Source: a virus. From it: a DNA stretch of 64,000 nucleotides. The position numbers and the translations under genes were made by a program. Below are positions 1-64,000 of the stretch, piece by piece; the stretch's first letter is position 1; every line of letters begins with the position of its first letter. The notes beneath the pieces were generated by a model, which saw only the letters and a list, made by a program, of their open reading frames with translations, had not been told where the DNA came from and made no database searches. The stretch covers positions 10,050-74,049 of IMG/VR virus record IMGVR_UViG_3300010354_000067. The stretch is one strand, 5' to 3'.

Positions 1-2
1 TA

Positions 3-233
3 ACTCGCGTTCTCGGTATTCCAGTTCTAGAAGTTCCTTACTACCCTGCTGATTATGTCGATTTGACATTCCCACAGAACCGTGTATGGGGCTTCCAGCG
101 CGATATCACAGTTAACCGTGAGTACAAGCCAAAGAAGGACACAATCGAATACACAGTATTCGTTCGCTTTGGTATCACTTGGGAAGAACTAGACGCAGTT
201 GCTTACGCAGATGCTGGTGCAGATCCTTCCTGA
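3..233 (+). CDS. Major capsid protein, C-terminal fragment (5' truncated)
   Basis: Manual translation TRVLGIPVLEVPYYPADYVDLTFPQNRVWGFQRDITVNREYKPKKDTIEYTVFVRFG...DPS*; HK97-like C-terminus; followed by a terminator and head-tail genes. Confidence 0.8.
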   Translation, partial: TRVLGIPVLEVPYYPADYVDLTFPQNRVWGFQRDITVNREYKPKKDTIEYTVFVRFGITWEELDAVAYADAGADPS

Positions 234-254
234 TAACTAAATAACCACATGTTT

Positions 255-285
255 GTGGGGGGCTGGCCTTAAACCAGTCCCCCTC
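255..285 (+). terminator. Hairpin terminator after capsid gene
   Basis: GGGGGGCTGG-loop-CCAGTCCCCC inverted repeat. Confidence 0.65.
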
Positions 286-296
286 AAGCATATTCT

Positions 297-305
297 GATA
301 TAATT
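297..305 (+). promoter_or_regulatory. Extended -10 promoter TGATATAAT (putative late class)
   Basis: Same TGnTATAAT motif without TTGACA at 4195, 20294, 20759, 24236, 34911, 37528, 43304 and (-) 49158; variants at 3391, 4926, 23418. Confidence 0.7.
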
Positions 306-328
306 ACAATGAGGAAAGGTTAATAACT

Positions 329-772
329 ATGTCGGATTTTTCTACAATGACGGTCGCTCAACTTAAATCATATGCAGATGATAATGATATTGACTTGGGA
401 GATGCAAAGAGAAAGTCAGAGATTCTTGGAATTATTAATGGATTTACTGTAAAGGTAGAAGAGCAGAAGATTATCGGATCAGATAAGATTGTTACAGAAA
501 AGAGAATCCCAAAGTCTGCAACAAAGGCAGATGAAAATGGAATTATGACAACAGCAACTGCTGATAATTTTAAGGATAAGACTTTTTCAAAGTCTGAGCC
601 AGATAATTCAAAGACAGCAATTCATTCAGAAAAGAACCTTCACTGGAATGGCGTTGGATCTTTAAAGAAGGGTTACAATATTGTTACAAAGGAGGTAGCC
701 GAAAAGTGGCTTACTCGCAGGGGTATTCGTCAAGCAACTCCTGAAGAAGTAGCGTCATATTACGGTCTATAA
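329..772 (+). CDS. Head-associated protein with Rho-N/HeH-like N-terminal helix pair
   Basis: MTVAQLKSYA...KRKSEIL motif; directly after capsid gene. Confidence 0.5.
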   Translation: MSDFSTMTVAQLKSYADDNDIDLGDAKRKSEILGIINGFTVKVEEQKIIGSDKIVTEKRIPKSATKADENGIMTTATADNFKDKTFSKSEPDNSKTAIHSEKNLHWNGVGSLKKGYNIVTKEVAEKWLTRRGIRQATPEEVASYYGL

Positions 773-773
773 A

Positions 774-1736
774 ATGGATATATTACGTCAAACACCATTT
801 CCATTGCAGGTTTCATATGATGGATTTGCAAATAACACAGACTATGCTCTAGAAATTTATGACGATCACACAAATTTGGTTGAATCATATGTCGTAACCT
901 CTAATGGTTCTGGAGTAATTACTTACGATCTTGTTGGAGATTTTGAAAAGTTTGACGATACATACTCTCTTTATATTTATACCCTTGATCTTAATGATGA
1001 ACCAGATGAAACAGTTCTCATTGACAATCTTTATATTTATAGGCCATACATAAATCCTCTTTCACTAGCAGATACCCCAGGAGAAGAAGAAGAGTATATT
1101 AATTTAGAAAAAACAGCGAGACAAATAATAGATACCCTGGTGGGTGGATTCTATTATCAAAGGGGAGAAGTAGAAACCGTTGGTTTGGGTGCAGACTATT
1201 TAGCATTACCAAGAAGAGCAAATAAAATAAACAGTGTATATGAAAATAACGTAAAGGTATATGACAGAATAGATCCAATTGACGGACAGTATACATATGT
1301 TATTTCTCCTGATAAGAGTGCAATGACTATCCAAGTAACTGGAACAGAGTCCTACAATCGTATGCAGGGTAAGTCTGTTCATCTACCAGTCGCAGCATCT
1401 GATTCCTTTATGCTTTATGGAGATGACTATGATGCCGTAACTGCCCTGACAGAAATCAGGGGGGCAGCAATGTTTCCAAAGGACTGGGACTACACTGTTT
1501 ATGGAGAGTGGGGTTGGCCCGTAGTACCGCAGGATATTAGAGATGCAACAAAGATGCTTATCAATGATATCAAGTGCAATAATCTTTCATATGTAAACAA
1601 GTATATAACAGAATATCAAACTGATCAGTTCAGAATAAAGTATTCAGATCTTTCTCTGAAGGGAACTGGCAATCTAATTGTTGACAGAATTTTAGAAAAT
1701 TATACAATTCCCATTTATAAAATAGGAGTGTTATAA
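774..1736 (+). CDS. Head-to-tail adaptor
   Basis: Synteny; C-terminal YGEWGWPVVPQDIRDATKML adaptor-like motif. Confidence 0.65.
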   Translation: MDILRQTPFPLQVSYDGFANNTDYALEIYDDHTNLVESYVVTSNGSGVITYDLVGDFEKFDDTYSLYIYTLDLNDEPDETVLIDNLYIYRPYINPLSLADTPGEEEEYINLEKTARQIIDTLVGGFYYQRGEVETVGLGADYLALPRRANKINSVYENNVKVYDRIDPIDGQYTYVISPDKSAMTIQVTGTESYNRMQGKSVHLPVAASDSFMLYGDDYDAVTALTEIRGAAMFPKDWDYTVYGEWGWPVVPQDIRDATKMLINDIKCNNLSYVNKYITEYQTDQFRIKYSDLSLKGTGNLIVDRILENYTIPIYKIGVL

Positions 1737-2186
1737 ATGCTATGCTGTCACGAGACACTGTTTTCAATGAAGATGGACATATATTATGCAACAGAGTCTC
1801 AGGACAGATTTGGTAAAGAGGTAAAGACTTGGGAGTTTGACAGATCTTTGCTTGGTTATGCAGAAATTCTTGGATCAGTAAGTAAGGATGGACTTAAGGC
1901 ATCACAATTTTTTGAATATGAAGGAAAATTGATCGGTAGATCAAAGCAAGATCCCAGAGTATCTATTGAAGGAATAAACTATCCAATAACAAGCATAATT
2001 ATTACTGATATTAGAGATGCTGGAACTGATACACAGTTTTATACAGAGTCATATGGCGAAAGAGCGGGAGAGTCAACTATCTTTGAAATAATGGCAGTTG
2101 AGCCATACGTTAATCCATGGAACCAAATTGAATACTATAAGATATTATTCAATAGATCTGATAAGCAGGTGATTGTCAGTGATTAA
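1737..2186 (+). CDS. Head closure/stopper protein
   Basis: Size, synteny, QDRFGKEVKTW motif. Confidence 0.55.
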   Translation: MLCCHETLFSMKMDIYYATESQDRFGKEVKTWEFDRSLLGYAEILGSVSKDGLKASQFFEYEGKLIGRSKQDPRVSIEGINYPITSIIITDIRDAGTDTQFYTESYGERAGESTIFEIMAVEPYVNPWNQIEYYKILFNRSDKQVIVSD

Positions 2187-2859
2187 AACAAACTTCGACA
2201 CACGAAACCTAAGCAAAATTTTAGGCAATACAGTAAAGTATTCAAATGGTTTTATTGATGGAATAAATATTTCTCAAACAAATTTTAATAAAGATTTAGG
2301 AAACTTTATCAAAGATGCTTTGAATAAATATATTGATGCAAAAGCCAGATCAAATCCAGAATCCTTTCATCACATATACGAATGGGAAATGACTGGTCAG
2401 CCAAATGGCAGACTATTTGATTTTTCAATTTCTTATACAAAAAATTTAATAAAGTTTACTGGTAAACTGCTTCCATCTAGAACCCCCTCCCCTAACTCTG
2501 GAGATGTTTTTAGGGATAAAGCAACAATTATGGAAGACTCGGTTACAATAACTATTGAACCAAAAGATGCAAATGTTTTGGTTTTCGAAAATGATGGGGA
2601 AACAATTTTTACATCGGCTTCAGTCACCATAGAAAATCCAGGAGGGGCAGAAGTTGGTGGTAGTTTTGAAAATGCAATACAAGATTTTTTCAATAATTAT
2701 ATTAGTGCTGGACTATTAAGGGGATCTGGAATTTTTGATAAACTTGGATATCCAAGAGAATACTTACAAAAATTTTCTCAAGGAACAAAATACGGTAAAA
2801 ATCCAGGCATCGTTGCTGGTAAAGAATATCTAAACATAAGGGGAATTGGTATAGAATGA
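2173..2859 (+). CDS. Neck/tail completion protein (putative)
   Basis: Synteny between stopper and tail terminator. Confidence 0.45.
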   Translation: MSVIKTNFDTRNLSKILGNTVKYSNGFIDGINISQTNFNKDLGNFIKDALNKYIDAKARSNPESFHHIYEWEMTGQPNGRLFDFSISYTKNLIKFTGKLLPSRTPSPNSGDVFRDKATIMEDSVTITIEPKDANVLVFENDGETIFTSASVTIENPGGAEVGGSFENAIQDFFNNYISAGLLRGSGIFDKLGYPREYLQKFSQGTKYGKNPGIVAGKEYLNIRGIGIE

Positions 2860-3383
2860 GTTTTGCTGACTTAGGAGTAGCACCACTTGCAGTAAATGGT
2901 TATTTGTGGGATACTATGAAGGCAATTGAACCTACTCTTCAAAATAAGTATAAAACAAAAGTTCCAATTTTTCCTCTTAGTGATCAGGCATCGGGAACAA
3001 AGTCTTGGGAAAACAAGACGTATATCATTTATGATAGAATGTTTAAACTTGGTGGTGGACCATTTTATCCAAAGAAGAAAGAGCAACTTCTTTATTATGT
3101 TAAAGGAAATGAAGAAGATACCTTTTTGTGGGGGGCAGCATTACAAACTATTTTAGATAGAATGGACGATGCTGGAAAAGATATTAATCAGTGGATTAGG
3201 GAAAATGGTGGAAACGATGCTTTTCCAGTATTCTTTCATTATTTGAGAATTTATCAAACAGATTCATCAATTTCATCATCCTCTGAAATGAAACGAGACT
3301 TCTCCTCTAGAGCATACTATATAACAGAATTTGTTATTGATATATGTTATCACTATACAAAGTCCCTTGAAGACTATTTATAA
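2856..3383 (+). CDS. Tail terminator (putative)
   Basis: Synteny immediately before major tail gene. Confidence 0.5.
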   Translation: MSFADLGVAPLAVNGYLWDTMKAIEPTLQNKYKTKVPIFPLSDQASGTKSWENKTYIIYDRMFKLGGGPFYPKKKEQLLYYVKGNEEDTFLWGAALQTILDRMDDAGKDINQWIRENGGNDAFPVFFHYLRIYQTDSSISSSSEMKRDFSSRAYYITEFVIDICYHYTKSLEDYL

Positions 3384-3459
3384 AAAGTCCTGTATAATAG
3401 GAAATGAGGAAACACCCCATAGTTAACACAAATAACTATGGAAGTAGAGGTGAAAAAGT

Positions 3460-4140
3460 ATGGCATATACACGCGGAGATTCTAAGAACATTATTGTTGG
3501 CGCAGCCGCAATGTTCGTTTCAACAGGAGCAGAGTTTGATCCAGATACAGTAGTCTTCCCAGACTTTGTTGAGGACGATTCTTACCTTGACACTCTTACT
3601 GATTCAGTAGAGGGTCAGGCTCTCGTTCGTAACATTGGCTTCACAACCAATGGTCTTGAGTTGCAGTTCCAGCCAGATTTTGGTGAGGTGCAGGTAGACC
3701 AGTTGCTTGACGTTGCAAAGTTGTACAAGCAGGGTATGCAGGTTAACCTTGCTACAGCATTCGCAGAGGCAACTCTTGAGAACCTTCTTGTTGCAATCGC
3801 AGCACCATCAGGTGACTATGATGCAAGCGTCACATTGGACAGCCCAATGGACACAGGAACAATTTCTCAGGCTTCAACACTTGAACTAACATCAGGTGCT
3901 ATTGGAGAATGTCCTGTAGAGCGTGGACTCGTTGCAGTAGGCCCAGGCACAGGTGACTGTGATCCTAACGCCTACATTGAGCGTATCTACGTTGCATACC
4001 GTGCGCTGTCAATTGACAACGTAACAGTATCAGCAAAGCGCGACGAGGCCTCAATGTTTGAGGTTTCATTCCGTTTGCTTCCTGCAAACAATGGCTCATA
4101 TGGAAAGATTGTTGACCGCACAGTCAACAGCACTACCTGA
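3460..4140 (+). CDS. Major tail tube protein
   Basis: NIIVGAA...IGFTTNGLELQFQPDFGEVQVDQ; strong RBS; followed by terminator and chaperone. Confidence 0.85.
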   Translation: MAYTRGDSKNIIVGAAAMFVSTGAEFDPDTVVFPDFVEDDSYLDTLTDSVEGQALVRNIGFTTNGLELQFQPDFGEVQVDQLLDVAKLYKQGMQVNLATAFAEATLENLLVAIAAPSGDYDASVTLDSPMDTGTISQASTLELTSGAIGECPVERGLVAVGPGTGDCDPNAYIERIYVAYRALSIDNVTVSAKRDEASMFEVSFRLLPANNGSYGKIVDRTVNSTT

Positions 4141-4164
4141 TAAAAAATAACTTAATAGTCGATT

Positions 4165-4190
4165 GCCCCTCTGGAAACAGGGGGGCTTTC
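4165..4190 (+). terminator. Intrinsic terminator
   Basis: GCCCCTCTG-GAAA-CAGGGGGGC-TTTC. Confidence 0.75.
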
Positions 4191-4230
4191 GTCATGCTAT
4201 AATTGTGTAACCAAAAAGAAAGGATAAATT

Positions 4231-4566
4231 ATGGCAACGTCAGTTTATGAAACATCTGAAATTGAACTTTTGGATGGTACAAAGATTAAGATGCGACCAC
4301 TGAAGATTTCTCTTCTTCGTGAATTTATGAAGAAGTTTGAGGGTATTGCAAAGGTTTCAGAAAGCAATGATAAGTCAATGGATATTCTTATTGATTGTGT
4401 TCAAATTGCTATGAAGCAGTATGCGCCAGATCTTTCTACAGATCGTGAAAGACTTGAGGACAATATTGATCTTCCAAGTGTATATAAGGTAGTAGAGGCA
4501 GCATCGGGAATCAAGTTTGATGACGAGGGAAACGCACAGGCGACGGGGATTCGTGGTCAGATCTAG
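4231..4566 (+). CDS. Tail assembly chaperone (gpG-like)
   Basis: Between tail tube and tape measure; slippery heptamer near 3' end. Confidence 0.8.
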   Translation: MATSVYETSEIELLDGTKIKMRPLKISLLREFMKKFEGIAKVSESNDKSMDILIDCVQIAMKQYAPDLSTDRERLEDNIDLPSVYKVVEAASGIKFDDEGNAQATGIRGQI

Positions 4567-4925
4567 ATCTTGCTGATCTAGAGTCTAAAGCGTTCCTACT
4601 TGGAATCTGGAAAGATTTTTCAGAATTAGAAGATTCTGTTTCTATGCCAGAACTTGTTGCAATCCTCGTCGCTAAGTCAGAAAAAGATAATCAAGATAGA
4701 AAGTTTTTTGCTGCTCTCCAAGGGGTTGATCTTGATAAGAATTCTGGATCTAATTCTCAGAAAAAATGGGAAGATCTAAAAGCAAGAGCCTTTAGCAAGG
4801 GTTCTGTTACAGACTCTAATGATATAGTTTCACTCCAAGGGCAGACCGCAAAGCAAAAGGGTTTCGGCATAGGTAGAGGACTTGAATATTCAAATGCCAA
4901 CACACTTAAAAACCCATTTGGTTAG
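4527..4925 (+). CDS. Tail assembly chaperone -1 frameshift extension (gpGT-like)
   Basis: G GGA AAC at 4527-4533; the -1 frame is open (GKRTGDGDSWSDLDLADLESKAFLLGIWKDFSELEDSVS) into ORF 4644-4925. Confidence 0.8.
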   Translation, partial: GKRTGDGDSWSDLDLADLESKAFLLGIWKDFSELEDSVSMPELVAILVAKSEKDNQDRKFFAALQGVDLDKNSGSNSQKKWEDLKARAFSKGSVTDSNDIVSLQGQTAKQKGFGIGRGLEYSNANTLKNPFG

Positions 4926-4952
4926 TGTATAATTATATAGAGGTGCAGACCC

Positions 4953-7900
4953 TTGGCTGATAATGTAAATGCAAATATTAGAGTTGATTTAGACACCTCT
5001 GATGCGCTTGCGTCCCTAAGAAATCTTCAAAATCAAATATCTTTATTTAATAAATCTGTTATACAAAGCAATGCTACAGCCGTGGCAGCGCAAAAGAGTA
5101 TGCTGTCTACGCTTTCTGCCCAAATTGATTCAACAAGACAATTTACCGCATCAATGGTAAATGTTGAAACTAGTGTTTCAAGACTTGGTAGGACAATTGA
5201 TAAAAATAAACTATCTCTTGGTGAATATTTTAGATATGGTGTGGCCTCAAGTAAAAGTTTTGGCAGGGTGTTTGGAAGAGAACACACTGCAATTATGGAA
5301 CTTGCAGCAGATAGAGTAAAAAGACTACAAACCCAGTACGTTGCTATGGGTCAAGCACAAAATGGTGTAATGAAGGCAATGGCTATTAGGCCAATGAACT
5401 TGTTCAATGCAGATGCCGCAGTAGCCATACAAAGACAACAAATTTTTAACAAACTTCTTCATGATGGAAGCACAAGCCTTATCAACTTTGGTAAAAATAC
5501 TCAGTGGGCTGGCCGACAACTTATGGTCGGCTTTACTGTACCCTTGACAATTTTTGGAGGAATGGCTGGAAAAATTTTCATGGATCTGGAAAGGCAAATT
5601 GTAAACTTCCGTAGGGTTTATGGAGATGCTACTACACCTCTAGAAGAAACAAATGGAATGATTTTGCAAATTCAAGAACTTGCAAAAGAATTTACAAAAT
5701 ATGGTATTGCTGTAAGGGATACCATTGCTCTTGCTTCAGACGCTGCTGCCGCTGGCGCACAAGGAAAAGATCTTCTTGCTGCAACGGCTGAGGCAACCAG
5801 GTTGTCTACACTGGGCATGATTGATCAGCAACAAGCGCTTACAGCAACCATTGCTCTTCAGTCAGCATTTGGACTAAGTGCTGAAAAACTTGCTGAATCA
5901 GTAAACTTCTTGAACGCAGTAGAAAACCAAACGGTTGTGTCTCTTGCAGATATTACTGAGGCAATTCCTAAAGTTGCTCCAGTTATCAAGGGCTTGGGCG
6001 GAGATGTTGAAGACCTTGCAGTATTCATGGCAGCACTTAGAGAGGGTGGTGTAACGGCGGCAGAAGGAGCAAACGCACTAAAGTCTGGTTTAGCATCACT
6101 TATTAATCCAACAAAGAATGCAAGGGAGCAACTTGCAAAAGTAGGAATTAATATTGATGCAATACTAAAGACTAATAAGGGTGATATACAAGGAACAGTA
6201 AGAGCATTTGGGGATGCATTAATGACCCTTGGTAAATTTGAGCGTCAGCAAACATTGGCTAAAGTTTTTGGAAAATATCAGTTTGCTAGACTTGGTGCAT
6301 TATTTGAAAATATTTCTAGAGATGCATCACAGGCACAAAGAGTAGTAGATCTTACAGGAATGAGTGTCGAAGAACTAGGAAATCTTGCAGAGAAAGAACT
6401 CGGTGCTATTGAAGAATCCATTGGGGTTAAGTTTACGGGTGCTGTAGAAAGACTTAAACTTGCAATTGCTCCAATAGGAGAAGCGTTTTTAAGAGTTGCT
6501 ACGCCAATAATTGAATTTGCTACAAAGTTAGCAGAAAAATTTAATGAACTTGGTCCAAATGTTAAAAATTTTGTCGTTGTTCTTGCTGCTGGTCTAGGAG
6601 TTGTAGTTCCAACAATAATCATGCTTATAGGTTTGTTTGCTAACTTTGCAGGAAATGCTGTAAAGGGTTTGTCATTAATGAATAACTTCTTTAATAGATT
6701 AAAGGGGGGCGCTGGAACTCTTGATTATTTAAGTGGCGAACAACTTGATGCCGCTGCTGCTGCTGCTTCACTAGAGGGCCAAACATCATCCCTTACTGGG
6801 GCGCTTAACGTACAAAGAAACGCCGTAGACCAACTTGCTAAATCATATGGAAGATATATTACTGCTGCTCAAGCAGCCGCATCCAATTTACCTCAAGGAT
6901 TTCGTGGACCAGCAAAAAGAATGGCATCTGGGGGATTAGTTAGTGGATCAGGAAACAAAGATACTGAGCCAGCCTTGTTAACACCTGGGGAATTTGTTAT
7001 GAACCGTGGTGCCACAGAAAAATTTGGCCCAATTCTTGATGCAATGAATCGTGGAACAGTTAAGGGACTTCAAGAAGGAAGCAGATCTTCAAAGCAATCT
7101 GGTGCCGCATCTAGACAATTTAAGTCGGGTGCTTTTGTACTCAGAGGACTTGGAGCAAATATTGGGGCAGGCGGTGCTGGATCAGGAATTCTATCAGATA
7201 TCCTTGGAGTTAGTGCTAGAAGCATTGCTGATGTAACATCGCTATTTGTTTCAGAAATTTCTCAATCTGCTGGAGTAACAGTAAGTGCAATAAACAAGGA
7301 AATTAAGGCTTGGCAACAGCAAAATAGATCATATCTTGAGCAATTAAATAGACAACTTGCAGATGCAATCATCAATAATGATGTAAAAGAGCAACAGAGA
7401 TTGCTTGACGAAGCAAATTCAAAATTTGTTGCAGACATGAAGAGGTCTAGTGGACCACTTTCTAAATTTGCAACCGAAGCAGAAAGAAGATATCCAGAGT
7501 TAAGTGCTGATCTAGAAAATACTCAAAGAATTATTAGAAGCACTAAACTAAACTTGTCTGATGCAAATCAATCTGCACAGTTTTTTGAAGAAAATATGAA
7601 AAAAACTGCTCTTCTTTCAAAACTAGGAAAACCAGGAACATATCAACCACAAGCAAGAGTTGCATCTGGAGCATTGCCATTTTTTGGTTCAGGCATAGGA
7701 ATGGGTATTCCAGCACAACTTATTGATCCTAGAGTTAGGGCAACAGCAGGAAGAGAAACTTCCATGGGCCTATCTGCTGCACAATCTGCTGCACTTTATA
7801 GAGCAGGAACATCTGCTGAGCATGTTATGAAAACTCCTCAACAAGTAGCAAAAGAGGCAAGAACGCTAGCCGTTGTTGCTTCAAAATCAGCAGGAGGCAC

Positions 7901-10900
7901 AATAATAAAAGAAATGCAAAAGGCTTCTGTTCGTGCAGGAAGCGTAATTGGTCCTAGTGTCATGAGAGGTGCTAGTGCTGCATCACCCCCACCATGGTCA
8001 ACACAACTTGGTATGTGGATTGGCGAAGGCATTCAGCAAGGAATGACAACAAGCCTAGCAGACGTTTCTGCAAGACTAAAGCAACAAATGACTGGTCCAA
8101 ATAGAGGATTTTTGCTTCCTGCGGGACCATCATCTCCTTTCCCTCAGGGAAACATAAATGCTCCAATGAACAATATGTCAAATCAAACAAATCAGGCTGC
8201 TGGAGCAATGGCAAAAGTAAAGGTGGCAGCAGGAAATCTAGGAAGATCTTTGATGAAGGGTGGAGGCAAACTTAGTGGGGCAATGTTTGCCCTTGATGGC
8301 CTTGTGTTTGGCCTTTCTATGATGGATAATAGTATCGGTCAGTTTGCTCAAAATATTATGCCAGTGGTTTTCGGTTTACATGGACTAAAAATGGTTCTTC
8401 CCCTATTGGCTTCACCTGTTGGCCTTCTTGTGGGTGCTCTTGCTGCACTAACAGCAGTCGTTATTGTTGGTAGAAATAGAATTGAGGAAGCCCTTGATGA
8501 AGCAGTAAATCGTGGAAAAGAAGCAGCAACGTCAATGAAGGATGTTGCAAGTATTGGAAAAATATTTGGAAAGTCCTTAAGAACTTTAAATGTTCAAAAA
8601 ATAGGTTTTCAAACAGCACAAAAAACAAGGGCACAAGAATATTTTGCAACAGAAGAAGGTGCCGCTCAAATATCTGCTCTTTCTGAACAAAGAGCAACAA
8701 TGGGTAGGGAAAAGTTTACTTTATCAATGGCACAAGATATTGCAACAGCAGCAATAACACAGGGACTTTCTGGAAAACAAATTGATGCATATATAAGTGC
8801 TGTAGCAGAAAAATTAAACGATAAGCAACTTTACTACAATTTAAGGGGGGAATTGGTAGAACTTCTTGATCCAGAAAACAAAGAAGATATATTAAAGAAT
8901 GGTCTATTAATTAAAGTAAAGGCTGAAACAGCAACAGAATTTTTGAAGGAATCAATGCAAATTCCAAAAACAACACTTGATCAATTAAGAGCAGATATTG
9001 GACAAATTTATCGTGAGGCTACACCTAAAGGTGTTATGGAAACAGCAGTTTCAGAAGCAGATAGGCTTGCTCAAGAAATTCAAAAATTAGAGCAGGAAAG
9101 AGTTGATTTAGCAAATGCAATAGCAGAAGAGGGTCCAGGCGGTCCAGCAGAAACAAGATGGAAAGAATTGACATATATTATTATTCCAGAATTAACAAGA
9201 CAAATGAATTCTGCATCAAGAGAAATAAATTATAATAACGTTGAACTTGAAGATAGAGCAATGGCACTAGAAAATGCTACTAAGTGGGGAGCAATTTTTG
9301 GAGAAAAACTATCTTTGTCAAATCAATTTTTAGCGTATCAGAAACAACTACTTGATAGCGGAAAAATAAAACAAAAAGAATATAATAAGCAGATGGCAGA
9401 AGCAAATAAAGTAATTGCACAAAATACTGTGTCAATGAAGCAAGCAGCGAAATCTCTACAGGGACTTGAGGATGGCGGAGAAGCACTGGGTGCTTTTATG
9501 AAGCAATTAGGGGATCAAATATTCGCAGGTTTAGACGAAGAGTTACGAACAAAGATTTCTGATGCACTAGCATCTATTAAAGATGTTTCCGCGTCTATTG
9601 ATCTACAAGTTGCATATGCTCAAGGAAGTATAACTACACAAGATTTAATAGATTTATCTTCTGTTGTTGATTCTTTTCCACCATTTGCAAGAACAGATTT
9701 AATTATTGCATACGGTAAAGGTTCGCTTACATCTGAAGAATTAGTCTATATAAAAGATAATGCAGATGCACTCGTTGGACTTGATGGAACACAAATTGAT
9801 TTCTTAATTTCTGTTAGTGGTCTAGATAATATGATAGCCGCTATAAATCTTATGAAACAAGTTAATGCATTAGGACCAATTACTGATGCAAACTTTATGC
9901 AATATTCTGCATTGCAAAATCAATTGTCTGCCTTAGCAAAGGATATTCCACAGCCCACCATGGGAGACACAGGAGATGATGGCCCGAAGCCACCACCACC
10001 TCCCCCAGGCGGTGACGGAGAAAAGACAAAATCTTGGCTTGAACAACTTATAGCAGACACTGAAGCAACATTATCTTTATTGCCAGGAATGATTAATAAG
10101 ATAAAGAGCAAATATCCTAATATTCCTGTACAAATTCTTGAGGCTATTGGAGTTGGAGAAGAGGGACAAAAAAGGGCGCAGGAAGTTCTTAACATGTCTG
10201 CTAATAAATTTAAAGAATTTATGGCAAAATACAGAGAAAGTTTAATCAGAACATCACAAAGTGCCTTGGGCATAAAAGTTGCTCAGAGGGAACAACAAGA
10301 TTTGGCAAAAATGCAGTTGCAGCAAACCACAGTTGATGGAAGAAAAGTTGAAAAACAAGTTATTGAAGATATTCTTCAAGACGAAGGAGCAATTGCTGCA
10401 ATTCTTTCTAATAATGTAAAAAAGATTAATGAATATGTCCGTGAATACAGAAAGTTGCAAGAAGAGCAAGATCCTGTAAAAGAAAAAATTGAAGAAATTA
10501 CAAAAGAAAATGAAAAAATTATAAAAGCAATTGATAAGCAAATTAAAAAGCAGCAAGATGTTGTAAAGGTAATTCAAGATCAAATTGATGCTCTTGAAAA
10601 GAAGAACGAAGAGGATCAGTGGTCTATTCGTGGCAAAGAAAGAGAAAAAGAACTTATTGATAGGCAGATCGAATCTCTTGAGCGTGCCAACGAAATGGAT
10701 CAAAGGCGTATAGATGTTCTTCAAAGACAAGATGAGTTGCGTAATAGAGAGGCAGATGCTTTAAATTATGAATTAGATGCAATGTCCTCTATTGAAGAAA
10801 AAATTAAAGAAACATATCAACAAAGAATAGACGCCCTTGATAAAGTAACTCAACTTAATGATCATATTCTTCAGCAGGAAAGACAGAGACTTGGACTTTC

Positions 10901-12056
10901 TCAAGCGCTATCTGAAGGAGATATTTATGCTGCTACTGCCGCTGCACAAGAAATGCGTCAAACACAAACTCAGTTTGCTCAGCAACAAGTCAGGGCTGGT
11001 CTTGAGCAAGGAATGGAAAATGCTATTGCTGGCCTTACAACCTCAGAAGGCCTCACAAGAGAGCAAGCAGAAGCAAGGATTAAAGTTATTAAAGATCAGT
11101 CATATCAAACATCTCTATTAATTAGAGATATTGAAGACAGAATTTTTGAACGCAATCAGCAAATAATTCCACTCAAGGATCAGCAGTACCAACTTGACCT
11201 ACAAATAAGAGAAATTTCAGATAGAATATTTGAAAGAGAAGGTCAAATATATGATATTAGAACTAAGCAACTAGATCCAGCCCAACAAGTTCTTGATAAA
11301 CTAAATGAACAAAGAAATAGGGTACAAGAAACAACTGATGAGGTTATTGACACTTATAAGGCAACAGCAGATTTAGCAGATGTGACTAAAGATGCCACTG
11401 GTCAAGCAGACAATTTGGCGGCAGCGTGGCACGATGTAGCAAAACAAATTGATGCTGCAAATAAATTAGCAAAAGAAGAAGCGGCACAACTTATTGCTCC
11501 TCAAAGAAAGAAGGGCGAAACTGAAGTTTCATATGCTGATAGAGTTGCTAGATATAATGCTTCTTTAGCAGGAATTAGGGAAAGAAGAGATCGTGCAGTT
11601 GCGGCAGCACTAGCATCTGGCAGAGCAAAAATGGGAACAGGAATGTATGGGGGAGGAATGGTCAAGAAATATGGTAGTGGCGGAATGATGAGAAAATATG
11701 CCTATGGTGGAAGCGTACTGGGTGTTGGTTCTAGGGACTCAATTCCCGCCATGCTTACTCCTGGAGAATTTGTAATTCGTAAGGCAATGGTGGATAAATA
11801 TGGAAAGCCACTTATATCTGCACTCAACCAAGGATCTTTTGCAATGCCAACCTACAAAACATCAGAATCTACAGCAGGCAATGTCTCAGTTAAGTCAGAA
11901 AACAATACAAATGTTCTTGCTCCAATGTATAATAACTATAGCGTTAATGTTAGTGTAAGCAATGCTAATGCTTCCGCTGATGAAATTGCGAATAAGACAA
12001 TTATGAAGATTAAGCAGATGCAGGATACAAGAGTTAGGGGCAGCCGTGGCTACTAG
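4953..12056 (+). CDS. Tape measure protein
   Basis: 2367 aa, Ala/Gln-rich helical, TP901-like core, coiled coils, follows the chaperone. Confidence 0.92.
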   Translation: MADNVNANIRVDLDTSDALASLRNLQNQISLFNKSVIQSNATAVAAQKSMLSTLSAQIDSTRQFTASMVNVETSVSRLGRTIDKNKLSLGEYFRYGVASSKSFGRVFGREHTAIMELAADRVKRLQTQYVAMGQAQNGVMKAMAIRPMNLFNADAAVAIQRQQIFNKLLHDGSTSLINFGKNTQWAGRQLMVGFTVPLTIFGGMAGKIFMDLERQIVNFRRVYGDATTPLEETNGMILQIQELAKEFTKYGIAVRDTIALASDAAAAGAQGKDLLAATAEATRLSTLGMIDQQQALTATIALQSAFGLSAEKLAESVNFLNAVENQTVVSLADITEAIPKVAPVIKGLGGDVEDLAVFMAALREGGVTAAEGANALKSGLASLINPTKNAREQLAKVGINIDAILKTNKGDIQGTVRAFGDALMTLGKFERQQTLAKVFGKYQFARLGALFENISRDASQAQRVVDLTGMSVEELGNLAEKELGAIEESIGVKFTGAVERLKLAIAPIGEAFLRVATPIIEFATKLAEKFNELGPNVKNFVVVLAAGLGVVVPTIIMLIGLFANFAGNAVKGLSLMNNFFNRLKGGAGTLDYLSGEQLDAAAAAASLEGQTSSLTGALNVQRNAVDQLAKSYGRYITAAQAAASNLPQGFRGPAKRMASGGLVSGSGNKDTEPALLTPGEFVMNRGATEKFGPILDAMNRGTVKGLQEGSRSSKQSGAASRQFKSGAFVLRGLGANIGAGGAGSGILSDILGVSARSIADVTSLFVSEISQSAGVTVSAINKEIKAWQQQNRSYLEQLNRQLADAIINNDVKEQQRLLDEANSKFVADMKRSSGPLSKFATEAERRYPELSADLENTQRIIRSTKLNLSDANQSAQFFEENMKKTALLSKLGKPGTYQPQARVASGALPFFGSGIGMGIPAQLIDPRVRATAGRETSMGLSAAQSAALYRAGTSAEHVMKTPQQVAKEARTLAVVASKSAGGTIIKEMQKASVRAGSVIGPSVMRGASAASPPPWSTQLGMWIGEGIQQGMTTSLADVSARLKQQMTGPNRGFLLPAGPSSPFPQGNINAPMNNMSNQTNQAAGAMAKVKVAAGNLGRSLMKGGGKLSGAMFALDGLVFGLSMMDNSIGQFAQNIMPVVFGLHGLKMVLPLLASPVGLLVGALAALTAVVIVGRNRIEEALDEAVNRGKEAATSMKDVASIGKIFGKSLRTLNVQKIGFQTAQKTRAQEYFATEEGAAQISALSEQRATMGREKFTLSMAQDIATAAITQGLSGKQIDAYISAVAEKLNDKQLYYNLRGELVELLDPENKEDILKNGLLIKVKAETATEFLKESMQIPKTTLDQLRADIGQIYREATPKGVMETAVSEADRLAQEIQKLEQERVDLANAIAEEGPGGPAETRWKELTYIIIPELTRQMNSASREINYNNVELEDRAMALENATKWGAIFGEKLSLSNQFLAYQKQLLDSGKIKQKEYNKQMAEANKVIAQNTVSMKQAAKSLQGLEDGGEALGAFMKQLGDQIFAGLDEELRTKISDALASIKDVSASIDLQVAYAQGSITTQDLIDLSSVVDSFPPFARTDLIIAYGKGSLTSEELVYIKDNADALVGLDGTQIDFLISVSGLDNMIAAINLMKQVNALGPITDANFMQYSALQNQLSALAKDIPQPTMGDTGDDGPKPPPPPPGGDGEKTKSWLEQLIADTEATLSLLPGMINKIKSKYPNIPVQILEAIGVGEEGQKRAQEVLNMSANKFKEFMAKYRESLIRTSQSALGIKVAQREQQDLAKMQLQQTTVDGRKVEKQVIEDILQDEGAIAAILSNNVKKINEYVREYRKLQEEQDPVKEKIEEITKENEKIIKAIDKQIKKQQDVVKVIQDQIDALEKKNEEDQWSIRGKEREKELIDRQIESLERANEMDQRRIDVLQRQDELRNREADALNYELDAMSSIEEKIKETYQQRIDALDKVTQLNDHILQQERQRLGLSQALSEGDIYAATAAAQEMRQTQTQFAQQQVRAGLEQGMENAIAGLTTSEGLTREQAEARIKVIKDQSYQTSLLIRDIEDRIFERNQQIIPLKDQQYQLDLQIREISDRIFEREGQIYDIRTKQLDPAQQVLDKLNEQRNRVQETTDEVIDTYKATADLADVTKDATGQADNLAAAWHDVAKQIDAANKLAKEEAAQLIAPQRKKGETEVSYADRVARYNASLAGIRERRDRAVAAALASGRAKMGTGMYGGGMVKKYGSGGMMRKYAYGGSVLGVGSRDSIPAMLTPGEFVIRKAMVDKYGKPLISALNQGSFAMPTYKTSESTAGNVSVKSENNTNVLAPMYNNYSVNVSVSNANASADEIANKTIMKIKQMQDTRVRGSRGY

Positions 12057-12690
12057 TGCGTATATGACGGGTAGAAGAGGCTATTTGGCTGGAGCCACGA
12101 GGCCACAGGCCATTCTGCTTTCAGACAATGCTGGAACACTTCAGAGTGGCAAGTATATACCAAATGGAACTGAGTGGGAAGACTTTATCATTCTTACTGA
12201 CGGTAATCGTGGAGAAATTTCATTGTCTCAACAAAGAATAGAATCAAGACAAAGAATGATAAATGGAAATATGCGTTCCTACTGGATTGCAGACAAACTT
12301 AATCTATCAACATCTTGGACAAGAATTCCATCACGAGCATATTCTGAAAGCGTTGATTTTGATCCATCAAATGGATCAATTACAAACAATCCTGAGACTT
12401 ATTCAATGTATACCGTCGATGGTGGTGCAGGAGGGGTGGACATTGTAAACTGGTATGAAGATCATCCTGGCCCATTCTATGTATTCTTGGCATATGATAA
12501 GTTTAGGGTTGACGGAGTAGAAAACTTTGATAGACTTGATGGATATAATCAGGTACTAAAGATGTATTTTGCATCATTTGACTATAATATTGAAAAAAGA
12601 GGCGGAACAACAATAGGAAACATGTGGTCTAACAATAAGACAACTGGATTTGATTTCTGGAATATCAGTATGTCTCTGGAAGAGGTATAA
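12046..12690 (+). CDS. Distal tail/minor tail protein
   Basis: First gene after tape measure. Confidence 0.55.
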   Translation: MATSAYMTGRRGYLAGATRPQAILLSDNAGTLQSGKYIPNGTEWEDFIILTDGNRGEISLSQQRIESRQRMINGNMRSYWIADKLNLSTSWTRIPSRAYSESVDFDPSNGSITNNPETYSMYTVDGGAGGVDIVNWYEDHPGPFYVFLAYDKFRVDGVENFDRLDGYNQVLKMYFASFDYNIEKRGGTTIGNMWSNNKTTGFDFWNISMSLEEV

Positions 12691-15600
12691 TGTTTCAGTC
12701 CACCGAATTAGCAGATCATCTCAGAACATCTGACACAATTAAAACAGAAACTTCAATATATGCTGAATGGAACATGAATCGTCCAGGAAATATTGCAAGG
12801 CTGGGAAACTATAGATACCGACCAACATACACTGGATCTCAATACTTCTTAATTCCAATGAACTATGATCCAATTGACAGCGGATACTATTATACTGACG
12901 CTACTGATTCTGACATTGCAATAGATAGCGGATTTGATGACAACGATGATCCAACTTTGTTTATTTCAAAAAAAGAAAAAATGAAGTTGCTCTATTCACT
13001 AGAAGACTGCATCAAGCCACATAGACCAAGGTCTGGGATAAATAAGCCCCTTTACCTAGGAAACATTGGTGCGCCATATAGTCAAGCACAATATATTACA
13101 AATCCATCACCAATAAATTCAGTTACTGACGCACAAGAATTAAATCAAGGGTATATTGTTAATAGGCCAAGATACTACATGGGACATAGAGATGATATTT
13201 TTAAGTATTGGACTTCATATAGAACAGAATACGGTATGCCAACCCCAAGACCAGGGCAAGTTGATGCAGAGGTTCTTAGGCAGGTAGAAAGAGGAATATC
13301 ATTTTCTCAAAACAATCAGTTTTATATTGAAGATGCTGCCCCATTTGTTGTATATAACGATCAAATTCCAACAAATAAAATAGTTGTAAAGATGCAAACA
13401 AATGTGGGAGATATTAACCTTGGAAATGTAAGGTATGGAAACGAATCTATTCCAGATCCCCTATACGGAACTGCAAATCAAACTACTCCAACAGAGTGGA
13501 GAATAGAAAAACTCAACGCTGATAGTTCTTGGGAAATCATAGCGGAATTTGATTCAACATCCCTTGATGAAGAAGACAATCCAATTATTGGTCCAGATGG
13601 ATATATTGAGATATCATATGGCCTACAACTTCCAGATCAATATAAAGATGTATATGTGTTTGCTGATACCATTACAAGCGCTACCCTTCTTCCTGAAGTT
13701 GCCCCTGAAGGATATGCATACTTAGTTAAAGAATCAGAACACGATCTTGGAACAATGTGGATTTATTATGAAGATGATTGGGAGTCATTTGTTCCTGACT
13801 ACTCTTGGCAACTTTCTAACGAGGAAATAAGTCATACTAGTAATTTTGTTACTCAGCCAGCAAACCCAGACTACTTTATCAATGTTAATGGAAATGTTCA
13901 ATTTAGAGAATTTGAATTTATCAATGGCATAAGAATTGTTGTAAAGACAATGAACAAGGCAAACTGCACATTTGATCTTATTGAATTTTCTCCTAGGCTT
14001 ATTGTTGATATTGGAAATATTGTTCAGGGATTCAATGTAACAAAGTCATTGTCTGATCTAGGAAATGGATCAATTCCAGTAGGAAGCCTTTCTGTATCAG
14101 TTGGACAACTTGACATATTTGATACAGATTTTTCTTTCAATCAAAACAATACTTTTGATCCAGAAACAAATACAGGAAGCATTTTAGCCCCATATTTAGA
14201 TATGCCAGTTAAATTTCTTTTTTATGATATTGTAAGACAAGTAAATGGATATGACTACTTTATTCCAGTAAAGTCAATGTACAGCGAATCATTTCCACAA
14301 TCAAGCGGTACAGGAGCGATTGTTAGCATACAGTTAAGGGACTTTTTCTTCTATCTAGAATCTACTCCAGCGCCACAACTTCTCCTTACTGATGTATCTC
14401 TGAGTTGGGCCATAACAGTTTTAATGGACTATATTGGGTTCTCAAATTATACATTTAAAAGAATTGCTGGATATCCAGAAATGACAATTCCCTACTTCTT
14501 TGTAGAGCCAGATCAAAACTGTGCAGAAGTTCTTCAAAAACTTGCAATAGCAAGCCAGTCTGCAATGTTTTTTGATGAATATAATAATCTTGTCGTAATG
14601 TCAAAAGAGTATCTGCTTCCAAGCAGTGCAGATGAAAGAGCAACGGATATGACACTTTATGGTCAAGTAGAAGATTCTTCTCTACCAAACATTGTAAATC
14701 TTTCATCAGATGAGAAAAAAGTATATAATGATGGTCAAATAAACTATACAACAAGATATATCCAAAGATCAATTGGGTCTACTCAAACCGCACAGAAACT
14801 AGACCAATATAAGCAATATATTTATAAGCCAGTACTGCTCTGGGAAGTTCCAGGAAGAGAAACATTAAAAACAATCAACGATCTTGTAGCACAAAATAGC
14901 GGGTATACATTGGGTGCAGTTCCGCTCAACACCAACCTTACTGCTGATTTACCATATGTAAGACTAAATACAATATACAACAACATTATTGATGTTGGAG
15001 AAAATATATTTTGGATTCCATCATGTTCTGGATATTTTTATGCCAACGGAGAAATTATTCGATATGATGCTATAGAATTTGCCATAACTGGTCAAGCAGA
15101 ACCAATATGGATTACAAGCAATCAGCAATATCAAGATTACATGGCATCTCTCCCATTTAATGGCAAAATGTATGCTACTGGCAACGTCCGTATTTATACA
15201 AAGCCAGAATATGAAATAATTGATGACACAATAAATCTTAAAGACGGGGTAATTAAAGAACATGGGCGTGGACAATTTGGAACACCAGTAACACAACATA
15301 TTGCTGGTCTAACTGATGATAACTATTGGACCAACTCAAACTATGTTGGCGGCTGTATTATGGATTCAGCAAAATATCTTTTTACAACTAACTCATATGT
15401 TGAATATCCAACAACTATGACGACTGGTATAGCAGGAAAAATTCAGGAAACTCCGTATGTTAATTCAGATATCTTTGCTCAATCATCAACACGAAATGGA
15501 ATAATTAAGAACTTCCTTGCTGACAAATACTATGCAGAAGAAGAAATAAATTATCTAAAAACAACTGGTCCAGGAACAATACAGGCATCTGGTCTTGTAT

Positions 15601-17501
15601 TCAATGGACCAGTGTTTGGAGATGTTTCTATACCAGAGCAGGGCGTTCCCTCACTTGGTCCATCATCATTTATCTCTTATGTATACAAAGATTTTGTTGA
15701 TCAAAATGGGCAAAGCATTCCATATAAGCACTTTGGTACGAGAATGAGAGTTGTTGGAAGAATAGAGGGAGGAACTGAAAAATCACAAACTCCTAGTGGA
15801 TCATACCCAATTTTCGAAGGATCTGCTGGAGAAAACCTCTACTCATCATCTGGTCCTTTAGTAGAAACTTCTTCAGATCAGCAGGTAAAAATATATGGGG
15901 GATCTGGGGGAATTGGTATTGGTGTAAATAAGCAAACAAACAACGGATACTTTTTTGAAATAGTCGCCTTGACAGCAGACAATGTTGAAAGTTATGTTTC
16001 AGATAATAATGCAAATGCAAATGTTGCAAAAATTCTTAGTTCTCCAGCACCGTCTTGTACGAATAATGTTGTTACTGTAAATACTGAAAGCCAAGTTAAT
16101 TTTCAGGTAGGACAAAGAATAACAATTTCTGGTCTTGTCGATGCAAACGACCCACTAAATACAAGAACAAAACTTAATGGAGAGTATGTCATTACAGCAG
16201 TAAACACAAATAAAAAATCTTTTCAGTATACTATCGATGCTAGTCCAGCACTTACTACTACATCTAGCACAGGAGGAATTGCATCATCAATTGATCAAGA
16301 AGAAACAAATATTTCAAACATATATTTTTATAAAATAGTTTCTGATGGAAATGGAAATGCTATTCCATATAGACTTTGGAGAGGTTTAGCACAAATTAAT
16401 GTTGATTCTGGAGAATTCTTAGGACAAAATAGATTAGCGGGTGAGTCTTCTACTACAGTATATGATCTTTCAGTTGAGTATTCTAATATTGGATCGTCTA
16501 GAAGGTTTTATCTTTATATGAATGGCAAGCAGATTGCCACGGTAGATGATACCAATCCTCTTCCAGAATTTAACAACATGGTTATTTTCACCAGAGGCTC
16601 TTCAAGATGCATATTTGAAAATGTCTATGCTCTTGCAAATAATTATTCTCAAAATACTTCGTTTACTGCCCAAAAAGGAATTTCCGCCGTGTTTGGTGAT
16701 GGAGAAGTCGATGCAACAGAGGCTCTAAGAAAGTATGCTCTAAGCGGAATAATTCAAAAAACATATTTGTCTGGAATAAGTAGTGCTGAATCTCCACAAT
16801 ACTTAATGTATTTTGAAGAGTTTGGAACAATTCTAAGAGAATGTGCATACTTTAATATAAAATATGACAGAGCCTATCCTGCCCTATATGCAAAAATGAT
16901 GAAGACGCTAAACAGAGTAAAAGGCTACAGCGTTTCTGGATTTTATGCAGGATCTTACGGAGCAGACTTCCTAGTATTTAACTGCACAGACTTTAATCTT
17001 AATCTAGACGACACATCTGGAAACTATTTGAGAATTCAAGGTGTTGCATTTACTCAAAATACAACGTATACTCTTACTGTAGATGAGTATTTCAAAAATA
17101 AATCCACTGTATCAGAAACTGAACTTGGAACTTCAAGTACAATAACTAATCCATTTAGAGTTATAGAAGAATACAATAGGATTAAGAATAGTAGAATTCG
17201 ATATGGAGTAAATCAGTTTACCCCAATTGATAGTCCATATATTCAATCAACTGATGTTGCCGAAGGAATTTTTGGATGGGTTGTTGATAAGGTTTCAGTT
17301 CCCAAGAAGGTGGTTGGCCTAAATCTCTTTGGTACGAATAATATGCAAATCGGAGACATTGTAAATATTGACTACAAGGATCAACAAGGATTAGGAATTG
17401 ACATTATTTCTCCACAAGACAAACGATTTGTTGTTTATAATATTGAATATAAGAAAAGTTTTCAAGGAATAGAAACTACAGCATATTTGGTGGAGGTATA
17501 A
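12690..17501 (+). CDS. Large tail tip/hub protein
   Basis: 1603 aa, beta-rich; C-terminal MQIGDIVNIDY hub-like motif; synteny. Confidence 0.6.
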   Translation: MFQSTELADHLRTSDTIKTETSIYAEWNMNRPGNIARLGNYRYRPTYTGSQYFLIPMNYDPIDSGYYYTDATDSDIAIDSGFDDNDDPTLFISKKEKMKLLYSLEDCIKPHRPRSGINKPLYLGNIGAPYSQAQYITNPSPINSVTDAQELNQGYIVNRPRYYMGHRDDIFKYWTSYRTEYGMPTPRPGQVDAEVLRQVERGISFSQNNQFYIEDAAPFVVYNDQIPTNKIVVKMQTNVGDINLGNVRYGNESIPDPLYGTANQTTPTEWRIEKLNADSSWEIIAEFDSTSLDEEDNPIIGPDGYIEISYGLQLPDQYKDVYVFADTITSATLLPEVAPEGYAYLVKESEHDLGTMWIYYEDDWESFVPDYSWQLSNEEISHTSNFVTQPANPDYFINVNGNVQFREFEFINGIRIVVKTMNKANCTFDLIEFSPRLIVDIGNIVQGFNVTKSLSDLGNGSIPVGSLSVSVGQLDIFDTDFSFNQNNTFDPETNTGSILAPYLDMPVKFLFYDIVRQVNGYDYFIPVKSMYSESFPQSSGTGAIVSIQLRDFFFYLESTPAPQLLLTDVSLSWAITVLMDYIGFSNYTFKRIAGYPEMTIPYFFVEPDQNCAEVLQKLAIASQSAMFFDEYNNLVVMSKEYLLPSSADERATDMTLYGQVEDSSLPNIVNLSSDEKKVYNDGQINYTTRYIQRSIGSTQTAQKLDQYKQYIYKPVLLWEVPGRETLKTINDLVAQNSGYTLGAVPLNTNLTADLPYVRLNTIYNNIIDVGENIFWIPSCSGYFYANGEIIRYDAIEFAITGQAEPIWITSNQQYQDYMASLPFNGKMYATGNVRIYTKPEYEIIDDTINLKDGVIKEHGRGQFGTPVTQHIAGLTDDNYWTNSNYVGGCIMDSAKYLFTTNSYVEYPTTMTTGIAGKIQETPYVNSDIFAQSSTRNGIIKNFLADKYYAEEEINYLKTTGPGTIQASGLVFNGPVFGDVSIPEQGVPSLGPSSFISYVYKDFVDQNGQSIPYKHFGTRMRVVGRIEGGTEKSQTPSGSYPIFEGSAGENLYSSSGPLVETSSDQQVKIYGGSGGIGIGVNKQTNNGYFFEIVALTADNVESYVSDNNANANVAKILSSPAPSCTNNVVTVNTESQVNFQVGQRITISGLVDANDPLNTRTKLNGEYVITAVNTNKKSFQYTIDASPALTTTSSTGGIASSIDQEETNISNIYFYKIVSDGNGNAIPYRLWRGLAQINVDSGEFLGQNRLAGESSTTVYDLSVEYSNIGSSRRFYLYMNGKQIATVDDTNPLPEFNNMVIFTRGSSRCIFENVYALANNYSQNTSFTAQKGISAVFGDGEVDATEALRKYALSGIIQKTYLSGISSAESPQYLMYFEEFGTILRECAYFNIKYDRAYPALYAKMMKTLNRVKGYSVSGFYAGSYGADFLVFNCTDFNLNLDDTSGNYLRIQGVAFTQNTTYTLTVDEYFKNKSTVSETELGTSSTITNPFRVIEEYNRIKNSRIRYGVNQFTPIDSPYIQSTDVAEGIFGWVVDKVSVPKKVVGLNLFGTNNMQIGDIVNIDYKDQQGLGIDIISPQDKRFVVYNIEYKKSFQGIETTAYLVEV

Positions 17502-17502
17502 A

Positions 17503-18165
17503 ATGGCAATTGATTTTGATACATTGTCTAGAATTATTCGTGAGACAGATGCTGCATATGCGGCAGGAAATGATGCACAGAAGCAGGCAGCAGTAGCACA
17601 GAGAGAGTCCGTGGTCAATCAGTGGGCTTCACAGGGGTATCAGAACGTTGCTTCTGCTCCCGCTCCTGCACCACCATCTAGCAGTGGTGGAGGATATTCT
17701 CCTCCTCCCGCACCATCCCCAGTGCCTAAAAGCCCTTGGGTTACCACATCATCATATGTGCCACCAAGCGGAGTAAAGCAGGCAGAGCCAGACATTATTT
17801 TAGATCCAGAAACAAATACAAGCGGGGACTATATTGCAGAAAGATTTTTTGAGGAAATTGGTGGCACAGAACTTATTAGTATTTCTAGACATGATCTTAT
17901 AGATGGAATAAACGTAACATATAGCGCTATTGCAAATCTTTCTCAAATAAGAAGAAGGTTTAATCCAAACAATATTATTGCAATGGATATTTATTCAGAT
18001 AACGAATTTTCCAAGTCTGCAATTGATCTTATTTCTAGAGGAATGAATGAGCCATATTTTGATGATAATGGAGATCTCATTGTTGAAGTTGATATAATAA
18101 GACCAGAGGAAAATATTGAGGCACAGATTTCTCAGCAGGGAACTATAACAAGGATAGAGATATGA
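17503..18165 (+). CDS. Minor tail protein with Pro/Ser-rich linker
   Basis: Synteny; APAPAPPSSSGGGYSPPPAPSP tract. Confidence 0.45.
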   Translation: MAIDFDTLSRIIRETDAAYAAGNDAQKQAAVAQRESVVNQWASQGYQNVASAPAPAPPSSSGGGYSPPPAPSPVPKSPWVTTSSYVPPSGVKQAEPDIILDPETNTSGDYIAERFFEEIGGTELISISRHDLIDGINVTYSAIANLSQIRRRFNPNNIIAMDIYSDNEFSKSAIDLISRGMNEPYFDDNGDLIVEVDIIRPEENIEAQISQQGTITRIEI

Positions 18166-19499
18166 TTACAAATAGCGGAAAAGAGATAATTTCCAAGTAC
18201 CTCCTTGGTCAGACACCATCATATGCAACACATGTTGCCATTGGTTGTGGTGCAACACCACTTGATGGAAATGATCCAGCACCTTCACCATCTACATTGG
18301 CAGCAAAAACCAAACTTGATTTTGAGATGGCTCGTGTTCCAATTACATCAAAGGGGTTTGTTGATGATAACGGCACAACTAAGGTATCTTTTACTGCTGA
18401 GTTGCCACAAGAAAATAGATATGATATTACAGAAATAGGACTTTGGTCTGCTGGTAATAATAGTCTTGCAAAAAACTTTGACAGCAGGGTGGCATTTAAT
18501 TTTTCTGAACCGTGGCAGGCACATAATACAGCAATTTCTGAAATTACTACTCCAGCACCTCTAGGAAGCAGCGGGAATATTACAACTTCCCTAAAATATT
18601 TTAGAGCATCAAGTAATAATACAATTTTTGCAGATGCTGATAGAAAAGCACGACAAGAGGGACCAAGATTCCTTAACTCTAAGATATTTTTACGAGGAGA
18701 TTCTTCTATAATTCAGGGTGCAACAGGGTCTTGGTCAGGAGATTCTCCAACATACTCTGTTACAAACAAGGTTGCTGCAACTGGAACTGCCACCCTTACT
18801 ACCTCAACTGATCATTTACTTAATGTTGGAGATAGCATCATTGTTGATATTGCAGATGCAAATTTTGATGGAGTAAAGACTATTACTGCTAGGACAGACA
18901 ACACTGTAAGTTTTGCTTCTGCCGCTACAGTAGGCTCCGCAGCAGCAAGCGGAACAATAGTAATGGAACTTTCTACCCATATTCACCTTAATGCAATTAA
19001 CTTTGATATTTCTAGAAATTCACCATCAGACATTATTTCTGTAGCATTTAGCGTAATTAATAAGGATGCGCTAGCACCAGCGGTAGATCCAGATTATGTA
19101 AAGATTCTTATTGAGTTTTATAGAAACGAAATCTCAACAACATCTGGATATGCTAAGGCAGAGATTTATGTTGATGGAGTAGATCTTGTGGATAATAGAT
19201 ATCAGGTAGTGGAGATTCCCATCTCTGATTTGATTACTAGCGCAGACTTTAGTTCAACACAGGCGAGGGTATGTAGAATCTTTGCCTCTGTTGTTTACAC
19301 TGACAGCGGAGAGCAAATGACCTCGCCAATACACTATGTTGATCTAGAGGGAATTAGAATTGAAAACGTAAGCACACAAAATCCTTTGTATGGTCTTGTA
19401 GGCTATTCAATAGTAAGAACAACTGATGGTCAGCCATTATATAAGTATCAGAATACAAACAACTATGTAGAGTTCAGGTTCAATTTGGATGTGGGATAA
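18162..19499 (+). CDS. Minor tail/baseplate protein
   Basis: MITNSGKEII...AIGCG...ITEIGLW N-terminus like tail-fibre anchor domains. Confidence 0.55.
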   Translation: MITNSGKEIISKYLLGQTPSYATHVAIGCGATPLDGNDPAPSPSTLAAKTKLDFEMARVPITSKGFVDDNGTTKVSFTAELPQENRYDITEIGLWSAGNNSLAKNFDSRVAFNFSEPWQAHNTAISEITTPAPLGSSGNITTSLKYFRASSNNTIFADADRKARQEGPRFLNSKIFLRGDSSIIQGATGSWSGDSPTYSVTNKVAATGTATLTTSTDHLLNVGDSIIVDIADANFDGVKTITARTDNTVSFASAATVGSAAASGTIVMELSTHIHLNAINFDISRNSPSDIISVAFSVINKDALAPAVDPDYVKILIEFYRNEISTTSGYAKAEIYVDGVDLVDNRYQVVEIPISDLITSADFSSTQARVCRIFASVVYTDSGEQMTSPIHYVDLEGIRIENVSTQNPLYGLVGYSIVRTTDGQPLYKYQNTNNYVEFRFNLDVG

Positions 19500-20296
19500 T
19501 GCCAAAAATCATTATTCCTAGAGAAAATCTTCCAGAGATTGATATTTATACTCAAAAATATAATGTCAGGTATAGAATTGTTTCTGAAAACCAAAATAAT
19601 ATTTCATACTGGTCGCCCATTTTTGAGGTAGATCCAGAAATAATTTTTTGGAGAGGAACAATTGATTCTCCAGGCTATATGTATTTAGAAAAACTTGGAT
19701 CTTCTTTTGTAACCATTACTTGGGATTCTGTATCAATATATAAAGAGGTAGATGAAGAACTTACAAATATAGGAGAACTTTCTGACTATGATCTGTGGAT
19801 AAAGTGGGCGCAAAATGGTGGGGCAAATCCCAGTGACTGGATATACAAAGAAAGAATTTCTTCAACCTCTGTAAACATAAATATTCCCGCTACATACATT
19901 GACTCAACAGGAACATCAAGATCATCTATCAAATATATGTATGTAGAAATATACAGACCAGGAAGACCAATTTTAAGATATGAACAAACCTACGAGTTTC
20001 CACAAAACTCAACAACTGTTGATATAACAAATAATTGGATTGATTTTGGTCAAGGGCATGGGTCAGCAACTGGAACTCCAGGCTTATATACTTCTACTAC
20101 CCCAATCGGTGGACTAACTAGTGGAAATACCTATTACACTAGAACAATAAACTACACAACAATAGCGCTATATCCAACAAAACAAGACTCGCTTGATGAT
20201 ACTAATAGAATTAATCTAACATCTACTGGATCTGGGGTTGGCTCATTTACTGGATTTCCATTTAGAATGTATGACTCAGTAATAACAACGCTCTGA
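19499..20296 (+). CDS. Minor tail protein
   Basis: Synteny, beta-rich. Confidence 0.45.
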   Translation: MPKIIIPRENLPEIDIYTQKYNVRYRIVSENQNNISYWSPIFEVDPEIIFWRGTIDSPGYMYLEKLGSSFVTITWDSVSIYKEVDEELTNIGELSDYDLWIKWAQNGGANPSDWIYKERISSTSVNINIPATYIDSTGTSRSSIKYMYVEIYRPGRPILRYEQTYEFPQNSTTVDITNNWIDFGQGHGSATGTPGLYTSTTPIGGLTSGNTYYTRTINYTTIALYPTKQDSLDDTNRINLTSTGSGVGSFTGFPFRMYDSVITTL

Positions 20297-20317
20297 TATA
20301 ATTAACAAGGAGAAAAA

Positions 20318-20761
20318 ATGGCAAAAGTACCTTTACCAGATCGTGGGCAACCATTAGACGTTACCTACATCTATCAAATTGCTAACGCTGTCAACGATCT
20401 TGCAGATACAATTTCAACAGCAACATATAACTACACAACTGTTGACACTAGGACTGTGGGAAAGCAAGACGTAAAGAATAATAATGCAAAGTTCTATGCT
20501 GGATATAAGGATGTTGTAACAGAAGAAACTGTTTCAGCAAACACCACAAAAACTTGGGCAATTGATTTTGCATCAGACTTTAAGTACCCACCAATTGTAA
20601 CTGCCAGTCCAGTAAATACTGGAACGAGCACGGTAGGAAATGACGTTACTGTTGCCATTACGTCTATCACAACAGCAAGAGTAGAGGGAATCGTTAGATT
20701 TAACTCCTCTGGATCTGTAAGCACATCTGTAAACATTATCGCCATTGGCATACCTGCATGA
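20318..20761 (+). CDS. Tail fibre/H-type lectin-like minor virion protein
   Basis: IDF..DFKYPPIVTAS...VNIIAIG C-terminal pattern. Confidence 0.5.
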   Translation: MAKVPLPDRGQPLDVTYIYQIANAVNDLADTISTATYNYTTVDTRTVGKQDVKNNNAKFYAGYKDVVTEETVSANTTKTWAIDFASDFKYPPIVTASPVNTGTSTVGNDVTVAITSITTARVEGIVRFNSSGSVSTSVNIIAIGIPA

Positions 20762-20775
20762 TATAATTAACCGCT

Positions 20776-20970
20776 ATGCTAGTGTGTAAAAGATGCAGCG
20801 GAAGAATATTTGTTGACAGCATGTACAATGCTGAAAATCATGTTGAAATATTTTGCATAAATTGTGGTTTTAGAAAGTTTTATCACAACTGGCAGCCAGA
20901 TGATAGGGAGGCGTTATGGTTTCTAGCGGCAGAGAAGATCAGGGCAAAGAGATCAATCTCTCCGTTATAA
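20776..20970 (+). CDS. Small Zn-ribbon protein
   Basis: CKRC...CINCG. Confidence 0.6.
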   Translation: MLVCKRCSGRIFVDSMYNAENHVEIFCINCGFRKFYHNWQPDDREALWFLAAEKIRAKRSISPL

Positions 20971-21458
20971 AGCGACCCAGACGCAAGGTTTGGTTTTTAA
21001 ATGGAGATCTTGTTCGTGTAGAGCATACTAGTCGTGCAGCAGGAATCGTAACCCTATATAATCTTACTCAGGATAGAAGAGAAACTACCACAGTAATAGA
21101 TTTTAAAAAGAAAAGGAAGCGTGCTTTTACAGTTAAAGAAACAGCACAACTGCTGAACTGCCATAGAAAGCATATTCCAAGACTAGTAAAAAGAGGCATC
21201 ATTCCAGATCCAGTGGGGGAACTTCCAAATGGAGAAAGAGCCTTTCACCACTTGTCATATTACTCAGAAGACGTTATAATGGAAGCACGCAAGGCTATGT
21301 CTCAAATACACCATGGCGCTGCTCGTAAGGATGGTCTTATTACTAATAACAAGACTCCTACTGAGCAGGAGTTGCGTTATGCAATGGGAGATGGTATCCT
21401 GTTGTATACGAAAACCGAAGACGGTAGATTCGTACCAATTTTCAACGAAACCATCTAG
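20916..21458 (+). CDS. MerR-like HTH DNA-binding protein
   Basis: AFTVKETAQLLNCHRKHIPRLVKRGIIP. Confidence 0.6.
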   Translation: MVSSGREDQGKEINLSVIKRPRRKVWFLNGDLVRVEHTSRAAGIVTLYNLTQDRRETTTVIDFKKKRKRAFTVKETAQLLNCHRKHIPRLVKRGIIPDPVGELPNGERAFHHLSYYSEDVIMEARKAMSQIHHGAARKDGLITNNKTPTEQELRYAMGDGILLYTKTEDGRFVPIFNETI

Positions 21459-21472
21459 CGAAAGGATCGTAC

Positions 21473-21670
21473 ATGGAACCTACTAAGGTTCAGTGGTCCC
21501 TTGGATACACACTCAATACAGGTAATTTTCAGTCACTTAGGCTGGATTGTCAAGTAAATGATTTTGTGCGCGAGGGAGAATCAACTAAGGATGCATCAGA
21601 TAGGATCTATGCATTTGTAGAGCAGCAACTAATTGAGAAGTTAAACGAGGCCAAGGAGGAACTGGCATGA
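21473..21670 (+). CDS. Hypothetical protein
   Basis: LGYTLNTGNFQSLRLD motif; in operon. Confidence 0.55.
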   Translation: MEPTKVQWSLGYTLNTGNFQSLRLDCQVNDFVREGESTKDASDRIYAFVEQQLIEKLNEAKEELA

Positions 21671-21876
21671 AGAAGAATCACGCATATCTAGCATGGGGTG
21701 AGTCCCCCTTTGTAGTCTGCTCATGGGGAGAGACACCAGGCAAGGCTCTAAGGAAGTTGGGTCGCCTAATTGATCAGCAGGTTAAGGAAGACGAAAGTGT
21801 AATTGTGCTTAGCACAAATTGTCACTATGATGAGGATGGCGTTTTTAACGCAAACGCAACTCTGTCAAGGTTTTAG
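21667..21876 (+). CDS. Hypothetical protein
   Basis: Overlapping start/stop, RBS. Confidence 0.5.
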   Translation: MKKNHAYLAWGESPFVVCSWGETPGKALRKLGRLIDQQVKEDESVIVLSTNCHYDEDGVFNANATLSRF

Positions 21877-21878
21877 TC

Positions 21879-22199
21879 ATGGCTGATCGCAAGGAAAGGT
21901 TTGCGATTCTAAGTAGATTTGAAAAGCATTACAAGATGAGCGGCCTGCCACCCACAATGATTAACAAGTACAATGAACAGTGGGCGGCAGACGCTCTGAT
22001 TGAATCGTTTTCTCTAGACGAAATCTATGAGGCTATGGAATACTACTTTCAAATTAATCCACGCCCGTCGTGGAAGGGATTTGCAAACAATGTAGATCGT
22101 CTGCTACAATCCAAGGCAGATAAAGAAGAAGATATGAGGCTGCGTGCTGAGAGGCGTGCAATGGCAAAGGAGTGGTTGAGTGAGCAATCTAGAGGCTAA
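21879..22199 (+). CDS. Hypothetical protein, possible helicase loader
   Basis: Immediately upstream of and overlapping DnaB. Confidence 0.4.
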   Translation: MADRKERFAILSRFEKHYKMSGLPPTMINKYNEQWAADALIESFSLDEIYEAMEYYFQINPRPSWKGFANNVDRLLQSKADKEEDMRLRAERRAMAKEWLSEQSRG

Positions 22200-23394
22200 G
22201 ACAATTTCTGCTGTACTGAATGATAAGCAGGTACACGTTCTTCTACAGGCAAACGTAGACACTCTTCTTAGGACACATGGAGATATCTGGGAGTTTGTTC
22301 GTGAATATTATGAACAGAATTCAACCGTTCCCCCAGTAGATCTTGTAACCAAAAAGTTCTCAGACTTTGATTATGACAACGATACTGGTGCAACAAAGTA
22401 CCATCTTGAAGAGTTACGCTCAGACTATCTCAATGACAGTCTAAAAATGATTCTTAGGTCTGCTGCTACAAATATGCAAGAGGGTAGAACTGCGGAGGCA
22501 TTGGATGGACTTATTGTAGAAACAGCAAATGTCAAGCGCATTACATCGTCAGTAAGAGATCTAGACGTATCAGATATTGATAGTGCTGTCGCTCACTTTG
22601 AGAATATCAGAAAGATGCAGGAGGCAGGAACACATGGAATCTACACAGGACTCGCAGGATTTGACAACTATCTACCTGCGGGAATTACGCCAGGTCAGTT
22701 GGGCGTCCTTCTGGCTTATCCTGCTATTGGTAAGTCTTGGATGGCTCTTTATCTCGCTGTTCAGGCTTGGAAGAATGGCAAGTCGCCGCTCATCGTATCA
22801 CTGGAAATGACTGAGGCAGAGGTTCGTAATAGAATTTATGCAATCATTGGTCAGGGTATGTGGAGTCATAGAAAGTTGTCCTCTGGTCAAGTAGAAATTG
22901 ACATGTTCAAGAAGTGGGCAGAGAAGACTTTTGATGGCAAGCCAAGCATTAATATTATCTCTAACGACGGAATTGGTGAGGTGTCTCCTAGTGTTCTCAG
23001 AGGAAAGATTGATCAGTATAAGCCTGATATTGTTTTCGTTGATTATCTTAATCTAATGACCAGCAATACTCGTACAGAAAGTGAAGTGGTTAAGATGAAG
23101 AATCTTAGTCGTGAACTTAAGTTGCTGGCTATTGGAGAGCAGATTCCTATTGTGGCTATCTCATCTGCCACCCCAGACGATGTTACGGACATGAATAGTG
23201 TGCCAACGCTTGGACAGACCTCTTGGTCACGACAGATTGCCTATGATGCTGACTGGCTGCTTGCACTAGGTCGTGCCCCAAACAGCGACGTTCTTGAGGC
23301 GGTATTTAGAAAGAACCGCAACGGATTCCTTGGAGAATTTATGGTTCAGGTAGATTTTGATAGTGGTCGTTTTATTTACAAAGATTTTGAGTAA
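22180..23394 (+). CDS. dnaB: DnaB-like replicative helicase
   Basis: Walker A AYPAIGKS, SLEM, VFVDYL, YDAD, KNRNG. Confidence 0.92.
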   Translation: MSNLEAKTISAVLNDKQVHVLLQANVDTLLRTHGDIWEFVREYYEQNSTVPPVDLVTKKFSDFDYDNDTGATKYHLEELRSDYLNDSLKMILRSAATNMQEGRTAEALDGLIVETANVKRITSSVRDLDVSDIDSAVAHFENIRKMQEAGTHGIYTGLAGFDNYLPAGITPGQLGVLLAYPAIGKSWMALYLAVQAWKNGKSPLIVSLEMTEAEVRNRIYAIIGQGMWSHRKLSSGQVEIDMFKKWAEKTFDGKPSINIISNDGIGEVSPSVLRGKIDQYKPDIVFVDYLNLMTSNTRTESEVVKMKNLSRELKLLAIGEQIPIVAISSATPDDVTDMNSVPTLGQTSWSRQIAYDADWLLALGRAPNSDVLEAVFRKNRNGFLGEFMVQVDFDSGRFIYKDFE

Positions 23395-23432
23395 CTTGTT
23401 GCAAAAATACAAAGTAATGGTACAATGATATT

Positions 23433-23711
23433 ATGACTACACATAATCTAGTTACACTAAGCAGCACAGAAGATACACTTCTTTCTCCAAACGGGGTACA
23501 TTCTGGAGTAAATATTTCAATTCAGAATGTAAACGCATCTGGATACATCTATCTTGGCGGAGAGGGAGTAACAACGTCAGACTATGGATTTAGGCTTGCT
23601 GTAGGCAACGCTATTTCTTTTGAACTTGATGCACTTGATTCTATCTATGCAGTATCTCAAACTAACGGACTGTATGCTGCTGTTATTATTACAACTTTGG
23701 CTGAATTATAA
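23433..23711 (+). CDS. Small beta-rich protein (virion decoration-like)
   Basis: IQNV...IYLGG..VTTSDYGFRL pattern; own extended -10 promoter. Confidence 0.45.
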   Translation: MTTHNLVTLSSTEDTLLSPNGVHSGVNISIQNVNASGYIYLGGEGVTTSDYGFRLAVGNAISFELDALDSIYAVSQTNGLYAAVIITTLAEL

Positions 23712-24232
23712 TGATTAGATTTGATAATCCACAGGCTGGCAATACGCTACTGCCCTCCACTTTTGGGGCATACTATGGAGCATTCTATAGTAGCGTGGAT
23801 CAATCATTGGCAGCCAATACAGCGGGGGCAATGAAATTTGAAAACACTCAACTATCAAATGGTATTTCAATTACTAATAATGCTCTAGGATTTCCAACAA
23901 GAATTACATTTGATAATATAGGAATATATAATATTGCTTTTTCTGCACAGTTGCATAATACTGGTGGAGGAGGCTCTGGAACAATTGTAGATATTTGGTT
24001 AAAGCATAATGATCAGACAGAGCCAGATACAAATACTAGAACTACTGTAAATACAAATAGCCCATATATTGTTGCGGCTTGGAACTTTTTTGTAGAAGTA
24101 GATACTTTGCCACAGTGGTTTGAAATCTTCTGGCAGACAGAAAATGCTAATATTCGTCTAGAACAACTAGGGGCTAGTGGTAATATGCCAGCAACGCCAT
24201 CTATTATTCTAACAGCAAATCAAGTTGGATAA
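23711..24232 (+). CDS. BclA-C/C1q-like beta-sandwich protein
   Basis: YGAFYS..Q...ITF..IGIYNIAFSAQL pattern. Confidence 0.45.
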   Translation: MIRFDNPQAGNTLLPSTFGAYYGAFYSSVDQSLAANTAGAMKFENTQLSNGISITNNALGFPTRITFDNIGIYNIAFSAQLHNTGGGGSGTIVDIWLKHNDQTEPDTNTRTTVNTNSPYIVAAWNFFVEVDTLPQWFEIFWQTENANIRLEQLGASGNMPATPSIILTANQVG

Positions 24233-24250
24233 TACTGATATAATTTATGC

Positions 24251-24589
24251 ATGAACAACTTCATACATAAATCAATCAAACGTTTTTATTTAGACGGACA
24301 GATTCATGATGATGCGTTCATACCTCGCTTGCGCGAAGAATACATAAAAATATTAGAAACACAAATGAAGTTACAGGGCTATGCCCCACGACTTGACATT
24401 GACCCAGATTTTACAATAGAATATACAGGAAAATACTACGAATTTAAATTATCAGTTTACGGTACTTTTGTAGGGAAAAGGAATGCAGAATGTCTAAGAG
24501 GAATCGACAAGAACAAACCAATATTTATACCCCAGAACAAGTTAGGCGAGTCGTCCTTGGATCAGGAATACAGATCGAATCAGAAGTAG
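24251..24589 (+). CDS. Hypothetical protein
   Basis: Leaderless ORF after promoter; overlaps primase. Confidence 0.55.
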   Translation: MNNFIHKSIKRFYLDGQIHDDAFIPRLREEYIKILETQMKLQGYAPRLDIDPDFTIEYTGKYYEFKLSVYGTFVGKRNAECLRGIDKNKPIFIPQNKLGESSLDQEYRSNQK

Positions 24590-25434
24590 ACTCTGACTAT
24601 ATTGTATTCTGCCCATTTCACAATAACTATCGTACTCCAGCAGGAGAGGTTTCAAAAGAAAGAGGAACCTTCTTTTGTTTTTCCTGTCAAACCTCAAAGT
24701 CTCTTGTTGAATTCGTAATGTTTGTAACGAGAAAGTCATACTTTGAGAGCATCAGGCTCATTGAGTCTTTTGAAACAGAGTCAAATATCCTTGACATTAT
24801 TGATAATACCCTAGTAAAAACTAATGACTTTAAGCCGTTTGATGAACTTCTTATTAGAAGGTTGCATCAGCAAGCGCTTGATTCCCCTAGGGCTATGCGG
24901 TACTTTGAGGGACGTAGGATATCGGAAAATTCAATTAAGACATATCTATTGGGATATTCAAATAATCAAGATATGGTAATTGTCCCAATGTATGATCCAA
25001 GCGGGAAAATCTGTGTTGGCTTTGTTGCAAGGTCTGTAGAGGGTAAAGAGTTCAAGAATACCCCAGGACTTCCAAAATCTAAGATTCTTTTTAATCTTAG
25101 TCGTGCAAAGCAATATAATTCTGTCTATGTTGTAGAATCATCCTTTGATGCAATTAGGCTCAATCAAAATGGTGTAGCCGCTGTTGCTACACTAGGAGCA
25201 AATGTATCAAGAAATCAGACCGACCTCTTGACAAAATACTTCAATGATGTTATAGTTGTCGGAGACAATGATGATGCTGGAAAAGAGATGCAGGGCAAGA
25301 TCCTAGATCGCTTAGGCAATCGTGCTACACTTATCGGTATTCCAAGCAGATTCAAGGATATCGGAGATATGTCAGATTCTGATATCCAAGAGTTAGTAAA
25401 AAGAATAAAAGATCCACTATTAAACTACATTTAG
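24490..25434 (+). CDS. dnaG: DNA primase (CHC2 Zn finger + TOPRIM)
   Basis: CPFH...CFSC; VVESSFD; DNDDAG; KDIGD. Confidence 0.9.
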   Translation: MSKRNRQEQTNIYTPEQVRRVVLGSGIQIESEVDSDYIVFCPFHNNYRTPAGEVSKERGTFFCFSCQTSKSLVEFVMFVTRKSYFESIRLIESFETESNILDIIDNTLVKTNDFKPFDELLIRRLHQQALDSPRAMRYFEGRRISENSIKTYLLGYSNNQDMVIVPMYDPSGKICVGFVARSVEGKEFKNTPGLPKSKILFNLSRAKQYNSVYVVESSFDAIRLNQNGVAAVATLGANVSRNQTDLLTKYFNDVIVVGDNDDAGKEMQGKILDRLGNRATLIGIPSRFKDIGDMSDSDIQELVKRIKDPLLNYI

Positions 25435-25442
25435 GAGATATC

Positions 25443-26123
25443 ATGGGAATTATGAAGGGACTAAAGGCCATGGAACAGGCCATTGACAAGCCCCGTGCAA
25501 CAGATAACAGCGGAGGCATGAAGGTTCGCTGGGTTAAGATTGACGATGGTCAGTCAGCAAAGGTTCGTTTTGTAAATGAACTTGACTCTGATTCACCAAA
25601 CTATAGCGAGGATCGTGACCTTGCTATCGTTGTTTCAGAGCATACAAATCCAAAGGATTACAAGCGTAAGGCTGTTTGTACAATGGATAGCGAGGGACGT
25701 TGCTACGGATGTGAGATGGCTCGCAAGGAAACAATGGAAGATCGCAAGCGCGGTGGATCGTGGCGACCACGACTGCGCTTCTACACCAACCTTTTGGTTG
25801 ATGACGGCATTGAAGAGCCATACGTTGCAGTATGGTCACAGGGTGTAGGCAAGCAGTCTGCATTCAATAACATTCGTGAGTACGCCTTGGAGACTGGAAG
25901 CATCAGTAACCTTGCGTGGAAGTTGAAGCGTCAGGGCACAGGCACTGATACAACGTATGTTCTTCTTCCAAGTGCTCCCGATAAGGAGCCATTTGAGTGG
26001 AATGGTGTTGAGCCATTCAATCTTGAGAAGGTAGTTCGTGAACTGCCATATGCAGAGCAGGAGTCATTCTACCTTGGCTTTGATGGTCCAGTAGGTTCTA
26101 CCACATCAAATATTGATTGGTAA
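25443..26123 (+). CDS. ssDNA-binding protein (gp32-like)
   Basis: H/C Zn motif, KLKRQGTGTDTTY, terminal IDW tip. Confidence 0.7.
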   Translation: MGIMKGLKAMEQAIDKPRATDNSGGMKVRWVKIDDGQSAKVRFVNELDSDSPNYSEDRDLAIVVSEHTNPKDYKRKAVCTMDSEGRCYGCEMARKETMEDRKRGGSWRPRLRFYTNLLVDDGIEEPYVAVWSQGVGKQSAFNNIREYALETGSISNLAWKLKRQGTGTDTTYVLLPSAPDKEPFEWNGVEPFNLEKVVRELPYAEQESFYLGFDGPVGSTTSNIDW

Positions 26124-26130
26124 TTAGACT

Positions 26131-26241
26131 GGTGGGGGAGGGTACGCGATTCGTGTATGGTATTTCGTGTAATAACTTAGGATGGTTGTAGTTAGTCGGC
26201 TGAGTTACGGTTGAGATTCCTACAGAAGTCCCTCCCCCACC
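26131..26241 (+). ncRNA. Putative structured RNA in dnaE leader
   Basis: 12-bp closing stem GGTGGGGGAGGG/CCCTCCCCCACC with inner stem TAACTTAG/CTGAGTTA. Confidence 0.5.
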
Positions 26242-26256
26242 TTATTAGAAAGGATT

Positions 26257-29200
26257 ATGTTGTATACCCCTCTTCATGTACATACACACTTTAGCCAGAT
26301 GGACGGCGTAGCAACTCCAGAAGAGTATGTTGCACGAGCAGCAGAGGTTGGAATGTCTGCCATTGCAATTACAGATCATGGAACGCTATCAGGTCATCGC
26401 CCAATGTATCGTGCAGCAAAGTCTGCTGGCATTAAGCCAATTCTTGGAATTGAAGGCTACATCACAGCAGATAGGCACGACAAGAGAGATAAGTCAGAGA
26501 GAACTACTCCGCTTGACCTTGTTTATAATCATATTGTTATTCTTGCTAAGAACGATCAAGGCCTAGAGAATCTAGGAAAACTTAATGAGATTTCGTGGAA
26601 TGAGGGGTATTACCGTAAGCCAAGAATAGACTTTGAGGTCTTGGATAAGTATGGCGACGGACTCATTATTACATCAGCCTGTATGTCTGGCCTTATTAAC
26701 AAGGCTATTGAGGCTGGAGAATTTGCTGTAGCAAAGCAGCATCTGAAGTGGTTTGGGGACCGCTTTGGGGAAGACTTTTATGTTGAGGTAATGCCTCATA
26801 ATCCTCCTGAAATTAATCAAGCACTAGTACAACTTGCTGATGCTGGAGGGTATAAGTTAGTGGTTACTCCAGACTGTCACCATGCAACTCTTGATCAGAA
26901 AGAGATTCAGGAGATGATGCTTATTCTTAATACTCATGCCAAACTTGAGAAGGATATCTCCTTTGAGAAGTCAAGGAAGCATGAGAATATGATGGAGAGA
27001 CTGGACTATCTCTATGGTAAGGATAGAATGATGAGTTTCAATAAGTTTGACATTCATCTTCTTTCACCAGAAGAGATGGTAGAGGCGATGAATAATAACG
27101 GAGGGTTCCGCGATGATATGTTTTCTAATACGCTTGAGATTGCAGACAAGGTTGAGGATTATACAATTAGTCGCAATCTCAACCTGCTTCCTGTCGAATA
27201 CCGCGACCCTGATTCAGAAATCAGGAAGGAATGCTTGGAGTTTCTTAGTGCAAATGGTCTAGAGTCAGAGGACTATATTGCTAGACTTGATGAAGAGTTA
27301 GGCGTAATCAAGGATAAGAACTTTGCGTCTTACTTTATTGTTGTAAGGAACATGCTCACTTGGGCAAAGAAGAATGGGATCATGGTAGGCCCAGGCCGTG
27401 GATCTAGCGCTGGCTCTCTAGTATGTTACGCCCTTGGAATCACAGACATTGATCCCATTAAGCATGGGCTTCTCTTCTTCCGATTTATCGATCCAGAGCG
27501 TGATGACTTCCCAGACGTTGATTCTGATATTCAGGACAGCCGTCGTGAAGAGGTAAAGGATTATCTAGAAAGGCAATATCGACATGTTGCATCAATCGCT
27601 ACCTTCCTTCAGTTCAAGGATAAGGGGGTCGTCAGAGATGTTTCTCGTTGTCTCAACATTCCACTGTCTGATGTTAACCGTGCGCTTAAGGCAGTTGATA
27701 CTTGGGAGGAATATATAACCTCAAAGAATACCTCATGGTTTAGGGAGAAGTATCCAGAAGTTGAGGTATATGGAGATAAGTTGCGCGGAAGAATTCGTGG
27801 AACAGGAATTCACGCAGCAGGAGTTGTTACTTCTAAGATTCCTATCTCTAAGGTTGCTCCAATGGAGACTCGCTCAGTTACAGGATCAGAGGGACGTATT
27901 CCTGTCGTTGCAGTAGACATGGAAGAGGCAGCAGATATTGGCCTGATTAAGATTGACGCACTTGGCCTTAAGACTCTAACAGTAATTAATGATTGTCTCT
28001 CTATTATTGAAGAGAGAACTGGAAAGCGACCAGATCTCCATAAGATTAATATGGAAGACAAGAACATCTATACAATGCTCTCAGATGGTCACACCAAGGG
28101 AGTATTCCAGTGTGAAGCAACTCCGTATACCAACCTTCTCGTAAAGATGGGTGTGCATAAGTTTGATGAACTAGTAGCCTCAAATGCTCTAGTACGCCCA
28201 GGCGCAATGAATACTATTGGTAAGGACTACATTGCTCGCAAGCAGGGAAAGCAGGGGATCGTCTATCCTAGCCCTATTATGAAGGAGTTTACAGAGGATA
28301 CTTACGGTACAATTCTATATCAAGAGCAAGTTATGCTTGCTTGCGTGAAACTTGGTGGCATGACCATGGGTGAGGCTAACAAGGTTCGCAAGATTATTGG
28401 TAAGAAGAAGGATGCCCGTGAGTTTGACCAGTTCAAAGAGTTATTCGTTCGGAATGCTACTGGGCCGCTTGGCGGGTCGGCTGCTGAGAAGATGTGGCAT
28501 GATTTTGAAGCCCACGCAGGGTACTCGTTCAATAAGTCTCATGCGGTCGCTTACTCAACTGTGTCGTACTGGACGGCATGGCTAAAGCATTATCATCCAC
28601 TAGAGTTTATGTTTGCCCTTCTCAAGAATGAGAAGGATAAGGATGCTCGTACAGAATATATGATTGAGGCAAAGCGTATGGGCATACCTATGCGTCTGCC
28701 ACACATCAATGATTCAGATATTGACTTCAAGATTGAGGGGAAGGGTATTCGCTTTGGGCTGGCTAGCATTAAGTTTATTTCTGATAAGATCGCTGAGCGA
28801 TATATTGCTGCACGGCCCTTCAGAAGTTATAAGGATGTTCAAGAATTTACATTCACTAAGGGTAATGGAGTAAATTCTCGTGCCCTTGAATCAATGAACA
28901 AGGTAGGCGCTCTGACATTTCCAGACAACCCAGCGAATCAGGAAACTATTCGTGAGAATATGTACGAGTATTTAAATCTACCAGAGTTTAATTTGCAAAT
29001 CCCCCAGCACTATCATGCTTACATTACTACTGCTGATGAGTTTGATGAAAAGGGAGCGTTTATTATGATGGGCGTTGTCCGTGGAATCAAGCGCGGTAAG
29101 GGATGGAGCAGAGTAGAACTACTAGACAGCACAGGAAGCGTAGGTATTTTTGATGATGAGGAAACATCCATCGAAGCAGGTCGCACTTATATTATTCTTG

Positions 29201-29526
29201 TTGGATCTAACAGAGTCGTGGAAGCGGTTCCTATTGATGAGATACGAGAAAGTAACAGCCCGTTGGTACGGTTCCTAAACTATAAGCAGTTGCCGTATGG
29301 ACAGGATGAGTATTTTGTGCTATCCTTTAAGCCTCGCATTACTAAGGCTGGAAAGCGAATGGCAAGCCTTGTAGTTGCTGACAGCGGAAGGGAACTTATG
29401 AGCATGATTGTTTTTCCCTCAACCTTTGCAATGGCATATACCAGAATCGAAGAGGGCAATGCATACAAGATCAACTATAGTCTTTCAAAAGATGAAGATT
29501 TAGTATTTCAGGAGGTAGTAGCATGA
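26257..29526 (+). CDS. dnaE: DNA polymerase III alpha subunit
   Basis: PHP HVHTHFS/ITDHG, GRGSSAGSL, PDVDSD, GYSFNKSHA. Confidence 0.97.
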   Translation: MLYTPLHVHTHFSQMDGVATPEEYVARAAEVGMSAIAITDHGTLSGHRPMYRAAKSAGIKPILGIEGYITADRHDKRDKSERTTPLDLVYNHIVILAKNDQGLENLGKLNEISWNEGYYRKPRIDFEVLDKYGDGLIITSACMSGLINKAIEAGEFAVAKQHLKWFGDRFGEDFYVEVMPHNPPEINQALVQLADAGGYKLVVTPDCHHATLDQKEIQEMMLILNTHAKLEKDISFEKSRKHENMMERLDYLYGKDRMMSFNKFDIHLLSPEEMVEAMNNNGGFRDDMFSNTLEIADKVEDYTISRNLNLLPVEYRDPDSEIRKECLEFLSANGLESEDYIARLDEELGVIKDKNFASYFIVVRNMLTWAKKNGIMVGPGRGSSAGSLVCYALGITDIDPIKHGLLFFRFIDPERDDFPDVDSDIQDSRREEVKDYLERQYRHVASIATFLQFKDKGVVRDVSRCLNIPLSDVNRALKAVDTWEEYITSKNTSWFREKYPEVEVYGDKLRGRIRGTGIHAAGVVTSKIPISKVAPMETRSVTGSEGRIPVVAVDMEEAADIGLIKIDALGLKTLTVINDCLSIIEERTGKRPDLHKINMEDKNIYTMLSDGHTKGVFQCEATPYTNLLVKMGVHKFDELVASNALVRPGAMNTIGKDYIARKQGKQGIVYPSPIMKEFTEDTYGTILYQEQVMLACVKLGGMTMGEANKVRKIIGKKKDAREFDQFKELFVRNATGPLGGSAAEKMWHDFEAHAGYSFNKSHAVAYSTVSYWTAWLKHYHPLEFMFALLKNEKDKDARTEYMIEAKRMGIPMRLPHINDSDIDFKIEGKGIRFGLASIKFISDKIAERYIAARPFRSYKDVQEFTFTKGNGVNSRALESMNKVGALTFPDNPANQETIRENMYEYLNLPEFNLQIPQHYHAYITTADEFDEKGAFIMMGVVRGIKRGKGWSRVELLDSTGSVGIFDDEETSIEAGRTYIILVGSNRVVEAVPIDEIRESNSPLVRFLNYKQLPYGQDEYFVLSFKPRITKAGKRMASLVVADSGRELMSMIVFPSTFAMAYTRIEEGNAYKINYSLSKDEDLVFQEVVA

Positions 29527-29855
29527 TTGATCTAGACGAACTTGCATTTGATCTACACGCAAATGCAGTTAACAAGGGCTTTTGGGAGCCTAACACAGAA
29601 GACAACCACATTGTCTTTTATCTCAAGCAACTTGCCATGGTGCATTCTGAGGTAAGTGAAGTGCTTGAGGCAATTCGTAAGGAGAAGGGACAAGACAAGG
29701 TTGTTGAGGAGTTTGCTGATATTCTTATTCGCGTTCTTGATCTTTATGCAGGCATGTTCCGTGATGGAGCGGTAACAGATTCACTACAGGCAGTTCTTCT
29801 TGCCAAGGCCCACACAAATACTCAACGACCAAAGATGCATGGGGTATTGGCGTGA
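29523..29855 (+). CDS. MazG-like NTP pyrophosphohydrolase
   Basis: HSEVSEVLEA...EEFADILIR. Confidence 0.8.
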   Translation: MIDLDELAFDLHANAVNKGFWEPNTEDNHIVFYLKQLAMVHSEVSEVLEAIRKEKGQDKVVEEFADILIRVLDLYAGMFRDGAVTDSLQAVLLAKAHTNTQRPKMHGVLA

Positions 29856-30862
29856 GCAATGTCGAAGAGGTTCTTGCTAATCTTAATCCAAAGTTACGAC
29901 AAAAGATTGGACTTGGCTCTGAGGTAGAACAGATTCAGTTTGCTAGTACACCTAGTTTTGGACTAAACCGTGCTCTTAATGGCGGTCTTCCCTATGGTCG
30001 TCAGGTATTGGTTTGGGGCAATAAGTCAAGTGGTAAGTCATCATTCCTCTTGCAAACAGTTGCAGAGGCTCAAAAGGAGGGCAAGGTATGTGCTTGGATC
30101 GATGCAGAAATGACGTTCTCCCCAGAGTGGGCGGCACAGTTAGGCGTAGACACAAGCAGCCTTATTGTTTCTACCGCCCGTACAGTCAACGATATGGTGG
30201 ATGTTGGTACGGATCTTATGCAGGCGGGTGCTGACATTATTGTTGTAGATTCTATCTCAGCCTTGCTGCCAGCAATTTACTTTGAGAAGGACAGCACAGA
30301 CCTGAAGCAACTAGAAAATACAAAGCAGATTGGTGCAGAGGCTAGAGATATGACCAATGCTGTCAAGATGCTCAACTATGCTAATAACCAAGACAAGCCA
30401 ACACTACTTATTCTTATTAGTCAGGCTCGTAATAATATTGGAGCAATGTATGCAACTCAGCAGCCCACAGGCGGCATGGCAGTTAAGTTCTATTCGTCTA
30501 CTATCATCAAGTTGTTCTCTTCTGAGTCTGACAATCAGGCTATCAAGGGGAAGATCTATGTTGGTGATAAGATCATTGAAGAGAAGGTTGGAAGAAAGGT
30601 TCGTTGGGAAGTTCAGTTTTCAAAGACGAGTCCAGCATTCCAGTCAGGGGAGTATGACTTTTATTTCCGTGGAGCCGATTTGGGAGTTGACTCAATCGCA
30701 GACCTTGTTGATACGGCAGAAATGCTTGGAATTATTGAACGAGGTGGCGCATGGTATACCTGTGAAGGAGAGAGATTCCAAGGAAGAGAGAAACTAGTTC
30801 TTGGGGTCAAGGAGAATCTTGATATGCAGGAATCACTTATTAAGAGGATAAAGAGTGTCTAG
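29852..30862 (+). CDS. recA: RecA-like recombinase
   Basis: GNKSSGKS, IDAE, IVVDS, GGMAVKFYSS, GAWY. Confidence 0.93.
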   Translation: MSNVEEVLANLNPKLRQKIGLGSEVEQIQFASTPSFGLNRALNGGLPYGRQVLVWGNKSSGKSSFLLQTVAEAQKEGKVCAWIDAEMTFSPEWAAQLGVDTSSLIVSTARTVNDMVDVGTDLMQAGADIIVVDSISALLPAIYFEKDSTDLKQLENTKQIGAEARDMTNAVKMLNYANNQDKPTLLILISQARNNIGAMYATQQPTGGMAVKFYSSTIIKLFSSESDNQAIKGKIYVGDKIIEEKVGRKVRWEVQFSKTSPAFQSGEYDFYFRGADLGVDSIADLVDTAEMLGIIERGGAWYTCEGERFQGREKLVLGVKENLDMQESLIKRIKSV

Positions 30863-31010
30863 GTATTCTAAATACTCTGGAAAGTTTTTCTGTCAAAGTT
30901 GTAAGGACGTTGTTGCTGAAGCAAGGTTCTACTCAAGTTCATATGAACTTACATGGATGTGCAAGGACAAACATCTTTCTAAGGTAAATCTGTATGCGAG
31001 GGGATACTAG
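30855..31010 (+). CDS. Small Zn-binding protein (not in ORF track)
   Basis: MSRYSKYSGKFFCQSC...WMCKDKHLSKV, 51 aa, fills the operon gap. Confidence 0.55.
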   Translation: MSRYSKYSGKFFCQSCKDVVAEARFYSSSYELTWMCKDKHLSKVNLYARGY

Positions 31011-31309
31011 TGAGCGAGCGCGGCGAGGCCAAGAGAATCGGTGCAACTCAGCATAAAAACTCTGGAAGAGGAATGAAGAAGGGGGATGCAACATGGAAAA
31101 ACTATGTTGTTGACTTCAAGGAATATTCAAAGAGTTTTAGTCTTAACCAAGATGTGTGGGCAAAGGCAGTCACCGATTGCATGAAGGTAGATAAGAGTAA
31201 ATCTCCAGCAATTATTGTTGTTCTTGGAGAAGGAAATCACAAGGTTCGCCTTGCCGTGATAGAATTAGATGAACTAGAAAGGCTAACAGAAAATGACAAC
31301 AACTCTTGA
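31010..31309 (+). CDS. PD-(D/E)xK resolvase-like nuclease
   Basis: NSGRG..KGDA...VDFKE. Confidence 0.6.
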   Translation: MSERGEAKRIGATQHKNSGRGMKKGDATWKNYVVDFKEYSKSFSLNQDVWAKAVTDCMKVDKSKSPAIIVVLGEGNHKVRLAVIELDELERLTENDNNS

Positions 31310-31616
31310 GTTGGTAAATGAGGTAGCAGAGTTTACTGATATCTCAGAAATAATGGAAGATGAAGAACTTACTAGCGCACTTGGACTTATTGTTAAGTTA
31401 ATGATGAATCCAGATGTACCACCACAGAAGGCGGTAAATCTTATAGTGCAACTTGAAGCATATGCAGCAAAGTTTGCAATGCTTGCATCGTATTATACAA
31501 ATGTAAAGAAGGACAACAGGGCAAAGAAAAACCTTTATTTCTCTGCCAAGGAAGCCACACAGCGTTTGTGTGACAGCATGAAGTATGCAGCCAAGGCAGG
31601 AGGATATTATGGCTAA
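31293..31616 (+). CDS. Hypothetical helical protein
   Basis: In operon. Confidence 0.55.
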   Translation: MTTTLELVNEVAEFTDISEIMEDEELTSALGLIVKLMMNPDVPPQKAVNLIVQLEAYAAKFAMLASYYTNVKKDNRAKKNLYFSAKEATQRLCDSMKYAAKAGGYYG

Positions 31617-32376
31617 GAACTTTTTGAAGCAGGTTATGAATAAGCAGCCAGAGGGACCAATAGATACTAAGGCGCTTATTGAAAAAATAGAAGCAGGATA
31701 TCTCGTTGGAAGAGATCCAAAGTTTACACAGAAGAAATCTTTTAGCCCATCAACACTTGTATATGGAAATGGTGCATGTCCACGATACTGGTTCCTAGCA
31801 TTTACTGGAGCAGAGTTTGAAGATAATGCAGATGCCTACGCTGTAGCAAATATGGCAAGCGGTACAGATGGTCATGCTCGTATTCAAAAGGCTATAACAG
31901 ACGCAGGAATTATGGTGGAGGAAGAGAAGAAGATTATCTCATCTGATCCTCCTATCTTTGGCTTTGCAGATGCAATTGTGCAATGGGAAGAAGAGCAGCC
32001 AGTTGTAGAGATTAAGACTATGAAGGAAGAGTCGTTTGCATATCGTAAGCACGCTAAGCCACCTTCATACCATCTTATGCAGTTAATCATCTATATGAAG
32101 GTTCTTGGCAAGAAGTTGGGCATTCTTCTTTATGAGAATAAGAATACTCATGAACTTCACGCAATTACTGTTGAACCAACAGATGAGTATAAGGCTTGGG
32201 CAGACTACGCATTTGACTGGATGAAGACTGTGAGAAAGTCTTGGGAGGATGGAATTCTTCCTCACAAGCCATATAGGTCTAATTCCAAGGTATGTAAGTC
32301 GTGTCCAATACAAAAGGCATGTGCAAACGCAGATAAGGGAAGCGCTAAGTTAACTCCCTTGGAGTACCTTGAATGA
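31609..32376 (+). CDS. Cas4-like/PD-(D/E)xK exonuclease
   Basis: CPRYW, GFADA, EIKT, QL..Y, CKSCPIQKAC. Confidence 0.85.
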   Translation: MAKNFLKQVMNKQPEGPIDTKALIEKIEAGYLVGRDPKFTQKKSFSPSTLVYGNGACPRYWFLAFTGAEFEDNADAYAVANMASGTDGHARIQKAITDAGIMVEEEKKIISSDPPIFGFADAIVQWEEEQPVVEIKTMKEESFAYRKHAKPPSYHLMQLIIYMKVLGKKLGILLYENKNTHELHAITVEPTDEYKAWADYAFDWMKTVRKSWEDGILPHKPYRSNSKVCKSCPIQKACANADKGSAKLTPLEYLE

Positions 32377-32666
32377 AAACTTGCGAATGGTGCTCTCAGG
32401 AGTTCCAACCAAGAGTAAGTTATCAAATTTACTGTTCTCCTGAATGCAGAGATTCTGCAACTAAAGAAAAAATAGCAGAGCGCCATCAAATAAATAGAAT
32501 TAAAAATCGTTCTAACAAAGAACGAAGATGTGCTGGTGGATGTGGAATTCTAATATCTGTTTATAACAATAATGGATTTTGTAACTCCTGCATGGTAAAT
32601 AAAAGAAAAGTAGATAAGATGTTAAGAGAACTAAAAGGTCTTTTTGATTATGAACAAGAAAATTAA
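32373..32666 (+). CDS. Zn-finger protein
   Basis: CEWC..YCSPEC, CAGGC..CNSC. Confidence 0.6.
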   Translation: MKTCEWCSQEFQPRVSYQIYCSPECRDSATKEKIAERHQINRIKNRSNKERRCAGGCGILISVYNNNGFCNSCMVNKRKVDKMLRELKGLFDYEQEN

Positions 32667-33231
32667 AACAGTAGGAAACAGTCTGCCACAATCATTTTGT
32701 GCAGTTGATGCAAGTACAAACAGCCTAGCCTTTGCGTTTTTTGTGGATGGGTCATTAGAAAAATATGGAAAAATAAGATTCTTTGGAAATGATATATACG
32801 AGAAACTTGGCGACACTTCACACAAAACAATGTCCTTTTTCAAAACACTGTCTACTGATAATATGATTATTGAAAAAACTATCTTTGCTAATAGCGCACA
32901 GGTAGCAGCAAACCTTGCACTTAGCCAAGGTGCTCTTATTGGCGGGGCAAAAATAGGTGGCGTTCGTAATGTCTATGGAGTAGCACCAATGTCGTGGCAA
33001 TCATATGTAGGAACAAGATTGCTTACAACTGATGAGAAAAAGACTATACGAGATAGGAATCCAGGAAGATCTAATTCATGGTATAAGTCTCAGGAACGTG
33101 AACAGAGAAAGCAAAAAACCATTACTACTGTCAATGAAAAGTTTAATATAAAGTTATCAGATAATGATATTGCTGATGCGTGTGGTATTGGTATGTACGC
33201 TCTTGACAACTGGGAAAGGCTTATGGCATAA
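32644..33231 (+). CDS. ruvC: RuvC-like Holliday junction resolvase
   Basis: AVDAST, IIE, DIADACGI. Confidence 0.8.
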   Translation: MIMNKKIKTVGNSLPQSFCAVDASTNSLAFAFFVDGSLEKYGKIRFFGNDIYEKLGDTSHKTMSFFKTLSTDNMIIEKTIFANSAQVAANLALSQGALIGGAKIGGVRNVYGVAPMSWQSYVGTRLLTTDEKKTIRDRNPGRSNSWYKSQEREQRKQKTITTVNEKFNIKLSDNDIADACGIGMYALDNWERLMA

Positions 33232-33380
33232 TGAGAAACAGCGGGTTGCATTTGAGCGAGGCATTCTTAAAAAAAAGATATGTTCAGGAAAGAAAGTCTC
33301 CAGAAGATATTGCCAAAGAGTGTGGAGTCAGTGTACAATTGATCTATAGGCAACTAAAAAAGTTTGGATTAAAAAAATGA
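33231..33380 (+). CDS. Small HTH protein (not in ORF track)
   Basis: KSPEDIAKECGVSVQLIYRQLKKFGL, 49 aa. Confidence 0.65.
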   Translation: MRNSGLHLSEAFLKKRYVQERKSPEDIAKECGVSVQLIYRQLKKFGLKK

Positions 33381-33592
33381 ATGATATGGTAAATCATCCA
33401 AAGCATTATACAAGTGATCCAAGTGGCGTTGAATGTATTCAAATTGTTCGACATAGAAATTACAATATCGGAAACGCTATCAAGTACCTCTGGCGTGCTG
33501 GCCTTAAAAATGAAGACAAGCATATTGAAGATCTTAAGAAGGCAATCTTTTATATTCAAGATGAAATCAAAAGAATTGAGGGAGGGTACTAA
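33377..33592 (+). CDS. DUF3310 family protein
   Basis: DMVNHPKHY...GNAIKYLWRAG.K..EDLKKA. Confidence 0.85.
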   Translation: MNDMVNHPKHYTSDPSGVECIQIVRHRNYNIGNAIKYLWRAGLKNEDKHIEDLKKAIFYIQDEIKRIEGGY

Positions 33593-33885
33593 TGCCTCGT
33601 CGCAAAGCAATTGTTAGTCCAAATGCTCACCTTTATCATCGTGTTCCTTATTTCACTATGCCTGATGGTAGGATTATTGAAAAAGATGAGATTATCAAGA
33701 TACAGGGTGAGCATGGTGGAAAGTTCAAGTTCCTTGAGCATGTAACACGAACTGATTCTGGAATTGATTGGATTGATTGTTTTGAGATCCGTGGTGGTGT
33801 TCTCTGTGGTTGGAGATCTTTTAGAGTGGAGAGAATCAAGCCTCTGCCAAAAACTAGAAGGAAGCGTAGGAAGAAGGTAGTGTAG
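33592..33885 (+). CDS. Hypothetical protein
   Basis: In operon. Confidence 0.55.
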   Translation: MPRRKAIVSPNAHLYHRVPYFTMPDGRIIEKDEIIKIQGEHGGKFKFLEHVTRTDSGIDWIDCFEIRGGVLCGWRSFRVERIKPLPKTRRKRRKKVV

Positions 33886-33887
33886 CG

Positions 33888-34226
33888 TTGGCTCAGGACA
33901 ACCTAAAAAGGTATGTTCAACCTTTACTATTCTCAGTAGAGAAGAATAGAAAGGAAAAGCCAGAACGACGCTCTGCCAAAGACAAGAAAAAAGTCCAAGA
34001 GATGCTTGGACAGATAAAAGAAAAAAATGGCTGCAATGATTGTGGTGGAAAATATCCATCATATATTCTTGACTTTGACCACGTTTATGGCAAGAAGGTT
34101 GCAAATATCGGACAAATGCTAAATTATTTTTCTATTGATGATATCTTAAAGGAAGTAGCAAAATGTGAGATTGTTTGTTCCAACTGCCATAGAGAAAGAA
34201 CACATCAAAGAAAAAATAATAAATGA
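33888..34226 (+). CDS. HNH endonuclease-like protein
   Basis: CNDC...DFDH...CSNCHRERT. Confidence 0.75.
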   Translation: MAQDNLKRYVQPLLFSVEKNRKEKPERRSAKDKKKVQEMLGQIKEKNGCNDCGGKYPSYILDFDHVYGKKVANIGQMLNYFSIDDILKEVAKCEIVCSNCHRERTHQRKNNK

Positions 34227-34316
34227 TTATGTGATTTATGGCACATAAAAAAACATCGATTTTTATCCATAACTATGATATTCTGGATAAGTGTTGCCGC
34301 CGCAAGGAGGAAACAG

Positions 34317-34853
34317 ATGATAACGAAACTGCTAGGAGGTGTGTTAATAGTGACGGTATTGATGAGTGGATCGTCTAACGCCATTGCTAACACTTCCACC
34401 GAACAGGTGTATGCTAAGTCTGCACCGATTGCGACGGAGGCTTTTATGAATAAGCCTGTCGTAAAAAATATACAGGCTTCATCAAAGCCAAAGGCCTGTA
34501 AAAACTGGCTCGTTAAGGAACTTAAGGAGGCAGGGTTTAAGGGCAAAGGACTGCGAATCGCATGGGCAATTGCTATGCGTGAGAGTGGAGGAAGGGCTAA
34601 CGCGATTTCCTCTACTGGAGACTATGGAGTCTTTCAGTTCAATCGCGCTGCACATAGCGGTCAGCCTTGGTGGAATACCAAGAAGATGCTTGACCGTAAT
34701 TACAACATCATGATTGCCTATCGCATTACGCAAGGAGGCAGGACGTTCTACCCTTGGGACATTGATGGACGAGGAAATCACAAGGGAGCGTATACATCAT
34801 CTGGTGTATACAACAAGTATAAGTCGTGGTATAACAAGTATCCATGCAAGTAG
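34317..34853 (+). CDS. Secreted SLT-like lytic transglycosylase
   Basis: Signal peptide; IAMRESGG catalytic Glu; GVFQFN; AGGAGG RBS. Confidence 0.75.
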   Translation: MITKLLGGVLIVTVLMSGSSNAIANTSTEQVYAKSAPIATEAFMNKPVVKNIQASSKPKACKNWLVKELKEAGFKGKGLRIAWAIAMRESGGRANAISSTGDYGVFQFNRAAHSGQPWWNTKKMLDRNYNIMIAYRITQGGRTFYPWDIDGRGNHKGAYTSSGVYNKYKSWYNKYPCK

Positions 34854-34854
34854 T

Positions 34855-34913
34855 GTAGTGGCAGGGTAGGAAACCTATTTCAACAGGTGGCAACATTCCT
34901 ACCCTGCTACTGC
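34855..34913 (+). other. 18-bp stem-loop (terminator or small RNA)
   Basis: GTAGTGGCAGGGTAGGAA/TTCCTACCCTGCTACTGC. Confidence 0.55.
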
Positions 34914-34940
34914 TATAATTGTTACCTCTAAAGGAGAATT

Positions 34941-35468
34941 ATGGACAGCAAAGATATCGTATTGCATATCGAAGAGGTAAACAAGGTAGCAGCAGAATAT
35001 ATCAAGGGCAAGGATGCCTCTGCTATCTCTAAAGAACTTGACATTCCTCGTAATCGTGTTCTTAATCTTTTGAATGAATGGCGCGAGATGATTGCCAACA
35101 ATGAGGCAGTCAGAATCAGAGCGCGAGAAGCCCTCGCTGGCGCTGACCAGCACTATAATCATCTTATTCGTCAAGCATATGAAGTAATTGAAGATGCGAA
35201 CACCATGTCTAATCTCACTGCCAAGACCACTGCAATTAAACTGATCATGGATATTGAGGGTAAGCGAATTGACATGCTTCAAAAGGCTGGCCTTCTAGAG
35301 AATAAGGAACTCGCAGATCAACTCTTGGAAGCAGAAAGAAAGCAGGAAATTCTTATAAAGATTCTTAAAGAGGTGTCTGGAGAATGTCCAAGGTGCAGAA
35401 ATGAAGTGGCAAGAAGACTTGCTCAGGCATCTGGACAAGAGGAAGTGATTACGGTTGAGCATACTTAA
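34941..35468 (+). CDS. Terminase small subunit (putative)
   Basis: N-terminal HTH plus coiled coil; overlaps TerL start. Confidence 0.6.
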   Translation: MDSKDIVLHIEEVNKVAAEYIKGKDASAISKELDIPRNRVLNLLNEWREMIANNEAVRIRAREALAGADQHYNHLIRQAYEVIEDANTMSNLTAKTTAIKLIMDIEGKRIDMLQKAGLLENKELADQLLEAERKQEILIKILKEVSGECPRCRNEVARRLAQASGQEEVITVEHT

Positions 35469-37242
35469 TTTTGATGACTTTATTGGTGCATTAGACGATG
35501 ATCCTTTTGAAGAATATCCAGTAGACATTAGAACGTTTGTTCATGATGAACACTATCTAGGTCAGCCAGAACTATCAGACATTCAGTATGATGTAGTTGA
35601 GGCTGGTAGCCAGATATATCGTCTTGATGATCTTAAAAGATTTATGAGTGATACAGATGCAAAAAGACATTATGAAAAATATACAAAGAACGAAGTAATT
35701 CTCCAGTGTGGAAAGGGTAGTGGAAAAGATTACGTTTCTACTGTTACTGTTGCCTACATTGTATATAAACTTCTTTGTCTCAAAGATCCAGCAAAATATT
35801 ATGGAAAGCCATCTGGTGACGCAATCGATATTATCAATATTGCTATTAACGCTCAGCAGGCAAAGAATGTTTTCTTCAAGGGCTTTAAGTTGAAGATTGA
35901 AAGAAGCCCTTGGTTTGCAGGAAAGTATGATCCAAAGGTAGACAATATTGAATTTGATAAGTCAGTAACAGTCTATTCAGGACACTCAGAAAGAGAAAGC
36001 CATGAGGGTCTAAACCTAATCGCTGCCGTCCTTGACGAGATCTCTGGCTTTGCTCAGGAATCTGCAAGTGGTAATGAGAATGCCAAGACAGGTGACGCTA
36101 TCTACAAAGCCTTTCGTGCATCAGTAGACTCTCGCTTCCCTGATTTTGGAAAGGTTCTGCTTCTATCATTCCCAAGATACCAAGGTGACTTTATTTCAAA
36201 GAGATATGAAGACGTTGTTCTTGAAAAAGAAACAGTGCTAAGGCAGCATAACTTTTTTATTAATCCAGAACTTGGGGACATTGATGGGAATCAATATTCT
36301 ATTGAGTGGGAAGAGGATCATATTGTTTCCTATAGGGTTCCGAAGGTATATGCAATTAAAAGACCAACATGGGACGTAAATCCAACAAGAAGTATCACTG
36401 ACTTTGAGCAACTATTCGTTGCTGATTATGCAGATGCGATTATGCGTTTTGCTTGTATGCCAACATTCTCTAGCGATGCATTCTTTAAGCAAAGAGATAA
36501 ACTAGAGCGTGCAATGAGTTTAAGAAATCCGCTAGATAATTTTAGAAGACTTGACTCATCGTTTGTTCCACAAGAGGACAAGATATATTTTGTCCATGCA
36601 GACCTTGCACAGAAGCATGACAAGTGTGCTGTGTCAATAGCACATGTAGAAAAGTGGGTAGAAATAAAATCCTTTAATGACTATCAGCAGATTGTTCCGT
36701 TTGTAGTTGTTGATGCAGTCGCTTGGTGGGAGCCACGCAAGGAGGGTCCAGTTGATCTTTCTGAGGTAAAGAATTGGATTATTCATCTTAGAAGGAATGG
36801 GTTTAACCTTGGCCTTGTAACCTTTGACCGTTGGCAATCTTTTGATATTCAGCAAGAACTTAAGGCGGTAGGTATCAAAACAGATACCTTGTCTGTAGCA
36901 AAGAAGCACTATGAAGATCTTGCTATGCTTATTTATGAAGAAAGAGTTGCTATGCCACACATTGATCTACTCTTGGAAGAAATGAGCGAACTAAAAATTG
37001 TTTCTGATAAGAAGGTCGATCACCCAAGAAAAAAGTCAAAGGACTTGGCAGACGCGGTATGTGGAGCAGTGTATGATGCAATTAGCCATACTCCACGAAA
37101 TACCAATCAAGAAATTAGTATCCATTCATGGAAATCTCTTAACAAAGAGAATATGAAAAAGGATGAAATAGCAAACCTTATTGAGCCTCCAAAGGCTTCA
37201 GAGGAAATAAAAGATTACCTAACAAACCTAGGAATGTTGTGA
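35455..37242 (+). CDS. Terminase large subunit
   Basis: GKGSGKD, AAVLDE, HADLA, FDRWQS, KDLADA. Confidence 0.9.
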   Translation: MSILNFDDFIGALDDDPFEEYPVDIRTFVHDEHYLGQPELSDIQYDVVEAGSQIYRLDDLKRFMSDTDAKRHYEKYTKNEVILQCGKGSGKDYVSTVTVAYIVYKLLCLKDPAKYYGKPSGDAIDIINIAINAQQAKNVFFKGFKLKIERSPWFAGKYDPKVDNIEFDKSVTVYSGHSERESHEGLNLIAAVLDEISGFAQESASGNENAKTGDAIYKAFRASVDSRFPDFGKVLLLSFPRYQGDFISKRYEDVVLEKETVLRQHNFFINPELGDIDGNQYSIEWEEDHIVSYRVPKVYAIKRPTWDVNPTRSITDFEQLFVADYADAIMRFACMPTFSSDAFFKQRDKLERAMSLRNPLDNFRRLDSSFVPQEDKIYFVHADLAQKHDKCAVSIAHVEKWVEIKSFNDYQQIVPFVVVDAVAWWEPRKEGPVDLSEVKNWIIHLRRNGFNLGLVTFDRWQSFDIQQELKAVGIKTDTLSVAKKHYEDLAMLIYEERVAMPHIDLLLEEMSELKIVSDKKVDHPRKKSKDLADAVCGAVYDAISHTPRNTNQEISIHSWKSLNKENMKKDEIANLIEPPKASEEIKDYLTNLGML

Positions 37243-37249
37243 GGAAACT

Positions 37250-37417
37250 ATGACATGGTTTTTAATTTGCTGCATTGCAGTTTTTATTCTATCTCTAGTA
37301 AGCAATGTATTGTTTTTGCTCAGCCCAATGAATAACCTAAAGGGTGGATCTATCCTTGGAATTATTGTGTTTACAGCATTGACAGTATGGGCTATATCTC
37401 TTATAATTAGTGGGTAG
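37250..37417 (+). CDS. Two-TM membrane protein, possible holin (not in ORF track)
   Basis: MTWFLICCIAVFILSLVSNVLFLL...ILGIIVFTALTVWAISLIISG; near endolysin. Confidence 0.45.
   Translation: MTWFLICCIAVFILSLVSNVLFLLSPMNNLKGGSILGIIVFTALTVWAISLIISG
37379..37407 (+). promoter_or_regulatory. sigma70-type promoter for tRNA-Ile
   Basis: TTGACA-17-TATAAT. Confidence 0.7.
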
Positions 37418-37423
37418 TGATTA

Positions 37424-37502
37424 CGGCAGGTAGGCAAATTGGTTACGCCGCCAGTCTTATAAACTGGGATTACGATTGTGGGTTCAAGCCCCACCCTGCC
37501 GA
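37424..37502 (+). tRNA. tRNA-Ile(UAU)
   Basis: CGGCAGG/CCTGCCG acceptor; CCAGT-CTTATAA-ACTGG; GTGGG-TTCAAGC-CCCAC. Confidence 0.75.
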
Positions 37503-37543
37503 CAAGCATACCTTTTAATTGTAAAGGTGGTATAATTTTTTCT

Positions 37544-37687
37544 ATGGACTTTAAAAAAATTATGTTTGAGCAAGATGAGGAAAAGGCAAAGCAGATTATT
37601 GCTGAAATAACTGAGACTGATCCTACAGATAATAGTGAAGACTATACAGTAGAAGACGAGTCTGAGATTGATTGGACAAACCTATAA
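37544..37687 (+). CDS. Small acidic protein
   Basis: Leaderless after TGGTATAAT; stop overlaps endolysin start. Confidence 0.45.
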   Translation: MDFKKIMFEQDEEKAKQIIAEITETDPTDNSEDYTVEDESEIDWTNL

Positions 37688-38406
37688 TGGCGAAACTATG
37701 TGCTGGTGGCGTAACACTAAGAGATCAAGTAAATAAGAGATGGCCCTCAAGAGATAAGGCCAGCGATGGTTGGATAGGCGATGCTGCTCACGCAGCACGA
37801 GAGGGATGGGGAACCAACGGCAAGGGGTCTTACCACAATCCAGATCCAAATGGAATTGTTCACGCTATTGACTTGGACGAAGACTTTTTTGGTAAGGGTA
37901 AGGGTCAGGCAGAGGCAAAGAAGTTTGCTGAAGAGTTGGCAACCTATTGTCGTCAGGGCAAGGATGGTGGACGCATTGCCCATATTGTCTATGAAGATCA
38001 AGTAGCCTCTGGCACAGCCAACAACTGGCATTTTCGTGGTAGTGGGTACGGGCATACCCACCATATTCATATTAGTTTTACAAATAAGGCTGATCGTGAT
38101 GGAAGCCCATTTAAACTTCCAATTTTTGAAACTGGAGATAAGCCAAAGCCTCCAGCGCCAAAGCCAGAGCAGGCTCCAGCATATCCAGGCAGATCTAAAC
38201 TTCAGTTTAAGCAGAAGAACGCTGATGTAAGAGATTTACAGAAGCAGTTAGTTAAGAAGGGTTTTGAAATCCCCGCTGGTGCAACAGGATATTACGGAGA
38301 TCAAACCGTAAGCGCAGTAAAGAAGTTTTATAAGTCTATTGGAAAGATTAAGGATGGAAAGTCAGTCGATCCTCAAGGATGGAACGCTCTGTGGGGTGCT
38401 AAGTAA
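37687..38406 (+). CDS. Endolysin (M15-like Zn peptidase + PG-binding domain)
   Basis: SYHNPD..HAIDLD..HHIHISF; Pro linker; DLQKQL..GYYGDQT..AVKKF. Confidence 0.75.
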   Translation: MAKLCAGGVTLRDQVNKRWPSRDKASDGWIGDAAHAAREGWGTNGKGSYHNPDPNGIVHAIDLDEDFFGKGKGQAEAKKFAEELATYCRQGKDGGRIAHIVYEDQVASGTANNWHFRGSGYGHTHHIHISFTNKADRDGSPFKLPIFETGDKPKPPAPKPEQAPAYPGRSKLQFKQKNADVRDLQKQLVKKGFEIPAGATGYYGDQTVSAVKKFYKSIGKIKDGKSVDPQGWNALWGAK

Positions 38407-39230
38407 TGCCATATGACATTAAGGAAAATTACATGGATTGCAACGGCTATGCTGTTGTCGGTCCAGATGGGTCAATCAAGGGCTGCCATATAAGCAGGGA
38501 AAAGGCACAGGCACAGCAAGCGGCCTTATATTCAGTAGAGGAAAAGGTTGCAAAGGCTTATTCAATGCTTGATCCATCAGAAAAGGCCTTCCACGATGCC
38601 CTTGCTTCTGTAGCAGCAAAGTATGGAAAGTTTAGCAATGAAACTCCTGTCTATGCAGGGTATGAGCCTGCTGTAGAAAATGAAAACATTCTTAAGGGAA
38701 TCGTTTGCGGGAATTGCTCATTCTGGCAGGGCGATGGCGTTTGTCAAATTGTTGCAGGAGAAATTGAATACAACGGTTATTGCCGTCTTGCAGCAATTCC
38801 ATCAGAACTTGTTAATGCTGATGCCCCAGAGGTTGAAGTAGAGGAGGAAGAAATGGATAAGCAATATAATGGCTGTGGCTGCCCTACATGCAAGGAGATG
38901 AATGTTGCTTGCAAAGACTGCCCAGTTTGTAATTCAGAAATGGGAAAGGCAGACGGAGTTCGTGTAGGACAAATGGTTTCTTGGAATTCTAGCGGCGGCA
39001 GAGCAGAAGGAAGAGTCAAGAGAATTATAAGAGAGGGATCATACAATGTCCCAAACTCTGATTTTACAATTACTGGCACTCCAGATAATCCAGCGGTAGT
39101 CATTGAAGTATATCGTGATGGAAAGCCAAGCGGAAGAATGGTTGGTCATAGAATGGATACTCTTTCTGCAAAGAAGAGCGTATGGCTTGGAATGTTTGAT
39201 CCTAGAGTTGGGCTGATGAAGCGTGGCTGA
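38406..39230 (+). CDS. Multi-domain Cys-rich protein (HiPIP-like and DUF2945-like segments)
   Basis: CGNCSF..CQIV.G.I..GYC; CGCPTC..CKDCPVC; VGQMVSWNSSGG. Confidence 0.5.
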   Translation: MPYDIKENYMDCNGYAVVGPDGSIKGCHISREKAQAQQAALYSVEEKVAKAYSMLDPSEKAFHDALASVAAKYGKFSNETPVYAGYEPAVENENILKGIVCGNCSFWQGDGVCQIVAGEIEYNGYCRLAAIPSELVNADAPEVEVEEEEMDKQYNGCGCPTCKEMNVACKDCPVCNSEMGKADGVRVGQMVSWNSSGGRAEGRVKRIIREGSYNVPNSDFTITGTPDNPAVVIEVYRDGKPSGRMVGHRMDTLSAKKSVWLGMFDPRVGLMKRG

Positions 39231-39600
39231 TACCTATACTCCAACTGCTGGCATGAAGGCTGCTGCTAGGCGTGCCCTCAAATGGAAGGAAGAGGGTAAG
39301 GCAACTGGAGCAGGAACTCCTGTAGGCTGGGGAAGGGCAACAGACATTGTTGCGGGTAGAGCATTGTCCCTTGATACAGTAAAGCGTATGTATTCATTCT
39401 TCTCTCGTCATGAGGTTGATAAGAAGGGTAAAGATTTCTACAACACATCAAATCCATCAAATGGTCGCATCATGTGGGACGCATGGGGTGGAGATGCAGG
39501 ATTCTCTTGGTCAAGAAAGATTGTCCAAAGAGAGGATGCAAAGAAGTTGTGGAAAGGGTCAGCATTTGATGCAGATGTTGACAAAAGACAGCGCTCCTGA
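39223..39600 (+). CDS. Head-morphogenesis-associated small protein
   Basis: GTPVGW.RA...TVKRMYSFFSRH...WDAWGGDAG. Confidence 0.5.
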   Translation: MADTYTPTAGMKAAARRALKWKEEGKATGAGTPVGWGRATDIVAGRALSLDTVKRMYSFFSRHEVDKKGKDFYNTSNPSNGRIMWDAWGGDAGFSWSRKIVQREDAKKLWKGSAFDADVDKRQRS

Positions 39601-39622
39601 TAAAATTTATATAAAGGAGTTG

Positions 39623-39973
39623 ATGGGAATGATACCCTTCATCTTGTTTACATTTTCTCCATCATTTTCATATTTGTGGGGAGTAATGATAAACTTAATA
39701 TATCTTGTAAGAACAGACAAAGTAGATAGAGCATTTGATACGATCATAAAAGACGTAGAAGAGCCAGAGGAAGATGAAGATATGGACGAGTTTATCAGCG
39801 TAGCGGTAATAGAGGATAGGGCGTATTGGGTAGTAGACAATACGTTTTATGTCGCAGAAATAGTAGACGGAGAAATTGATAAAACATCTTCTCGCCCTAT
39901 CAATGCCTTTGAAATGTCTATAAAAGATATAAATAAAATGTTGTTCATATTGGATAATCTAGTAGAAGGATAG
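39623..39973 (+). CDS. Membrane-anchored hypothetical protein
   Basis: Follows TTGACA-17-TAAAAT (39578-39606) and AGGAG. Confidence 0.5.
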   Translation: MGMIPFILFTFSPSFSYLWGVMINLIYLVRTDKVDRAFDTIIKDVEEPEEDEDMDEFISVAVIEDRAYWVVDNTFYVAEIVDGEIDKTSSRPINAFEMSIKDINKMLFILDNLVEG

Positions 39974-39975
39974 TA

Positions 39976-40320
39976 ATGAATATCGTTGTTCAGGGAACTA
40001 AGGAGTTCTCAGACTATAATGTATTTTTGCGTGCCATGGGCGTTGCTCTTTCAGATATTTCAGATAAGGAGTTTAACGTCTACTCCGTTGGTCCCGCGCA
40101 GGTAAATTCTTTTACTGCTGAGTTTTGTAATCGGTCAGAGAATAGCCTAAAGCAGCGAGGGATCAAGACAAAGTTCTATCGTGTTCCATCCTCATACATT
40201 GAGGAGAATCTTGATAGTTTTGACTATTTTGCTTTTCTTTCAGCACCAAGTCAGAAGCCATCACGACTGGTTGCTTCAGCAGAACTTCATGGGATCGAAG
40301 TAGGAATCTTTAGGTACTAA
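39976..40320 (+). CDS. SLOG-like hypothetical protein
   Basis: IVVQGTKEFSDY N-terminus. Confidence 0.35.
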   Translation: MNIVVQGTKEFSDYNVFLRAMGVALSDISDKEFNVYSVGPAQVNSFTAEFCNRSENSLKQRGIKTKFYRVPSSYIEENLDSFDYFAFLSAPSQKPSRLVASAELHGIEVGIFRY

Positions 40321-40328
40321 GGATAATA

Positions 40329-40709
40329 ATGATTAGTAATAGGGATAATGCCTATCTTAGTGTTGCACGCTATTGTGCAAAGAAGTCTTCCGCAAGAAAG
40401 ATGCATGGCGCTATTGTTGTAAAGGGCGGAAGAGTATTGGGAACTGGATTTAACAGAAATAGGAATAATCCAAATATTGTTTCTCCAGAGCATATCAAGA
40501 CAGAATGCTCGTATCATGCAGAAGAGTCTGCTATTCGTGATGCTGGAAACGATGTTCGTGGAGCAATCATTTATGTAGCAAGAGTAAATAGACATGGAGA
40601 AGATCGTGATAGTAAGCCATGTCCCAAGTGCTTGACTCTAATCAAGGAGTCTGGAATCAAAAGAGTAATCTACACAACAAGTTCAGGGAGAATTGATGTT
40701 CATCACTAG
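40329..40709 (+). CDS. Cytidine/dCMP deaminase-like protein
   Basis: HAE...KPCPKC. Confidence 0.85.
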   Translation: MISNRDNAYLSVARYCAKKSSARKMHGAIVVKGGRVLGTGFNRNRNNPNIVSPEHIKTECSYHAEESAIRDAGNDVRGAIIYVARVNRHGEDRDSKPCPKCLTLIKESGIKRVIYTTSSGRIDVHH

Positions 40710-40914
40710 TTTGTCAGAGATGGAGCAGATTGTTGCTTCACGTTCAGACCTTCATTGGGAAGGCTGGGACGTAGTGCGTTACAAGAAGAACCCAAATGCA
40801 CAGTTTGATGTGACTGGCGTTTTTAGAAATGGTTCTTGGCACAAGCGTTACGTTTTTCCAATCACTGAGGATGGATGGTCCATTCCACATAGCATTGGAA
40901 ATCGTGATGCATAA
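40693..40914 (+). CDS. Hypothetical protein
   Basis: In operon. Confidence 0.5.
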   Translation: MMFITSLSEMEQIVASRSDLHWEGWDVVRYKKNPNAQFDVTGVFRNGSWHKRYVFPITEDGWSIPHSIGNRDA

Positions 40915-41188
40915 ATGGAAAGATAAAGCAAAGTGTCTTGGAATGGACACCAATATATTTTTTGATAAGTATGAAGAGGATCAAAAGATTGCAGCGAGCA
41001 TAGATCTTTTATGTAGAGATTGCCCAGTAAATAGACAGTGTTTTGCCGTAGGTGTCTCCAACAAGGAATGGGGAGTCTGGGGTGGTGTTTATTTAAAAGA
41101 GGGAAACATCGACAAGGAGTTTAATGCTCATAAGACAAAGCAGTCATGGTTTGATACTTGGCAGTCCTTGACGATGGAGAAGAGATGA
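40907..41188 (+). CDS. whiB: WhiB family transcription factor
   Basis: C..FF...CRDCPV..C...GVWGG. Confidence 0.9.
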   Translation: MHKWKDKAKCLGMDTNIFFDKYEEDQKIAASIDLLCRDCPVNRQCFAVGVSNKEWGVWGGVYLKEGNIDKEFNAHKTKQSWFDTWQSLTMEKR

Positions 41189-41448
41189 TTTATACACCCA
41201 AGATGAAGGCTCTGGTTCATTCAGTTCCAGTACCTGCTGATTTTATAATGGACGTTGTAGAGTATGACATGTACCCGCCCTATATTGGCCTTAGATTTTA
41301 TGAAAGCCACTGGAGACACATGTCTGATAGGGAGCGTCTTAAGTGTATCTCCTATCTACAAAAGGTTAAGGCTATTATTGAGTCCCATGGCGTGCCAGTA
41401 ACACTTGATCCAGTGTATGACGTTCCTGGAGGACAAAAGTTAGGATGA
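41185..41448 (+). CDS. Hypothetical protein
   Basis: In operon. Confidence 0.5.
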   Translation: MIYTPKMKALVHSVPVPADFIMDVVEYDMYPPYIGLRFYESHWRHMSDRERLKCISYLQKVKAIIESHGVPVTLDPVYDVPGGQKLG

Positions 41449-42404
41449 GTATCTTTGTTTCTATAGTTTCATATCGTGATACAGAACTCTTGCCAACAAT
41501 TAAAAGTATTTTACAAAATGCTGATGATCCAAGCGATCTTCATTTTGGCGTAGTGTCACAGGATCTAAAGAATAGTCATCCAGATCTTTCTTTTATCAAG
41601 CAACTCTCTTACCTTAAAATGGATTTTCGGGAGGCAAGGGGAGTTGGATATGCTAGAAAGATTGCTATGGAAATGTATGACAATCAATCTTTTTATTTTC
41701 AAATAGACTCTCATATGCGTGCTGCTCAAGGATGGGATACAAAACTAAAAAGCATGTACGATACATGCTCTTCTTTAGAAAAAAATGAAAAGATAATCCT
41801 GAGCCAATTTCCTGCACCATATGAAATTCATACAGACGGATCAATATTCTATCCAAAAAATCATTATGAACTTTGGGACATTCCAAGTTGGTCAAAGGTT
41901 CACAACAGAGATCACGGAGCATGGTCAGCAACAAGACAAATAATTAAAGACCTTTCTGTGCCACATATATCAGAAACAGTTCTGGCTGGATATCTTTTTG
42001 CCCCCAAGCCTTTCGTAAAAGAAATTCCATACGATGAAAGAATATCTTTTATGGGAGAAGAACTTTGTATAGCAATCAGAGCCTATACGAGAGGTTGGAA
42101 GATATATGCTCCAAATGAAATGCTTCTTTGGCATTTCTATAAAAGAAAGTTAAGCCCAAAGATTTGGAATCAAAATGATGATATTAAGAGGCCGCTGAAG
42201 TGGGTAGAAATGGAAATGGAGTCTAAGAAGGTACAGAAAAATATTCTGCTTGGTAATGAGACAGGGTTATATGGAATCGATAACCATGACAAGTATCTTG
42301 AGTACCAAGACTTTATTGGAATTAACTTTGCTGACTTTTATAAGAATGAGATAAACAAAAAGGTGAACAACTCGTTAAGAGTAGAAGAAATAATGTTTCC
42401 GTGA
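41445..42404 (+). CDS. Polypeptide GlcNAc-transferase-like glycosyltransferase (GT60/GlcNAc family)
   Basis: SIFVSIVSYRD, ARGVGYAR, QIDSH, GEE...RAYTRGW. Confidence 0.8.
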   Translation: MSIFVSIVSYRDTELLPTIKSILQNADDPSDLHFGVVSQDLKNSHPDLSFIKQLSYLKMDFREARGVGYARKIAMEMYDNQSFYFQIDSHMRAAQGWDTKLKSMYDTCSSLEKNEKIILSQFPAPYEIHTDGSIFYPKNHYELWDIPSWSKVHNRDHGAWSATRQIIKDLSVPHISETVLAGYLFAPKPFVKEIPYDERISFMGEELCIAIRAYTRGWKIYAPNEMLLWHFYKRKLSPKIWNQNDDIKRPLKWVEMEMESKKVQKNILLGNETGLYGIDNHDKYLEYQDFIGINFADFYKNEINKKVNNSLRVEEIMFP

Positions 42405-42483
42405 CTATAATCATAGTCATTTTGTTTGACCAATGAACAAATTTCTGGTACGATATATGTATCACCCAAAAGGAGGAATTTAC

Positions 42484-42639
42484 ATGAAGGCACTTTCACG
42501 CCTATTTGCGAATCTTTTCACAAGCCCTGCCACAAGCAGCATAGAAAAGATGCACAGAGAATGGGATCGTCAGAGGGCAAAGGCAATGTCCCCAAGCGAA
42601 CTTTCTGAAATTGATGCAATATTTGCCCGTCACATCTAA
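42484..42639 (+). CDS. Small hypothetical protein
   Basis: AGGAGG RBS. Confidence 0.45.
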   Translation: MKALSRLFANLFTSPATSSIEKMHREWDRQRAKAMSPSELSEIDAIFARHI

Positions 42640-42730
42640 TTGACAATCATCCACTCCATACGATATAATTTTGGAGTGGATGAGTCATATGATGAGGACT
42701 ATCTATCATCATACTACGAAGGAGATTTAA

Positions 42731-42910
42731 GTGCTGGATGCCAGAGGAATACCAACTAGAGAGTGTCCCAGTTGTGCATCATGCCTGTTTACTGTTCAGG
42801 TAGTGTTTGATGATCAATACGAGATCGGCATGTACCTTCTTGATGCAGAGTGTGCGATGTGTCATACCAAGGTGACCGCTCCTACACCATTGGATTTGGT
42901 AGAACAATGA
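42731..42910 (+). CDS. Small Zn-ribbon protein (not in ORF track)
   Basis: RGIPTRECPSC...ECAMC...TAPTPLD. Confidence 0.55.
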   Translation: MLDARGIPTRECPSCASCLFTVQVVFDDQYEIGMYLLDAECAMCHTKVTAPTPLDLVEQ

Positions 42911-43143
42911 CAGAGTTCTATGCAAAAATTGTGCCAACAGACAAGGGGATGTTTAGATTTCGTGCAACAATATGGAGATCAGAAAATAATATTGATAGCC
43001 CTTGGATGACTAGAGGATTTTTTACCATCAATGCAGCAAGAAGATGGTCAATTAGAAATATAACAAAACTAGTATTCTTTCATAATAAAATGCTATTTAT
43101 AAAAGAACAGGACATAGTAAGGAGAAAGTGGAATGAGCAATGA
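42907..43143 (+). CDS. Hypothetical protein
   Basis: Overlapping start/stop. Confidence 0.4.
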   Translation: MTEFYAKIVPTDKGMFRFRATIWRSENNIDSPWMTRGFFTINAARRWSIRNITKLVFFHNKMLFIKEQDIVRRKWNEQ

Positions 43144-43303
43144 AGAACTTCTACAGAAAGTTTTAAGCGCAACAATCGAAAGATTTGGAAAGCAGTCAAT
43201 AGCACATGAAGCAGAGATTGCAAACCTTTCCTCTCAGATTTTTATTCTATCTTCTCAGATAGAAGAACTAAAGTCTGATAAGCCAGCAAAAAATAAAGAA
43301 TAG
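43133..43303 (+). CDS. Small coiled-coil protein (not in ORF track)
   Basis: MSNEELLQKVL...HEAEIANLSSQI. Confidence 0.45.
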   Translation: MSNEELLQKVLSATIERFGKQSIAHEAEIANLSSQIFILSSQIEELKSDKPAKNKE

Positions 43304-43318
43304 TGATATAATCACATT

Positions 43319-43606
43319 ATGTATAGATTTATGTTGAATGACATTAGCAAGCGTGATTATAATACTGCTGCTCGCCGTAGAATGGCTGAATCAGGTCAGG
43401 CTATGCCAGACGGATCATTTCCTATTGCCAATCGTGCAGACTTGCAGAATGCCATTCAGTCAGTTGGTCGTGCGAGCAACTATGAGGCTGCTCGTCGTCA
43501 TATCATCTCCCGCGCCCGTGCGTTAGGAGCAGAGGATATGCTTCCAGAGGACTGGAAGAAGTCAGAGAAGTCAATGTTCTCTAATGTCCTATCACCAAGA
43601 TGGTAA
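43319..43606 (+). CDS. Head-morphogenesis-associated small protein
   Basis: AMPDGSFPIAN..DLQNAI..VGRA...HII.RARALG..LPEDW; leaderless extended -10 promoter. Confidence 0.55.
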   Translation: MYRFMLNDISKRDYNTAARRRMAESGQAMPDGSFPIANRADLQNAIQSVGRASNYEAARRHIISRARALGAEDMLPEDWKKSEKSMFSNVLSPRW

Positions 43607-43720
43607 GCATTTTTGAAGATGATAGCGAATATGTTTGCGTATCACATAACATGCTAATTCCATGCCCAATGGGGGACAATCATCTTGTTTCTAATTGGCC
43701 CACTGATGTTGCAAAGGTTC

Positions 43721-43749
43721 TTGACACCATTGCAAATCACAAGTATAAT
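43721..43749 (+). promoter_or_regulatory. sigma70-type promoter
   Basis: TTGACA-17-TATAAT; similar sites at 33203, 39578, 42640, 44454, 44762, 49256. Confidence 0.75.
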
Positions 43750-43778
43750 AACGAGTAACTACTACAGTTAGGCAATCA

Positions 43779-44273
43779 ATGCAAACCTTTGTTCCATTTG
43801 CAGACTTTGCTGAGTCTGCTTCTGTTCTTGACAGTAAGCGACTTAACAAGCAACTGCTTGAAGGTCGTCAAATTTATCAAATTATTTCTACCAATAAAGA
43901 TCGTGGTGCGTGGGTAAATCATCCAGCAGTAAAAATGTGGCGCAACTGTGACGTTGCCCTATTTCAATATCTTGCTGCTGTCAAGAATGAGTGCGTTAAT
44001 CGCGGTATCCAGACTGATAAAAACTGGTCTACTATTCTCTACATGCATCAGAACAATTGGTATCGTGGCGATAATCTTGTTATGCCTGCATGGTGGGGCG
44101 ATGAGCGGGTACACCAGTCTCATCGCAACAATCTATATGTAAAAGATCCAGACTACTATGCACAGTTTTCACACGACAATCGTGTAACTTGTTGTGATAA
44201 GTGTAACTACTTCTGGCCTACCCATACGCTATACTATAACGCAGAATTTGGAGGATATGTAAATGTCGGATAA
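43779..44273 (+). CDS. Pyrimidine-dimer DNA glycosylase-like (MSMEG_6728 family)
   Basis: MQTF.P...LD.KRL.KQ..E; NHPAVKMW; SHRNNL..KDP. Confidence 0.8.
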   Translation: MQTFVPFADFAESASVLDSKRLNKQLLEGRQIYQIISTNKDRGAWVNHPAVKMWRNCDVALFQYLAAVKNECVNRGIQTDKNWSTILYMHQNNWYRGDNLVMPAWWGDERVHQSHRNNLYVKDPDYYAQFSHDNRVTCCDKCNYFWPTHTLYYNAEFGGYVNVG

Positions 44274-44457
44274 GCAACTTACAGAAGAGCAGGAGAGGGC
44301 ACTACGAGATCTTGAAAGTGCTAGTCAAAATCTCAGGCGTGCAGCAGGAGGTAAGGTTGGAGAGTCTGCTGAGAAGGCCTATGGTCAAGCATATACACGA
44401 TGCTATCAACTTGGTCTGAAGCAATATCCGCCTACTGTTTGTAGATCAACACGTTGA
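44263..44457 (+). CDS. Hypothetical protein
   Basis: RBS, overlap with upstream gene. Confidence 0.45.
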   Translation: MSDKQLTEEQERALRDLESASQNLRRAAGGKVGESAEKAYGQAYTRCYQLGLKQYPPTVCRSTR

Positions 44458-44494
44458 CAAATGCCTGCCCCTAGGCTAAAATATAGGGGTACAC

Positions 44495-44565
44495 GCGACT
44501 GTGGTGTAGAGGTAACACAAGTGCCTTCCAAGCATTTATCGCCAGTTCGATTCTGGTCAGTCGCT
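44495..44565 (+). tRNA. tRNA-Gly(UCC)
   Basis: Cloverleaf, loop CTTCCAA. Confidence 0.9.
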
Positions 44566-44601
44566 CGCTTGGGAAGTTGATGTTTTGTCATAATTAAATA
44601 A

Positions 44602-44674
44602 CTCGCTGTAGTTCAGGGGACAGAACGCGAAACTTCTAATTTCGATGCCGCAGGTTCGAATCCTGCCAGCGAGA
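44602..44674 (+). tRNA. tRNA-Arg(UCU)
   Basis: Cloverleaf, loop CTTCTAA. Confidence 0.9.
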
Positions 44675-44678
44675 CTGA

Positions 44679-44761
44679 GCGGGATAGTCCCCAAGGTGGG
44701 GAAGCGGTCTGTAAAACCGTCGCCTTCGGCATGGTTGGTTCGATTCCAACATCCCGCACCA
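44679..44761 (+). tRNA. tRNA-Tyr(GUA)
   Basis: Loop CTGTAAA, long variable arm, encoded CCA. Confidence 0.9.
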
Positions 44762-44826
44762 TTGACAACTACATAGTGATACCGATATAATATACCTATC
44801 GTTAAAAATTAGTGATAGGATAGATT

Positions 44827-45045
44827 ATGGATACCATGACAGAAGAGAAGTCAGACACGCTCAACGCTCATGATCGATGTGATTCATGTGGCAGCCAAGC
44901 ATTTGTTTGGGTTAATGGAGTAGCAGGAGATCTTCTTTTCTGCCGTCATCATTTTCTTAAGCATGAGGACAAGTTGCGAGAGTATGCTTTTGAAATTATT
45001 GATGAGACTTGGAAGATTAATGAGAAGAGTGAATCTTCCGCATAA
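44827..45045 (+). CDS. Small actinobacterial-type Zn-binding protein
   Basis: DRCDSCGSQA...LLFCRHH. Confidence 0.6.
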   Translation: MDTMTEEKSDTLNAHDRCDSCGSQAFVWVNGVAGDLLFCRHHFLKHEDKLREYAFEIIDETWKINEKSESSA

Positions 45046-45115
45046 TAAATTTTAATAGGATAAAATATAGCAAGGCCAGAGAACAATCCCTGCGTAAGTA
45101 AATTGCTCTGGTTAC

Positions 45116-45188
45116 GCCTCAATAACTCAGTTGGTAGAGTGTCATACTTGTAATATGAATGTCGGCGGTTCGATTCCGTCTTGAGGCT
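45116..45188 (+). tRNA. tRNA-Thr(UGU)
   Basis: Cloverleaf, loop CTTGTAA. Confidence 0.9.
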
Positions 45189-45249
45189 CCGCCATAAATG
45201 ATATATGAGTGCCGCACGGCGAGGCTCTGATCAGGCTCATATATCGCTT

Positions 45250-45322
45250 GCCCCCATCGTCTAGAGGCCTAGGATAAAGGATTTTCACTCCTTCGGCACG
45301 GGTTCGAATCCCGTTGGGGGTA
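45250..45322 (+). tRNA. tRNA-Glu(UUC)
   Basis: Cloverleaf, loop TTTTCAC. Confidence 0.9.
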
Positions 45323-45326
45323 CAAA

Positions 45327-45398
45327 GGATCATTAACTCAGTGGTAGAGTGTTTCGTTTACACCGAAAAGGTCGGAGGTTCGAATCCTTCATGATCCA
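45327..45398 (+). tRNA. tRNA-Val(UAC)
   Basis: Cloverleaf, loop TTTACAC. Confidence 0.9.
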
Positions 45399-45399
45399 C

Positions 45400-45470
45400 T
45401 CCCCGTTGGTGTAACGGCAGCACAACTGACTCTGACTCAGTTAGTCGTAGTTCGAATCTATGGCGGGGAG
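45400..45470 (+). tRNA. tRNA-Gln(CUG)
   Basis: Cloverleaf, loop CTCTGAC. Confidence 0.9.
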
Positions 45471-45493
45471 CGCAAGACAATCTAAGGAGAAAA

Positions 45494-45706
45494 ATGTATA
45501 CAAGAATTATCCTAGGCAACGATATTTGGTTTGTTGTTGACGAGGCAGTAGAAGATATCGTTGCAAAGTTTAACGATAATTCTTCTGTCATTACTGCACG
45601 AGTTATTGACGGATATGACGTTTCAGTTATTAAGAGTAAGATTCTGTGTTTCGTTTCTGTTAGCATTACACAGGAACTAAATATTGAAGTGCCTGAAGAA
45701 GAGTAA
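45494..45706 (+). CDS. Hypothetical protein within tRNA array
   Basis: AAGGAG RBS; downstream hairpin at ~45709-45740. Confidence 0.5.
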   Translation: MYTRIILGNDIWFVVDEAVEDIVAKFNDNSSVITARVIDGYDVSVIKSKILCFVSVSITQELNIEVPEEE

Positions 45707-45742
45707 CAATGTTTCCCACATTCTTGTAGTGTGGGAACATAA

Positions 45743-45825
45743 GGCCAAGTGGTGGAACGGCAGACACGCTTGACTCAAAATCAAGTGCCCGAAAGGGCGT
45801 GAGGGTTCGAATCCCTCCTTGGCTA
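45743..45825 (+). tRNA. tRNA-Leu(CAA)
   Basis: Loop CTCAAAA, long variable arm. Confidence 0.9.
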
Positions 45826-46860
45826 CAAAGAATTGATAAGATCAATATACTTTTGTTTTAATTTAGCATGTGAAAAATTATCATATCCTATGGAGAAAGC
45901 ATGTTCTTTCTGCTCATCGATATTTGATTTAGAAAAGTATTTATCTACTACTTCTGCAAGTTGTTCTGGATTAGCATTGTATAAACTAATGCCTATTCTT
46001 GTCATAAATGTTTTGACAAAATTGCTATCTACCAGCCAGTCTTTAGGTAAAACTAAATTGTTTGGAGATATGTCTGTCATAAATACTGGCAGTCCACTCA
46101 TAAGAGCCTCATTCATGGGCAAGCAAAGGCCAGCATAGCGTCTAGGAAGGATCATTGCATCATAGTTGCTATAAAGATCCTCCTTATTCTTTTCATTGTT
46201 TGTTAATATTGAAAGTCTTTCATCTGTGCAAGAGATATCTAGATTACTCTGTGTTTTTATTACAAGTTCGTAATCTTTTTTAGAATACTTAAGCATCTCA
46301 ATTACACTATTCGTTCCATTTCTATCGTAAATAGCGGCTTTTCCAGCAACATGCAAAAGTCTATTTGATCTATTAGAATTTATGTTTTTGTTTTGTTCAA
46401 AAAGTTTTTCGTCGGTGGGTGGGGGCAGATGAGTAACTAAGCATCTATCCTCAAACTTTTCTTTTACTTCATCAAATCTCCAAAGACTTGGTGCAAGCAA
46501 AACATCTGGTAATAATAACTTGCTATCTGAAAGATAGTCTAAGAACTCAAAGTTGTATTGCAGAATTGTCTTTATTCTCTTCTTTTTTGCAAGGGCAACA
46601 AAATGCTTGCTGTAAAAGGTTTCACAACTAATGACAACCTTTAAGCCATCAAAGAACTTTAATAGTGTTTTATTATCTGGAAAACCTTTGCTTACTACTA
46701 TTGGCCTTCCCTCATACCACTCATAGTTTTGAATATTTTTATTATGAAATGTTGATGAGTCAATGATAAGAATTTTTTCTGGATCAAGCATCTTTACAAG
46801 TTCATGTGTCTGGTTTCCCAAACCAGTATTATCTGCCCTTACAACAATTCCAAGTTTCAT
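45823..46860 (-). CDS. GT-B (GT4-like) glycosyltransferase
   Basis: DNTGLG N-terminus; PRRYAGLCLPMNEALMSGLPVFMTD. Confidence 0.85.
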   Translation of the reverse strand: MKLGIVVRADNTGLGNQTHELVKMLDPEKILIIDSSTFHNKNIQNYEWYEGRPIVVSKGFPDNKTLLKFFDGLKVVISCETFYSKHFVALAKKKRIKTILQYNFEFLDYLSDSKLLLPDVLLAPSLWRFDEVKEKFEDRCLVTHLPPPTDEKLFEQNKNINSNRSNRLLHVAGKAAIYDRNGTNSVIEMLKYSKKDYELVIKTQSNLDISCTDERLSILTNNEKNKEDLYSNYDAMILPRRYAGLCLPMNEALMSGLPVFMTDISPNNLVLPKDWLVDSNFVKTFMTRIGISLYNANPEQLAEVVDKYFSKSNIDEQKEHAFSIGYDNFSHAKLKQKYIDLINSL

Positions 46861-47546
46861 TCTAGTCCATATCTATTTTTTAGGGTTTCTATTGAGTTTG
46901 TCTCCCAATATGAAAGCGGTAGTTGTGGATTATTAAATGGGTTTCTATATTCTCCCCACCCATCTCTTGTTCTTTCTCCGCCCCACTTATCTTTAAAGTA
47001 ATCATGTACGGCATTGATATTTACTTGGCAACCATCTGTTGTAGCCCCACCATCTGCCTGACAGATTGCATCTATTGGAATGTTCCCATATTCATCTATT
47101 CCATAGATTCCACATCGATGATCCCAATCACAGTCTTCAAAATATCCTGGATAAAAATTTTCATCAAAATATCCAATAGAATCAACAAGTTTTTTATTAA
47201 TTGCATTGCAATGCCAAGCATGGCTTGTTCTAAACATGAGTCCAGAATAGTCTTTTAGTTTTTGTAAAATGGGATCAAAGCCGTTTGGGAAATACATTGA
47301 ACTTGAAACAACAAATGTCCAGTCGTGCCCTTGCCTTAGACCGATATTCCACGATCTAGGAACGCCGATATTCTCATCTTGATAAGATATTTCTATGCCA
47401 AGGCGCTCAAACTCTTTGCATTCTTTGCTGCCACTATTGTCTATAAGAAGAATGTTTTCATAGTTTTTAATTGAGTAGAGACAATTCCTAGTTCTTTCAC
47501 TCGTCCTATAAACTGGAATGCATATTAGGTAGTCTAGTATCTCCAT
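46857..47546 (-). CDS. GT2-like glycosyltransferase
   Basis: ICIPVY, LIDNS, NIGVPRSWNIG, GYFDENFYPGYFEDCD. Confidence 0.85.
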   Translation of the reverse strand: MEILDYLICIPVYRTSERTRNCLYSIKNYENILLIDNSGSKECKEFERLGIEISYQDENIGVPRSWNIGLRQGHDWTFVVSSSMYFPNGFDPILQKLKDYSGLMFRTSHAWHCNAINKKLVDSIGYFDENFYPGYFEDCDWDHRCGIYGIDEYGNIPIDAICQADGGATTDGCQVNINAVHDYFKDKWGGERTRDGWGEYRNPFNNPQLPLSYWETNSIETLKNRYGLE

Positions 47547-48184
47547 CCCCAAATCATTCCTCCACGTTCCCAACTTCCCATTGTTCTCACATGATGAGTT
47601 TCAGAAAGTTTTTGCACCATTGCTCCAAGCGAATCTCCAGCCCTAATATCAAATTCCATAGTAATGTAATTGCATTTGTTAATGGATTCTCTTGATGCCC
47701 CAAGAATAAGTTCTTTCTCGCTACCCTCAATATCTATTTTTAGAACGTCAACTTCTTCAATAGAAAAATGAGCAAGAAGGTCATCAAAACTAATAATCTT
47801 TATAGTAGAACCAGGCTTGTTGTCCTTAATCGTAGATCCCCCGCCAGAGTTATCGATAACGGCTACTCCATTAAAATTACTTACGCCATAGTCAATGACA
47901 AAAATTTTATCTTGCATTCCATTTAACTCTATGTTCTTTTTTAAAACCTCTAGATTATTTGGCTCTGGCTCAACAGCATATACCTGAGCACCCTTTGATG
48001 CACAGTAAACAGAGAAGCATCCAATGTTTGCTCCAATATCTAGAACAACTCCACCACGATTAAGATATTCATCTTCCATTCGATAAACATCTTCTTCCCA
48101 AATTTCTCGGATAACAACTGGATCTGTGTCCATGTCTTCTCTTACATAAAATTTGCAAGCACCATTTACTTCTTGAATAATCAT
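47534..48184 (-). CDS. FkbM family methyltransferase
   Basis: LDIGANIG, AVEP, LKIDIEGSE. Confidence 0.9.
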   Translation of the reverse strand: MIIQEVNGACKFYVREDMDTDPVVIREIWEEDVYRMEDEYLNRGGVVLDIGANIGCFSVYCASKGAQVYAVEPEPNNLEVLKKNIELNGMQDKIFVIDYGVSNFNGVAVIDNSGGGSTIKDNKPGSTIKIISFDDLLAHFSIEEVDVLKIDIEGSEKELILGASRESINKCNYITMEFDIRAGDSLGAMVQKLSETHHVRTMGSWERGGMIWGWRY

Positions 48185-49125
48185 AATCCTAATTCCTCTA
48201 ATATAAACTGCCACCTATCTTTGTAGGTATAGTTTCCTTTTACCAATTCATGACCAGCAAGTCTTATCTCTTCCCTTTCCTCGTCATGATCTAAGTAATA
48301 ATCTATTAATTCCTTCAACTGCTTAAAGTTCTTGTATTGATAAAAGACCAAATGCTCTTTATCAACAAATTCTTTTTCCATTCCAGAGATATATGGATGA
48401 ATAATAAAACCACCGCGCCCAATAGTTTCATAAACTCTATCTGACCAATAATCAGAATAAGTAAAGTTTGGACAAAGTGTATCCCCAACAACTACCTTGG
48501 TGCTTGCATAAAGTTTATTTAAGTTTTTCCCCCTGACTGTTCCAAGACCATCGTTACCCCAATGCTCAAACTTTTTCCCATATGTCTTTTCAAGCCAGTC
48601 AATAAGTTGAGTACGGTATTTCCACTCTGGATGATATCTTTTGCTTCCAACAAAGATAACTTCATGGCTTAGACTTTTTGCGGGGGTGAAATAAGCCTCT
48701 TTATCATAAACTCCAGCGGGTACATAATGTCCCTTTACCGAAGTTTTTTTATTAAACCATTCTGCCATCTTTGCATCTACTGTAAAAAAATGACCTATTT
48801 CTTTATATACTGGATCAGAAGAAAGATCTCTTTGCCTTTTTAGACCAAACCATAGGTCTAGATGGTATGTCATCGTTGGAATACCATTTAATTTTAATTG
48901 TTTTAGTACAGTAGACATGGTTAGCCTACCCTTAGTCTTCCATCCATGAGTATGGACCCAGACAAAAAGGTCAGCCTTTTTTGCGGCAGCAAGAATTTCC
49001 TCACTCGTAGCCTCAGTTTCTTGTAACTTAGTAACCTTGTGTCCCATGGACTGTAAGGTTTTCACATGATGGCTTTCGGTGGTATAATCTACTCTGAAGT
49101 TTCCAAGAAAAACAATTTTTGCCAT
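48181..49125 (-). CDS. CgeB/YkvP-like glycosyltransferase
   Basis: VIFVGS, SDRVYETIGRGGF, IDYYL.HDEERE.IR.AG..HTY-like end. Confidence 0.8.
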   Translation of the reverse strand: MAKIVFLGNFRVDYTTESHHVKTLQSMGHKVTKLQETEATSEEILAAAKKADLFVWVHTHGWKTKGRLTMSTVLKQLKLNGIPTMTYHLDLWFGLKRQRDLSSDPVYKEIGHFFTVDAKMAEWFNKKTSVKGHYVPAGVYDKEAYFTPAKSLSHEVIFVGSKRYHPEWKYRTQLIDWLEKTYGKKFEHWGNDGLGTVRGKNLNKLYASTKVVVGDTLCPNFTYSDYWSDRVYETIGRGGFIIHPYISGMEKEFVDKEHLVFYQYKNFKQLKELIDYYLDHDEEREEIRLAGHELVKGNYTYKDRWQFILEELGL

Positions 49126-49148
49126 TTTTTTACCAATCTAAGTGCATA

Positions 49149-49158
49149 AATTATATCA
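49149..49158 (-). promoter_or_regulatory. Extended -10 promoter for glycosylation cassette
   Basis: TGATATAATT on - strand, identical to the structural-gene motif. Confidence 0.65.
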
Positions 49159-49180
49159 TGCACATTTTTGAAATAAGTAA

Positions 49181-49255
49181 TGGTGTGTGGCGCAACGGCA
49201 GCGCAATCGGCTGTTAACCGATGGGTTGGAGGTTCGAATCCTCCCACACCAGCCA
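49181..49255 (+). tRNA. tRNA-Asn(GUU)
   Basis: Cloverleaf, loop CTGTTAA, encoded CCA. Confidence 0.9.
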
Positions 49256-49324
49256 TTGACAAAGGCGTACCATTTTTGGTACACTATTGACACGGAAACT
49301 GGCGCACTGAGTTACGGAGAATGT

Positions 49325-49789
49325 ATGAAGCAGACAGCCGTCATATTTGATATGGACGGTACTCTTGCAGATGTGTCATCTATTAGGCATCACCTAAAGT
49401 TTTATGATGATACAAAGCGCAGAGTTATCAAGCACTTTGATAAGTTTCATGATGAGTCTGTCAATGTACCCCCGCACTCTCATGTAGTGAGTGCAGCGCA
49501 GGTAGCGCATATGCTAGGCCATGCTGTGCTTATCGTTACTGCACGCAAGCACATGTGGCGTCACCATACTGCATGGTGGCTTGCAATGCATAGCGTTCCT
49601 AGCGATGCGCTATTCATGCGGGGTAATGAGGATAATAGAAAAGATTATGAGGTAAAGAAAGACATACTTGACACAATTCGTCAAGCATATAATGTAATAC
49701 ATGCATGGGACGACAATCCTTCTATCATCAAACTATGGACAGAAGAGGGAATTCCATGTACAATTGTGGAGGGATGGGATCATGGCTAG
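49325..49789 (+). CDS. HAD phosphatase (PNKP 3'-phosphatase-like)
   Basis: FDMDGTL, VTAR, K, WDDN. Confidence 0.8.
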   Translation: MKQTAVIFDMDGTLADVSSIRHHLKFYDDTKRRVIKHFDKFHDESVNVPPHSHVVSAAQVAHMLGHAVLIVTARKHMWRHHTAWWLAMHSVPSDALFMRGNEDNRKDYEVKKDILDTIRQAYNVIHAWDDNPSIIKLWTEEGIPCTIVEGWDHG

Positions 49790-49933
49790 AAAGAAAGAGA
49801 GCCATGTCCCAGACCCTACACCAGATAGGCAACTAGAGCACCCATCTGGATGGTGTATAACTGGACACCATGATGGATGCAAGTATCAATTTGATCATGG
49901 TAAGTGTGGATGTATTTGTCATAAGGAGAAGAA

Positions 49934-50170
49934 ATGAGCAAGTCTAAGTATGGAAATAGTAATCTTTATATGACTACCCGCGAGTTTGCGGATCTAGTTA
50001 TTGAGGTTCTACATGAGCAGAATTATTTTAAGAAGGATGATACTGCTCATCCAGGCGACATTTGTTTTGCTTTCTCTACTATTTCTGAGACTATTGGCGC
50101 AGCAATGTCTTGGGCTATTCAGCAGGAGGCAAAGGTGGTTACAGATAAGAAGAACGCTGGATATCTTTAA
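49934..50170 (+). CDS. Hypothetical protein
   Basis: AGGAG RBS. Confidence 0.5.
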   Translation: MSKSKYGNSNLYMTTREFADLVIEVLHEQNYFKKDDTAHPGDICFAFSTISETIGAAMSWAIQQEAKVVTDKKNAGYL

Positions 50171-50349
50171 TGCCAACCTATACATACATTTGTGCAATGT
50201 GCGGTCAATTTGATTGGATTCATCCAATGAATGAAGACTTGCTATATTGTCCTAAATGTGGAATACCTGACTTCAAGAAGGTATTTGGAAATGTAGGAAT
50301 ATCGTTTAAGGGTTCTGGATTTTATTCTACGGATAGTAAGGGCAAGTAA
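50170..50349 (+). CDS. FmdB family Zn-ribbon protein (not in ORF track)
   Basis: MPTYTYICAMCG...CPKCG...ISFKGSGFYSTD. Confidence 0.85.
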   Translation: MPTYTYICAMCGQFDWIHPMNEDLLYCPKCGIPDFKKVFGNVGISFKGSGFYSTDSKGK

Positions 50350-51398
50350 TGCAAAAATATATCGATACCGCTCTTTGTTTTGACGATATCCTTCTTGTTC
50401 CACAGAGAAGTTCAGTTTCATCACGGCATTCAGTAGATACAAAAATGATTATTGGAAGTGGCAAGAGGGCTATCAGTCTTGATCTTCCCGTTGTTGCTGC
50501 ACCTATGGATACCGTTTGTGATATTGAAATGTGCATTGCTATGGCTAACGCAGGAGGATTGGGAATCCTTCATAGATATATGACATATGAAGAGCAGGTA
50601 AAAAAGGCCAAGACGCTTGCTGATGCAGAGTTTGGATTTGGCGTTGCAATTGCATCTAACAATGGTTTTCTTGAGCAGGCTCAGGCACTTTATTACGCAG
50701 GAGTGAGAATGCTTCTTGTTGATACGGCAAATGGGCACGGCAAGTATGCCATCAATGCGGTCAAGGCCTTGAGAGATAAGTTTGACGATGTACATATTAT
50801 GGCAGGGAATGTAGCAACTGCTGACGGATTTGCTCGTCTTGCAGAGGCAGGAGCAGACTCTGTTCGTGTTGGAATTGGCGGCGGTAGCGCATGTACTACT
50901 CGTATTGTAAGTGGTCATGGAGTTCCTACACTGGCATCTATTATGGACTGTGATGCATGGCTAGAAAACTTTGGCTCAAATGGAATCGATACTTGTTCAA
51001 TCGTTGCTGATGGCGGAATTAGAAACTCAGGCGATATGGTCAAGGCATTTGCTGCTGGAGCACATGCAGTCATGATAGGATCTATGCTTGCTGGAACAGA
51101 TGAGTCTCCTGGCACGGTCTTTATCAATGAGCAAGGCCAGCATGTTAAGGCCTTTCGTGGAATGGCTTCACGAGAGGCACAAAAGGATGCTACAGGCAAT
51201 GTAAGCGTAGCGGAGGGAATTAGCACAACAATTCCCTACAAGGGATCTGTTAAAAACATTATTGATGAAATTCGTGGCGGCATAGGAAGTGGCTGCTCAT
51301 ACTCAGGAGTTTATAATCTATTTGAACTATCTTCTTTTGCAAAGTATGTCAAGGTAACTCACGCATCTCTCAATGAGTCTAAGCCTCACGCACAATAG
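50349..51398 (+). CDS. guaB: IMP dehydrogenase/GMP reductase family, no CBS domains
   Basis: [36 protein letters not shown]. Confidence 0.85.
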
Positions 51399-51407
51399 GA
51401 GTTAATA

Positions 51408-52481
51408 ATGAACGAGTGGAAGCCTCTTAGTCGCAAGGATCAGCCTAAGGTGAGCAATGTTGAGATGGACAGCATTACCTCTCAACTTATTCTTCCTTTT
51501 GATTATGAATCAGATGGGCTTGAAAGTTTTTATCCTTATGACATTCCTGCTGATCTACCAGATCAGTGGGGCATTGGCGTTATTGTAGGAGCAAGTGGCA
51601 CTGGCAAGTCTACGCTGTTGCAAGAATTCGGTACATATGAAAAAGTACAGTGGAATCATAACATGTCTATTGCATCCCATTTTGGCAGCGCAGAAGAGGC
51701 GAGCGAATTGCTAGCAGCAGCAGGACTTATGAGTGTGCCAGAATGGATTAAGCCATATGATGTATTATCTACAGGTCAGAAATTTAGGGCTGACCTAGCG
51801 AGGAGTATTAAAAATAATGCTGTTATTGATGAGTTTACTTCTGTTGTTGATCGTAACGTTGCTAAGGCTGCTTCTACTGCACTATCACGATACGTCCGTA
51901 AAAACGGCGTTAGAAATATTGTGGTGGCTACTTGCCATAGGGACGTTCTTGAATTTCTGGAGCCTGATTGGGTCATAGATACTGATAAGGGTGCTTGGTC
52001 TATCTCTAAGGAGTGGCAAAGGCGACCTCAACTGGATCTCACAATTTATCCGTGCGACTACACCCTTTGGGGCTACTTCGCTCCATATCACTACCTCACA
52101 GGAAACATCAACAGATCAGCACATTGTTATGTTGGGATCTGGGAAGGACAATTAGTTGCGTTTAATTCATGTATCACAGCACCGAACGGTAATTACAAGA
52201 ACGCTTATCGCGGTCACCGTCTTGTCGTGCATCCTGACTATCAGGGGTTTGGTTTTGGCCCAAAGATCAGCGAGGCGGTAGCACAACATTATGTGGACAA
52301 TGGCAAGCGTTACTTTGCAAAGACTGCCCATCCTAGGCTCGGGGGGTACAGGGATAGCAGCCCTCTGTGGAAGCCTACTAGCAAGAATCATATGAAGCGT
52401 AAGGATGGTGCAGGAAATACGCGATGGGAAATCAATCCAGATAGATGGACATTTTCTCATGAGTATATTGGCACGGTATAA
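51408..52481 (+). CDS. ABC-type ATPase fused to GNAT acetyltransferase
   Basis: GASGTGKS, LSTGQ, IDEFTS, ATCH; RLVVHPDYQGFGFG. Confidence 0.8.
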   Translation: MNEWKPLSRKDQPKVSNVEMDSITSQLILPFDYESDGLESFYPYDIPADLPDQWGIGVIVGASGTGKSTLLQEFGTYEKVQWNHNMSIASHFGSAEEASELLAAAGLMSVPEWIKPYDVLSTGQKFRADLARSIKNNAVIDEFTSVVDRNVAKAASTALSRYVRKNGVRNIVVATCHRDVLEFLEPDWVIDTDKGAWSISKEWQRRPQLDLTIYPCDYTLWGYFAPYHYLTGNINRSAHCYVGIWEGQLVAFNSCITAPNGNYKNAYRGHRLVVHPDYQGFGFGPKISEAVAQHYVDNGKRYFAKTAHPRLGGYRDSSPLWKPTSKNHMKRKDGAGNTRWEINPDRWTFSHEYIGTV

Positions 52482-52482
52482 T

Positions 52483-54944
52483 ATGAGAGTCAATGTATTT
52501 CGACAACCATCCATGGAGCCATTCGTGGCTCACATGAGAATAATGTATGAGGAAAACATGAGAAAAGATACCGAACCATACTGGAGAGAAAGAATATCAA
52601 AAGAAATACTGTGGGCATGTGAGCACAGTATTGAGCCATGTATTGAATGTGAAGAACTGTCTTATTTTATTAAGAATGGATTGAGAAATGCCTCATGAGA
52701 AGTTTTGTAAATCATACTATCCAGATCTAATAAAGATTGAAGACTGCAACTGGTGTGACTCACTTAGTAAGTTACGGGTTGACATAGCAAATGACGTTGC
52801 GCTATACTTTAGTCGCCACCCACAATTTGCAAAAGTGCATACAGACTTTATTAATAAACTTATCCTAGGAGAATGAAATGTTGATTGATCTTGACACGGA
52901 GCAGTGGAAGTATATTCATGATGTAATGACAAAAAGCCTGAATAACAATACTGAAATATTGTCAATTGATGACAAGATAATGCACAACGAGATTGTTCGT
53001 CGTATTAAAAGTAGACTTAAGTAAGATTGGAAATAGAGCATGAATCCACAGCAGGAAGATATCGAGCGCAAGGAATGGGAGGCACACAAGATGGTCTGTC
53101 TCGCAAAGAACCAGTGTCCATATTCTGGACTAGACGGTCCTGAATGTAAGTCTTGGCTTTGTGATTGTTTTGAGTTTGAAGATATTTGGGGAGTGAGCCA
53201 AAAGTGAAGGGTCATGACGGACTGTGCCCAACACCAAATCCTACAATGTTTGATCGTAAGCATTGTGCATATTGCAATTTGATTGATACTGTTCGTGAGC
53301 ATTATCGTGAGAAGGGCAAGGGCAGCAAGACATATGAAGAAGGCTATCATGATGGATGGTCTGCTGCTATTGACAAACTTAAAGAGTTGGCGTAAAATGG
53401 ATGCCGTTGCGCTAGTAAGGCGTGATGACTTCTACGATATTCTTATCAATAATAAGAAGGTAGGGTCTGGCTTTTGGCGGTGGGTAGACACAGCCTATTA
53501 TTTCTATCGTCTAGAAGGAATGGAAGTAAAAATCTATGAGTGATTACAACGAACTGCCTCTTTACCTTGATGAAACTGGAGAAAAGACTACTGTAGATAT
53601 GTGGGTATATACAGAGCCAAATAAGTTCTTCATTATCAATGATGTTAATAATAATCCAGTTTGCTATCAAGGATGGTGGACGATTCCATTCATTCAATAC
53701 AATCGTTACGCTACCGTACACATTGAAGCGTCTAAGGTAATGTATTTCGTAACGATAGACAATAAAAAGGTAGAAGATTATGATTAAAGTCCAGCCTAAT
53801 AGGTCTAAGCGGGAATCTATTCAGCGTACCGAAAGTGGTACGGTTGTGCCAACACGGGAGAAGCAATGACTAATGTAAAATGTTGGAACTGTGGCAACGA
53901 TTTTGAGCATGTAAGTTCGGCGCGAAAAACAGAGACACGCGGCCAATCTATGGACACTAGCCCCGCATGGTGGAATGGCAATATTGCTATTGACTTTTCC
54001 ACTAATGAATGGGAATATGTCCTGAATGGCCTGAGTGCTCTGCTTGATAATGCCTATCTTTGGGGATGGGCAGACACAGAAGTAGAAACAGACATTCGTA
54101 ATATCATTGATCGTATTGAGAAGAATATTGGTTTGGAATGACTTGGAACTATCGAATCGTGGCGGTACAGCATGATTGGGGTATTGAATATGGGATACAT
54201 GAAGTCTATTATGATGAGAATGAGAAGCCTATTTTTTATACATCAAACCCCGTGCCCTGCGTGGGAGATACGTTACAAGAAGCATATGCCTCATTTGAAA
54301 AGATGCGTATGGCATTTGGTATGCCAACCCTGACAGAAAAAGATTTTCCATGACAGATCTATGGTGGGCGAGTTGGGTGCTCGCTGCCTTTGGTGTTGCC
54401 ACCATGTTTTTTGCAGGGCAGAAGAAGTGGTGGGCATGGTGTATTGGACTCTTGACAGAAGCACTATGGATTTGGTATGCTGTTATCACTCAGCAATATG
54501 GATTTATCGTTGCAGCATTGGCGTATATGATGGTGTATTTCAGAAACACTCTCAAGTGGAAAAACGGTGGTATTCGATGAAGTGGTTGAGAAAGAAGAAA
54601 GACGTTCCTATTGGTTACCATATGATGAAAGTAGAACTTGCCAAAAGGGACATGTATATCAGTCAACTAAAGGAAGAGATTGACTATCTTAAACAACGAA
54701 TTATAGAACTAGAATATCGTCCTGAATACTATGATTAAGGCGGGGGTAGAGAATGAATGAATTAGGATTCTACTATATAGAAGTACATGAAGCATGGTTT
54801 CATACACCTACTAGTAGTCTAATATTCCTAGATGAACTCTTCACCAGAAACGATGAAGAAATACATGCATTGGTGTTTGAACGTACAGGGGAAAACCCCT
54901 CAGAATGGCTGATAGAGCGTTTAAAATACCCTTTTGAAGACTGA
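52483..54944 (+). other. Cluster of ~12 small hypothetical genes
   Basis: Tightly packed short + strand ORFs with overlapping start/stop (e.g. 52688, 53536, 54138, 54753). Confidence 0.55.
54350..54580 (+). CDS. Small 3-TM membrane protein (PnuC-like half)
   Basis: WW.W...G.KKWWAW.IG...LWIWYA..TQQYGF. Confidence 0.5.
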   Translation: MTDLWWASWVLAAFGVATMFFAGQKKWWAWCIGLLTEALWIWYAVITQQYGFIVAALAYMMVYFRNTLKWKNGGIR

Positions 54945-55237
54945 TTTTGAGTCAATGAATGTTACTGTGTTATTTGGTGTGGATGGGATTGGGTTAAAGT
55001 GGATGAAAATGGGTTATAGAACAGAAGAAATAATCTTCGTAATCATTTTTTTGCTGCAAATCGCTGCCCCCAAAACACATCAAAACATGCGGGAATTTCC
55101 CCAAAATGTTACACAACCGTTATCAAAACGTTATAAACCAATTAATTATTTTCAAAAACATGGGCGATTTTTGAGATGCGTTCGTAATACTTTTTTTAAA
55201 TAAATTCGGACATGTTCCGGTCTGTCCCTATGTACTT
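54945..55237. other. Non-coding convergence zone between + and - arms, with repeats
   Basis: AT-rich; GTTAY x3 at 11-bp spacing; TTCGTAAT repeats. Confidence 0.55.
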
Positions 55238-55756
55238 CTATATAGCATAGATATCTATAGGACCAGAACAGGAGGGGGATATTTCTACCGCCGCAGACAA
55301 TGCTACTTTAATTCTTCTCTCTTGGTCTGCCCAATTGCGGGTGGTATAAAGAGATCCCAATGCAACATTGTTACCACTACCTATAGAAGACTCTGCAAAC
55401 TCGCATACCGACCAATCTTCTGATGATACTTCAAATAATCTACCATTGACTCCAATGAGCCAATCAGTTGAATTATCTTCTAAATGAGAAGCATTGCCAA
55501 ATTCCTCAATAGCAGTTTTGAGTGACTTAACAAAGGTGGTTCGTAAAGTCTTTTCTATGTTCTTTCCTATAGGGGGTAGATCTATATAATGTGCTAATTC
55601 ACCAATGCCAAGACTACCCGCGAATCCAATGAGATAATCCCCACACTGCTTGACTTTTGGGCGGGTAAGTGGTAAGAGAGTATTCCCATCTGATGCTGCT
55701 CTCTCTCCCCCTATATATACAATACCATCTCTGGCAATTCCTACAATACATGTCAT
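55238..55756 (-). CDS. HslV/proteasome-beta-like Ntn hydrolase
   Basis: MTCIVG N-terminal Thr; GFAGS; SIGSG..ALGSL; leaderless after TTGAAA-17-TATAAT (55791-55763). Confidence 0.75.
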   Translation of the reverse strand: MTCIVGIARDGIVYIGGERAASDGNTLLPLTRPKVKQCGDYLIGFAGSLGIGELAHYIDLPPIGKNIEKTLRTTFVKSLKTAIEEFGNASHLEDNSTDWLIGVNGRLFEVSSEDWSVCEFAESSIGSGNNVALGSLYTTRNWADQERRIKVALSAAVEISPSCSGPIDIYAI

Positions 55757-55964
55757 GGTCGCATTATATCCTAACTCGGGCGATTTTTCAAGTCCTTCGT
55801 AATACTTTTTATTTTGCAGATTCGGGCGATTTTATACATTCTTCGTAATGCTTTTTTATTTTTATTAAAGTTCCGGCCCCTACCCGCAGGATGCGAGCAG
55901 GAACAGGATAAAGAGAAACAAAACACATCCACCAAGGAATGCAGTTAATGCATCTCCACTGTGA

Positions 55965-56234
55965 TTACTCAAAGGTCATCACATCCTCTAGTGAGGAATA
56001 TTCTCCATAGTGGTCTACCTCTACAACCTCACAGAATGATTGCCACGTTTGCTCTATGAATGAGCGTCCTGCATCTGTAAGTGTTACAGCACCATTGACC
56101 ACAAGTACCGCCGCAGGGAAGCCAAGGTCGTTGTGTTCTATAAAGTCTGCATATTCTTCTGACCCTGAGTAGTCCATATAAAAGTCACTCAGTATCTCGC
56201 ACTTCTTAGAAAAGGGTGTATTGTCCATCGCCAA
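55965..56234 (-). CDS. Acidic hypothetical protein
   Basis: KCEILSD...NDLGFP.A. Confidence 0.55.
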   Translation of the reverse strand: MAMDNTPFSKKCEILSDFYMDYSGSEEYADFIEHNDLGFPAAVLVVNGAVTLTDAGRSFIEQTWQSFCEVVEVDHYGEYSSLEDVMTFE

Positions 56235-56409
56235 CTCCTGGTAGTTCGTCGTTATATGCCTTGATACTATTTGCCATTTCTACCAACTGATCGCGTACCC
56301 CCAAAGGAGACAGGTTGATAAGATGGAAGCCAAGCATATGCATGTCCATAGTAGTGTAACGCATATCTATAACCATGTCAAGCATCTTGATCGCTACTCT
56401 TTGCATCAT
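56206..56409 (-). CDS. Hypothetical protein
   Basis: GGAGG RBS after promoter 56445-56417. Confidence 0.5.
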   Translation of the reverse strand: MMQRVAIKMLDMVIDMRYTTMDMHMLGFHLINLSPLGVRDQLVEMANSIKAYNDELPGVGDGQYTLF

Positions 56410-56468
56410 ACCTCCAAGCATACAGGATGGGGGGCAGCCTGTCAAGACTACCCCCCAACCAATTTATG

Positions 56469-56627
56469 TTAGCGAGACTTGACAGTCTGGCCCTTGCGAA
56501 GCGCGGTAAGCGAGATGTTGTCCACAAACTTACCATTACGACGGATAACGATACGATCCGACAGACCGTAGCGGGTATCCCACTGCTCCAGATAATTGTA
56601 GGTTGGAGCCTTCTTCTTGCTTGCCAT
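56469..56627 (-). CDS. Small basic protein (not in ORF track)
   Basis: MASKKKAPTYNYLEQWDTRYG..., AAGGAG RBS. Confidence 0.6.
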   Translation of the reverse strand: MASKKKAPTYNYLEQWDTRYGLSDRIVIRRNGKFVDNISLTALRKGQTVKSR

Positions 56628-56667
56628 TATTTCTCCTTAGTTAGATATATCTTCCTATTGGGAAGTC

Positions 56668-56826
56668 TTAGAATACCTGCTCAATTACAGGCTCGCCAAA
56701 ATAGATAAACTCATCTGACGATGTATCCATGTCGTCCATAGTGCAGTATGCAGCCGTCACCTTATGCTCATCAGATGAACGCACCAGAAAAGCCACGGGA
56801 ACCTTGACGAGATACAGATTATCCAT
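56668..56826 (-). CDS. Small hypothetical protein (not in ORF track)
   Basis: MDNLYLVKVPVAFLVRSS..., 52 aa. Confidence 0.45.
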   Translation of the reverse strand: MDNLYLVKVPVAFLVRSSDEHKVTAAYCTMDDMDTSSDEFIYFGEPVIEQVF

Positions 56827-56827
56827 G

Positions 56828-57121
56828 TTACACCTTCTCAATCATAGACAGCGGAGTTGTGATATTAGTATAGAACCTGCCATGACGATTGTCAAGATCA
56901 ATGACAACTTTTGTGCGATTGATCTTTACTACCCGCCCTGTCGCACCATTGAGATACTTAGGATTAGTATTCACCATCTTGATACGATCACCAACCTGAA
57001 ACTCCCAGATCTTGGGACGCATATCCTTCTTACGCAACTGAATAGTCTGCATCATTCCATCCAGATACTCATCGAATTCCCCTGACAGAACAGGGACGGC
57101 AAAGTCATTATGGTAGTCCAT
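56828..57121 (-). CDS. SH3/KOW-like hypothetical protein
   Basis: FQVGDRIK...PKYLNGATGRVVKINRTKVVI. Confidence 0.55.
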   Translation of the reverse strand: MDYHNDFAVPVLSGEFDEYLDGMMQTIQLRKKDMRPKIWEFQVGDRIKMVNTNPKYLNGATGRVVKINRTKVVIDLDNRHGRFYTNITTPLSMIEKV

Positions 57122-57291
57122 TAGATCTCCTCAATCTCAATCGAATCCTGAATCTCAGTACCAGTATGCACGATCTCCTCCATATCATACGCCTGATCGT
57201 GCCAAATGTCAAGAGCCTTTCGCTTGGAATCAGCCTCAATCACGACCTCATACCAATCTTCCTCGGTCCATGAAATAAGATACTTAGGCAT
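57121..57291 (-). CDS. Small acidic protein (not in ORF track)
   Basis: MPKYLISWTEEDWYEVVIEADS..., coupled stop/start. Confidence 0.55.
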   Translation of the reverse strand: MPKYLISWTEEDWYEVVIEADSKRKALDIWHDQAYDMEEIVHTGTEIQDSIEIEEI

Positions 57292-58422
57292 TAGATCCTC
57301 CCCAGCACATTGCGGAAGCCAAGATCATAGACAAACATCTCAGTTTGGTTCCATGCAGACTCACCATAGAACAACTTAGACTTGCGAACACCATCAATGG
57401 TGTACGTCACACGGAAGAAGTCAGGGAAAGGATGACCCTGCTCAACCATAGCGTGCTTATTCTGCCCACGCCAATCTGTATCAATGAAGTCCTCAAACAA
57501 GACATACCACTTGGATACATCCTTGACAGACGGACGCTTAGACGGACGGTAGTGCGAGATGGAACTCATCATACTCCTTTAGTGTGTGGATAACGAAGTC
57601 TACACCAATCTCCCTCAGAATGTCAAGGTAGAGATCGAATTCATTTTGACCTTGGAGATCACGAATGCAGGTGGTAGTAGGTTCATCCCATACCTCCCAA
57701 TAAGGCTCACCCCTGCCACAATCAATCTCGTAGATGTGTCTCATTGTAGTATCTCCACTTGGATTCTGAATAGTCAAAGTCAAATAGTTCTAGTTGTTCA
57801 TCCATATTTATTCCTCTCGTTGGATCGTTGTTTACCACAGACTACCCCGCTTTTCAGGCACACCGACTGAGGGAGGGAGTGGTGGGGGTTGATTACTAAG
57901 TCTAGCAGTTACATCCGATAACATGTAGCGAATATCGGGGTCACCATTATCATCGATATCTGCTATCATACTAATGCACTTGGCAAGCATGTCTTGCTGA
58001 CCAAGCAGATATGCCTCTTTGATTGCTTGGTCCAAGTCATCATCAGCACCAAGAATCTGCTCCATTGCCACCGCCGTAACCTTGGTAATAGCGGCATTAG
58101 CCTCGTGTGCTAAAACAACCTCATACTCTCCCAATTGCGGGGTATCGCTCAATGGACCACGAGCACCATAAACGTGCATTCACAGTTCTCCATTCACAAC
58201 AGGGGAGGGCCAGATAGTAACGAGAGAGTTTAGCATCTGCCAACACTTCATGTCAAGGGCTTCCTCATGGCTACCCTCCTCGGGAATAGTCCAACCATAG
58301 CCAGTCTCGTCAGCAGCCTTGTCATCCCACAGGCTACCGTCAGGAAAATAGGCGGTAGGGTCAAACTCAACCCACCAACGATCCTTCTCAGAATCATATC
58401 CAACAACGTAGTGAAACTGCAT
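57291..58422 (-). other. Four small hypothetical genes (57291-57572, 57538-57783, 57832-58179, 58180-58422)
   Basis: Packed - strand ORFs. Confidence 0.5.
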
Positions 58423-58595
58423 TAGTAGTCCTCATCTTCCTCATCGTCATTACGCGGGGGGTTGTCCATGATCTGAAGCAGCCCACTATTCAGCAGGTAC
58501 TCCAACTGCCCCATGCCATCAAGGATCTCATCAGACTCAAACTCATAGTCTGCTATGCCATTGCCACAGTCAATGTAACCAGAATAAATAGGCAT
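58422..58595 (-). CDS. Small acidic protein, tandem paralog B (not in ORF track)
   Basis: MPIYSGYIDCGNGIADYEFESDEILDGMGQLEYLLNSGLLQIMDNPPRNDDEEDEDY. Confidence 0.65.
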   Translation of the reverse strand: MPIYSGYIDCGNGIADYEFESDEILDGMGQLEYLLNSGLLQIMDNPPRNDDEEDEDY

Positions 58596-58759
58596 TAGTC
58601 CTCCTCATCCAGTTCTACTCGGGGGTTGTCAACGATCTGAAGAATACCAGTATCCAGCAGGTAAGTCAACTGTCCCATGACATCCAACTCTTCCTCAGAC
58701 TCAAACTCATAGGATGCCTCCTCAAGTCCGCAGTCAATAGTTCCAGAATAAAGATACAT
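58595..58759 (-). CDS. Small acidic protein, tandem paralog A (not in ORF track)
   Basis: MYLYSGTIDCGLEEASYEFESEEELDVMGQLTYLLDTGILQIVDNPRVELDEED. Confidence 0.65.
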   Translation of the reverse strand: MYLYSGTIDCGLEEASYEFESEEELDVMGQLTYLLDTGILQIVDNPRVELDEED

Positions 58760-59937
58760 TATGCCTCCACCTCCGTTGCCTCAATGAGAATATTATCAAG
58801 GATGTGCTGAACAACCTCATTCTCGTCCATGTCGCCCATCTCGTCAAAGAATTCAGTATACATGGGCTTGCCCTCAAACTCAATATAGATATCCCAAGTC
58901 TTGTGCTCCATCATCCCTCCTGAAAATTGTGGTAGTAACGAGTCCACGGAAGTTGGGTATCATCCGTGTAGAAGTCAAGCGTGCCCTCCACGCCGTCAGA
59001 CTTGCGCTTGACAATAGCCCACCCATAGGCGAAGCCAAGCACTTCATATTGCTCTAGCATCTGCTCTTTTGTCATATCCATAGGCCCATCCTAGTCTACG
59101 CTGCTCCCCATGTCAAGCCCTCGCGCTGCCAATCTGCGCCATGCTCAAGGAAGGCAGCCTCCAACTTCTGCATCCAACGGTAGGACTGAGACTCCTCCCA
59201 TGCTCCCATGTGCTCACAAGACTGATAAGAATAGAAATGAACCATCTTGAGAGCCTGATCAAAGTCATAGGGATCATAGGTCGTGCCGTTCTTGGCGTTA
59301 GACCGTGGCTCTGTGTAATGATAGGCAGGAGCCTTCTGATACTCAGGACGATACCAACCATAGCGAGCACGCAGACTGCGGTAGTTCTCCTTACGCAACT
59401 CCCTACCAATACTAGTCTTATCACGCTTGGACAAGCCAAGGGTACTGATCCAATAGGAAAGACAATCAATCTCACTATTACTAACAGACCAAGCAGACAC
59501 TAGTCCTCATCCTCCACAGTCCAATCAGCAGAAACCTCGTTCCAGTCAAAGTTCTCAGCATCGTAGGAATCACACTCAATGTTGTATGACAGATCAAAGT
59601 CATCATTGTCGAATCCAAGCGGCACATCAGCCTCAAACTCAACCTCAATAGTCATCGTGCCCTTGATACGCTTGGTCAGTTGGATATCAAGAAGACGAGC
59701 AACCTCTTCCATGTCCTCATCAATCTCACCATTCATAGAGTAGAGATCCATGATGTGACCCTTGACATTCTCAATCTTGCGCTGAAGGTAGACATAATCG
59801 GACTGCCACCGCTCATTAGACTTCTTGAGACTCTCAATCTGAATAAGCAGATCGTCACGGTCATTGGGCACGGGGGCAGAATGAAGATTACTAATCTTCT
59901 CAGTAAGCCCAGCAATAATCTCATCTGTCGTATTCAT
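58759..59937 (-). other. Four hypothetical genes (58759-58914, 58911-59081, 59096-59500, 59500-59937)
   Basis: Coupled - strand ORFs behind promoter 59993-59964. Confidence 0.55.
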
Positions 59938-60098
59938 TACACTCCTTGGTAGTAGATGGTGCAATCCTATACGATGGGTATGACACTTGTCAAGGGGGTT
60001 TCGGTGATTTTTTGGGAGAGTTCTTAATCGTTCGTAAATGAGTTTTGGTTTTATCAAAGTGATTTCCGGCCGCCTGGGGAGCCAATTGTCAAGTGTGA

Positions 60099-60125
60099 GA
60101 GCAGTTTAGACTCATGCTCAGGAGT
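60099..60125 (-). ncRNA. Small H-type pseudoknot motif, copy 1
   Basis: ACTC-CTGAGCAT-GAGT-CTAAAC-TGCTC. Confidence 0.55.
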
Positions 60126-60132
60126 GTGATGC

Positions 60133-61116
60133 TTAGGCGAATGCGACCTGACGCACAGCCTTCAGCATCGCGTTCTTTGCAGCGTTAGTCGCAGCATCGA
60201 AACCACTAGCAGACGCAAGCACAGACTCAGCGTTGCCATTGCGAGGGCTGCGATACCAGTCAAGGCGCTCAGTGAGTGCGTTGTATGCACCCCACGCAGT
60301 GCCCTTGATGTTGACGCAAGTCTCACCGTTGTAGATGGTGTTGAGAGTGTCGATCTTGTTCTCCCACTTGGTCATGCTGCCCTTGGTGTCAGCCTCGGGC
60401 TTGGGGTAGACAGCAGTGATGATATCGAAGAACTGCTTGTCATTGATCTCCTGCGAGATCATCTCCTGAGCCTGCTTGTCAAACTCGTCAAGGTACTTGT
60501 GCGCAAGGCCAAGCGCCTCACGAGCAGCAGCAACCTTGCCAGTGACAGTCTGAGTGTGGCGAATCTTGTAAGACTGCTTGACACCAGACAGTGCAGCATT
60601 GAGCGTATTCTGGCAGACAACACGCACAGGGGTAACGCTAGCCTGAACAGCAAGCGAACCATCATGCGAGGTATGCACGAGAAGGTAGGTGTTCACCTTA
60701 TCGGTAGCACCGTTAGGGTCAAGCACGATCTCACGATCAAGCGCGAGAGAACCGAACACGACCGTACCGCTCTTGATAGAACCAGCAGTCTCCCAACGAC
60801 CACCGTCCAGCATGTTGTCAGCGAATGAGAACAGTTCCTCATTCTGCACAACCTTGTAACGCTCACCCACAACGCCAAGAACGTCAGCGCCGTTATCGAA
60901 TGGGTTAGTGCGAACGACCGCGAAGTACGGACGATGCGTGCGACCTGGGAGGTCGATATCCTCAATGCGAACATCCCAATCGTTGAGATGTGCAGCAGCG
61001 AGCATCTCGCTCGTGGTGACCTCAGTGTCAAGGATGGTGCCAAGACCGTGCCACGCAGGTTCCCGCAGGGATGCGAAGGAAGCCATCTCGCCGTACTGCT
61101 CCAGCATGTGTGCCAT
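60133..61116 (-). CDS. DUF932/DUF945 family protein
   Basis: PAWHGLG, YKVVQN, SHDGS, TPVRVVCQNTL, GTAWGAYNA. Confidence 0.88.
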   Translation of the reverse strand: MAHMLEQYGEMASFASLREPAWHGLGTILDTEVTTSEMLAAAHLNDWDVRIEDIDLPGRTHRPYFAVVRTNPFDNGADVLGVVGERYKVVQNEELFSFADNMLDGGRWETAGSIKSGTVVFGSLALDREIVLDPNGATDKVNTYLLVHTSHDGSLAVQASVTPVRVVCQNTLNAALSGVKQSYKIRHTQTVTGKVAAAREALGLAHKYLDEFDKQAQEMISQEINDKQFFDIITAVYPKPEADTKGSMTKWENKIDTLNTIYNGETCVNIKGTAWGAYNALTERLDWYRSPRNGNAESVLASASGFDAATNAAKNAMLKAVRQVAFA

Positions 61117-61150
61117 TTGTGTTTTCCAATCTGTAGTAACTGATGGCATA

Positions 61151-61179
61151 AGCATACGCCTATTAGGATGAGTTGTCAA
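61151..61179 (-). promoter_or_regulatory. sigma70-type early promoter
   Basis: TTGACA-17-TATGCT; same class at 56445-56417, 59993-59964, 62221-62192, 62786-62758, 63133-63104. Confidence 0.7.
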
Positions 61180-61326
61180 GGGGTATTTTCTAGGTTTTGG
61201 CGAAATTCTGGGTGTGGTCTTAATCACATCGTAAAGGCTTGACAAATGGAGATTTTTGCGACCGGCCTGGAAGAGTCCCCCTAGGGAGCAATGGTGGGTG
61301 GGGGTATGCTCAACCTAGGGGGACAG

Positions 61327-61399
61327 CGATTCTGATGGGATTCGAACCCACGACCTCCACCGTGACAGGGTGGCGAGCACTCCGCTGCTCTACAGAACC
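61327..61399 (-). tRNA. tRNA-Asp(GUC)
   Basis: GGTTCTG/CAGAATC acceptor, loop CTGTCAC, GGTTCGAATCC. Confidence 0.88.
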
Positions 61400-61406
61400 A
61401 GTGTGC

Positions 61407-61433
61407 AGCAGTTTTACATCATGCTCAGGATGT
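61407..61433 (-). ncRNA. Small H-type pseudoknot motif, copy 2
   Basis: ACATC-CTGAGCAT-GATGT-AAAAC-TGCT. Confidence 0.55.
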
Positions 61434-61547
61434 TCGGGGGATATCCCCAAATAAAGTTGCTAGGTATTCCCTGAGGACTCCTAGCAGTTAGTGTTACGGA
61501 CTGGTATTGCAACCAATGAGTATGCATCCTCTTAGTTTTTCCGCTTA

Positions 61548-61618
61548 CGCACCCTGTCAAGGAATCGAACCCTGCAAGACAAGTTTTGGAGGCTCGTCTG
61601 TACCCAGTACCCAAGGCG
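61548..61618 (-). tRNA. Atypical tRNA-Trp(CCA)-like RNA with reduced D-arm
   Basis: GACGAG-cCTCCAAAa-CTTGTC anticodon arm; CAGGG-TTCGATT-CCTTG T-arm. Confidence 0.55.
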
Positions 61619-61829
61619 TGGGGAATGCTTATTCGGCTTCACATTCCAATACCACCTGACGGATACACTGTGTACCCTGCTAGTTATAACATTCACGAAC
61701 AGGTGGGGGGAAGCGAGTCGATGCTGGCTAGTTCCGACTCCCACGGAACTCTAGCACTAATGGTCCAACGAACCATCGCGGGTCGCATATCCCCAAGCCA
61801 CTATTTAGTTATCTTGTGATTGTATCACA

Positions 61830-61976
61830 TTACTTGACGGTTGTCCACCGCATACCGTTGGCAGTAGCCAGACGGACACGGATGGAACCTGACGGATTCT
61901 GAACGATCTCCTCAATCGTTCCCTCCACACCACTCTTCTGAGTAGTGAACTGCGAGCCAACAGTCAGAGTTGCCAT
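61830..61976 (-). CDS. Small SH3-like protein
   Basis: MATLTVGSQFTTQKSGVEGTIEEIV; AAGGAAG RBS. Confidence 0.6.
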   Translation of the reverse strand: MATLTVGSQFTTQKSGVEGTIEEIVQNPSGSIRVRLATANGMRWTTVK

Positions 61977-62004
61977 TTTGCTTCCTTTCGTTTGTTTGTT
62001 TGTT

Positions 62005-62154
62005 TTACTTGCCAACGATGACAAGAGTCTGGGGGGTAGCCTGAGTCTGGTTGGTTGCACCAATGAACGTACCCTCAGGAGTACGCACAACAGCCTTGAT
62101 GACTGCACCCTGCTGAGTGTTCCACTTCTCAGTGCGAACGATGACCTTGGACAT
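62005..62154 (-). CDS. Small protein, first gene after promoter (not in ORF track)
   Basis: MSKVIVRTEKWNTQQGAVIKAVVRTPEGTFIG... Confidence 0.55.
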   Translation of the reverse strand: MSKVIVRTEKWNTQQGAVIKAVVRTPEGTFIGATNQTQATPQTLVIVGK

Positions 62155-62248
62155 TTACGAACCCACTTTCGTTGTTGTTGTTATGATGGATATTCTAGTC
62201 GATGGTGGGGGTACTTGTCAAGACTTTCCCCCCACCGTTATCAAACTG

Positions 62249-62725
62249 TTACCAAGAGGCACGGTAGATGAAGTCAACCCAAGTATCAGGGCCAACAGAT
62301 GCGAGAACCTTGTCCAACTGACGGACAGTATTCTGCAAGTCCTCCATGTACCACTCATCATAGTCATACGAGCCAAAGAAGAATCCAGGCTGAGTAGGCA
62401 GAGCAGTAGAAGCCATGGCAGGCTGTTCGATGATTGACTTGCACAGATCGCGCAACTCCATCAACTTGTCATGCGAGACATAGATGGACTGACACTCATC
62501 GCGTCCACCATCCAGATCGCAGAACCACTTATGCACGGCATTGGCCTTGCGCCAATACGCAACGCAAATGTCAACATAGGCGTGAGGCGAACCCTCGCAA
62601 CGATCAACATTCATGTATTCACGAATCGCGTCATACATGGCACGCTCATCCTTACCGTCATCGACGGTCTTCCATTCCCAACCACCGACATACTCACGAC
62701 GGTACAGGTACATATCAAGTCCCAT
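62249..62725 (-). CDS. Conserved phage protein (MGLDMY/YWRKAN family)
   Basis: MGLDMYL, YWRKANAVH.WF, GFFFGS..YDEWY, terminal Y.ASW. Confidence 0.7.
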   Translation of the reverse strand: MGLDMYLYRREYVGGWEWKTVDDGKDERAMYDAIREYMNVDRCEGSPHAYVDICVAYWRKANAVHKWFCDLDGGRDECQSIYVSHDKLMELRDLCKSIIEQPAMASTALPTQPGFFFGSYDYDEWYMEDLQNTVRQLDKVLASVGPDTWVDFIYRASW

Positions 62726-62763
62726 TTGGAACCCACCTTTCCTTGTTTGTTAGTAGAACCCTA

Positions 62764-63654
62764 TCACAGATCAGATGTGCTGTCAAGGATTATGCGAAAC
62801 TTTTTTGAGAATTCTGCCTCAATGTGACGACGGTAGCCTTCCTCATCGACCAACACGAAGCGGTAGTCAAGGGTGTCCCCATCCTCAATCTCTACAATTC
62901 TGTAGACAGCACCCTGCACAGTAATTTGATCCCCCACCTCAAGAGAGTACGCTTCCATCAGATCAGTAGTCATTCTGGTTCTCCTTCTTCCAATTGATCT
63001 TCTCACGCTTGCGAATGATCTTAGCAGACTCGCGGGGGTAGCAGCAAGTGCATCCCTTGTGTCCATTCCTCGCAATGTTCCTGTTTGATCTCAACATGGT
63101 ATGACCCTATCACATGATAACACAGGCTGTCAAGGACTCAGGCCAAAAAAATGCTGTTTCTTAAATCACTTCTTAAAGTCTTGACAGATGGTAACTTGTG
63201 TGCCGGATTTCTCTTTCAGCATCTTCCATAGACAATAATAGCAGCAGCCAAAAGGAATAATCCGCCAAAGAATCCTAGGATATTGCTGTTCACTCTATCC
63301 CCAATTCCTTTTCGATACGATCAGCAATGTAGATTAGGTCAAAGTCATAGTCGTCCATTACGTTACCCCTGATATTTGCGAGGCATAGATCACGAATGGT
63401 CAGCAATACATCATGATTCCAATTCATTTGATAGTAGTAGCCACCGAATTCATTTTCTTTACGCATGGCTAGATATCTCTCCCTTGTGCCCTCGCTTGTT
63501 CGACTAATGACCATAGTTCTTGCATGATGTATAGTTCTTCATCATCAATGATCCATTCATCATCACGCACGATCTTCTCCACATTCGGGGCAGGGAGGAT
63601 ATTCCATGTTGTCCATTTGATGTGCGATGAGCATTCCTCGCCAATCATCATCAA
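62764..63654 (-). other. Small hypothetical genes (62764-62973, 63290-63514, 63469-63654 and others)
   Basis: Short - strand ORFs. Confidence 0.45.
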
Positions 63655-63757
63655 GCATGATCACCCCGCACCTCCGCTAATGCGTCATCAAATGACGTTG
63701 AGCAATCTTGACAATCATTGTCTACCCACCATTCAGGATAGTTGCATGTAGGGCAGA

Positions 63758-64000
63758 TCATGATGCGCTACCCCGCTTCACAATCCAGATGAGAGCCTGC
63801 GTTGTGCGAGGCGTGAGGCCATGCTCACTAGCGATATTCCGCACGGCATCGGCAAGCATATTGTAGTCAGACTTATTGACACCCTTGGACGCATCCATGC
63901 CTGCCGCACGAATCATCCAAACGTCAATGACAACCGCGTCAGGGTCACCCGCAATAGCGCGAGCGAATGCATTAGTCTTCTGACCATTGAGAGCATCGAA
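63758..64000 (-). CDS. C-terminal part of HhH-glycosylase-like hypothetical protein (5' outside window)
   Basis: LNGQKTNAFARAIAGDPDAVVIDVWM...QALIW. Confidence 0.5.
   Translation of the reverse strand, partial: FDALNGQKTNAFARAIAGDPDAVVIDVWMIRAAGMDASKGVNKSDYNMLADAVRNIASEHGLTPRTTQALIWIVKRGSAS

What the first reader, a model, noticed from the sequence alone, without database searches (positions are those of the whole stretch)
55182..63206. Repeated TCGTAA-N24-29-CCGG element punctuating the early-arm modules, with TTGACA-N16/17-CCGG pseudo-promoters
Seen: five intergenic copies on the + strand: TCGTAA 55182/CCGG 55217, 55843/55873, 60032/60066, 61229/61262, and TCTTAA 63171/63203. Three have an extra TCTTAA 10-12 bp to the left. 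In three copies a perfect TTGACA points at the palindromic CCGG from promoter distance (61239 +, 17 nt; 63181 +, 16 nt; 60092 -, 17 nt), so CCGG replaces the -10. Four copies sit directly upstream of a real - strand promoter. Inference: an undescribed cis-system such as RNAP-loading or decoy sites, sites for a phage factor, or recombination sites shuffling promoter-gene cassettes (the DUF932 gene lies between two copies).
Basis: partly seen in the sequence, partly recalled or inferred. Interest (0 to 1): 0.8.

Follow-up and report, generated by a model that had tools for sequence, protein, structure and literature searches.

The report
CCGG-cored control module heading early cassettes
A lake actinobacterial phage has removed the restriction-type word CCGG from its whole genome except inside a conserved, oriented stretch of about 100 bp upstream of its early promoters, so this stretch is a real regulatory module, probably read by a protein not yet identified.

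Summary
TCGTAA-N24-29-CCGG occurs 4 times against 0.11 expected, and TTGACA-N16/17-CCGG 3 times against 0.07. CCGG occurs only 5 times in the 74-kb record (44-124 expected), and all five sites are these elements. AGCT occurs 0 times.

Seven related uncultured phages show the same pattern: all 46 CCGG sites (window included) lie in intergenic boxes of this kind.

Read on the gene (-) strand, the module is:
- a GC box with a CCGG core;
- a slot of fixed length, holding a -35-like TTGACA 16-17 bp away, or AT-rich DNA, or, in relatives, two DnaA boxes;
- direct repeats of TTACGA/TTAAGA, strictly oriented (80 copies forward, 0 reverse);
- A-rich AAAATCGCC words;
- a sigma-A-type promoter.

CCGG-free relatives carry GGCCGCGCCCC at the same place. 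No conserved RNA fold was found, and the repeat is not enriched in host-order genomes.

My best reading is a DNA-level control module read by a trans-acting factor, placed at the head of early transcription units. A pure recombination role is poorly supported, and RNA polymerase docking cannot be excluded.

This scan noted the same kind of element before on other DNA (e1-6042698, e1-6063677). I found no paper describing it.

The parts
63104..63206 (-). Module E5. CCGG 63203-63206; antisense TTGACA 63181-63186 (16 nt from CCGG); TTAAGA repeats (TCTTAA on + strand) at 63171-63176 and 63159-63164; T/A-rich stretch; -35 TTGACA 63128-63133; -10 TAGGGT 63104-63109.
61151..61265 (-). Module E4, upstream of DUF932. 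CCGG 61262-61265; antisense TTGACA 61239-61244 (17 nt from CCGG); TTACGA 61229-61234; TTAAGA 61218-61223, inside TGTGATTAAGACCACA; AATTTCGCCAAAA; -35 61174-61179; -10 TATGCT 61151-61156.
   Evidence: In orthologues of 8 relatives the CCGG, TTTGTCAA and TTTACGATGTGATTAAGA blocks are kept while the flanks vary.
59964..60092 (-). Module E3, downstream of DUF932 and heading the long operon 59937->55965. Sense TTGACA 60087-60092 (17 nt before CCGG); CCGG 60066-60069; AT-rich slot; TTACGA 60032-60037; TTAAGA 60022-60027; AAAAAATCACC; -35 59988-59993; -10 TAGGAT 59964-59969.
55763..55876 (-). Module E2, upstream of the HslV-like peptidase gene. CCGG 55873-55876, forming the 3' shoulder of a strong hairpin that reaches to about 55908; AT-rich slot; TTACGAAG 55843-55848 and 55797-55802, each followed by AAAATCGCCCGA; -35 TTGAAA 55786-55791; -10 TATAAT 55763-55768; ATG at 55756.
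   Evidence: hairpin -24.5 kcal/mol, z -5.0; peptidase phrog_1040
55128..55220 (-). Module E1, after the last - strand gene. CCGG 55217-55220; AT-rich slot; TTACGAAC 55182-55187; AAAAATCGCCC; weak promoter-like TTGAAA 55150-55155 / TAACGT 55128-55133. A further lone TTACGAAG lies at 55037-55042.
   Evidence: Its best match elsewhere is the E2-position module of L004.

Best explanation
The five copies are instances of a regulatory DNA module of about 90-115 bp that is conserved across a phage family and oriented with the genes. It stands at the head of each major early (- strand) transcription unit of an uncultured freshwater actinophage.

Layout, read 5'->3' on the gene strand:
1. A distal GC box with core CCGG, directly after the upstream stop codon or RNA element.
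2. A slot of fixed length. In this window it holds either a -35-like CTTGACA pointing at CCGG from 16-17 bp, or AT-rich DNA. In relatives it can hold two DnaA boxes.
3. One to three direct repeats of (A/T)TTACGAA or TTAAGAA, 10-13 bp apart. The first starts 28-33 bp after CCGG.
4. A-rich AAAATCGCC-type words.
5. A TTGACA/TAnnnT promoter, with its -35 starting 73-86 bp after CCGG.

Proposed working, which is inferred and not shown: the TTAMGA repeats are tandem binding sites for a sequence-specific transcription factor, more likely encoded by the phage than by the host. This factor would set the strength or timing of these promoters. The GC box would be a second recognition point or boundary, bound by the same complex or by a partner on the same face of the helix. 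Because the box is needed, its CCGG survives the selection that has removed CCGG, and all AGCT, from the rest of the genome.

Shown here: the anatomy, the spacing, the strand bias, conservation under divergence, restriction of CCGG to the box, and the absence of a conserved RNA fold.

Inferred: that a protein binds, which protein it is, and whether it activates or represses.
For: CCGG confined to the box:
- 5 of 5 genomic CCGG lie in the modules. AGCT occurs 0 times against about 235-290 expected.
- In 8 genomes (the window plus L001, L003, L004, L006, L008, L012, L018), all 46 CCGG are intergenic boxes of this kind.
- Nine sampled genomes of the likely host order are not depleted in CCGG or AGCT, and CTGG/CCAG show no excess. 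The purge is therefore selection acting on the phage.

Geometry:
- TGTCAA starts at +20/21 in 16 sites. A sense TTGACA lies 17 nt upstream in 6 sites and 13 nt upstream in one more.
- The first TTAMGA starts at +27..+33 in most sites, or at +39/40. The -35 clusters at +71-76 and +82-87.

Strand bias and enrichment:
- In the modules, TTAAGA occurs 41 times and TTACGA 39 times forward, and 0 times reverse. This is 37-fold and 19-fold over background.
- ATTACGAA occurs 60 times against 4.6 expected, with 9 on the reverse strand.

Conservation:
- In orthologous modules whose adjacent gene is about 70-80% identical in DNA, CCGG, TTTGTCAA and TTTACGA..ATTAAGA are kept while the spacers vary.
- Each genome has its own flavour of every word. 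L018 and L019 use TTAAGA and L003/L005/L006 use TTACGA. The box is CCGG-type in one clade and GGCCGCGCCCC in another. CCGG flanks are more alike within a genome than between genomes (p 4e-4).

Against other levels of action:
- No conserved RNA structure (0 and 3 predicted pairs), and no Rfam family other than tRNA.
- The tandem repeat is not enriched in 151 and 61 host-order genomes.
Against: - No DNA-binding protein could be nominated. Pfam and PHROGs give nothing for the early ORFs, and the record is only about 69% complete.
- At least 8 other TTGACA-type promoters in the same arm lack the module, so it is not needed for promoter function as such.
- The GC box occurs in both orientations. 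In 2 of the 5 window copies it is part of a strong hairpin. Both points also fit a boundary or attenuator role.
- The genome-specific flavours could come from recombination among modules rather than from co-evolution with a factor.
- The repeats are less fixed relative to the -35 (31-55 nt upstream) than relative to CCGG.
- 'Early' is inferred from promoter type and gene content, not measured.
Confidence: 0.5

Rival explanations
1. PeSL-like boundary cassette. The GC box would be an attenuator, terminator or roadblock that closes the upstream unit, and the rest would be only an AT-rich upstream region plus a promoter. The repeated cassettes would serve mainly as recombination points that reshuffle early gene cassettes.
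For: - The box follows directly after stop codons or RNA elements.
- In relatives a hairpin plus T-run precedes it. In CCGG-free relatives it is a G-run/C-run palindrome (GGGGCCGCGCCCC), like the polyG/polyC stem-loops of PeSLs (PMC2839356).
- E2 and E1 carry strong hairpins (z -5.0 and -3.0).
- A block inversion in L002/L005/L007/L013 ends at two of the element-bearing junctions.
- W E5, E3 and E1 match modules at other positions better than their positional counterparts.
Against: - 3 of 5 window copies have no significant hairpin at the box (z >= 0.3).
- The terminator scan finds none at the elements.
- This reading does not explain the oriented TTAMGA repeats at a fixed distance from the box (80:0).
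- Most gene presence/absence differences lie inside the E3-E2 operon, at junctions without modules.
Confidence: 0.22
2. RNA polymerase docking site. TTGACA-N16/17-CCGG would be a pseudo-promoter without a -10. It would bind sigma-A holoenzyme in a closed complex that cannot melt the GC core, and so act as a local reservoir, a decoy or a head-on roadblock next to the real promoter.
For: - The hexamer is a perfect -35 with the same flanks (CTTGACAA) as the real promoters, and an A-rich stretch lies just upstream of it.
- The spacing is the promoter optimum in 22 of 23 arms across 8 genomes.
- The pattern occurs 3 times in the window against 0.07 expected.
- The arm is invariant (TTTGTCAA) in 9 orthologues.
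Against: - The arm is absent from E1 and E2 and from 23 of the 46 sites. In relatives DnaA boxes or AT-rich DNA take its place.
- It is rare in the CCGG-free clade.
- It occurs in either orientation.
- It does not explain why the core must be CCGG rather than any GC-rich word.
Confidence: 0.12
3. Switch coupled to restriction-modification or to nicking. The CCGG would be kept because a CCGG-specific enzyme of the host or the phage (methyltransferase, endonuclease or nickase) acts there. Examples are a methylation mark that separates incoming from replicated DNA, or a site-specific nick.
For: - The invariant core is exactly the tetranucleotide that is purged elsewhere.
- The flanks vary while the core stays.
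- No methyltransferase is found in the record, so any mark would be made by the host.
Against: - Related clades run the same module with GGCCGCGCCCC and hold no CCGG at all, so CCGG is not required by the module family.
- There is no direct evidence for any enzyme, mark or nick.
Confidence: 0.08
4. RNA-level signal in read-through early transcripts, such as a processing site or a structured leader.
For: In several copies no terminator separates the upstream genes from the module, so the module is probably transcribed as well.
Against: RNAalifold finds 0 and 3 pairs with no covariation, and Rfam finds nothing. Conservation lies in the primary sequence, with promoter-like geometry.
Confidence: 0.04
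5. Chance, or a neutral relic of recent duplication.
For: Only five copies are present in this window.
Against: Shuffle tests reject chance. The copies are diverged from one another (alignment scores 10-20 over 70 nt). Position and core are conserved in 7 or more relatives.
Confidence: 0.02

Closest known systems
PeSL (promoter-early stem-loop) cassettes of T4-type phages (Arbiol et al. 2010, PMC2839356)
   Same: Both are repeated intergenic cassettes in the early, ORFan-rich part of a lytic-type phage. Both hold a sigma-70-type promoter, an AT-rich upstream region and a G/C-run element, and both begin at the stop codon of the upstream gene. Here, copies have swapped positions between related genomes and one rearrangement ends at them.
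   Different: - There is no consistent stem-loop: only 2 of 5 copies have one.
- This module has oriented TTAMGA direct repeats and a 4-bp core at a fixed distance, which PeSLs are not described to have.
- There are about 5-8 copies per early arm rather than about 50.
- Most gene flux lies elsewhere.
- The host is an actinobacterium and the phage lineage is unrelated.
- Mini-circles were not tested.
Operators and stoperators of cluster A mycobacteriophages (L5 gp71-type repressor; McGinnis et al. 2022, PMC9283540)
   Same: Both are short asymmetric words repeated in intergenic spaces and promoter regions of an actinophage, with an orientation locked to the direction of transcription. Here the ratio is 80:0. 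Variants are genome-specific, which suggests co-evolution with a phage protein.
   Different: - Stoperators are single 13-mers, more than 20 per genome and spread over the whole genome, bound by the immunity repressor of temperate phages.
- Here the words are 7-8-mers in tandem, found only upstream of a few early promoters and tied to a GC box.
- No repressor or integrase was found.
- The sequences differ.
Tandem direct-repeat activator sites upstream of promoters (OmpR/PhoB-type response regulators; lambda CII TTGC-N6-TTGC), from general knowledge
   Same: Two or three direct repeats lie about one helical turn apart, in one orientation, upstream of a -35.
   Different: - The repeats lie further upstream: the proximal repeat starts 31-44 nt before the -35 in E3-E5, and 11 nt before it in E2.
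- Their distance is fixed to a distal GC box rather than to the promoter.
- The binder is unknown.
- The motif is not enriched in host-order genomes.
Restriction-site (palindrome) avoidance in phage genomes, from general knowledge
   Same: CCGG (5 against 44-124 expected) and AGCT (0 against about 235) are lost across the whole phage genome, while sampled host-order genomes are not depleted.
   Different: The remaining sites are not random leftovers. Every one is the conserved core of a regulatory module, and this holds across 8 diverged genomes.

Membership tests
PeSL cassette (T4-type phages) | [quoted passage not shown] | tested here: met
   TTGACA/TAnnnT promoters follow 4 of 5 copies and a weaker one follows the fifth. 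The region between the box and the -35 is A/T-rich.
PeSL cassette (T4-type phages) | Stable stem-loop in the cassette that acts as a terminator or attenuator | tested here: not met
   Only E2 (-24.5 kcal/mol, z -5.0) and E1 (z -3.0) have one. E3, E4 and E5 have z >= 0.3. The terminator scan finds none at the elements.
PeSL cassette (T4-type phages) | Recombination between copies causes the insertions, deletions and replacements between close relatives | tested here: inconclusive
   Module swapping and one inversion bounded by modules point this way. Most presence/absence differences lie at junctions without modules.
Stoperator/operator system of cluster A mycobacteriophages | Asymmetric site with orientation locked to transcription | tested here: met
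   TTAAGA occurs 41:0 and TTACGA 39:0 forward:reverse in the modules.
Stoperator/operator system of cluster A mycobacteriophages | More than 20 single 13-mer sites spread through the genome, plus a cognate immunity repressor (PMC9283540) | tested here: not met
   Intergenic sites lie only in the - strand arm, in tandem and upstream of promoters. No repressor-like or HTH protein was recognised.
Sigma-70/sigma-A promoter (for the TTGACA-N16/17-CCGG unit) | -35 hexamer and a 16-18 bp spacer | tested here: met
   Perfect TTGACA at 16-17 nt in 3 window copies and in 22 of 23 arms overall.
Sigma-70/sigma-A promoter (for the TTGACA-N16/17-CCGG unit) | -10 hexamer TAnnnT | tested here: not met
   The position is occupied by CCGG(G/A/C)N, and no TAnnnT lies within reach.
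CRP/FNR-type site | TGTGA-N6-TCACA palindrome at an activating position (-61.5, -71.5, ...) | tested here: not met
   Only E4 resembles it (TGTGATTAAGACCACA, 9 of 10). E5 matches 7 of 10 and the others do not match. By my count, its centre is near -77, which is out of phase. The transcription start is only predicted.
DnaA-box cluster | Two or more TTATCCACA boxes in the module | tested here: not met
   None lies at the five window copies, and there is no enrichment in the window (18 against 20 expected). Eight modules of relatives do have two boxes at +8/9 and +19/20.
Host transcription-factor regulon | The same tandem motif enriched in host genomes | tested here: not met
   TTACGA-N4-5-TTAAGA gives 10 hits in 151 Nanopelagicales-order genomes, fewer than the reversed-pattern control. 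TTAMGA-N4-6-TTAMGA gives 37 hits in 61 genomes, again well below the control. The host assignment itself rests on one binned contig.

The most novel reading that the evidence does not exclude
The CCGG box may be a deliberate point of contact with a CCGG-reading enzyme or with RNA polymerase. On this reading the phage keeps the host restriction-modification target only at the heads of its early cassettes. The methylation state of incoming versus replicated DNA, or a bound holoenzyme on a pseudo-promoter without a -10, would then gate early transcription and at the same time shield the sites from cleavage.
Probability: 0.12. Interest if true: 0.85.

Novelty: new variant of a known kind. Interest (0 to 1): 0.62.

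Why it matters
It gives a sharply defined, testable regulatory module for a large and abundant group of uncultured lake actinophages, for which almost nothing is known about gene control.

The pattern 'restriction word purged everywhere except in one conserved cis-element' is also a general trick for finding functional sites. In a genome under restriction avoidance, the surviving sites mark sequence that selection will not give up.

If a phage factor binds the repeats, it would be a new early regulator. If the CCGG is read by a host enzyme or by polymerase, it would link defence evasion and transcription timing.

Tried and rejected
- **Intrinsic curvature or strict 10.5-bp phasing.** The AT profile aligned on CCGG shows AT-rich blocks, but the periodogram is flat. 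The Rayleigh test on -35 distances is significant for any period from 9.5 to 14. I therefore claim only two distance classes (about 74 and about 84), not phasing.
- **CRP site.** Only E4 fits, and it is out of phase.
- **DnaA boxes.** Present in modules of relatives but not in this window.
- **Host regulon.** Not found.
- **Deamination as the cause of CCGG loss.** There is no CTGG/CCAG excess.
- **Same element in cultured Streptomyces BE-cluster phages.** No recurrent GGCCGGAA-type box was found in five loci. This does not confirm what note e1-6042698 says.
- **Known RNA family or conserved fold.** None.
- **A DNA-binding protein, sigma factor or methyltransferase in the record.** None was recognised. 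Only WhiB was found, at window 40916-41098.
- **Alternative sigma consensus** (sigma-28-like GCCGATAA, SigK-like CCGAAT). This is a resemblance recalled from memory only. The orientation is mostly antisense to the genes, so I did not pursue it.
- **Counting CCGG directly in host genomes.** I sampled 20-kb stretches instead.
- **Literature.** Four searches found no description of this element.

Full report
**What the DNA is.** The window is bases 10050-74049 of a single 74,049-bp IMG/VR virus record. The record is a linear fragment that CheckV rates about 69% complete. Several results point to an actinophage of a low-GC freshwater actinobacterium:
- It encodes WhiB.
- Its DnaE is about 54% identical to that of Streptomyces cluster BE phages.
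- The closest non-viral hit to its DUF932 protein is a 1.6-kb contig binned in a Candidatus Nanopelagicales MAG.

The host assignment is weak, because it rests on one binned contig. Genes run on the + strand up to about 54,944. From 55,238 to the end of the contig a - strand arm of small ORFs follows, with many TTGACA/TAnnnT promoters. I call this arm 'early' from that evidence alone.

**Check of the observation.** TCGTAA-N24-29-CCGG occurs 4 times against 0.11 expected. TTGACA-N16-17-CCGG occurs 3 times against 0.07 expected. Four copies lie just upstream of - strand promoters with -35 at 63133, 61179, 59993 and 55791. The fifth lies before a weaker promoter-like site. The gene between two copies is DUF932.

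**The main new fact.** CCGG occurs only five times in the whole record, against 44 expected (order-2 Markov) or 124 (base composition). All five sites are the elements. AGCT occurs zero times against about 235-290 expected. Nine sampled genomes of the likely host order have normal CCGG and AGCT counts, and the phage shows no excess of CTGG or CCAG. The loss is therefore selection on the phage, the usual signature of restriction avoidance, and not a mutational bias. I found no methyltransferase in the record.

**Relatives.** The DUF932 protein retrieved 80 loci from IMG/VR. Seven of them (L001, L003, L004, L006, L008, L012, L018) are CCGG-poor in the same way. Counting the window, all 46 CCGG sites in these 8 genomes are intergenic boxes of the same kind. 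One of the 46 lies inside an AAAATCGCC word. The early arm is syntenic at about 65-97% DNA identity, with gaps. In alignments of the orthologous modules on either side of DUF932, four blocks are kept while the sequence between them varies: CCGG, TTTGTCAA, TTTACGA(T/A)NNNATTAAGA and the -35. Because these genomes have diverged this far and still hold no CCGG outside the boxes, counter-selection is continuing and the box sites are being kept against it.

**Anatomy on the gene strand.** With the first C of CCGG as position 0:
- TGTCAA starts at +20/21 in 16 sites, that is, a TTGACA on the other strand 16-17 nt away.
- A sense TTGACA lies 17 nt upstream in 6 sites and 13 nt upstream in one more. 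No site has both arms.
- In eight modules of relatives, two DnaA boxes occupy +8/9 and +19/20 instead.
- The remaining sites have AT-rich DNA in this slot.
- The first TTAMGA starts at +27..+33 in most sites, or at +39/40 in the modules downstream of DUF932.
- A second TTAMGA follows 10-13 nt later.
- AAAATCGC-type words centre near +58.
- The -35 starts at +71-76 or +82-87.

Within the modules, TTAAGA (41 copies) and TTACGA (39 copies) occur only in the gene orientation, and never in reverse. They are 37-fold and 19-fold enriched over the rest of the loci. Over 232 kb of loci, ATTACGAA occurs 60 times against 4.6 expected, with only 9 on the other strand. The repeats are placed more tightly relative to CCGG than relative to the promoter. 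In E3-E5 the proximal repeat lies 31, 34 or 44 nt before the -35. CCGG, the slot and the repeats therefore form one upstream unit.

**Wider family.** Relatives with no CCGG at all (L002, L005, L007, L013, L015, L019 and others) carry the same module. Their box reads GGGGCCGCGCCCC, GGGGCGCCCC or GCCGCGCCCC, lies about 13-20 nt before the TTACGA/TTAAGA repeats, and occurs 4-11 times per locus. The module family can thus work without CCGG. The CCGG type and the GCGC type differ by roughly one inserted base (GGCCG-GCCCC against GGCCGCGCCCC). Each genome has its own uniform flavour of each word:
- L018 and L019 use TTAAGA almost only, while L003, L005 and L006 use TTACGA.
- The words proximal to the promoter differ by genome (AAAATCGCC, TTCCTGGAA, ATCCCCAG).
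- CCGG flanks are more alike within a genome than between genomes (0.475 against 0.424, permutation p 4e-4).

Concerted change of this kind is expected if a trans-acting reader co-evolves with its sites. It is also expected if the modules recombine with each other.

**What the module is not.**
- There is no conserved RNA secondary structure in either orthologous set (0 and 3 predicted pairs, no covariation).
- There is no Rfam hit other than tRNA-Asp.
- It is not a general terminator. The scan finds none at the elements. Only E2 and E1 have strong hairpins that include the box (z -5.0 and -3.0), and E3-E5 have none.
- It is not a host regulon. The tandem repeat is no more frequent than a reversed control in 151 and 61 genomes of the Nanopelagicales order.
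- It does not hold DnaA boxes in this window.
- It is not shared in recognisable form with the Streptomyces BE phages I looked at.
- I could not show helical phasing or curvature.

**Recombination.**
- Protein-level synteny shows a conserved backbone with the modules at fixed places. The order is DUF7178 gene, E5, five small genes, an RNA array with tRNA-Asp, E4, DUF932, E3, a long operon, E2, and the HslV-like peptidase gene.
- Most gene presence/absence differences lie inside the long operon, at junctions without modules.
- One block inversion shared by L002, L005, L007 and L013 has both ends at module-bearing junctions. An inversion that survives must carry a whole transcription unit, so this is weak evidence.
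- W E5, E3 and E1 match modules at other positions in relatives better than their positional counterparts, so modules do get exchanged.
- This resembles the PeSL cassettes of T4-type phages (PMC2839356) in outline, but not in the defining stem-loop.

**Mechanism.** I commit, at about 0.5, to a DNA-level control module read by one or more sequence-specific trans-factors. On this reading the oriented TTAMGA direct repeats are the main binding sites. The factor is more likely phage-encoded, given the negative host search and the genome-specific variants. The GC box is a second contact or boundary at a fixed distance. The TTGACA arm at promoter spacing makes contact with sigma-A region 4 plausible in 3 of the 5 copies. 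The arm is optional across the family, so I rank polymerase docking as a rival (0.12). The boundary or PeSL-like reading gets 0.22. A role tied to a CCGG-reading enzyme gets 0.08, an RNA role 0.04 and chance 0.02. Binding, the identity of the binder and the sign of the effect are all inferred.

**Earlier notes of this scan.** Two notes on other genomes describe the same kind of element.
- e1-6042698 describes a CCGG-cored boundary motif in a freshwater actinophage.
- e1-6063677 describes convergent TTGACA arms around GGCCCGGCAC, followed by a CRP-like box and a promoter, and compares it to PeSLs.

My results agree on the CCGG restriction and on the module order. They differ in two respects. 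No site in my 46 has both arms, and I did not find the signal in Streptomyces BE loci. Four literature searches found no published description.

Noticed in passing
whole record (window 1-64000 and the 10 kb before it): AGCT is completely absent (0 against about 235-290 expected). ACGT, GTAC, TCGA and GGCC are at 0.5-0.7 of expectation. Relatives differ in which 4-mers are purged: AGCT is 0 in L003, L006, L008 and L018; GGCC, CGCG and GCGC are near 0 in L021; CGCG is 0 in L024, L025 and L031.
   Followed up: partly
L001-L018 and other relatives; weak form at window 59975-59993: The commonest over-represented word in the relatives is TGTCAGACC(C), just after the -35 (TTGACAAATGTCAGACC; 71 copies against 4.5 expected). 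With the -35 it forms a TGACA-NN-TGTCA palindrome and may be an operator. In the window only the 59993 promoter has it (CTTGACAAGTGTCATACC).
   Followed up: no
L001, L004, L008, L012, L018, 5-10 nt before many CCGG boxes: A 26-bp word, AAAACCGTTGGTATATAAGGGTTTTT, occurs in either orientation between the upstream stop codon and the box. It is a weak AU-rich hairpin with a T-run. It is absent from the window.
   Followed up: no
L001 4703; L004 2968 and 4374; L008 5039 and 6287; L012 4351; L018 3932 and 5525: Some modules of relatives carry two or more perfect DnaA boxes (TTATCCACA) at +8/9 and +19/20 from CCGG. They lie upstream of genes that would fall beyond the end of this contig. This could be an origin, or use of DnaA as a transcription factor.
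   Followed up: partly
window 55754-55768: The -10 TATAAT of the HslV-like peptidase gene ends 6 nt before its ATG, so the mRNA is probably leaderless. The same arrangement is seen in L004, L008 and L012.
   Followed up: no
window 55080-55155 (- strand): After module E1, a weak promoter-like site (TTGAAA-16-TAACGT) is followed about 35 nt later by the only terminator-like hairpin of the region (55103-55090 plus a T-run). This could be a very short RNA, or simply the end of the arm.
   Followed up: no
window 60099-60132 and 61270-61325 (- strand): A conserved CCTGAGCATGA..TAAAACTGCTC element follows the DUF932 stop. A CCCCCTAGG...CCTAGGGGG element follows tRNA-Asp. Both are conserved in relatives and lie just before modules E3 and E4. 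They are the subject of other notes on this window.
   Followed up: no
L002, L005, L007, L013 compared with window 61800-63115: The block of five small genes between E5 and E4 is inverted in these relatives, which gives a divergent promoter region with the GC box in the middle (L007 8700-8830).
   Followed up: partly

What the first reader, a model, noticed from the sequence alone, without database searches (positions are those of the whole stretch)
60099..61433. Two copies of a 27-nt pseudoknot RNA with covarying stem
Seen (- strand): ACTC-CTGAGCAT-GAGT-CTAAAC-TGCTC and ACATC-CTGAGCAT-GATGT-AAAAC-TGCT. The P1 stems differ but both pair, the loop is invariant and pairs with the 3' TGCT(C), an AAAC linker is kept, and both are followed by CACAC. 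One lies 7 nt after the DUF932 stop, the other 7 nt before tRNA-Asp. Inference: a functional RNA such as a nuclease-blocking element, a ligand/protein-binding aptamer, or a mimic of type III antitoxin pseudoknots. I cannot assign it to a known family.
Basis: partly seen in the sequence, partly recalled or inferred. Interest (0 to 1): 0.72.

Follow-up and report, generated by a model that had tools for sequence, protein, structure and literature searches.

The report
Widespread phage gene-end RNA pseudoknot
The two look-alike stretches are genuine copies of a tiny (about 27-base) knotted RNA fold, found in no RNA catalogue searched, that hundreds of unrelated phages and mobile elements place just after a gene's stop codon or just before a tRNA. 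It most likely acts as a compact roadblock or end-cap on long phage messages, but this is untested.

Summary
Observation confirmed. Both copies sit on the minus strand at 60099-60125 and 61406-61433, and they are the only two in the 74-kb virus record.

They belong to a very large family:
- A structure-aware scan found 396 copies in 2 Mb of fetched loci, against 5 in reversed controls.
- Both helices of the H-type pseudoknot covary. P1 has 4 bp and P2 has 5 bp. G-U wobbles are common and A-C is essentially absent, so the pairing is on this strand, as expected for RNA.

Rfam 15 has no matching family, and the literature searches found no description. This scan has already reported the same motif at least 8 times on other genomes.

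The closest known relative is the 'coremin' Xrn1-resistant motif of plant and fungal RNA viruses and its Watson-Crick variant. The phage motif shares the UC/GA-closed hairpin, the UUAAAC linker and the loop-to-tail pairing. It usually lacks coremin's second hairpin.

Placement:
- It never starts closer than about 5 nt to the upstream stop codon.
- It usually ends 20-30 nt before the next start codon, or 4-14 nt before a tRNA.
- It was never found after a tRNA.

Best reading: a mechanical roadblock or end-cap at cistron boundaries. The ToxI-mimic, riboswitch and ribozyme readings have little support.

The parts
60099..60125 (-). Pseudoknot copy B. P1 is 60125-60122 paired with 60113-60110 (4 bp). 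L1 is CU (60121-60120). P2 is 60119-60115 paired with 60103-60099 (5 bp). L2 is U (60114). L3 is CUAAAC (60109-60104).
   Evidence: Sequence. Exact pattern hit. Covariance-model score 43.0 bits, E 9.5e-10. Family covariation.
61406..61433 (-). Pseudoknot copy A. P1 is 61433-61429 paired with 61420-61416 (5 bp). The loop is CUGAGCAU (61428-61421). L3 is AAAAC (61415-61411). P2 is 61425-61422 paired with 61410-61407 (4 bp). G61426 and G61406 are mismatched.
   Evidence: Sequence. Pattern hit. Covariance-model score 41.6 bits, E 2.3e-09.
60133..61116 (-). DUF932 gene (327 aa as translated from the ATG at 61116). Its stop codon at 60135-60133 lies 7 nt before P1 of copy B.
   Evidence: Translation. 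Pfam PF06067 at E 2.4e-55. phrog_1221 at E 1.4e-101. DUF932 is the commonest gene directly upstream of the motif in other phages: 34 instances, with a gap of 8-11 nt to C0.
61326..61399 (-). tRNA-Asp(GTC). Its 5' end lies 6-7 nt after copy A.
   Evidence: ARAGORN. Rfam tRNA at 59.9 bits. In other loci, 31 tRNA-Asp genes follow the motif within 300 nt.
61151..61179 (-). Sigma-70-like promoter (TTGACA, 17 nt, TATGCT) between tRNA-Asp and the DUF932 gene. It would place copy B on the DUF932 transcript.
   Evidence: Consensus scan, 10 of 12 matches. This is a consensus match only.
59964..59993 (-). Next sigma-70-like promoter (TTGACA, 18 nt, TAGGAT), about 105 nt downstream of copy B and ahead of the next minus-strand gene.
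   Evidence: Consensus scan. No intrinsic-terminator-like site was found in 58500-63000.

Best explanation
The two stretches are members of a very widespread, uncatalogued family of about 27-nt H-type RNA pseudoknots.

Shown:
- The consensus is NNUC-CU-GAGCA-U-GANN-NNAAAC-UGCUC-A.
- The motif is carried on the sense strand of phage and mobile-element transcripts, at cistron boundaries.
- The fold closely resembles the 'coremin' Xrn1-resistant pseudoknot of eukaryotic RNA viruses.

Inferred (how it works):
- It acts as a compact, mechanically tough roadblock or end-cap.
- It folds just outside the reach of the ribosome that terminates on the upstream gene, at least 5 nt after the stop codon.
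- When the long message is cut downstream, it stops processive enzymes travelling on the RNA. Examples of such cuts are RNase P at the tRNA-Asp 5' end, 6-7 nt after copy A, or endonucleases in the spacer after copy B.
- The enzymes stopped would be 3'-to-5' exonucleases above all, and possibly RNase J-type 5'-to-3' exonucleases and stray ribosomes.
- The upstream message segment, here the DUF932 mRNA, would therefore keep a defined and protected end.
For: Family size:
- At least 120 viral contigs and at least 119 genome contigs carry the exact 19-base core.
- 396 structure-filtered copies were found in 2.0 Mb, against 5 in reversed controls.
- The covariance model found 208 hits in 0.95 Mb, with up to 8 copies in one 14-kb locus.

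Structure:
- P1 pair (-2,11) is Watson-Crick in 127/128 copies, using all four pair types (51 expected).
- P1 pair (-3,12) is paired in 106/128 copies.
- P2 shows compensatory changes at all five pairs, with about 35 G-U wobbles and essentially no A-C.
- In the 148-sequence alignment, 99.5% of cells are paired, against 27-47% when the partners are slid. This alignment was pre-filtered for pairing, so the unfiltered counts carry the weight here. 7 of 9 pairs change on both sides.

Placement:
- At least 310 of 396 copies are intergenic.
- The upstream ORF is on the same strand in 270/299 cases.
- The distance from stop codon to P1 has a hard floor at 5 nt: 30 copies at 5 nt, 25 at 6 nt, and almost none closer.
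- The distance from P2 to the next start codon is mostly 20-30 nt.
- 33 copies end 4-14 nt before a tRNA 5' end. None of the 137 tRNAs is followed by a copy within 300 nt. That asymmetry fits capping of the RNA left upstream of an RNase P cut.

Cultured phages:
- In Staphylococcus phage B236 the motif sits 9 nt after the minor-head-protein stop codon and ahead of the scaffold gene.

Relative with tested activity:
- Coremin is GUCCGAAGACGUUAAACUAC.
- Together with its Watson-Crick variant, it shares the UC/GA-closed short hairpin, the UUAAAC linker (predicted to lie in the S1 minor groove) and the loop-to-tail pairing.
- These RNAs stall Xrn1, block scanning ribosomes and drive -1 frameshifting (PMC10520033, PMC10321173, PMC6546385).
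Against: - No experiment exists for the phage motif.
- Coremin needs a second hairpin (hp2) to resist Xrn1. Most phage copies have none: flank MFE is -2.81 against -2.45 shuffled, and only 32 of 376 have a hairpin abutting P2.
- Coremin blocks a 5'-to-3' enzyme, which protects downstream RNA. My reading emphasises protection of the upstream RNA.
- Similar small frameshifting pseudoknots do not stop Xrn1 (PMC10321173).
- The near-invariant sequence across phyla is more than a passive block would seem to need.
- In a bacterial sub-class the stop codon of a tiny ORF lies inside the knot, so the ribosome must melt it.
- Copy A has a weakened P2 (4 bp).
- Nested folding energies are unremarkable, with z-scores of -0.6 and 0.0.
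Confidence: 0.45

Rival explanations
1. Ribosome barrier or translational insulator. The knot sits exactly where frameshift and readthrough stimulators sit, 5-8 nt after the codon in the A site. It acts on the ribosome itself. It would stop post-termination or read-through ribosomes from sliding into the next cistron or tRNA, so that neighbouring genes are translated independently.
For: - The spacer from stop codon to P1 peaks at 5-6 nt, which is the geometry of recoding pseudoknots.
- Coremin-type knots block scanning ribosomes and promote 22-30% -1 frameshifting without needing hp2 (PMC10321173, PMC10520033).
- In phage B236 the knot separates a low-copy gene (minor head protein) from high-copy genes (scaffold, major head).
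Against: - There is no frame preference between the stop codon and the knot. DUF932 gaps of 8, 9, 10 and 11 nt are all common.
- No conserved extension ORF was found. In the window, read-through would add only 4 codons.
- Some copies have no ORF close upstream. Copy A lies in a tRNA and pseudo-tRNA cluster.
- The 5-nt floor is equally explained by the knot simply needing to stay folded.
Confidence: 0.2
2. RNA processing signal. The knot is either a new minimal self-cleaving ribozyme or a tRNA-acceptor-like mimic cut by RNase P. In the mimic reading, U2|G3 is the cut site, G3-C23 is the first pair and A24 is the discriminator. Either way it punctuates polycistronic messages in the way tRNAs and hammerheads do.
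For: - The motif is multi-copy, intercistronic, present across phyla, and shows ribozyme-like conservation of unpaired bases.
- In one contig (L142) a copy is followed 3 nt later by a sub-threshold type-P1 twister match, and the contig holds three such matches.
- The family shares positions with tRNAs.
Against: - Twister copies occur only in that one locus.
- Hammerhead-core matches are at control level, and none lies near a knot.
- No Rfam ribozyme model matches.
- 27 nt with 9 bp leaves little room for an active site.
- The ACC-like tail is only weakly conserved.
Confidence: 0.12
3. Specific binding site. The knot is an aptamer for a universal metabolite, with preQ1-I-like architecture, or the target of a conserved RNA-binding protein that regulates the flanking genes.
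For: - The architecture is a short P1, an A-rich tail and a loop-tail P2, like the preQ1-I aptamer.
- Loop nucleotides are strongly conserved.
- It often precedes tRNA-Asp and tRNA-Asn, which carry queuosine (established knowledge).
Against: - No match to the Rfam preQ1 model or any riboswitch model at E up to 10.
- The flanking genes are unrelated to one another: DUF932, DUF7249, DUF3768 and structural genes.
- The SD is 10-25 nt away, and terminators, when present, do not overlap the knot. So there is no expression platform.
- No protein family is shared by the neighbourhoods. The best, DUF932, is in 49 of about 240 loci.
- L2 varies and tolerates large insertions.
Confidence: 0.08
4. Mimic of a type III antitoxin (ToxI-like) RNA that neutralises a host ToxN/AbiQ-type toxin.
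For: It is a small pseudoknot with an A-rich stretch, in phages. This rests on resemblance only.
Against: - There is no tandem array.
- There is no ToxN match in the record, although that search rang in no control genome either.
- The same sequence recurs in phages of many phyla, whereas ToxI repeats are system-specific (established knowledge).
Confidence: 0.01

Closest known systems
Coremin motif (xrRNA-C) and its Watson-Crick variant xrRNA-WCC of beny-, cucumo-, picorna-like and other eukaryotic RNA viruses (PMC6546385, PMC10520033, PMC10321173)
   Same: - A short hairpin closed by U-A and C-G pairs, with a pyrimidine as first loop base and A-D at the loop end.
- The linker ...UUAAAC follows.
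- A tail then pairs with the loop to give an H-type knot. The linker adenines are predicted to lie in the S1 minor groove.
- Many phage copies read CGUCCUGAGCAUGACGUUAAACUGCUC, against coremin GUCCGAAGACGUUAAACUAC.
- Both are found in UTRs and intergenic regions.
   Different: - The phage loop is 8 nt, not 4-6 nt.
- S2 is a 5-bp covarying Watson-Crick helix, against 3 bp or non-canonical pairing in coremin.
- The hp2 hairpin that coremin needs for Xrn1 resistance is absent from most phage copies.
- The carriers are dsDNA phages and mobile elements of prokaryotes, which have no Xrn1.
- No activity has been tested.
Luteoviral -1 frameshifting pseudoknots (BWYV/PLRV type), as discussed in PMC10321173
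   Same: The compact H-type dimensions are alike: S1 of 4-5 bp, a 1-2 nt L1 beginning with C, a single junction nucleotide, and an A-rich 6-7 nt loop crossing the S1 minor groove. The spacing of 5-8 nt from the A-site codon is also alike.
   Different: - The phage knot follows stop codons, not slippery heptamers.
- It has no frame preference and no extension ORF.
- It also precedes tRNAs.
preQ1-I riboswitch aptamer (Rfam RF00522)
   Same: It is a similarly small H-type pseudoknot with an A-rich tail that packs against P1.
   Different: - The Rfam model does not match.
- There are no queuosine genes downstream.
- There is no SD sequestration.
- The placement is at gene ends.
Intercistronic processing and stabilising elements of phage early operons, such as the RNase III sites of phage T7 (established knowledge, not tested here)
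   Same: These are repeated structured elements between cistrons of one transcript. After a cut, they leave a protective structure at the 3' end of the upstream message.
   Different: - Those are long duplexes recognised by one host enzyme in one phage group.
- This is a 27-nt knot with the same sequence across many phyla.

Membership tests
Coremin / xrRNA-C (incl. xrRNA-WCC) | Short 5' hairpin (hp1, 3-4 bp) with conserved closing pairs | tested here: met
   P1 is 4 bp. C0-G9 is invariant. U-1:A10 is invariant in the 128 canonical-core copies and covaries to A-U or C-G in lower-scoring variants. The two outer pairs covary. Coremin GUC...GAC has the same UC/GA closure.
Coremin / xrRNA-C (incl. 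xrRNA-WCC) | Loop consensus YGAD (4 nt) or YGNNAD (6 nt) | tested here: inconclusive
   The phage loop is CUGAGCAU (8 nt). It keeps Y first and A-D last, but G is the third base, not the second, and the loop is longer than any tested.
Coremin / xrRNA-C (incl. xrRNA-WCC) | Conserved 8-10 nt spacer (GUUAAACUAC) whose 3' part interacts with the loop | tested here: met
   The NNAAAC linker is near-invariant, and the five bases after it pair with the loop with covariation. The paired bases differ from coremin's CUAC and resemble the Watson-Crick variant.
Coremin / xrRNA-C (incl. xrRNA-WCC) | Second hairpin (hp2) directly downstream, required for Xrn1 resistance | tested here: not met
   There is no general excess of structure after P2. 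Mean MFE is -2.81, against -2.45 shuffled and -3.30 for the control region. Only 32 of 376 copies have a hairpin starting right after P2. Neither window copy has an obvious hp2.
Coremin / xrRNA-C (incl. xrRNA-WCC) | Stalls a 5'-3' exoribonuclease (Xrn1) in vitro | not testable with these tools
   This needs a bench assay.
preQ1-I riboswitch (RF00522) | Match to the family covariance model, and location in the 5' UTR of queuosine-related genes | tested here: not met
   No Rfam hit over any copy at E up to 10. The flanking genes are unrelated to queuosine.
Type III antitoxin RNA (ToxI-like) | Tandem array of about 36-nt repeats next to a ToxN/AbiQ-type toxin gene | tested here: not met
   No tandem repeats in 59000-62500. 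The copies are single and 1.3 kb apart. There is no PF13958 match in the record, but the controls were silent too.
Known self-cleaving ribozymes (hammerhead, twister, pistol, hatchet, HDV-like) | Match to the family model or core. For pistol: P1, P2 and P3 plus a pseudoknot between the P1 loop and the P2-P3 junction (PMC4604425) | tested here: not met
   No Rfam ribozyme hit over the motif. The tail pairs with the loop directly after the linker, and there is no P2 or P3.

The most novel reading that the evidence does not exclude
The phage knot is a true structural and functional counterpart of the eukaryotic-virus coremin xrRNA. On this reading, one minimal 'enzyme-stopping' RNA fold is shared, by descent or by convergence, between dsDNA phages of most bacterial phyla and RNA viruses of plants and fungi. 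Phages would use it routinely to cut their long messages into segments with different lifetimes. A still bolder variant is that it is a new minimal self-cleaving or RNase P-directing motif.
Probability: 0.3. Interest if true: 0.85.

Novelty: new variant of a known kind. Interest (0 to 1): 0.72.

Why it matters
If the reading holds, one of the commonest structured RNA elements of phages has gone uncatalogued. It is present in Staphylococcus aureus Phietavirus phages, Vibrio phages, cyanophages, actinophages, crAss-like phages and Saccharibacteria mobile elements.

It would give:
- a simple, testable rule for how phages set the ends and lifetimes of message segments and release tRNAs;
- a link between bacterial RNA decay and the xrRNA biology of eukaryotic viruses;
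- a 27-nt portable insulator or stabiliser part for synthetic operons.

Hosts also target it. The motif occurs inside CRISPR spacers of three unrelated bacteria.

Tried and rejected
- **Rfam 15, permissive E-values.** I searched the window region and eight loci of different classes. Nothing matched over the motif.
- **Literature by sequence and keywords.** There was no description of the phage motif. The sequence hits were unrelated primers.
- **Protein-coding explanation.** Frame 2 would read P-E-H-D/E-x-K-L-L. I rejected this because third-codon positions are invariant, the upstream frames vary (gaps 8-11 nt), and both helices covary.
- **DNA-level site.** Rejected because G-U (G-T) wobbles are common and A-C is absent. 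Copies also share the strand of the flanking genes.
- **Shared partner protein nearby.** All-against-all clustering of 3146 ORFs from the loci found none. DUF932 was the most frequent, at 49 of about 240 loci.
- **Association with self-cleaving ribozymes.** Twister-like copies occur in one contig only. Hammerhead-core matches are at control level.
- **Promoter enrichment upstream of the knot.** The count was 59, against 23 at random positions. It proved an artefact of a conserved DUF932 C-terminal coding stretch that happens to look like a promoter.
- **The TTGACA right after copy B.** No -10 partner was predicted, so I do not call it a promoter.
- **RNase J as the single target.** This is weakened by genuine copies in Vibrio phages. 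That Vibrio lacks RNase J is my own knowledge. My control search did not resolve it.
- **Pfam and NCBIfam on the tiny ORF MKRFxVPRxAHCxEGC.** No family matched.
Full report
**The observation**

On the minus strand, copy B reads ACUC-CUGAGCAU-GAGU-CUAAAC-UGCUC (60125-60099). Copy A reads ACAUC-CUGAGCAU-GAUGU-AAAAC-UGCU (61433-61407).
- Copy B starts 7 nt after the TAA stop codon of a DUF932 gene (Pfam PF06067, E 2.4e-55).
- Copy A ends 6-7 nt before tRNA-Asp(GTC).
- The shared core CCTGAGCATGA-N4-AAACTGCT occurs twice in the window, against 0.04 expected. It occurs nowhere else in the 74-kb IMG/VR virus record that holds the window.
- A covariance model built later scores the two copies at 43.0 and 41.6 bits. 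The next best hit in the window scores 12.4 bits.

Only the shared 'CACAC' tail is a local detail.

**A very large family**

It also stopped at the limit in one-genome-per-species prokaryotic contigs (at least 119 stretches).
- The genome hits include many Candidatus Saccharibacteria, Clostridia, Aminicenantes, Actinomycetes and MAGs labelled archaeal.
- In 128 unique viral copies, the base before the core is always T, although the pattern did not specify it. The base after the core is C in 115 copies and the next is A in 90. Conservation stops there.
- A structure-aware scan of the 2.0 Mb of fetched loci finds 396 copies, against 5 in reversed-sequence controls. Copies within a locus almost always share one strand.
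- The covariance model finds 208 hits in 0.95 Mb, with up to eight copies in one 14-kb locus.
- Cultured phages carry it too: 83 Staphylococcus records, 27 Vibrio records, and Synechococcus, Mycobacterium, Arthrobacter, Paracoccus, Bacillus, Streptococcus and crAss-like phages. I checked the sequence in Staphylococcus phage B236 and Vibrio phage D291.

**The structure is a pseudoknot on this strand**

- P1: without any pairing filter, pair (-2,11) is Watson-Crick in 127/128 copies, using all four pair types (51 expected). Pair (-3,12) is paired in 106/128 copies. Pair (-4,13) is at chance.
- Lower-scoring copies show that the U-A pair also covaries, to A-U or C-G. Only the closing C-G pair is fixed.
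- P2: I used a search that constrained only the two variable P1 pairs. The loop bases and the five bases after AAAC covary at every position. Examples are AAGCA/UGCUU, GGGCG/CGCCC, GGACA/UGUCC, GAGUA/UACUC and GGCCA/UGGCC.
- There are about 35 G-U wobbles and essentially no A-C. The pairing is therefore on the sense strand, as expected for RNA.
- In a 148-sequence alignment, 99.5% of cells are paired, against 27-47% when the partners are slid. Seven of nine pairs change on both sides. That alignment was pre-filtered for pairing, so the unfiltered counts carry the weight.
- The anatomy is: P1 4 bp, L1 C(U/C), P2 5 bp, L2 one base (usually U, sometimes a large insertion), L3 NN+AAAC.
- Nested energy models see nothing special. 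The evidence for the fold is comparative.

**Where it sits**

- At least 310 of 396 copies are intergenic by a crude ORF call.
- The upstream ORF is on the same strand in 270/299 cases and the downstream ORF in 230/285.
- The distance from the stop codon to the first P1 base has a hard floor at 5 nt: 30 copies at 5 nt, 25 at 6 nt, and almost none closer.
- The distance from P2 to the next start codon is mostly 20-30 nt.
- Five nucleotides is about the stretch that the ribosomal mRNA channel keeps single-stranded beyond the A-site codon (established knowledge). The knot can therefore stay folded while the upstream ribosome terminates.
- Thirty-three copies end 4-14 nt before a tRNA, and tRNA-Asp accounts for 31 of the 41 tRNAs found within 300 nt downstream of a copy. 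None of the 137 tRNAs in the loci is followed by a copy within 300 nt.
- The gene most often directly upstream is DUF932, as in the window (34 instances). DUF7249, DUF3768 and many unknown small genes also occur.
- No protein family is common to the neighbourhoods.
- In phage B236 the knot lies 9 nt after the minor-head-protein gene and before the scaffold gene.
- A bacterial sub-class differs. A promoter, an SD and a 16-29-codon ORF (MKRFxVPRxAHCxEGC...) run into the knot. The ORF's stop is usually the knot's own UGA, and a terminator often follows.

**Comparison with what is known**

Rfam 15 has no matching family, and my literature searches found no description.

The scan's own notebook shows that the same motif was reported at least eight times on other genomes, with coremin named as the closest relative. 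I treated that as a lead and read the papers.
- Coremin is GUCCGAAGACGUUAAACUAC. It is a short hairpin with loop YGAD or YGNNAD, a conserved spacer, and a second hairpin, hp2.
- It stalls Xrn1 and blocks scanning ribosomes (PMC6546385, PMC10520033).
- A Watson-Crick variant forms a canonical 3-bp knot with the spacer adenines predicted in the S1 minor groove. It drives 22-30% -1 frameshifting. It needs hp2 for Xrn1 resistance but not for frameshifting (PMC10321173).
- Many phage copies read CGUCCUGAGCAUGACGUUAAACUGCUC. They share the GUCC...GACGUUAAACU frame.
- The resemblance in sequence and architecture is therefore real. However, the loop is longer, S2 is longer, and hp2 is generally missing. 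There is no excess structure after P2, and only 32 of 376 copies have an abutting hairpin.
- I therefore file the motif as working like coremin, not as a member of the family.

**Mechanism**

What is shown is a conserved knot at cistron and tRNA boundaries on the sense strand. What is inferred is what it does.

I favour a roadblock or end-cap (confidence 0.45). After a downstream cut, the knot leaves the upstream message with a short tail and a tough fold that 3' exonucleases cannot pass. For copy A the cut would be by RNase P. For copy B it would be by endonucleases in the 105-nt spacer before the next promoter. The strict 'before, never after' relation to tRNAs supports this direction.

The rivals are:
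- a ribosome barrier (0.2; same geometry as recoding knots, but no frame preference);
- a processing signal or ribozyme (0.12; the twister association is confined to one contig);
- a ligand or protein site (0.08);
- a ToxI mimic (0.01).

RNase J as the sole target is unlikely, because Vibrio phages carry genuine copies. That Vibrio lacks RNase J is my own knowledge and was not tested here.

**Verdict**

This is a real, structured and very widespread RNA element. It is uncatalogued in Rfam, and its function is untested. It is a new variant of the compact coremin/luteovirus-type pseudoknot, in a new host domain. The two window copies are ordinary members of the family, and copy A has a slightly weakened P2.

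Noticed in passing
window 61549-61617 (-) and 61723-61800 (-): Degenerate tRNA-like sequences lie upstream of copy A. With relaxed ARAGORN thresholds there is a tRNA-Trp(CCA)-like gene with a reduced D-arm, which is also a weak Rfam tRNA-like hit of 18.7 bits. There is also a weaker tRNA-Asn(GTT)-like one. Copy A therefore lies inside a minus-strand cluster of tRNAs and pseudo-tRNAs.
   Followed up: partly
L161 (Saprospira grandis DSM 2844), L162 (Limisphaerales MAG), L193 (Oscillatoriaceae MAG): In these three loci the motif lies inside CRISPR spacers, flanked on both sides by the array's repeats. Hosts of three phyla have acquired spacers against this conserved phage element.
   Followed up: no
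L128:4719-4805(-), L154:1149-1208(+), L176, L217 and about 10 more genome loci: A tiny conserved ORF (MKRFxVPRxAHCxEGC..., 16-29 codons) with its own SD occurs in Aminicenantes, Thermodesulfobacteriota, Spirochaetota, Actinomycetes and Eubacteriales MAGs. It usually ends at the UGA inside the knot, and several copies are followed by an intrinsic terminator. It has no Pfam or NCBIfam family. Synonymous changes suggest it is translated.
   Followed up: partly
L142 1-4000 (Selenomonadaceae MAG contig): This is a dense array of small RNA elements next to a 698-aa gene whose N-terminus looked DUF3800-like to me by eye; I did not run Pfam on it. The array holds at least 6 knot copies, 3 sub-threshold type-P1 twister matches (36-41 bits), and at least two other repeated 40-45-nt sequences that I could not identify.
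   Followed up: partly
L031, L046, L050, L074, L113 and others: In one sub-family a short hairpin (for example CCCGUAAGGG) starts exactly at the base after P2. That reproduces the full coremin layout of knot plus hp2. It occurs in 32 of 376 copies, and several are followed by a TTGACA promoter.
   Followed up: partly
L004, L014, L031, L047, L068: A variant sub-family has AAAAGGCUC in place of AAACUGCUC after the linker. P2 is shortened to 4 bp.
   Followed up: no
window, 12 sites, e.g. 59987-59994, 60086-60093, 61173-61180, 62215-62222 (-): The octamer CTTGACAA occurs 12 times, against 3.8 expected. Several sites form sigma-70-like promoters in front of small minus-strand genes at 57-63 kb, which looks like an early region with many promoters.
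   Followed up: no
window 37424-49255 (+): Ten further tRNA genes lie on the plus strand (Ile, Gly, Arg, Tyr, Thr, Glu, Val, Gln, Leu, Asn), mostly in a cluster at 44.5-45.8 kb. None is preceded by the knot.
   Followed up: no
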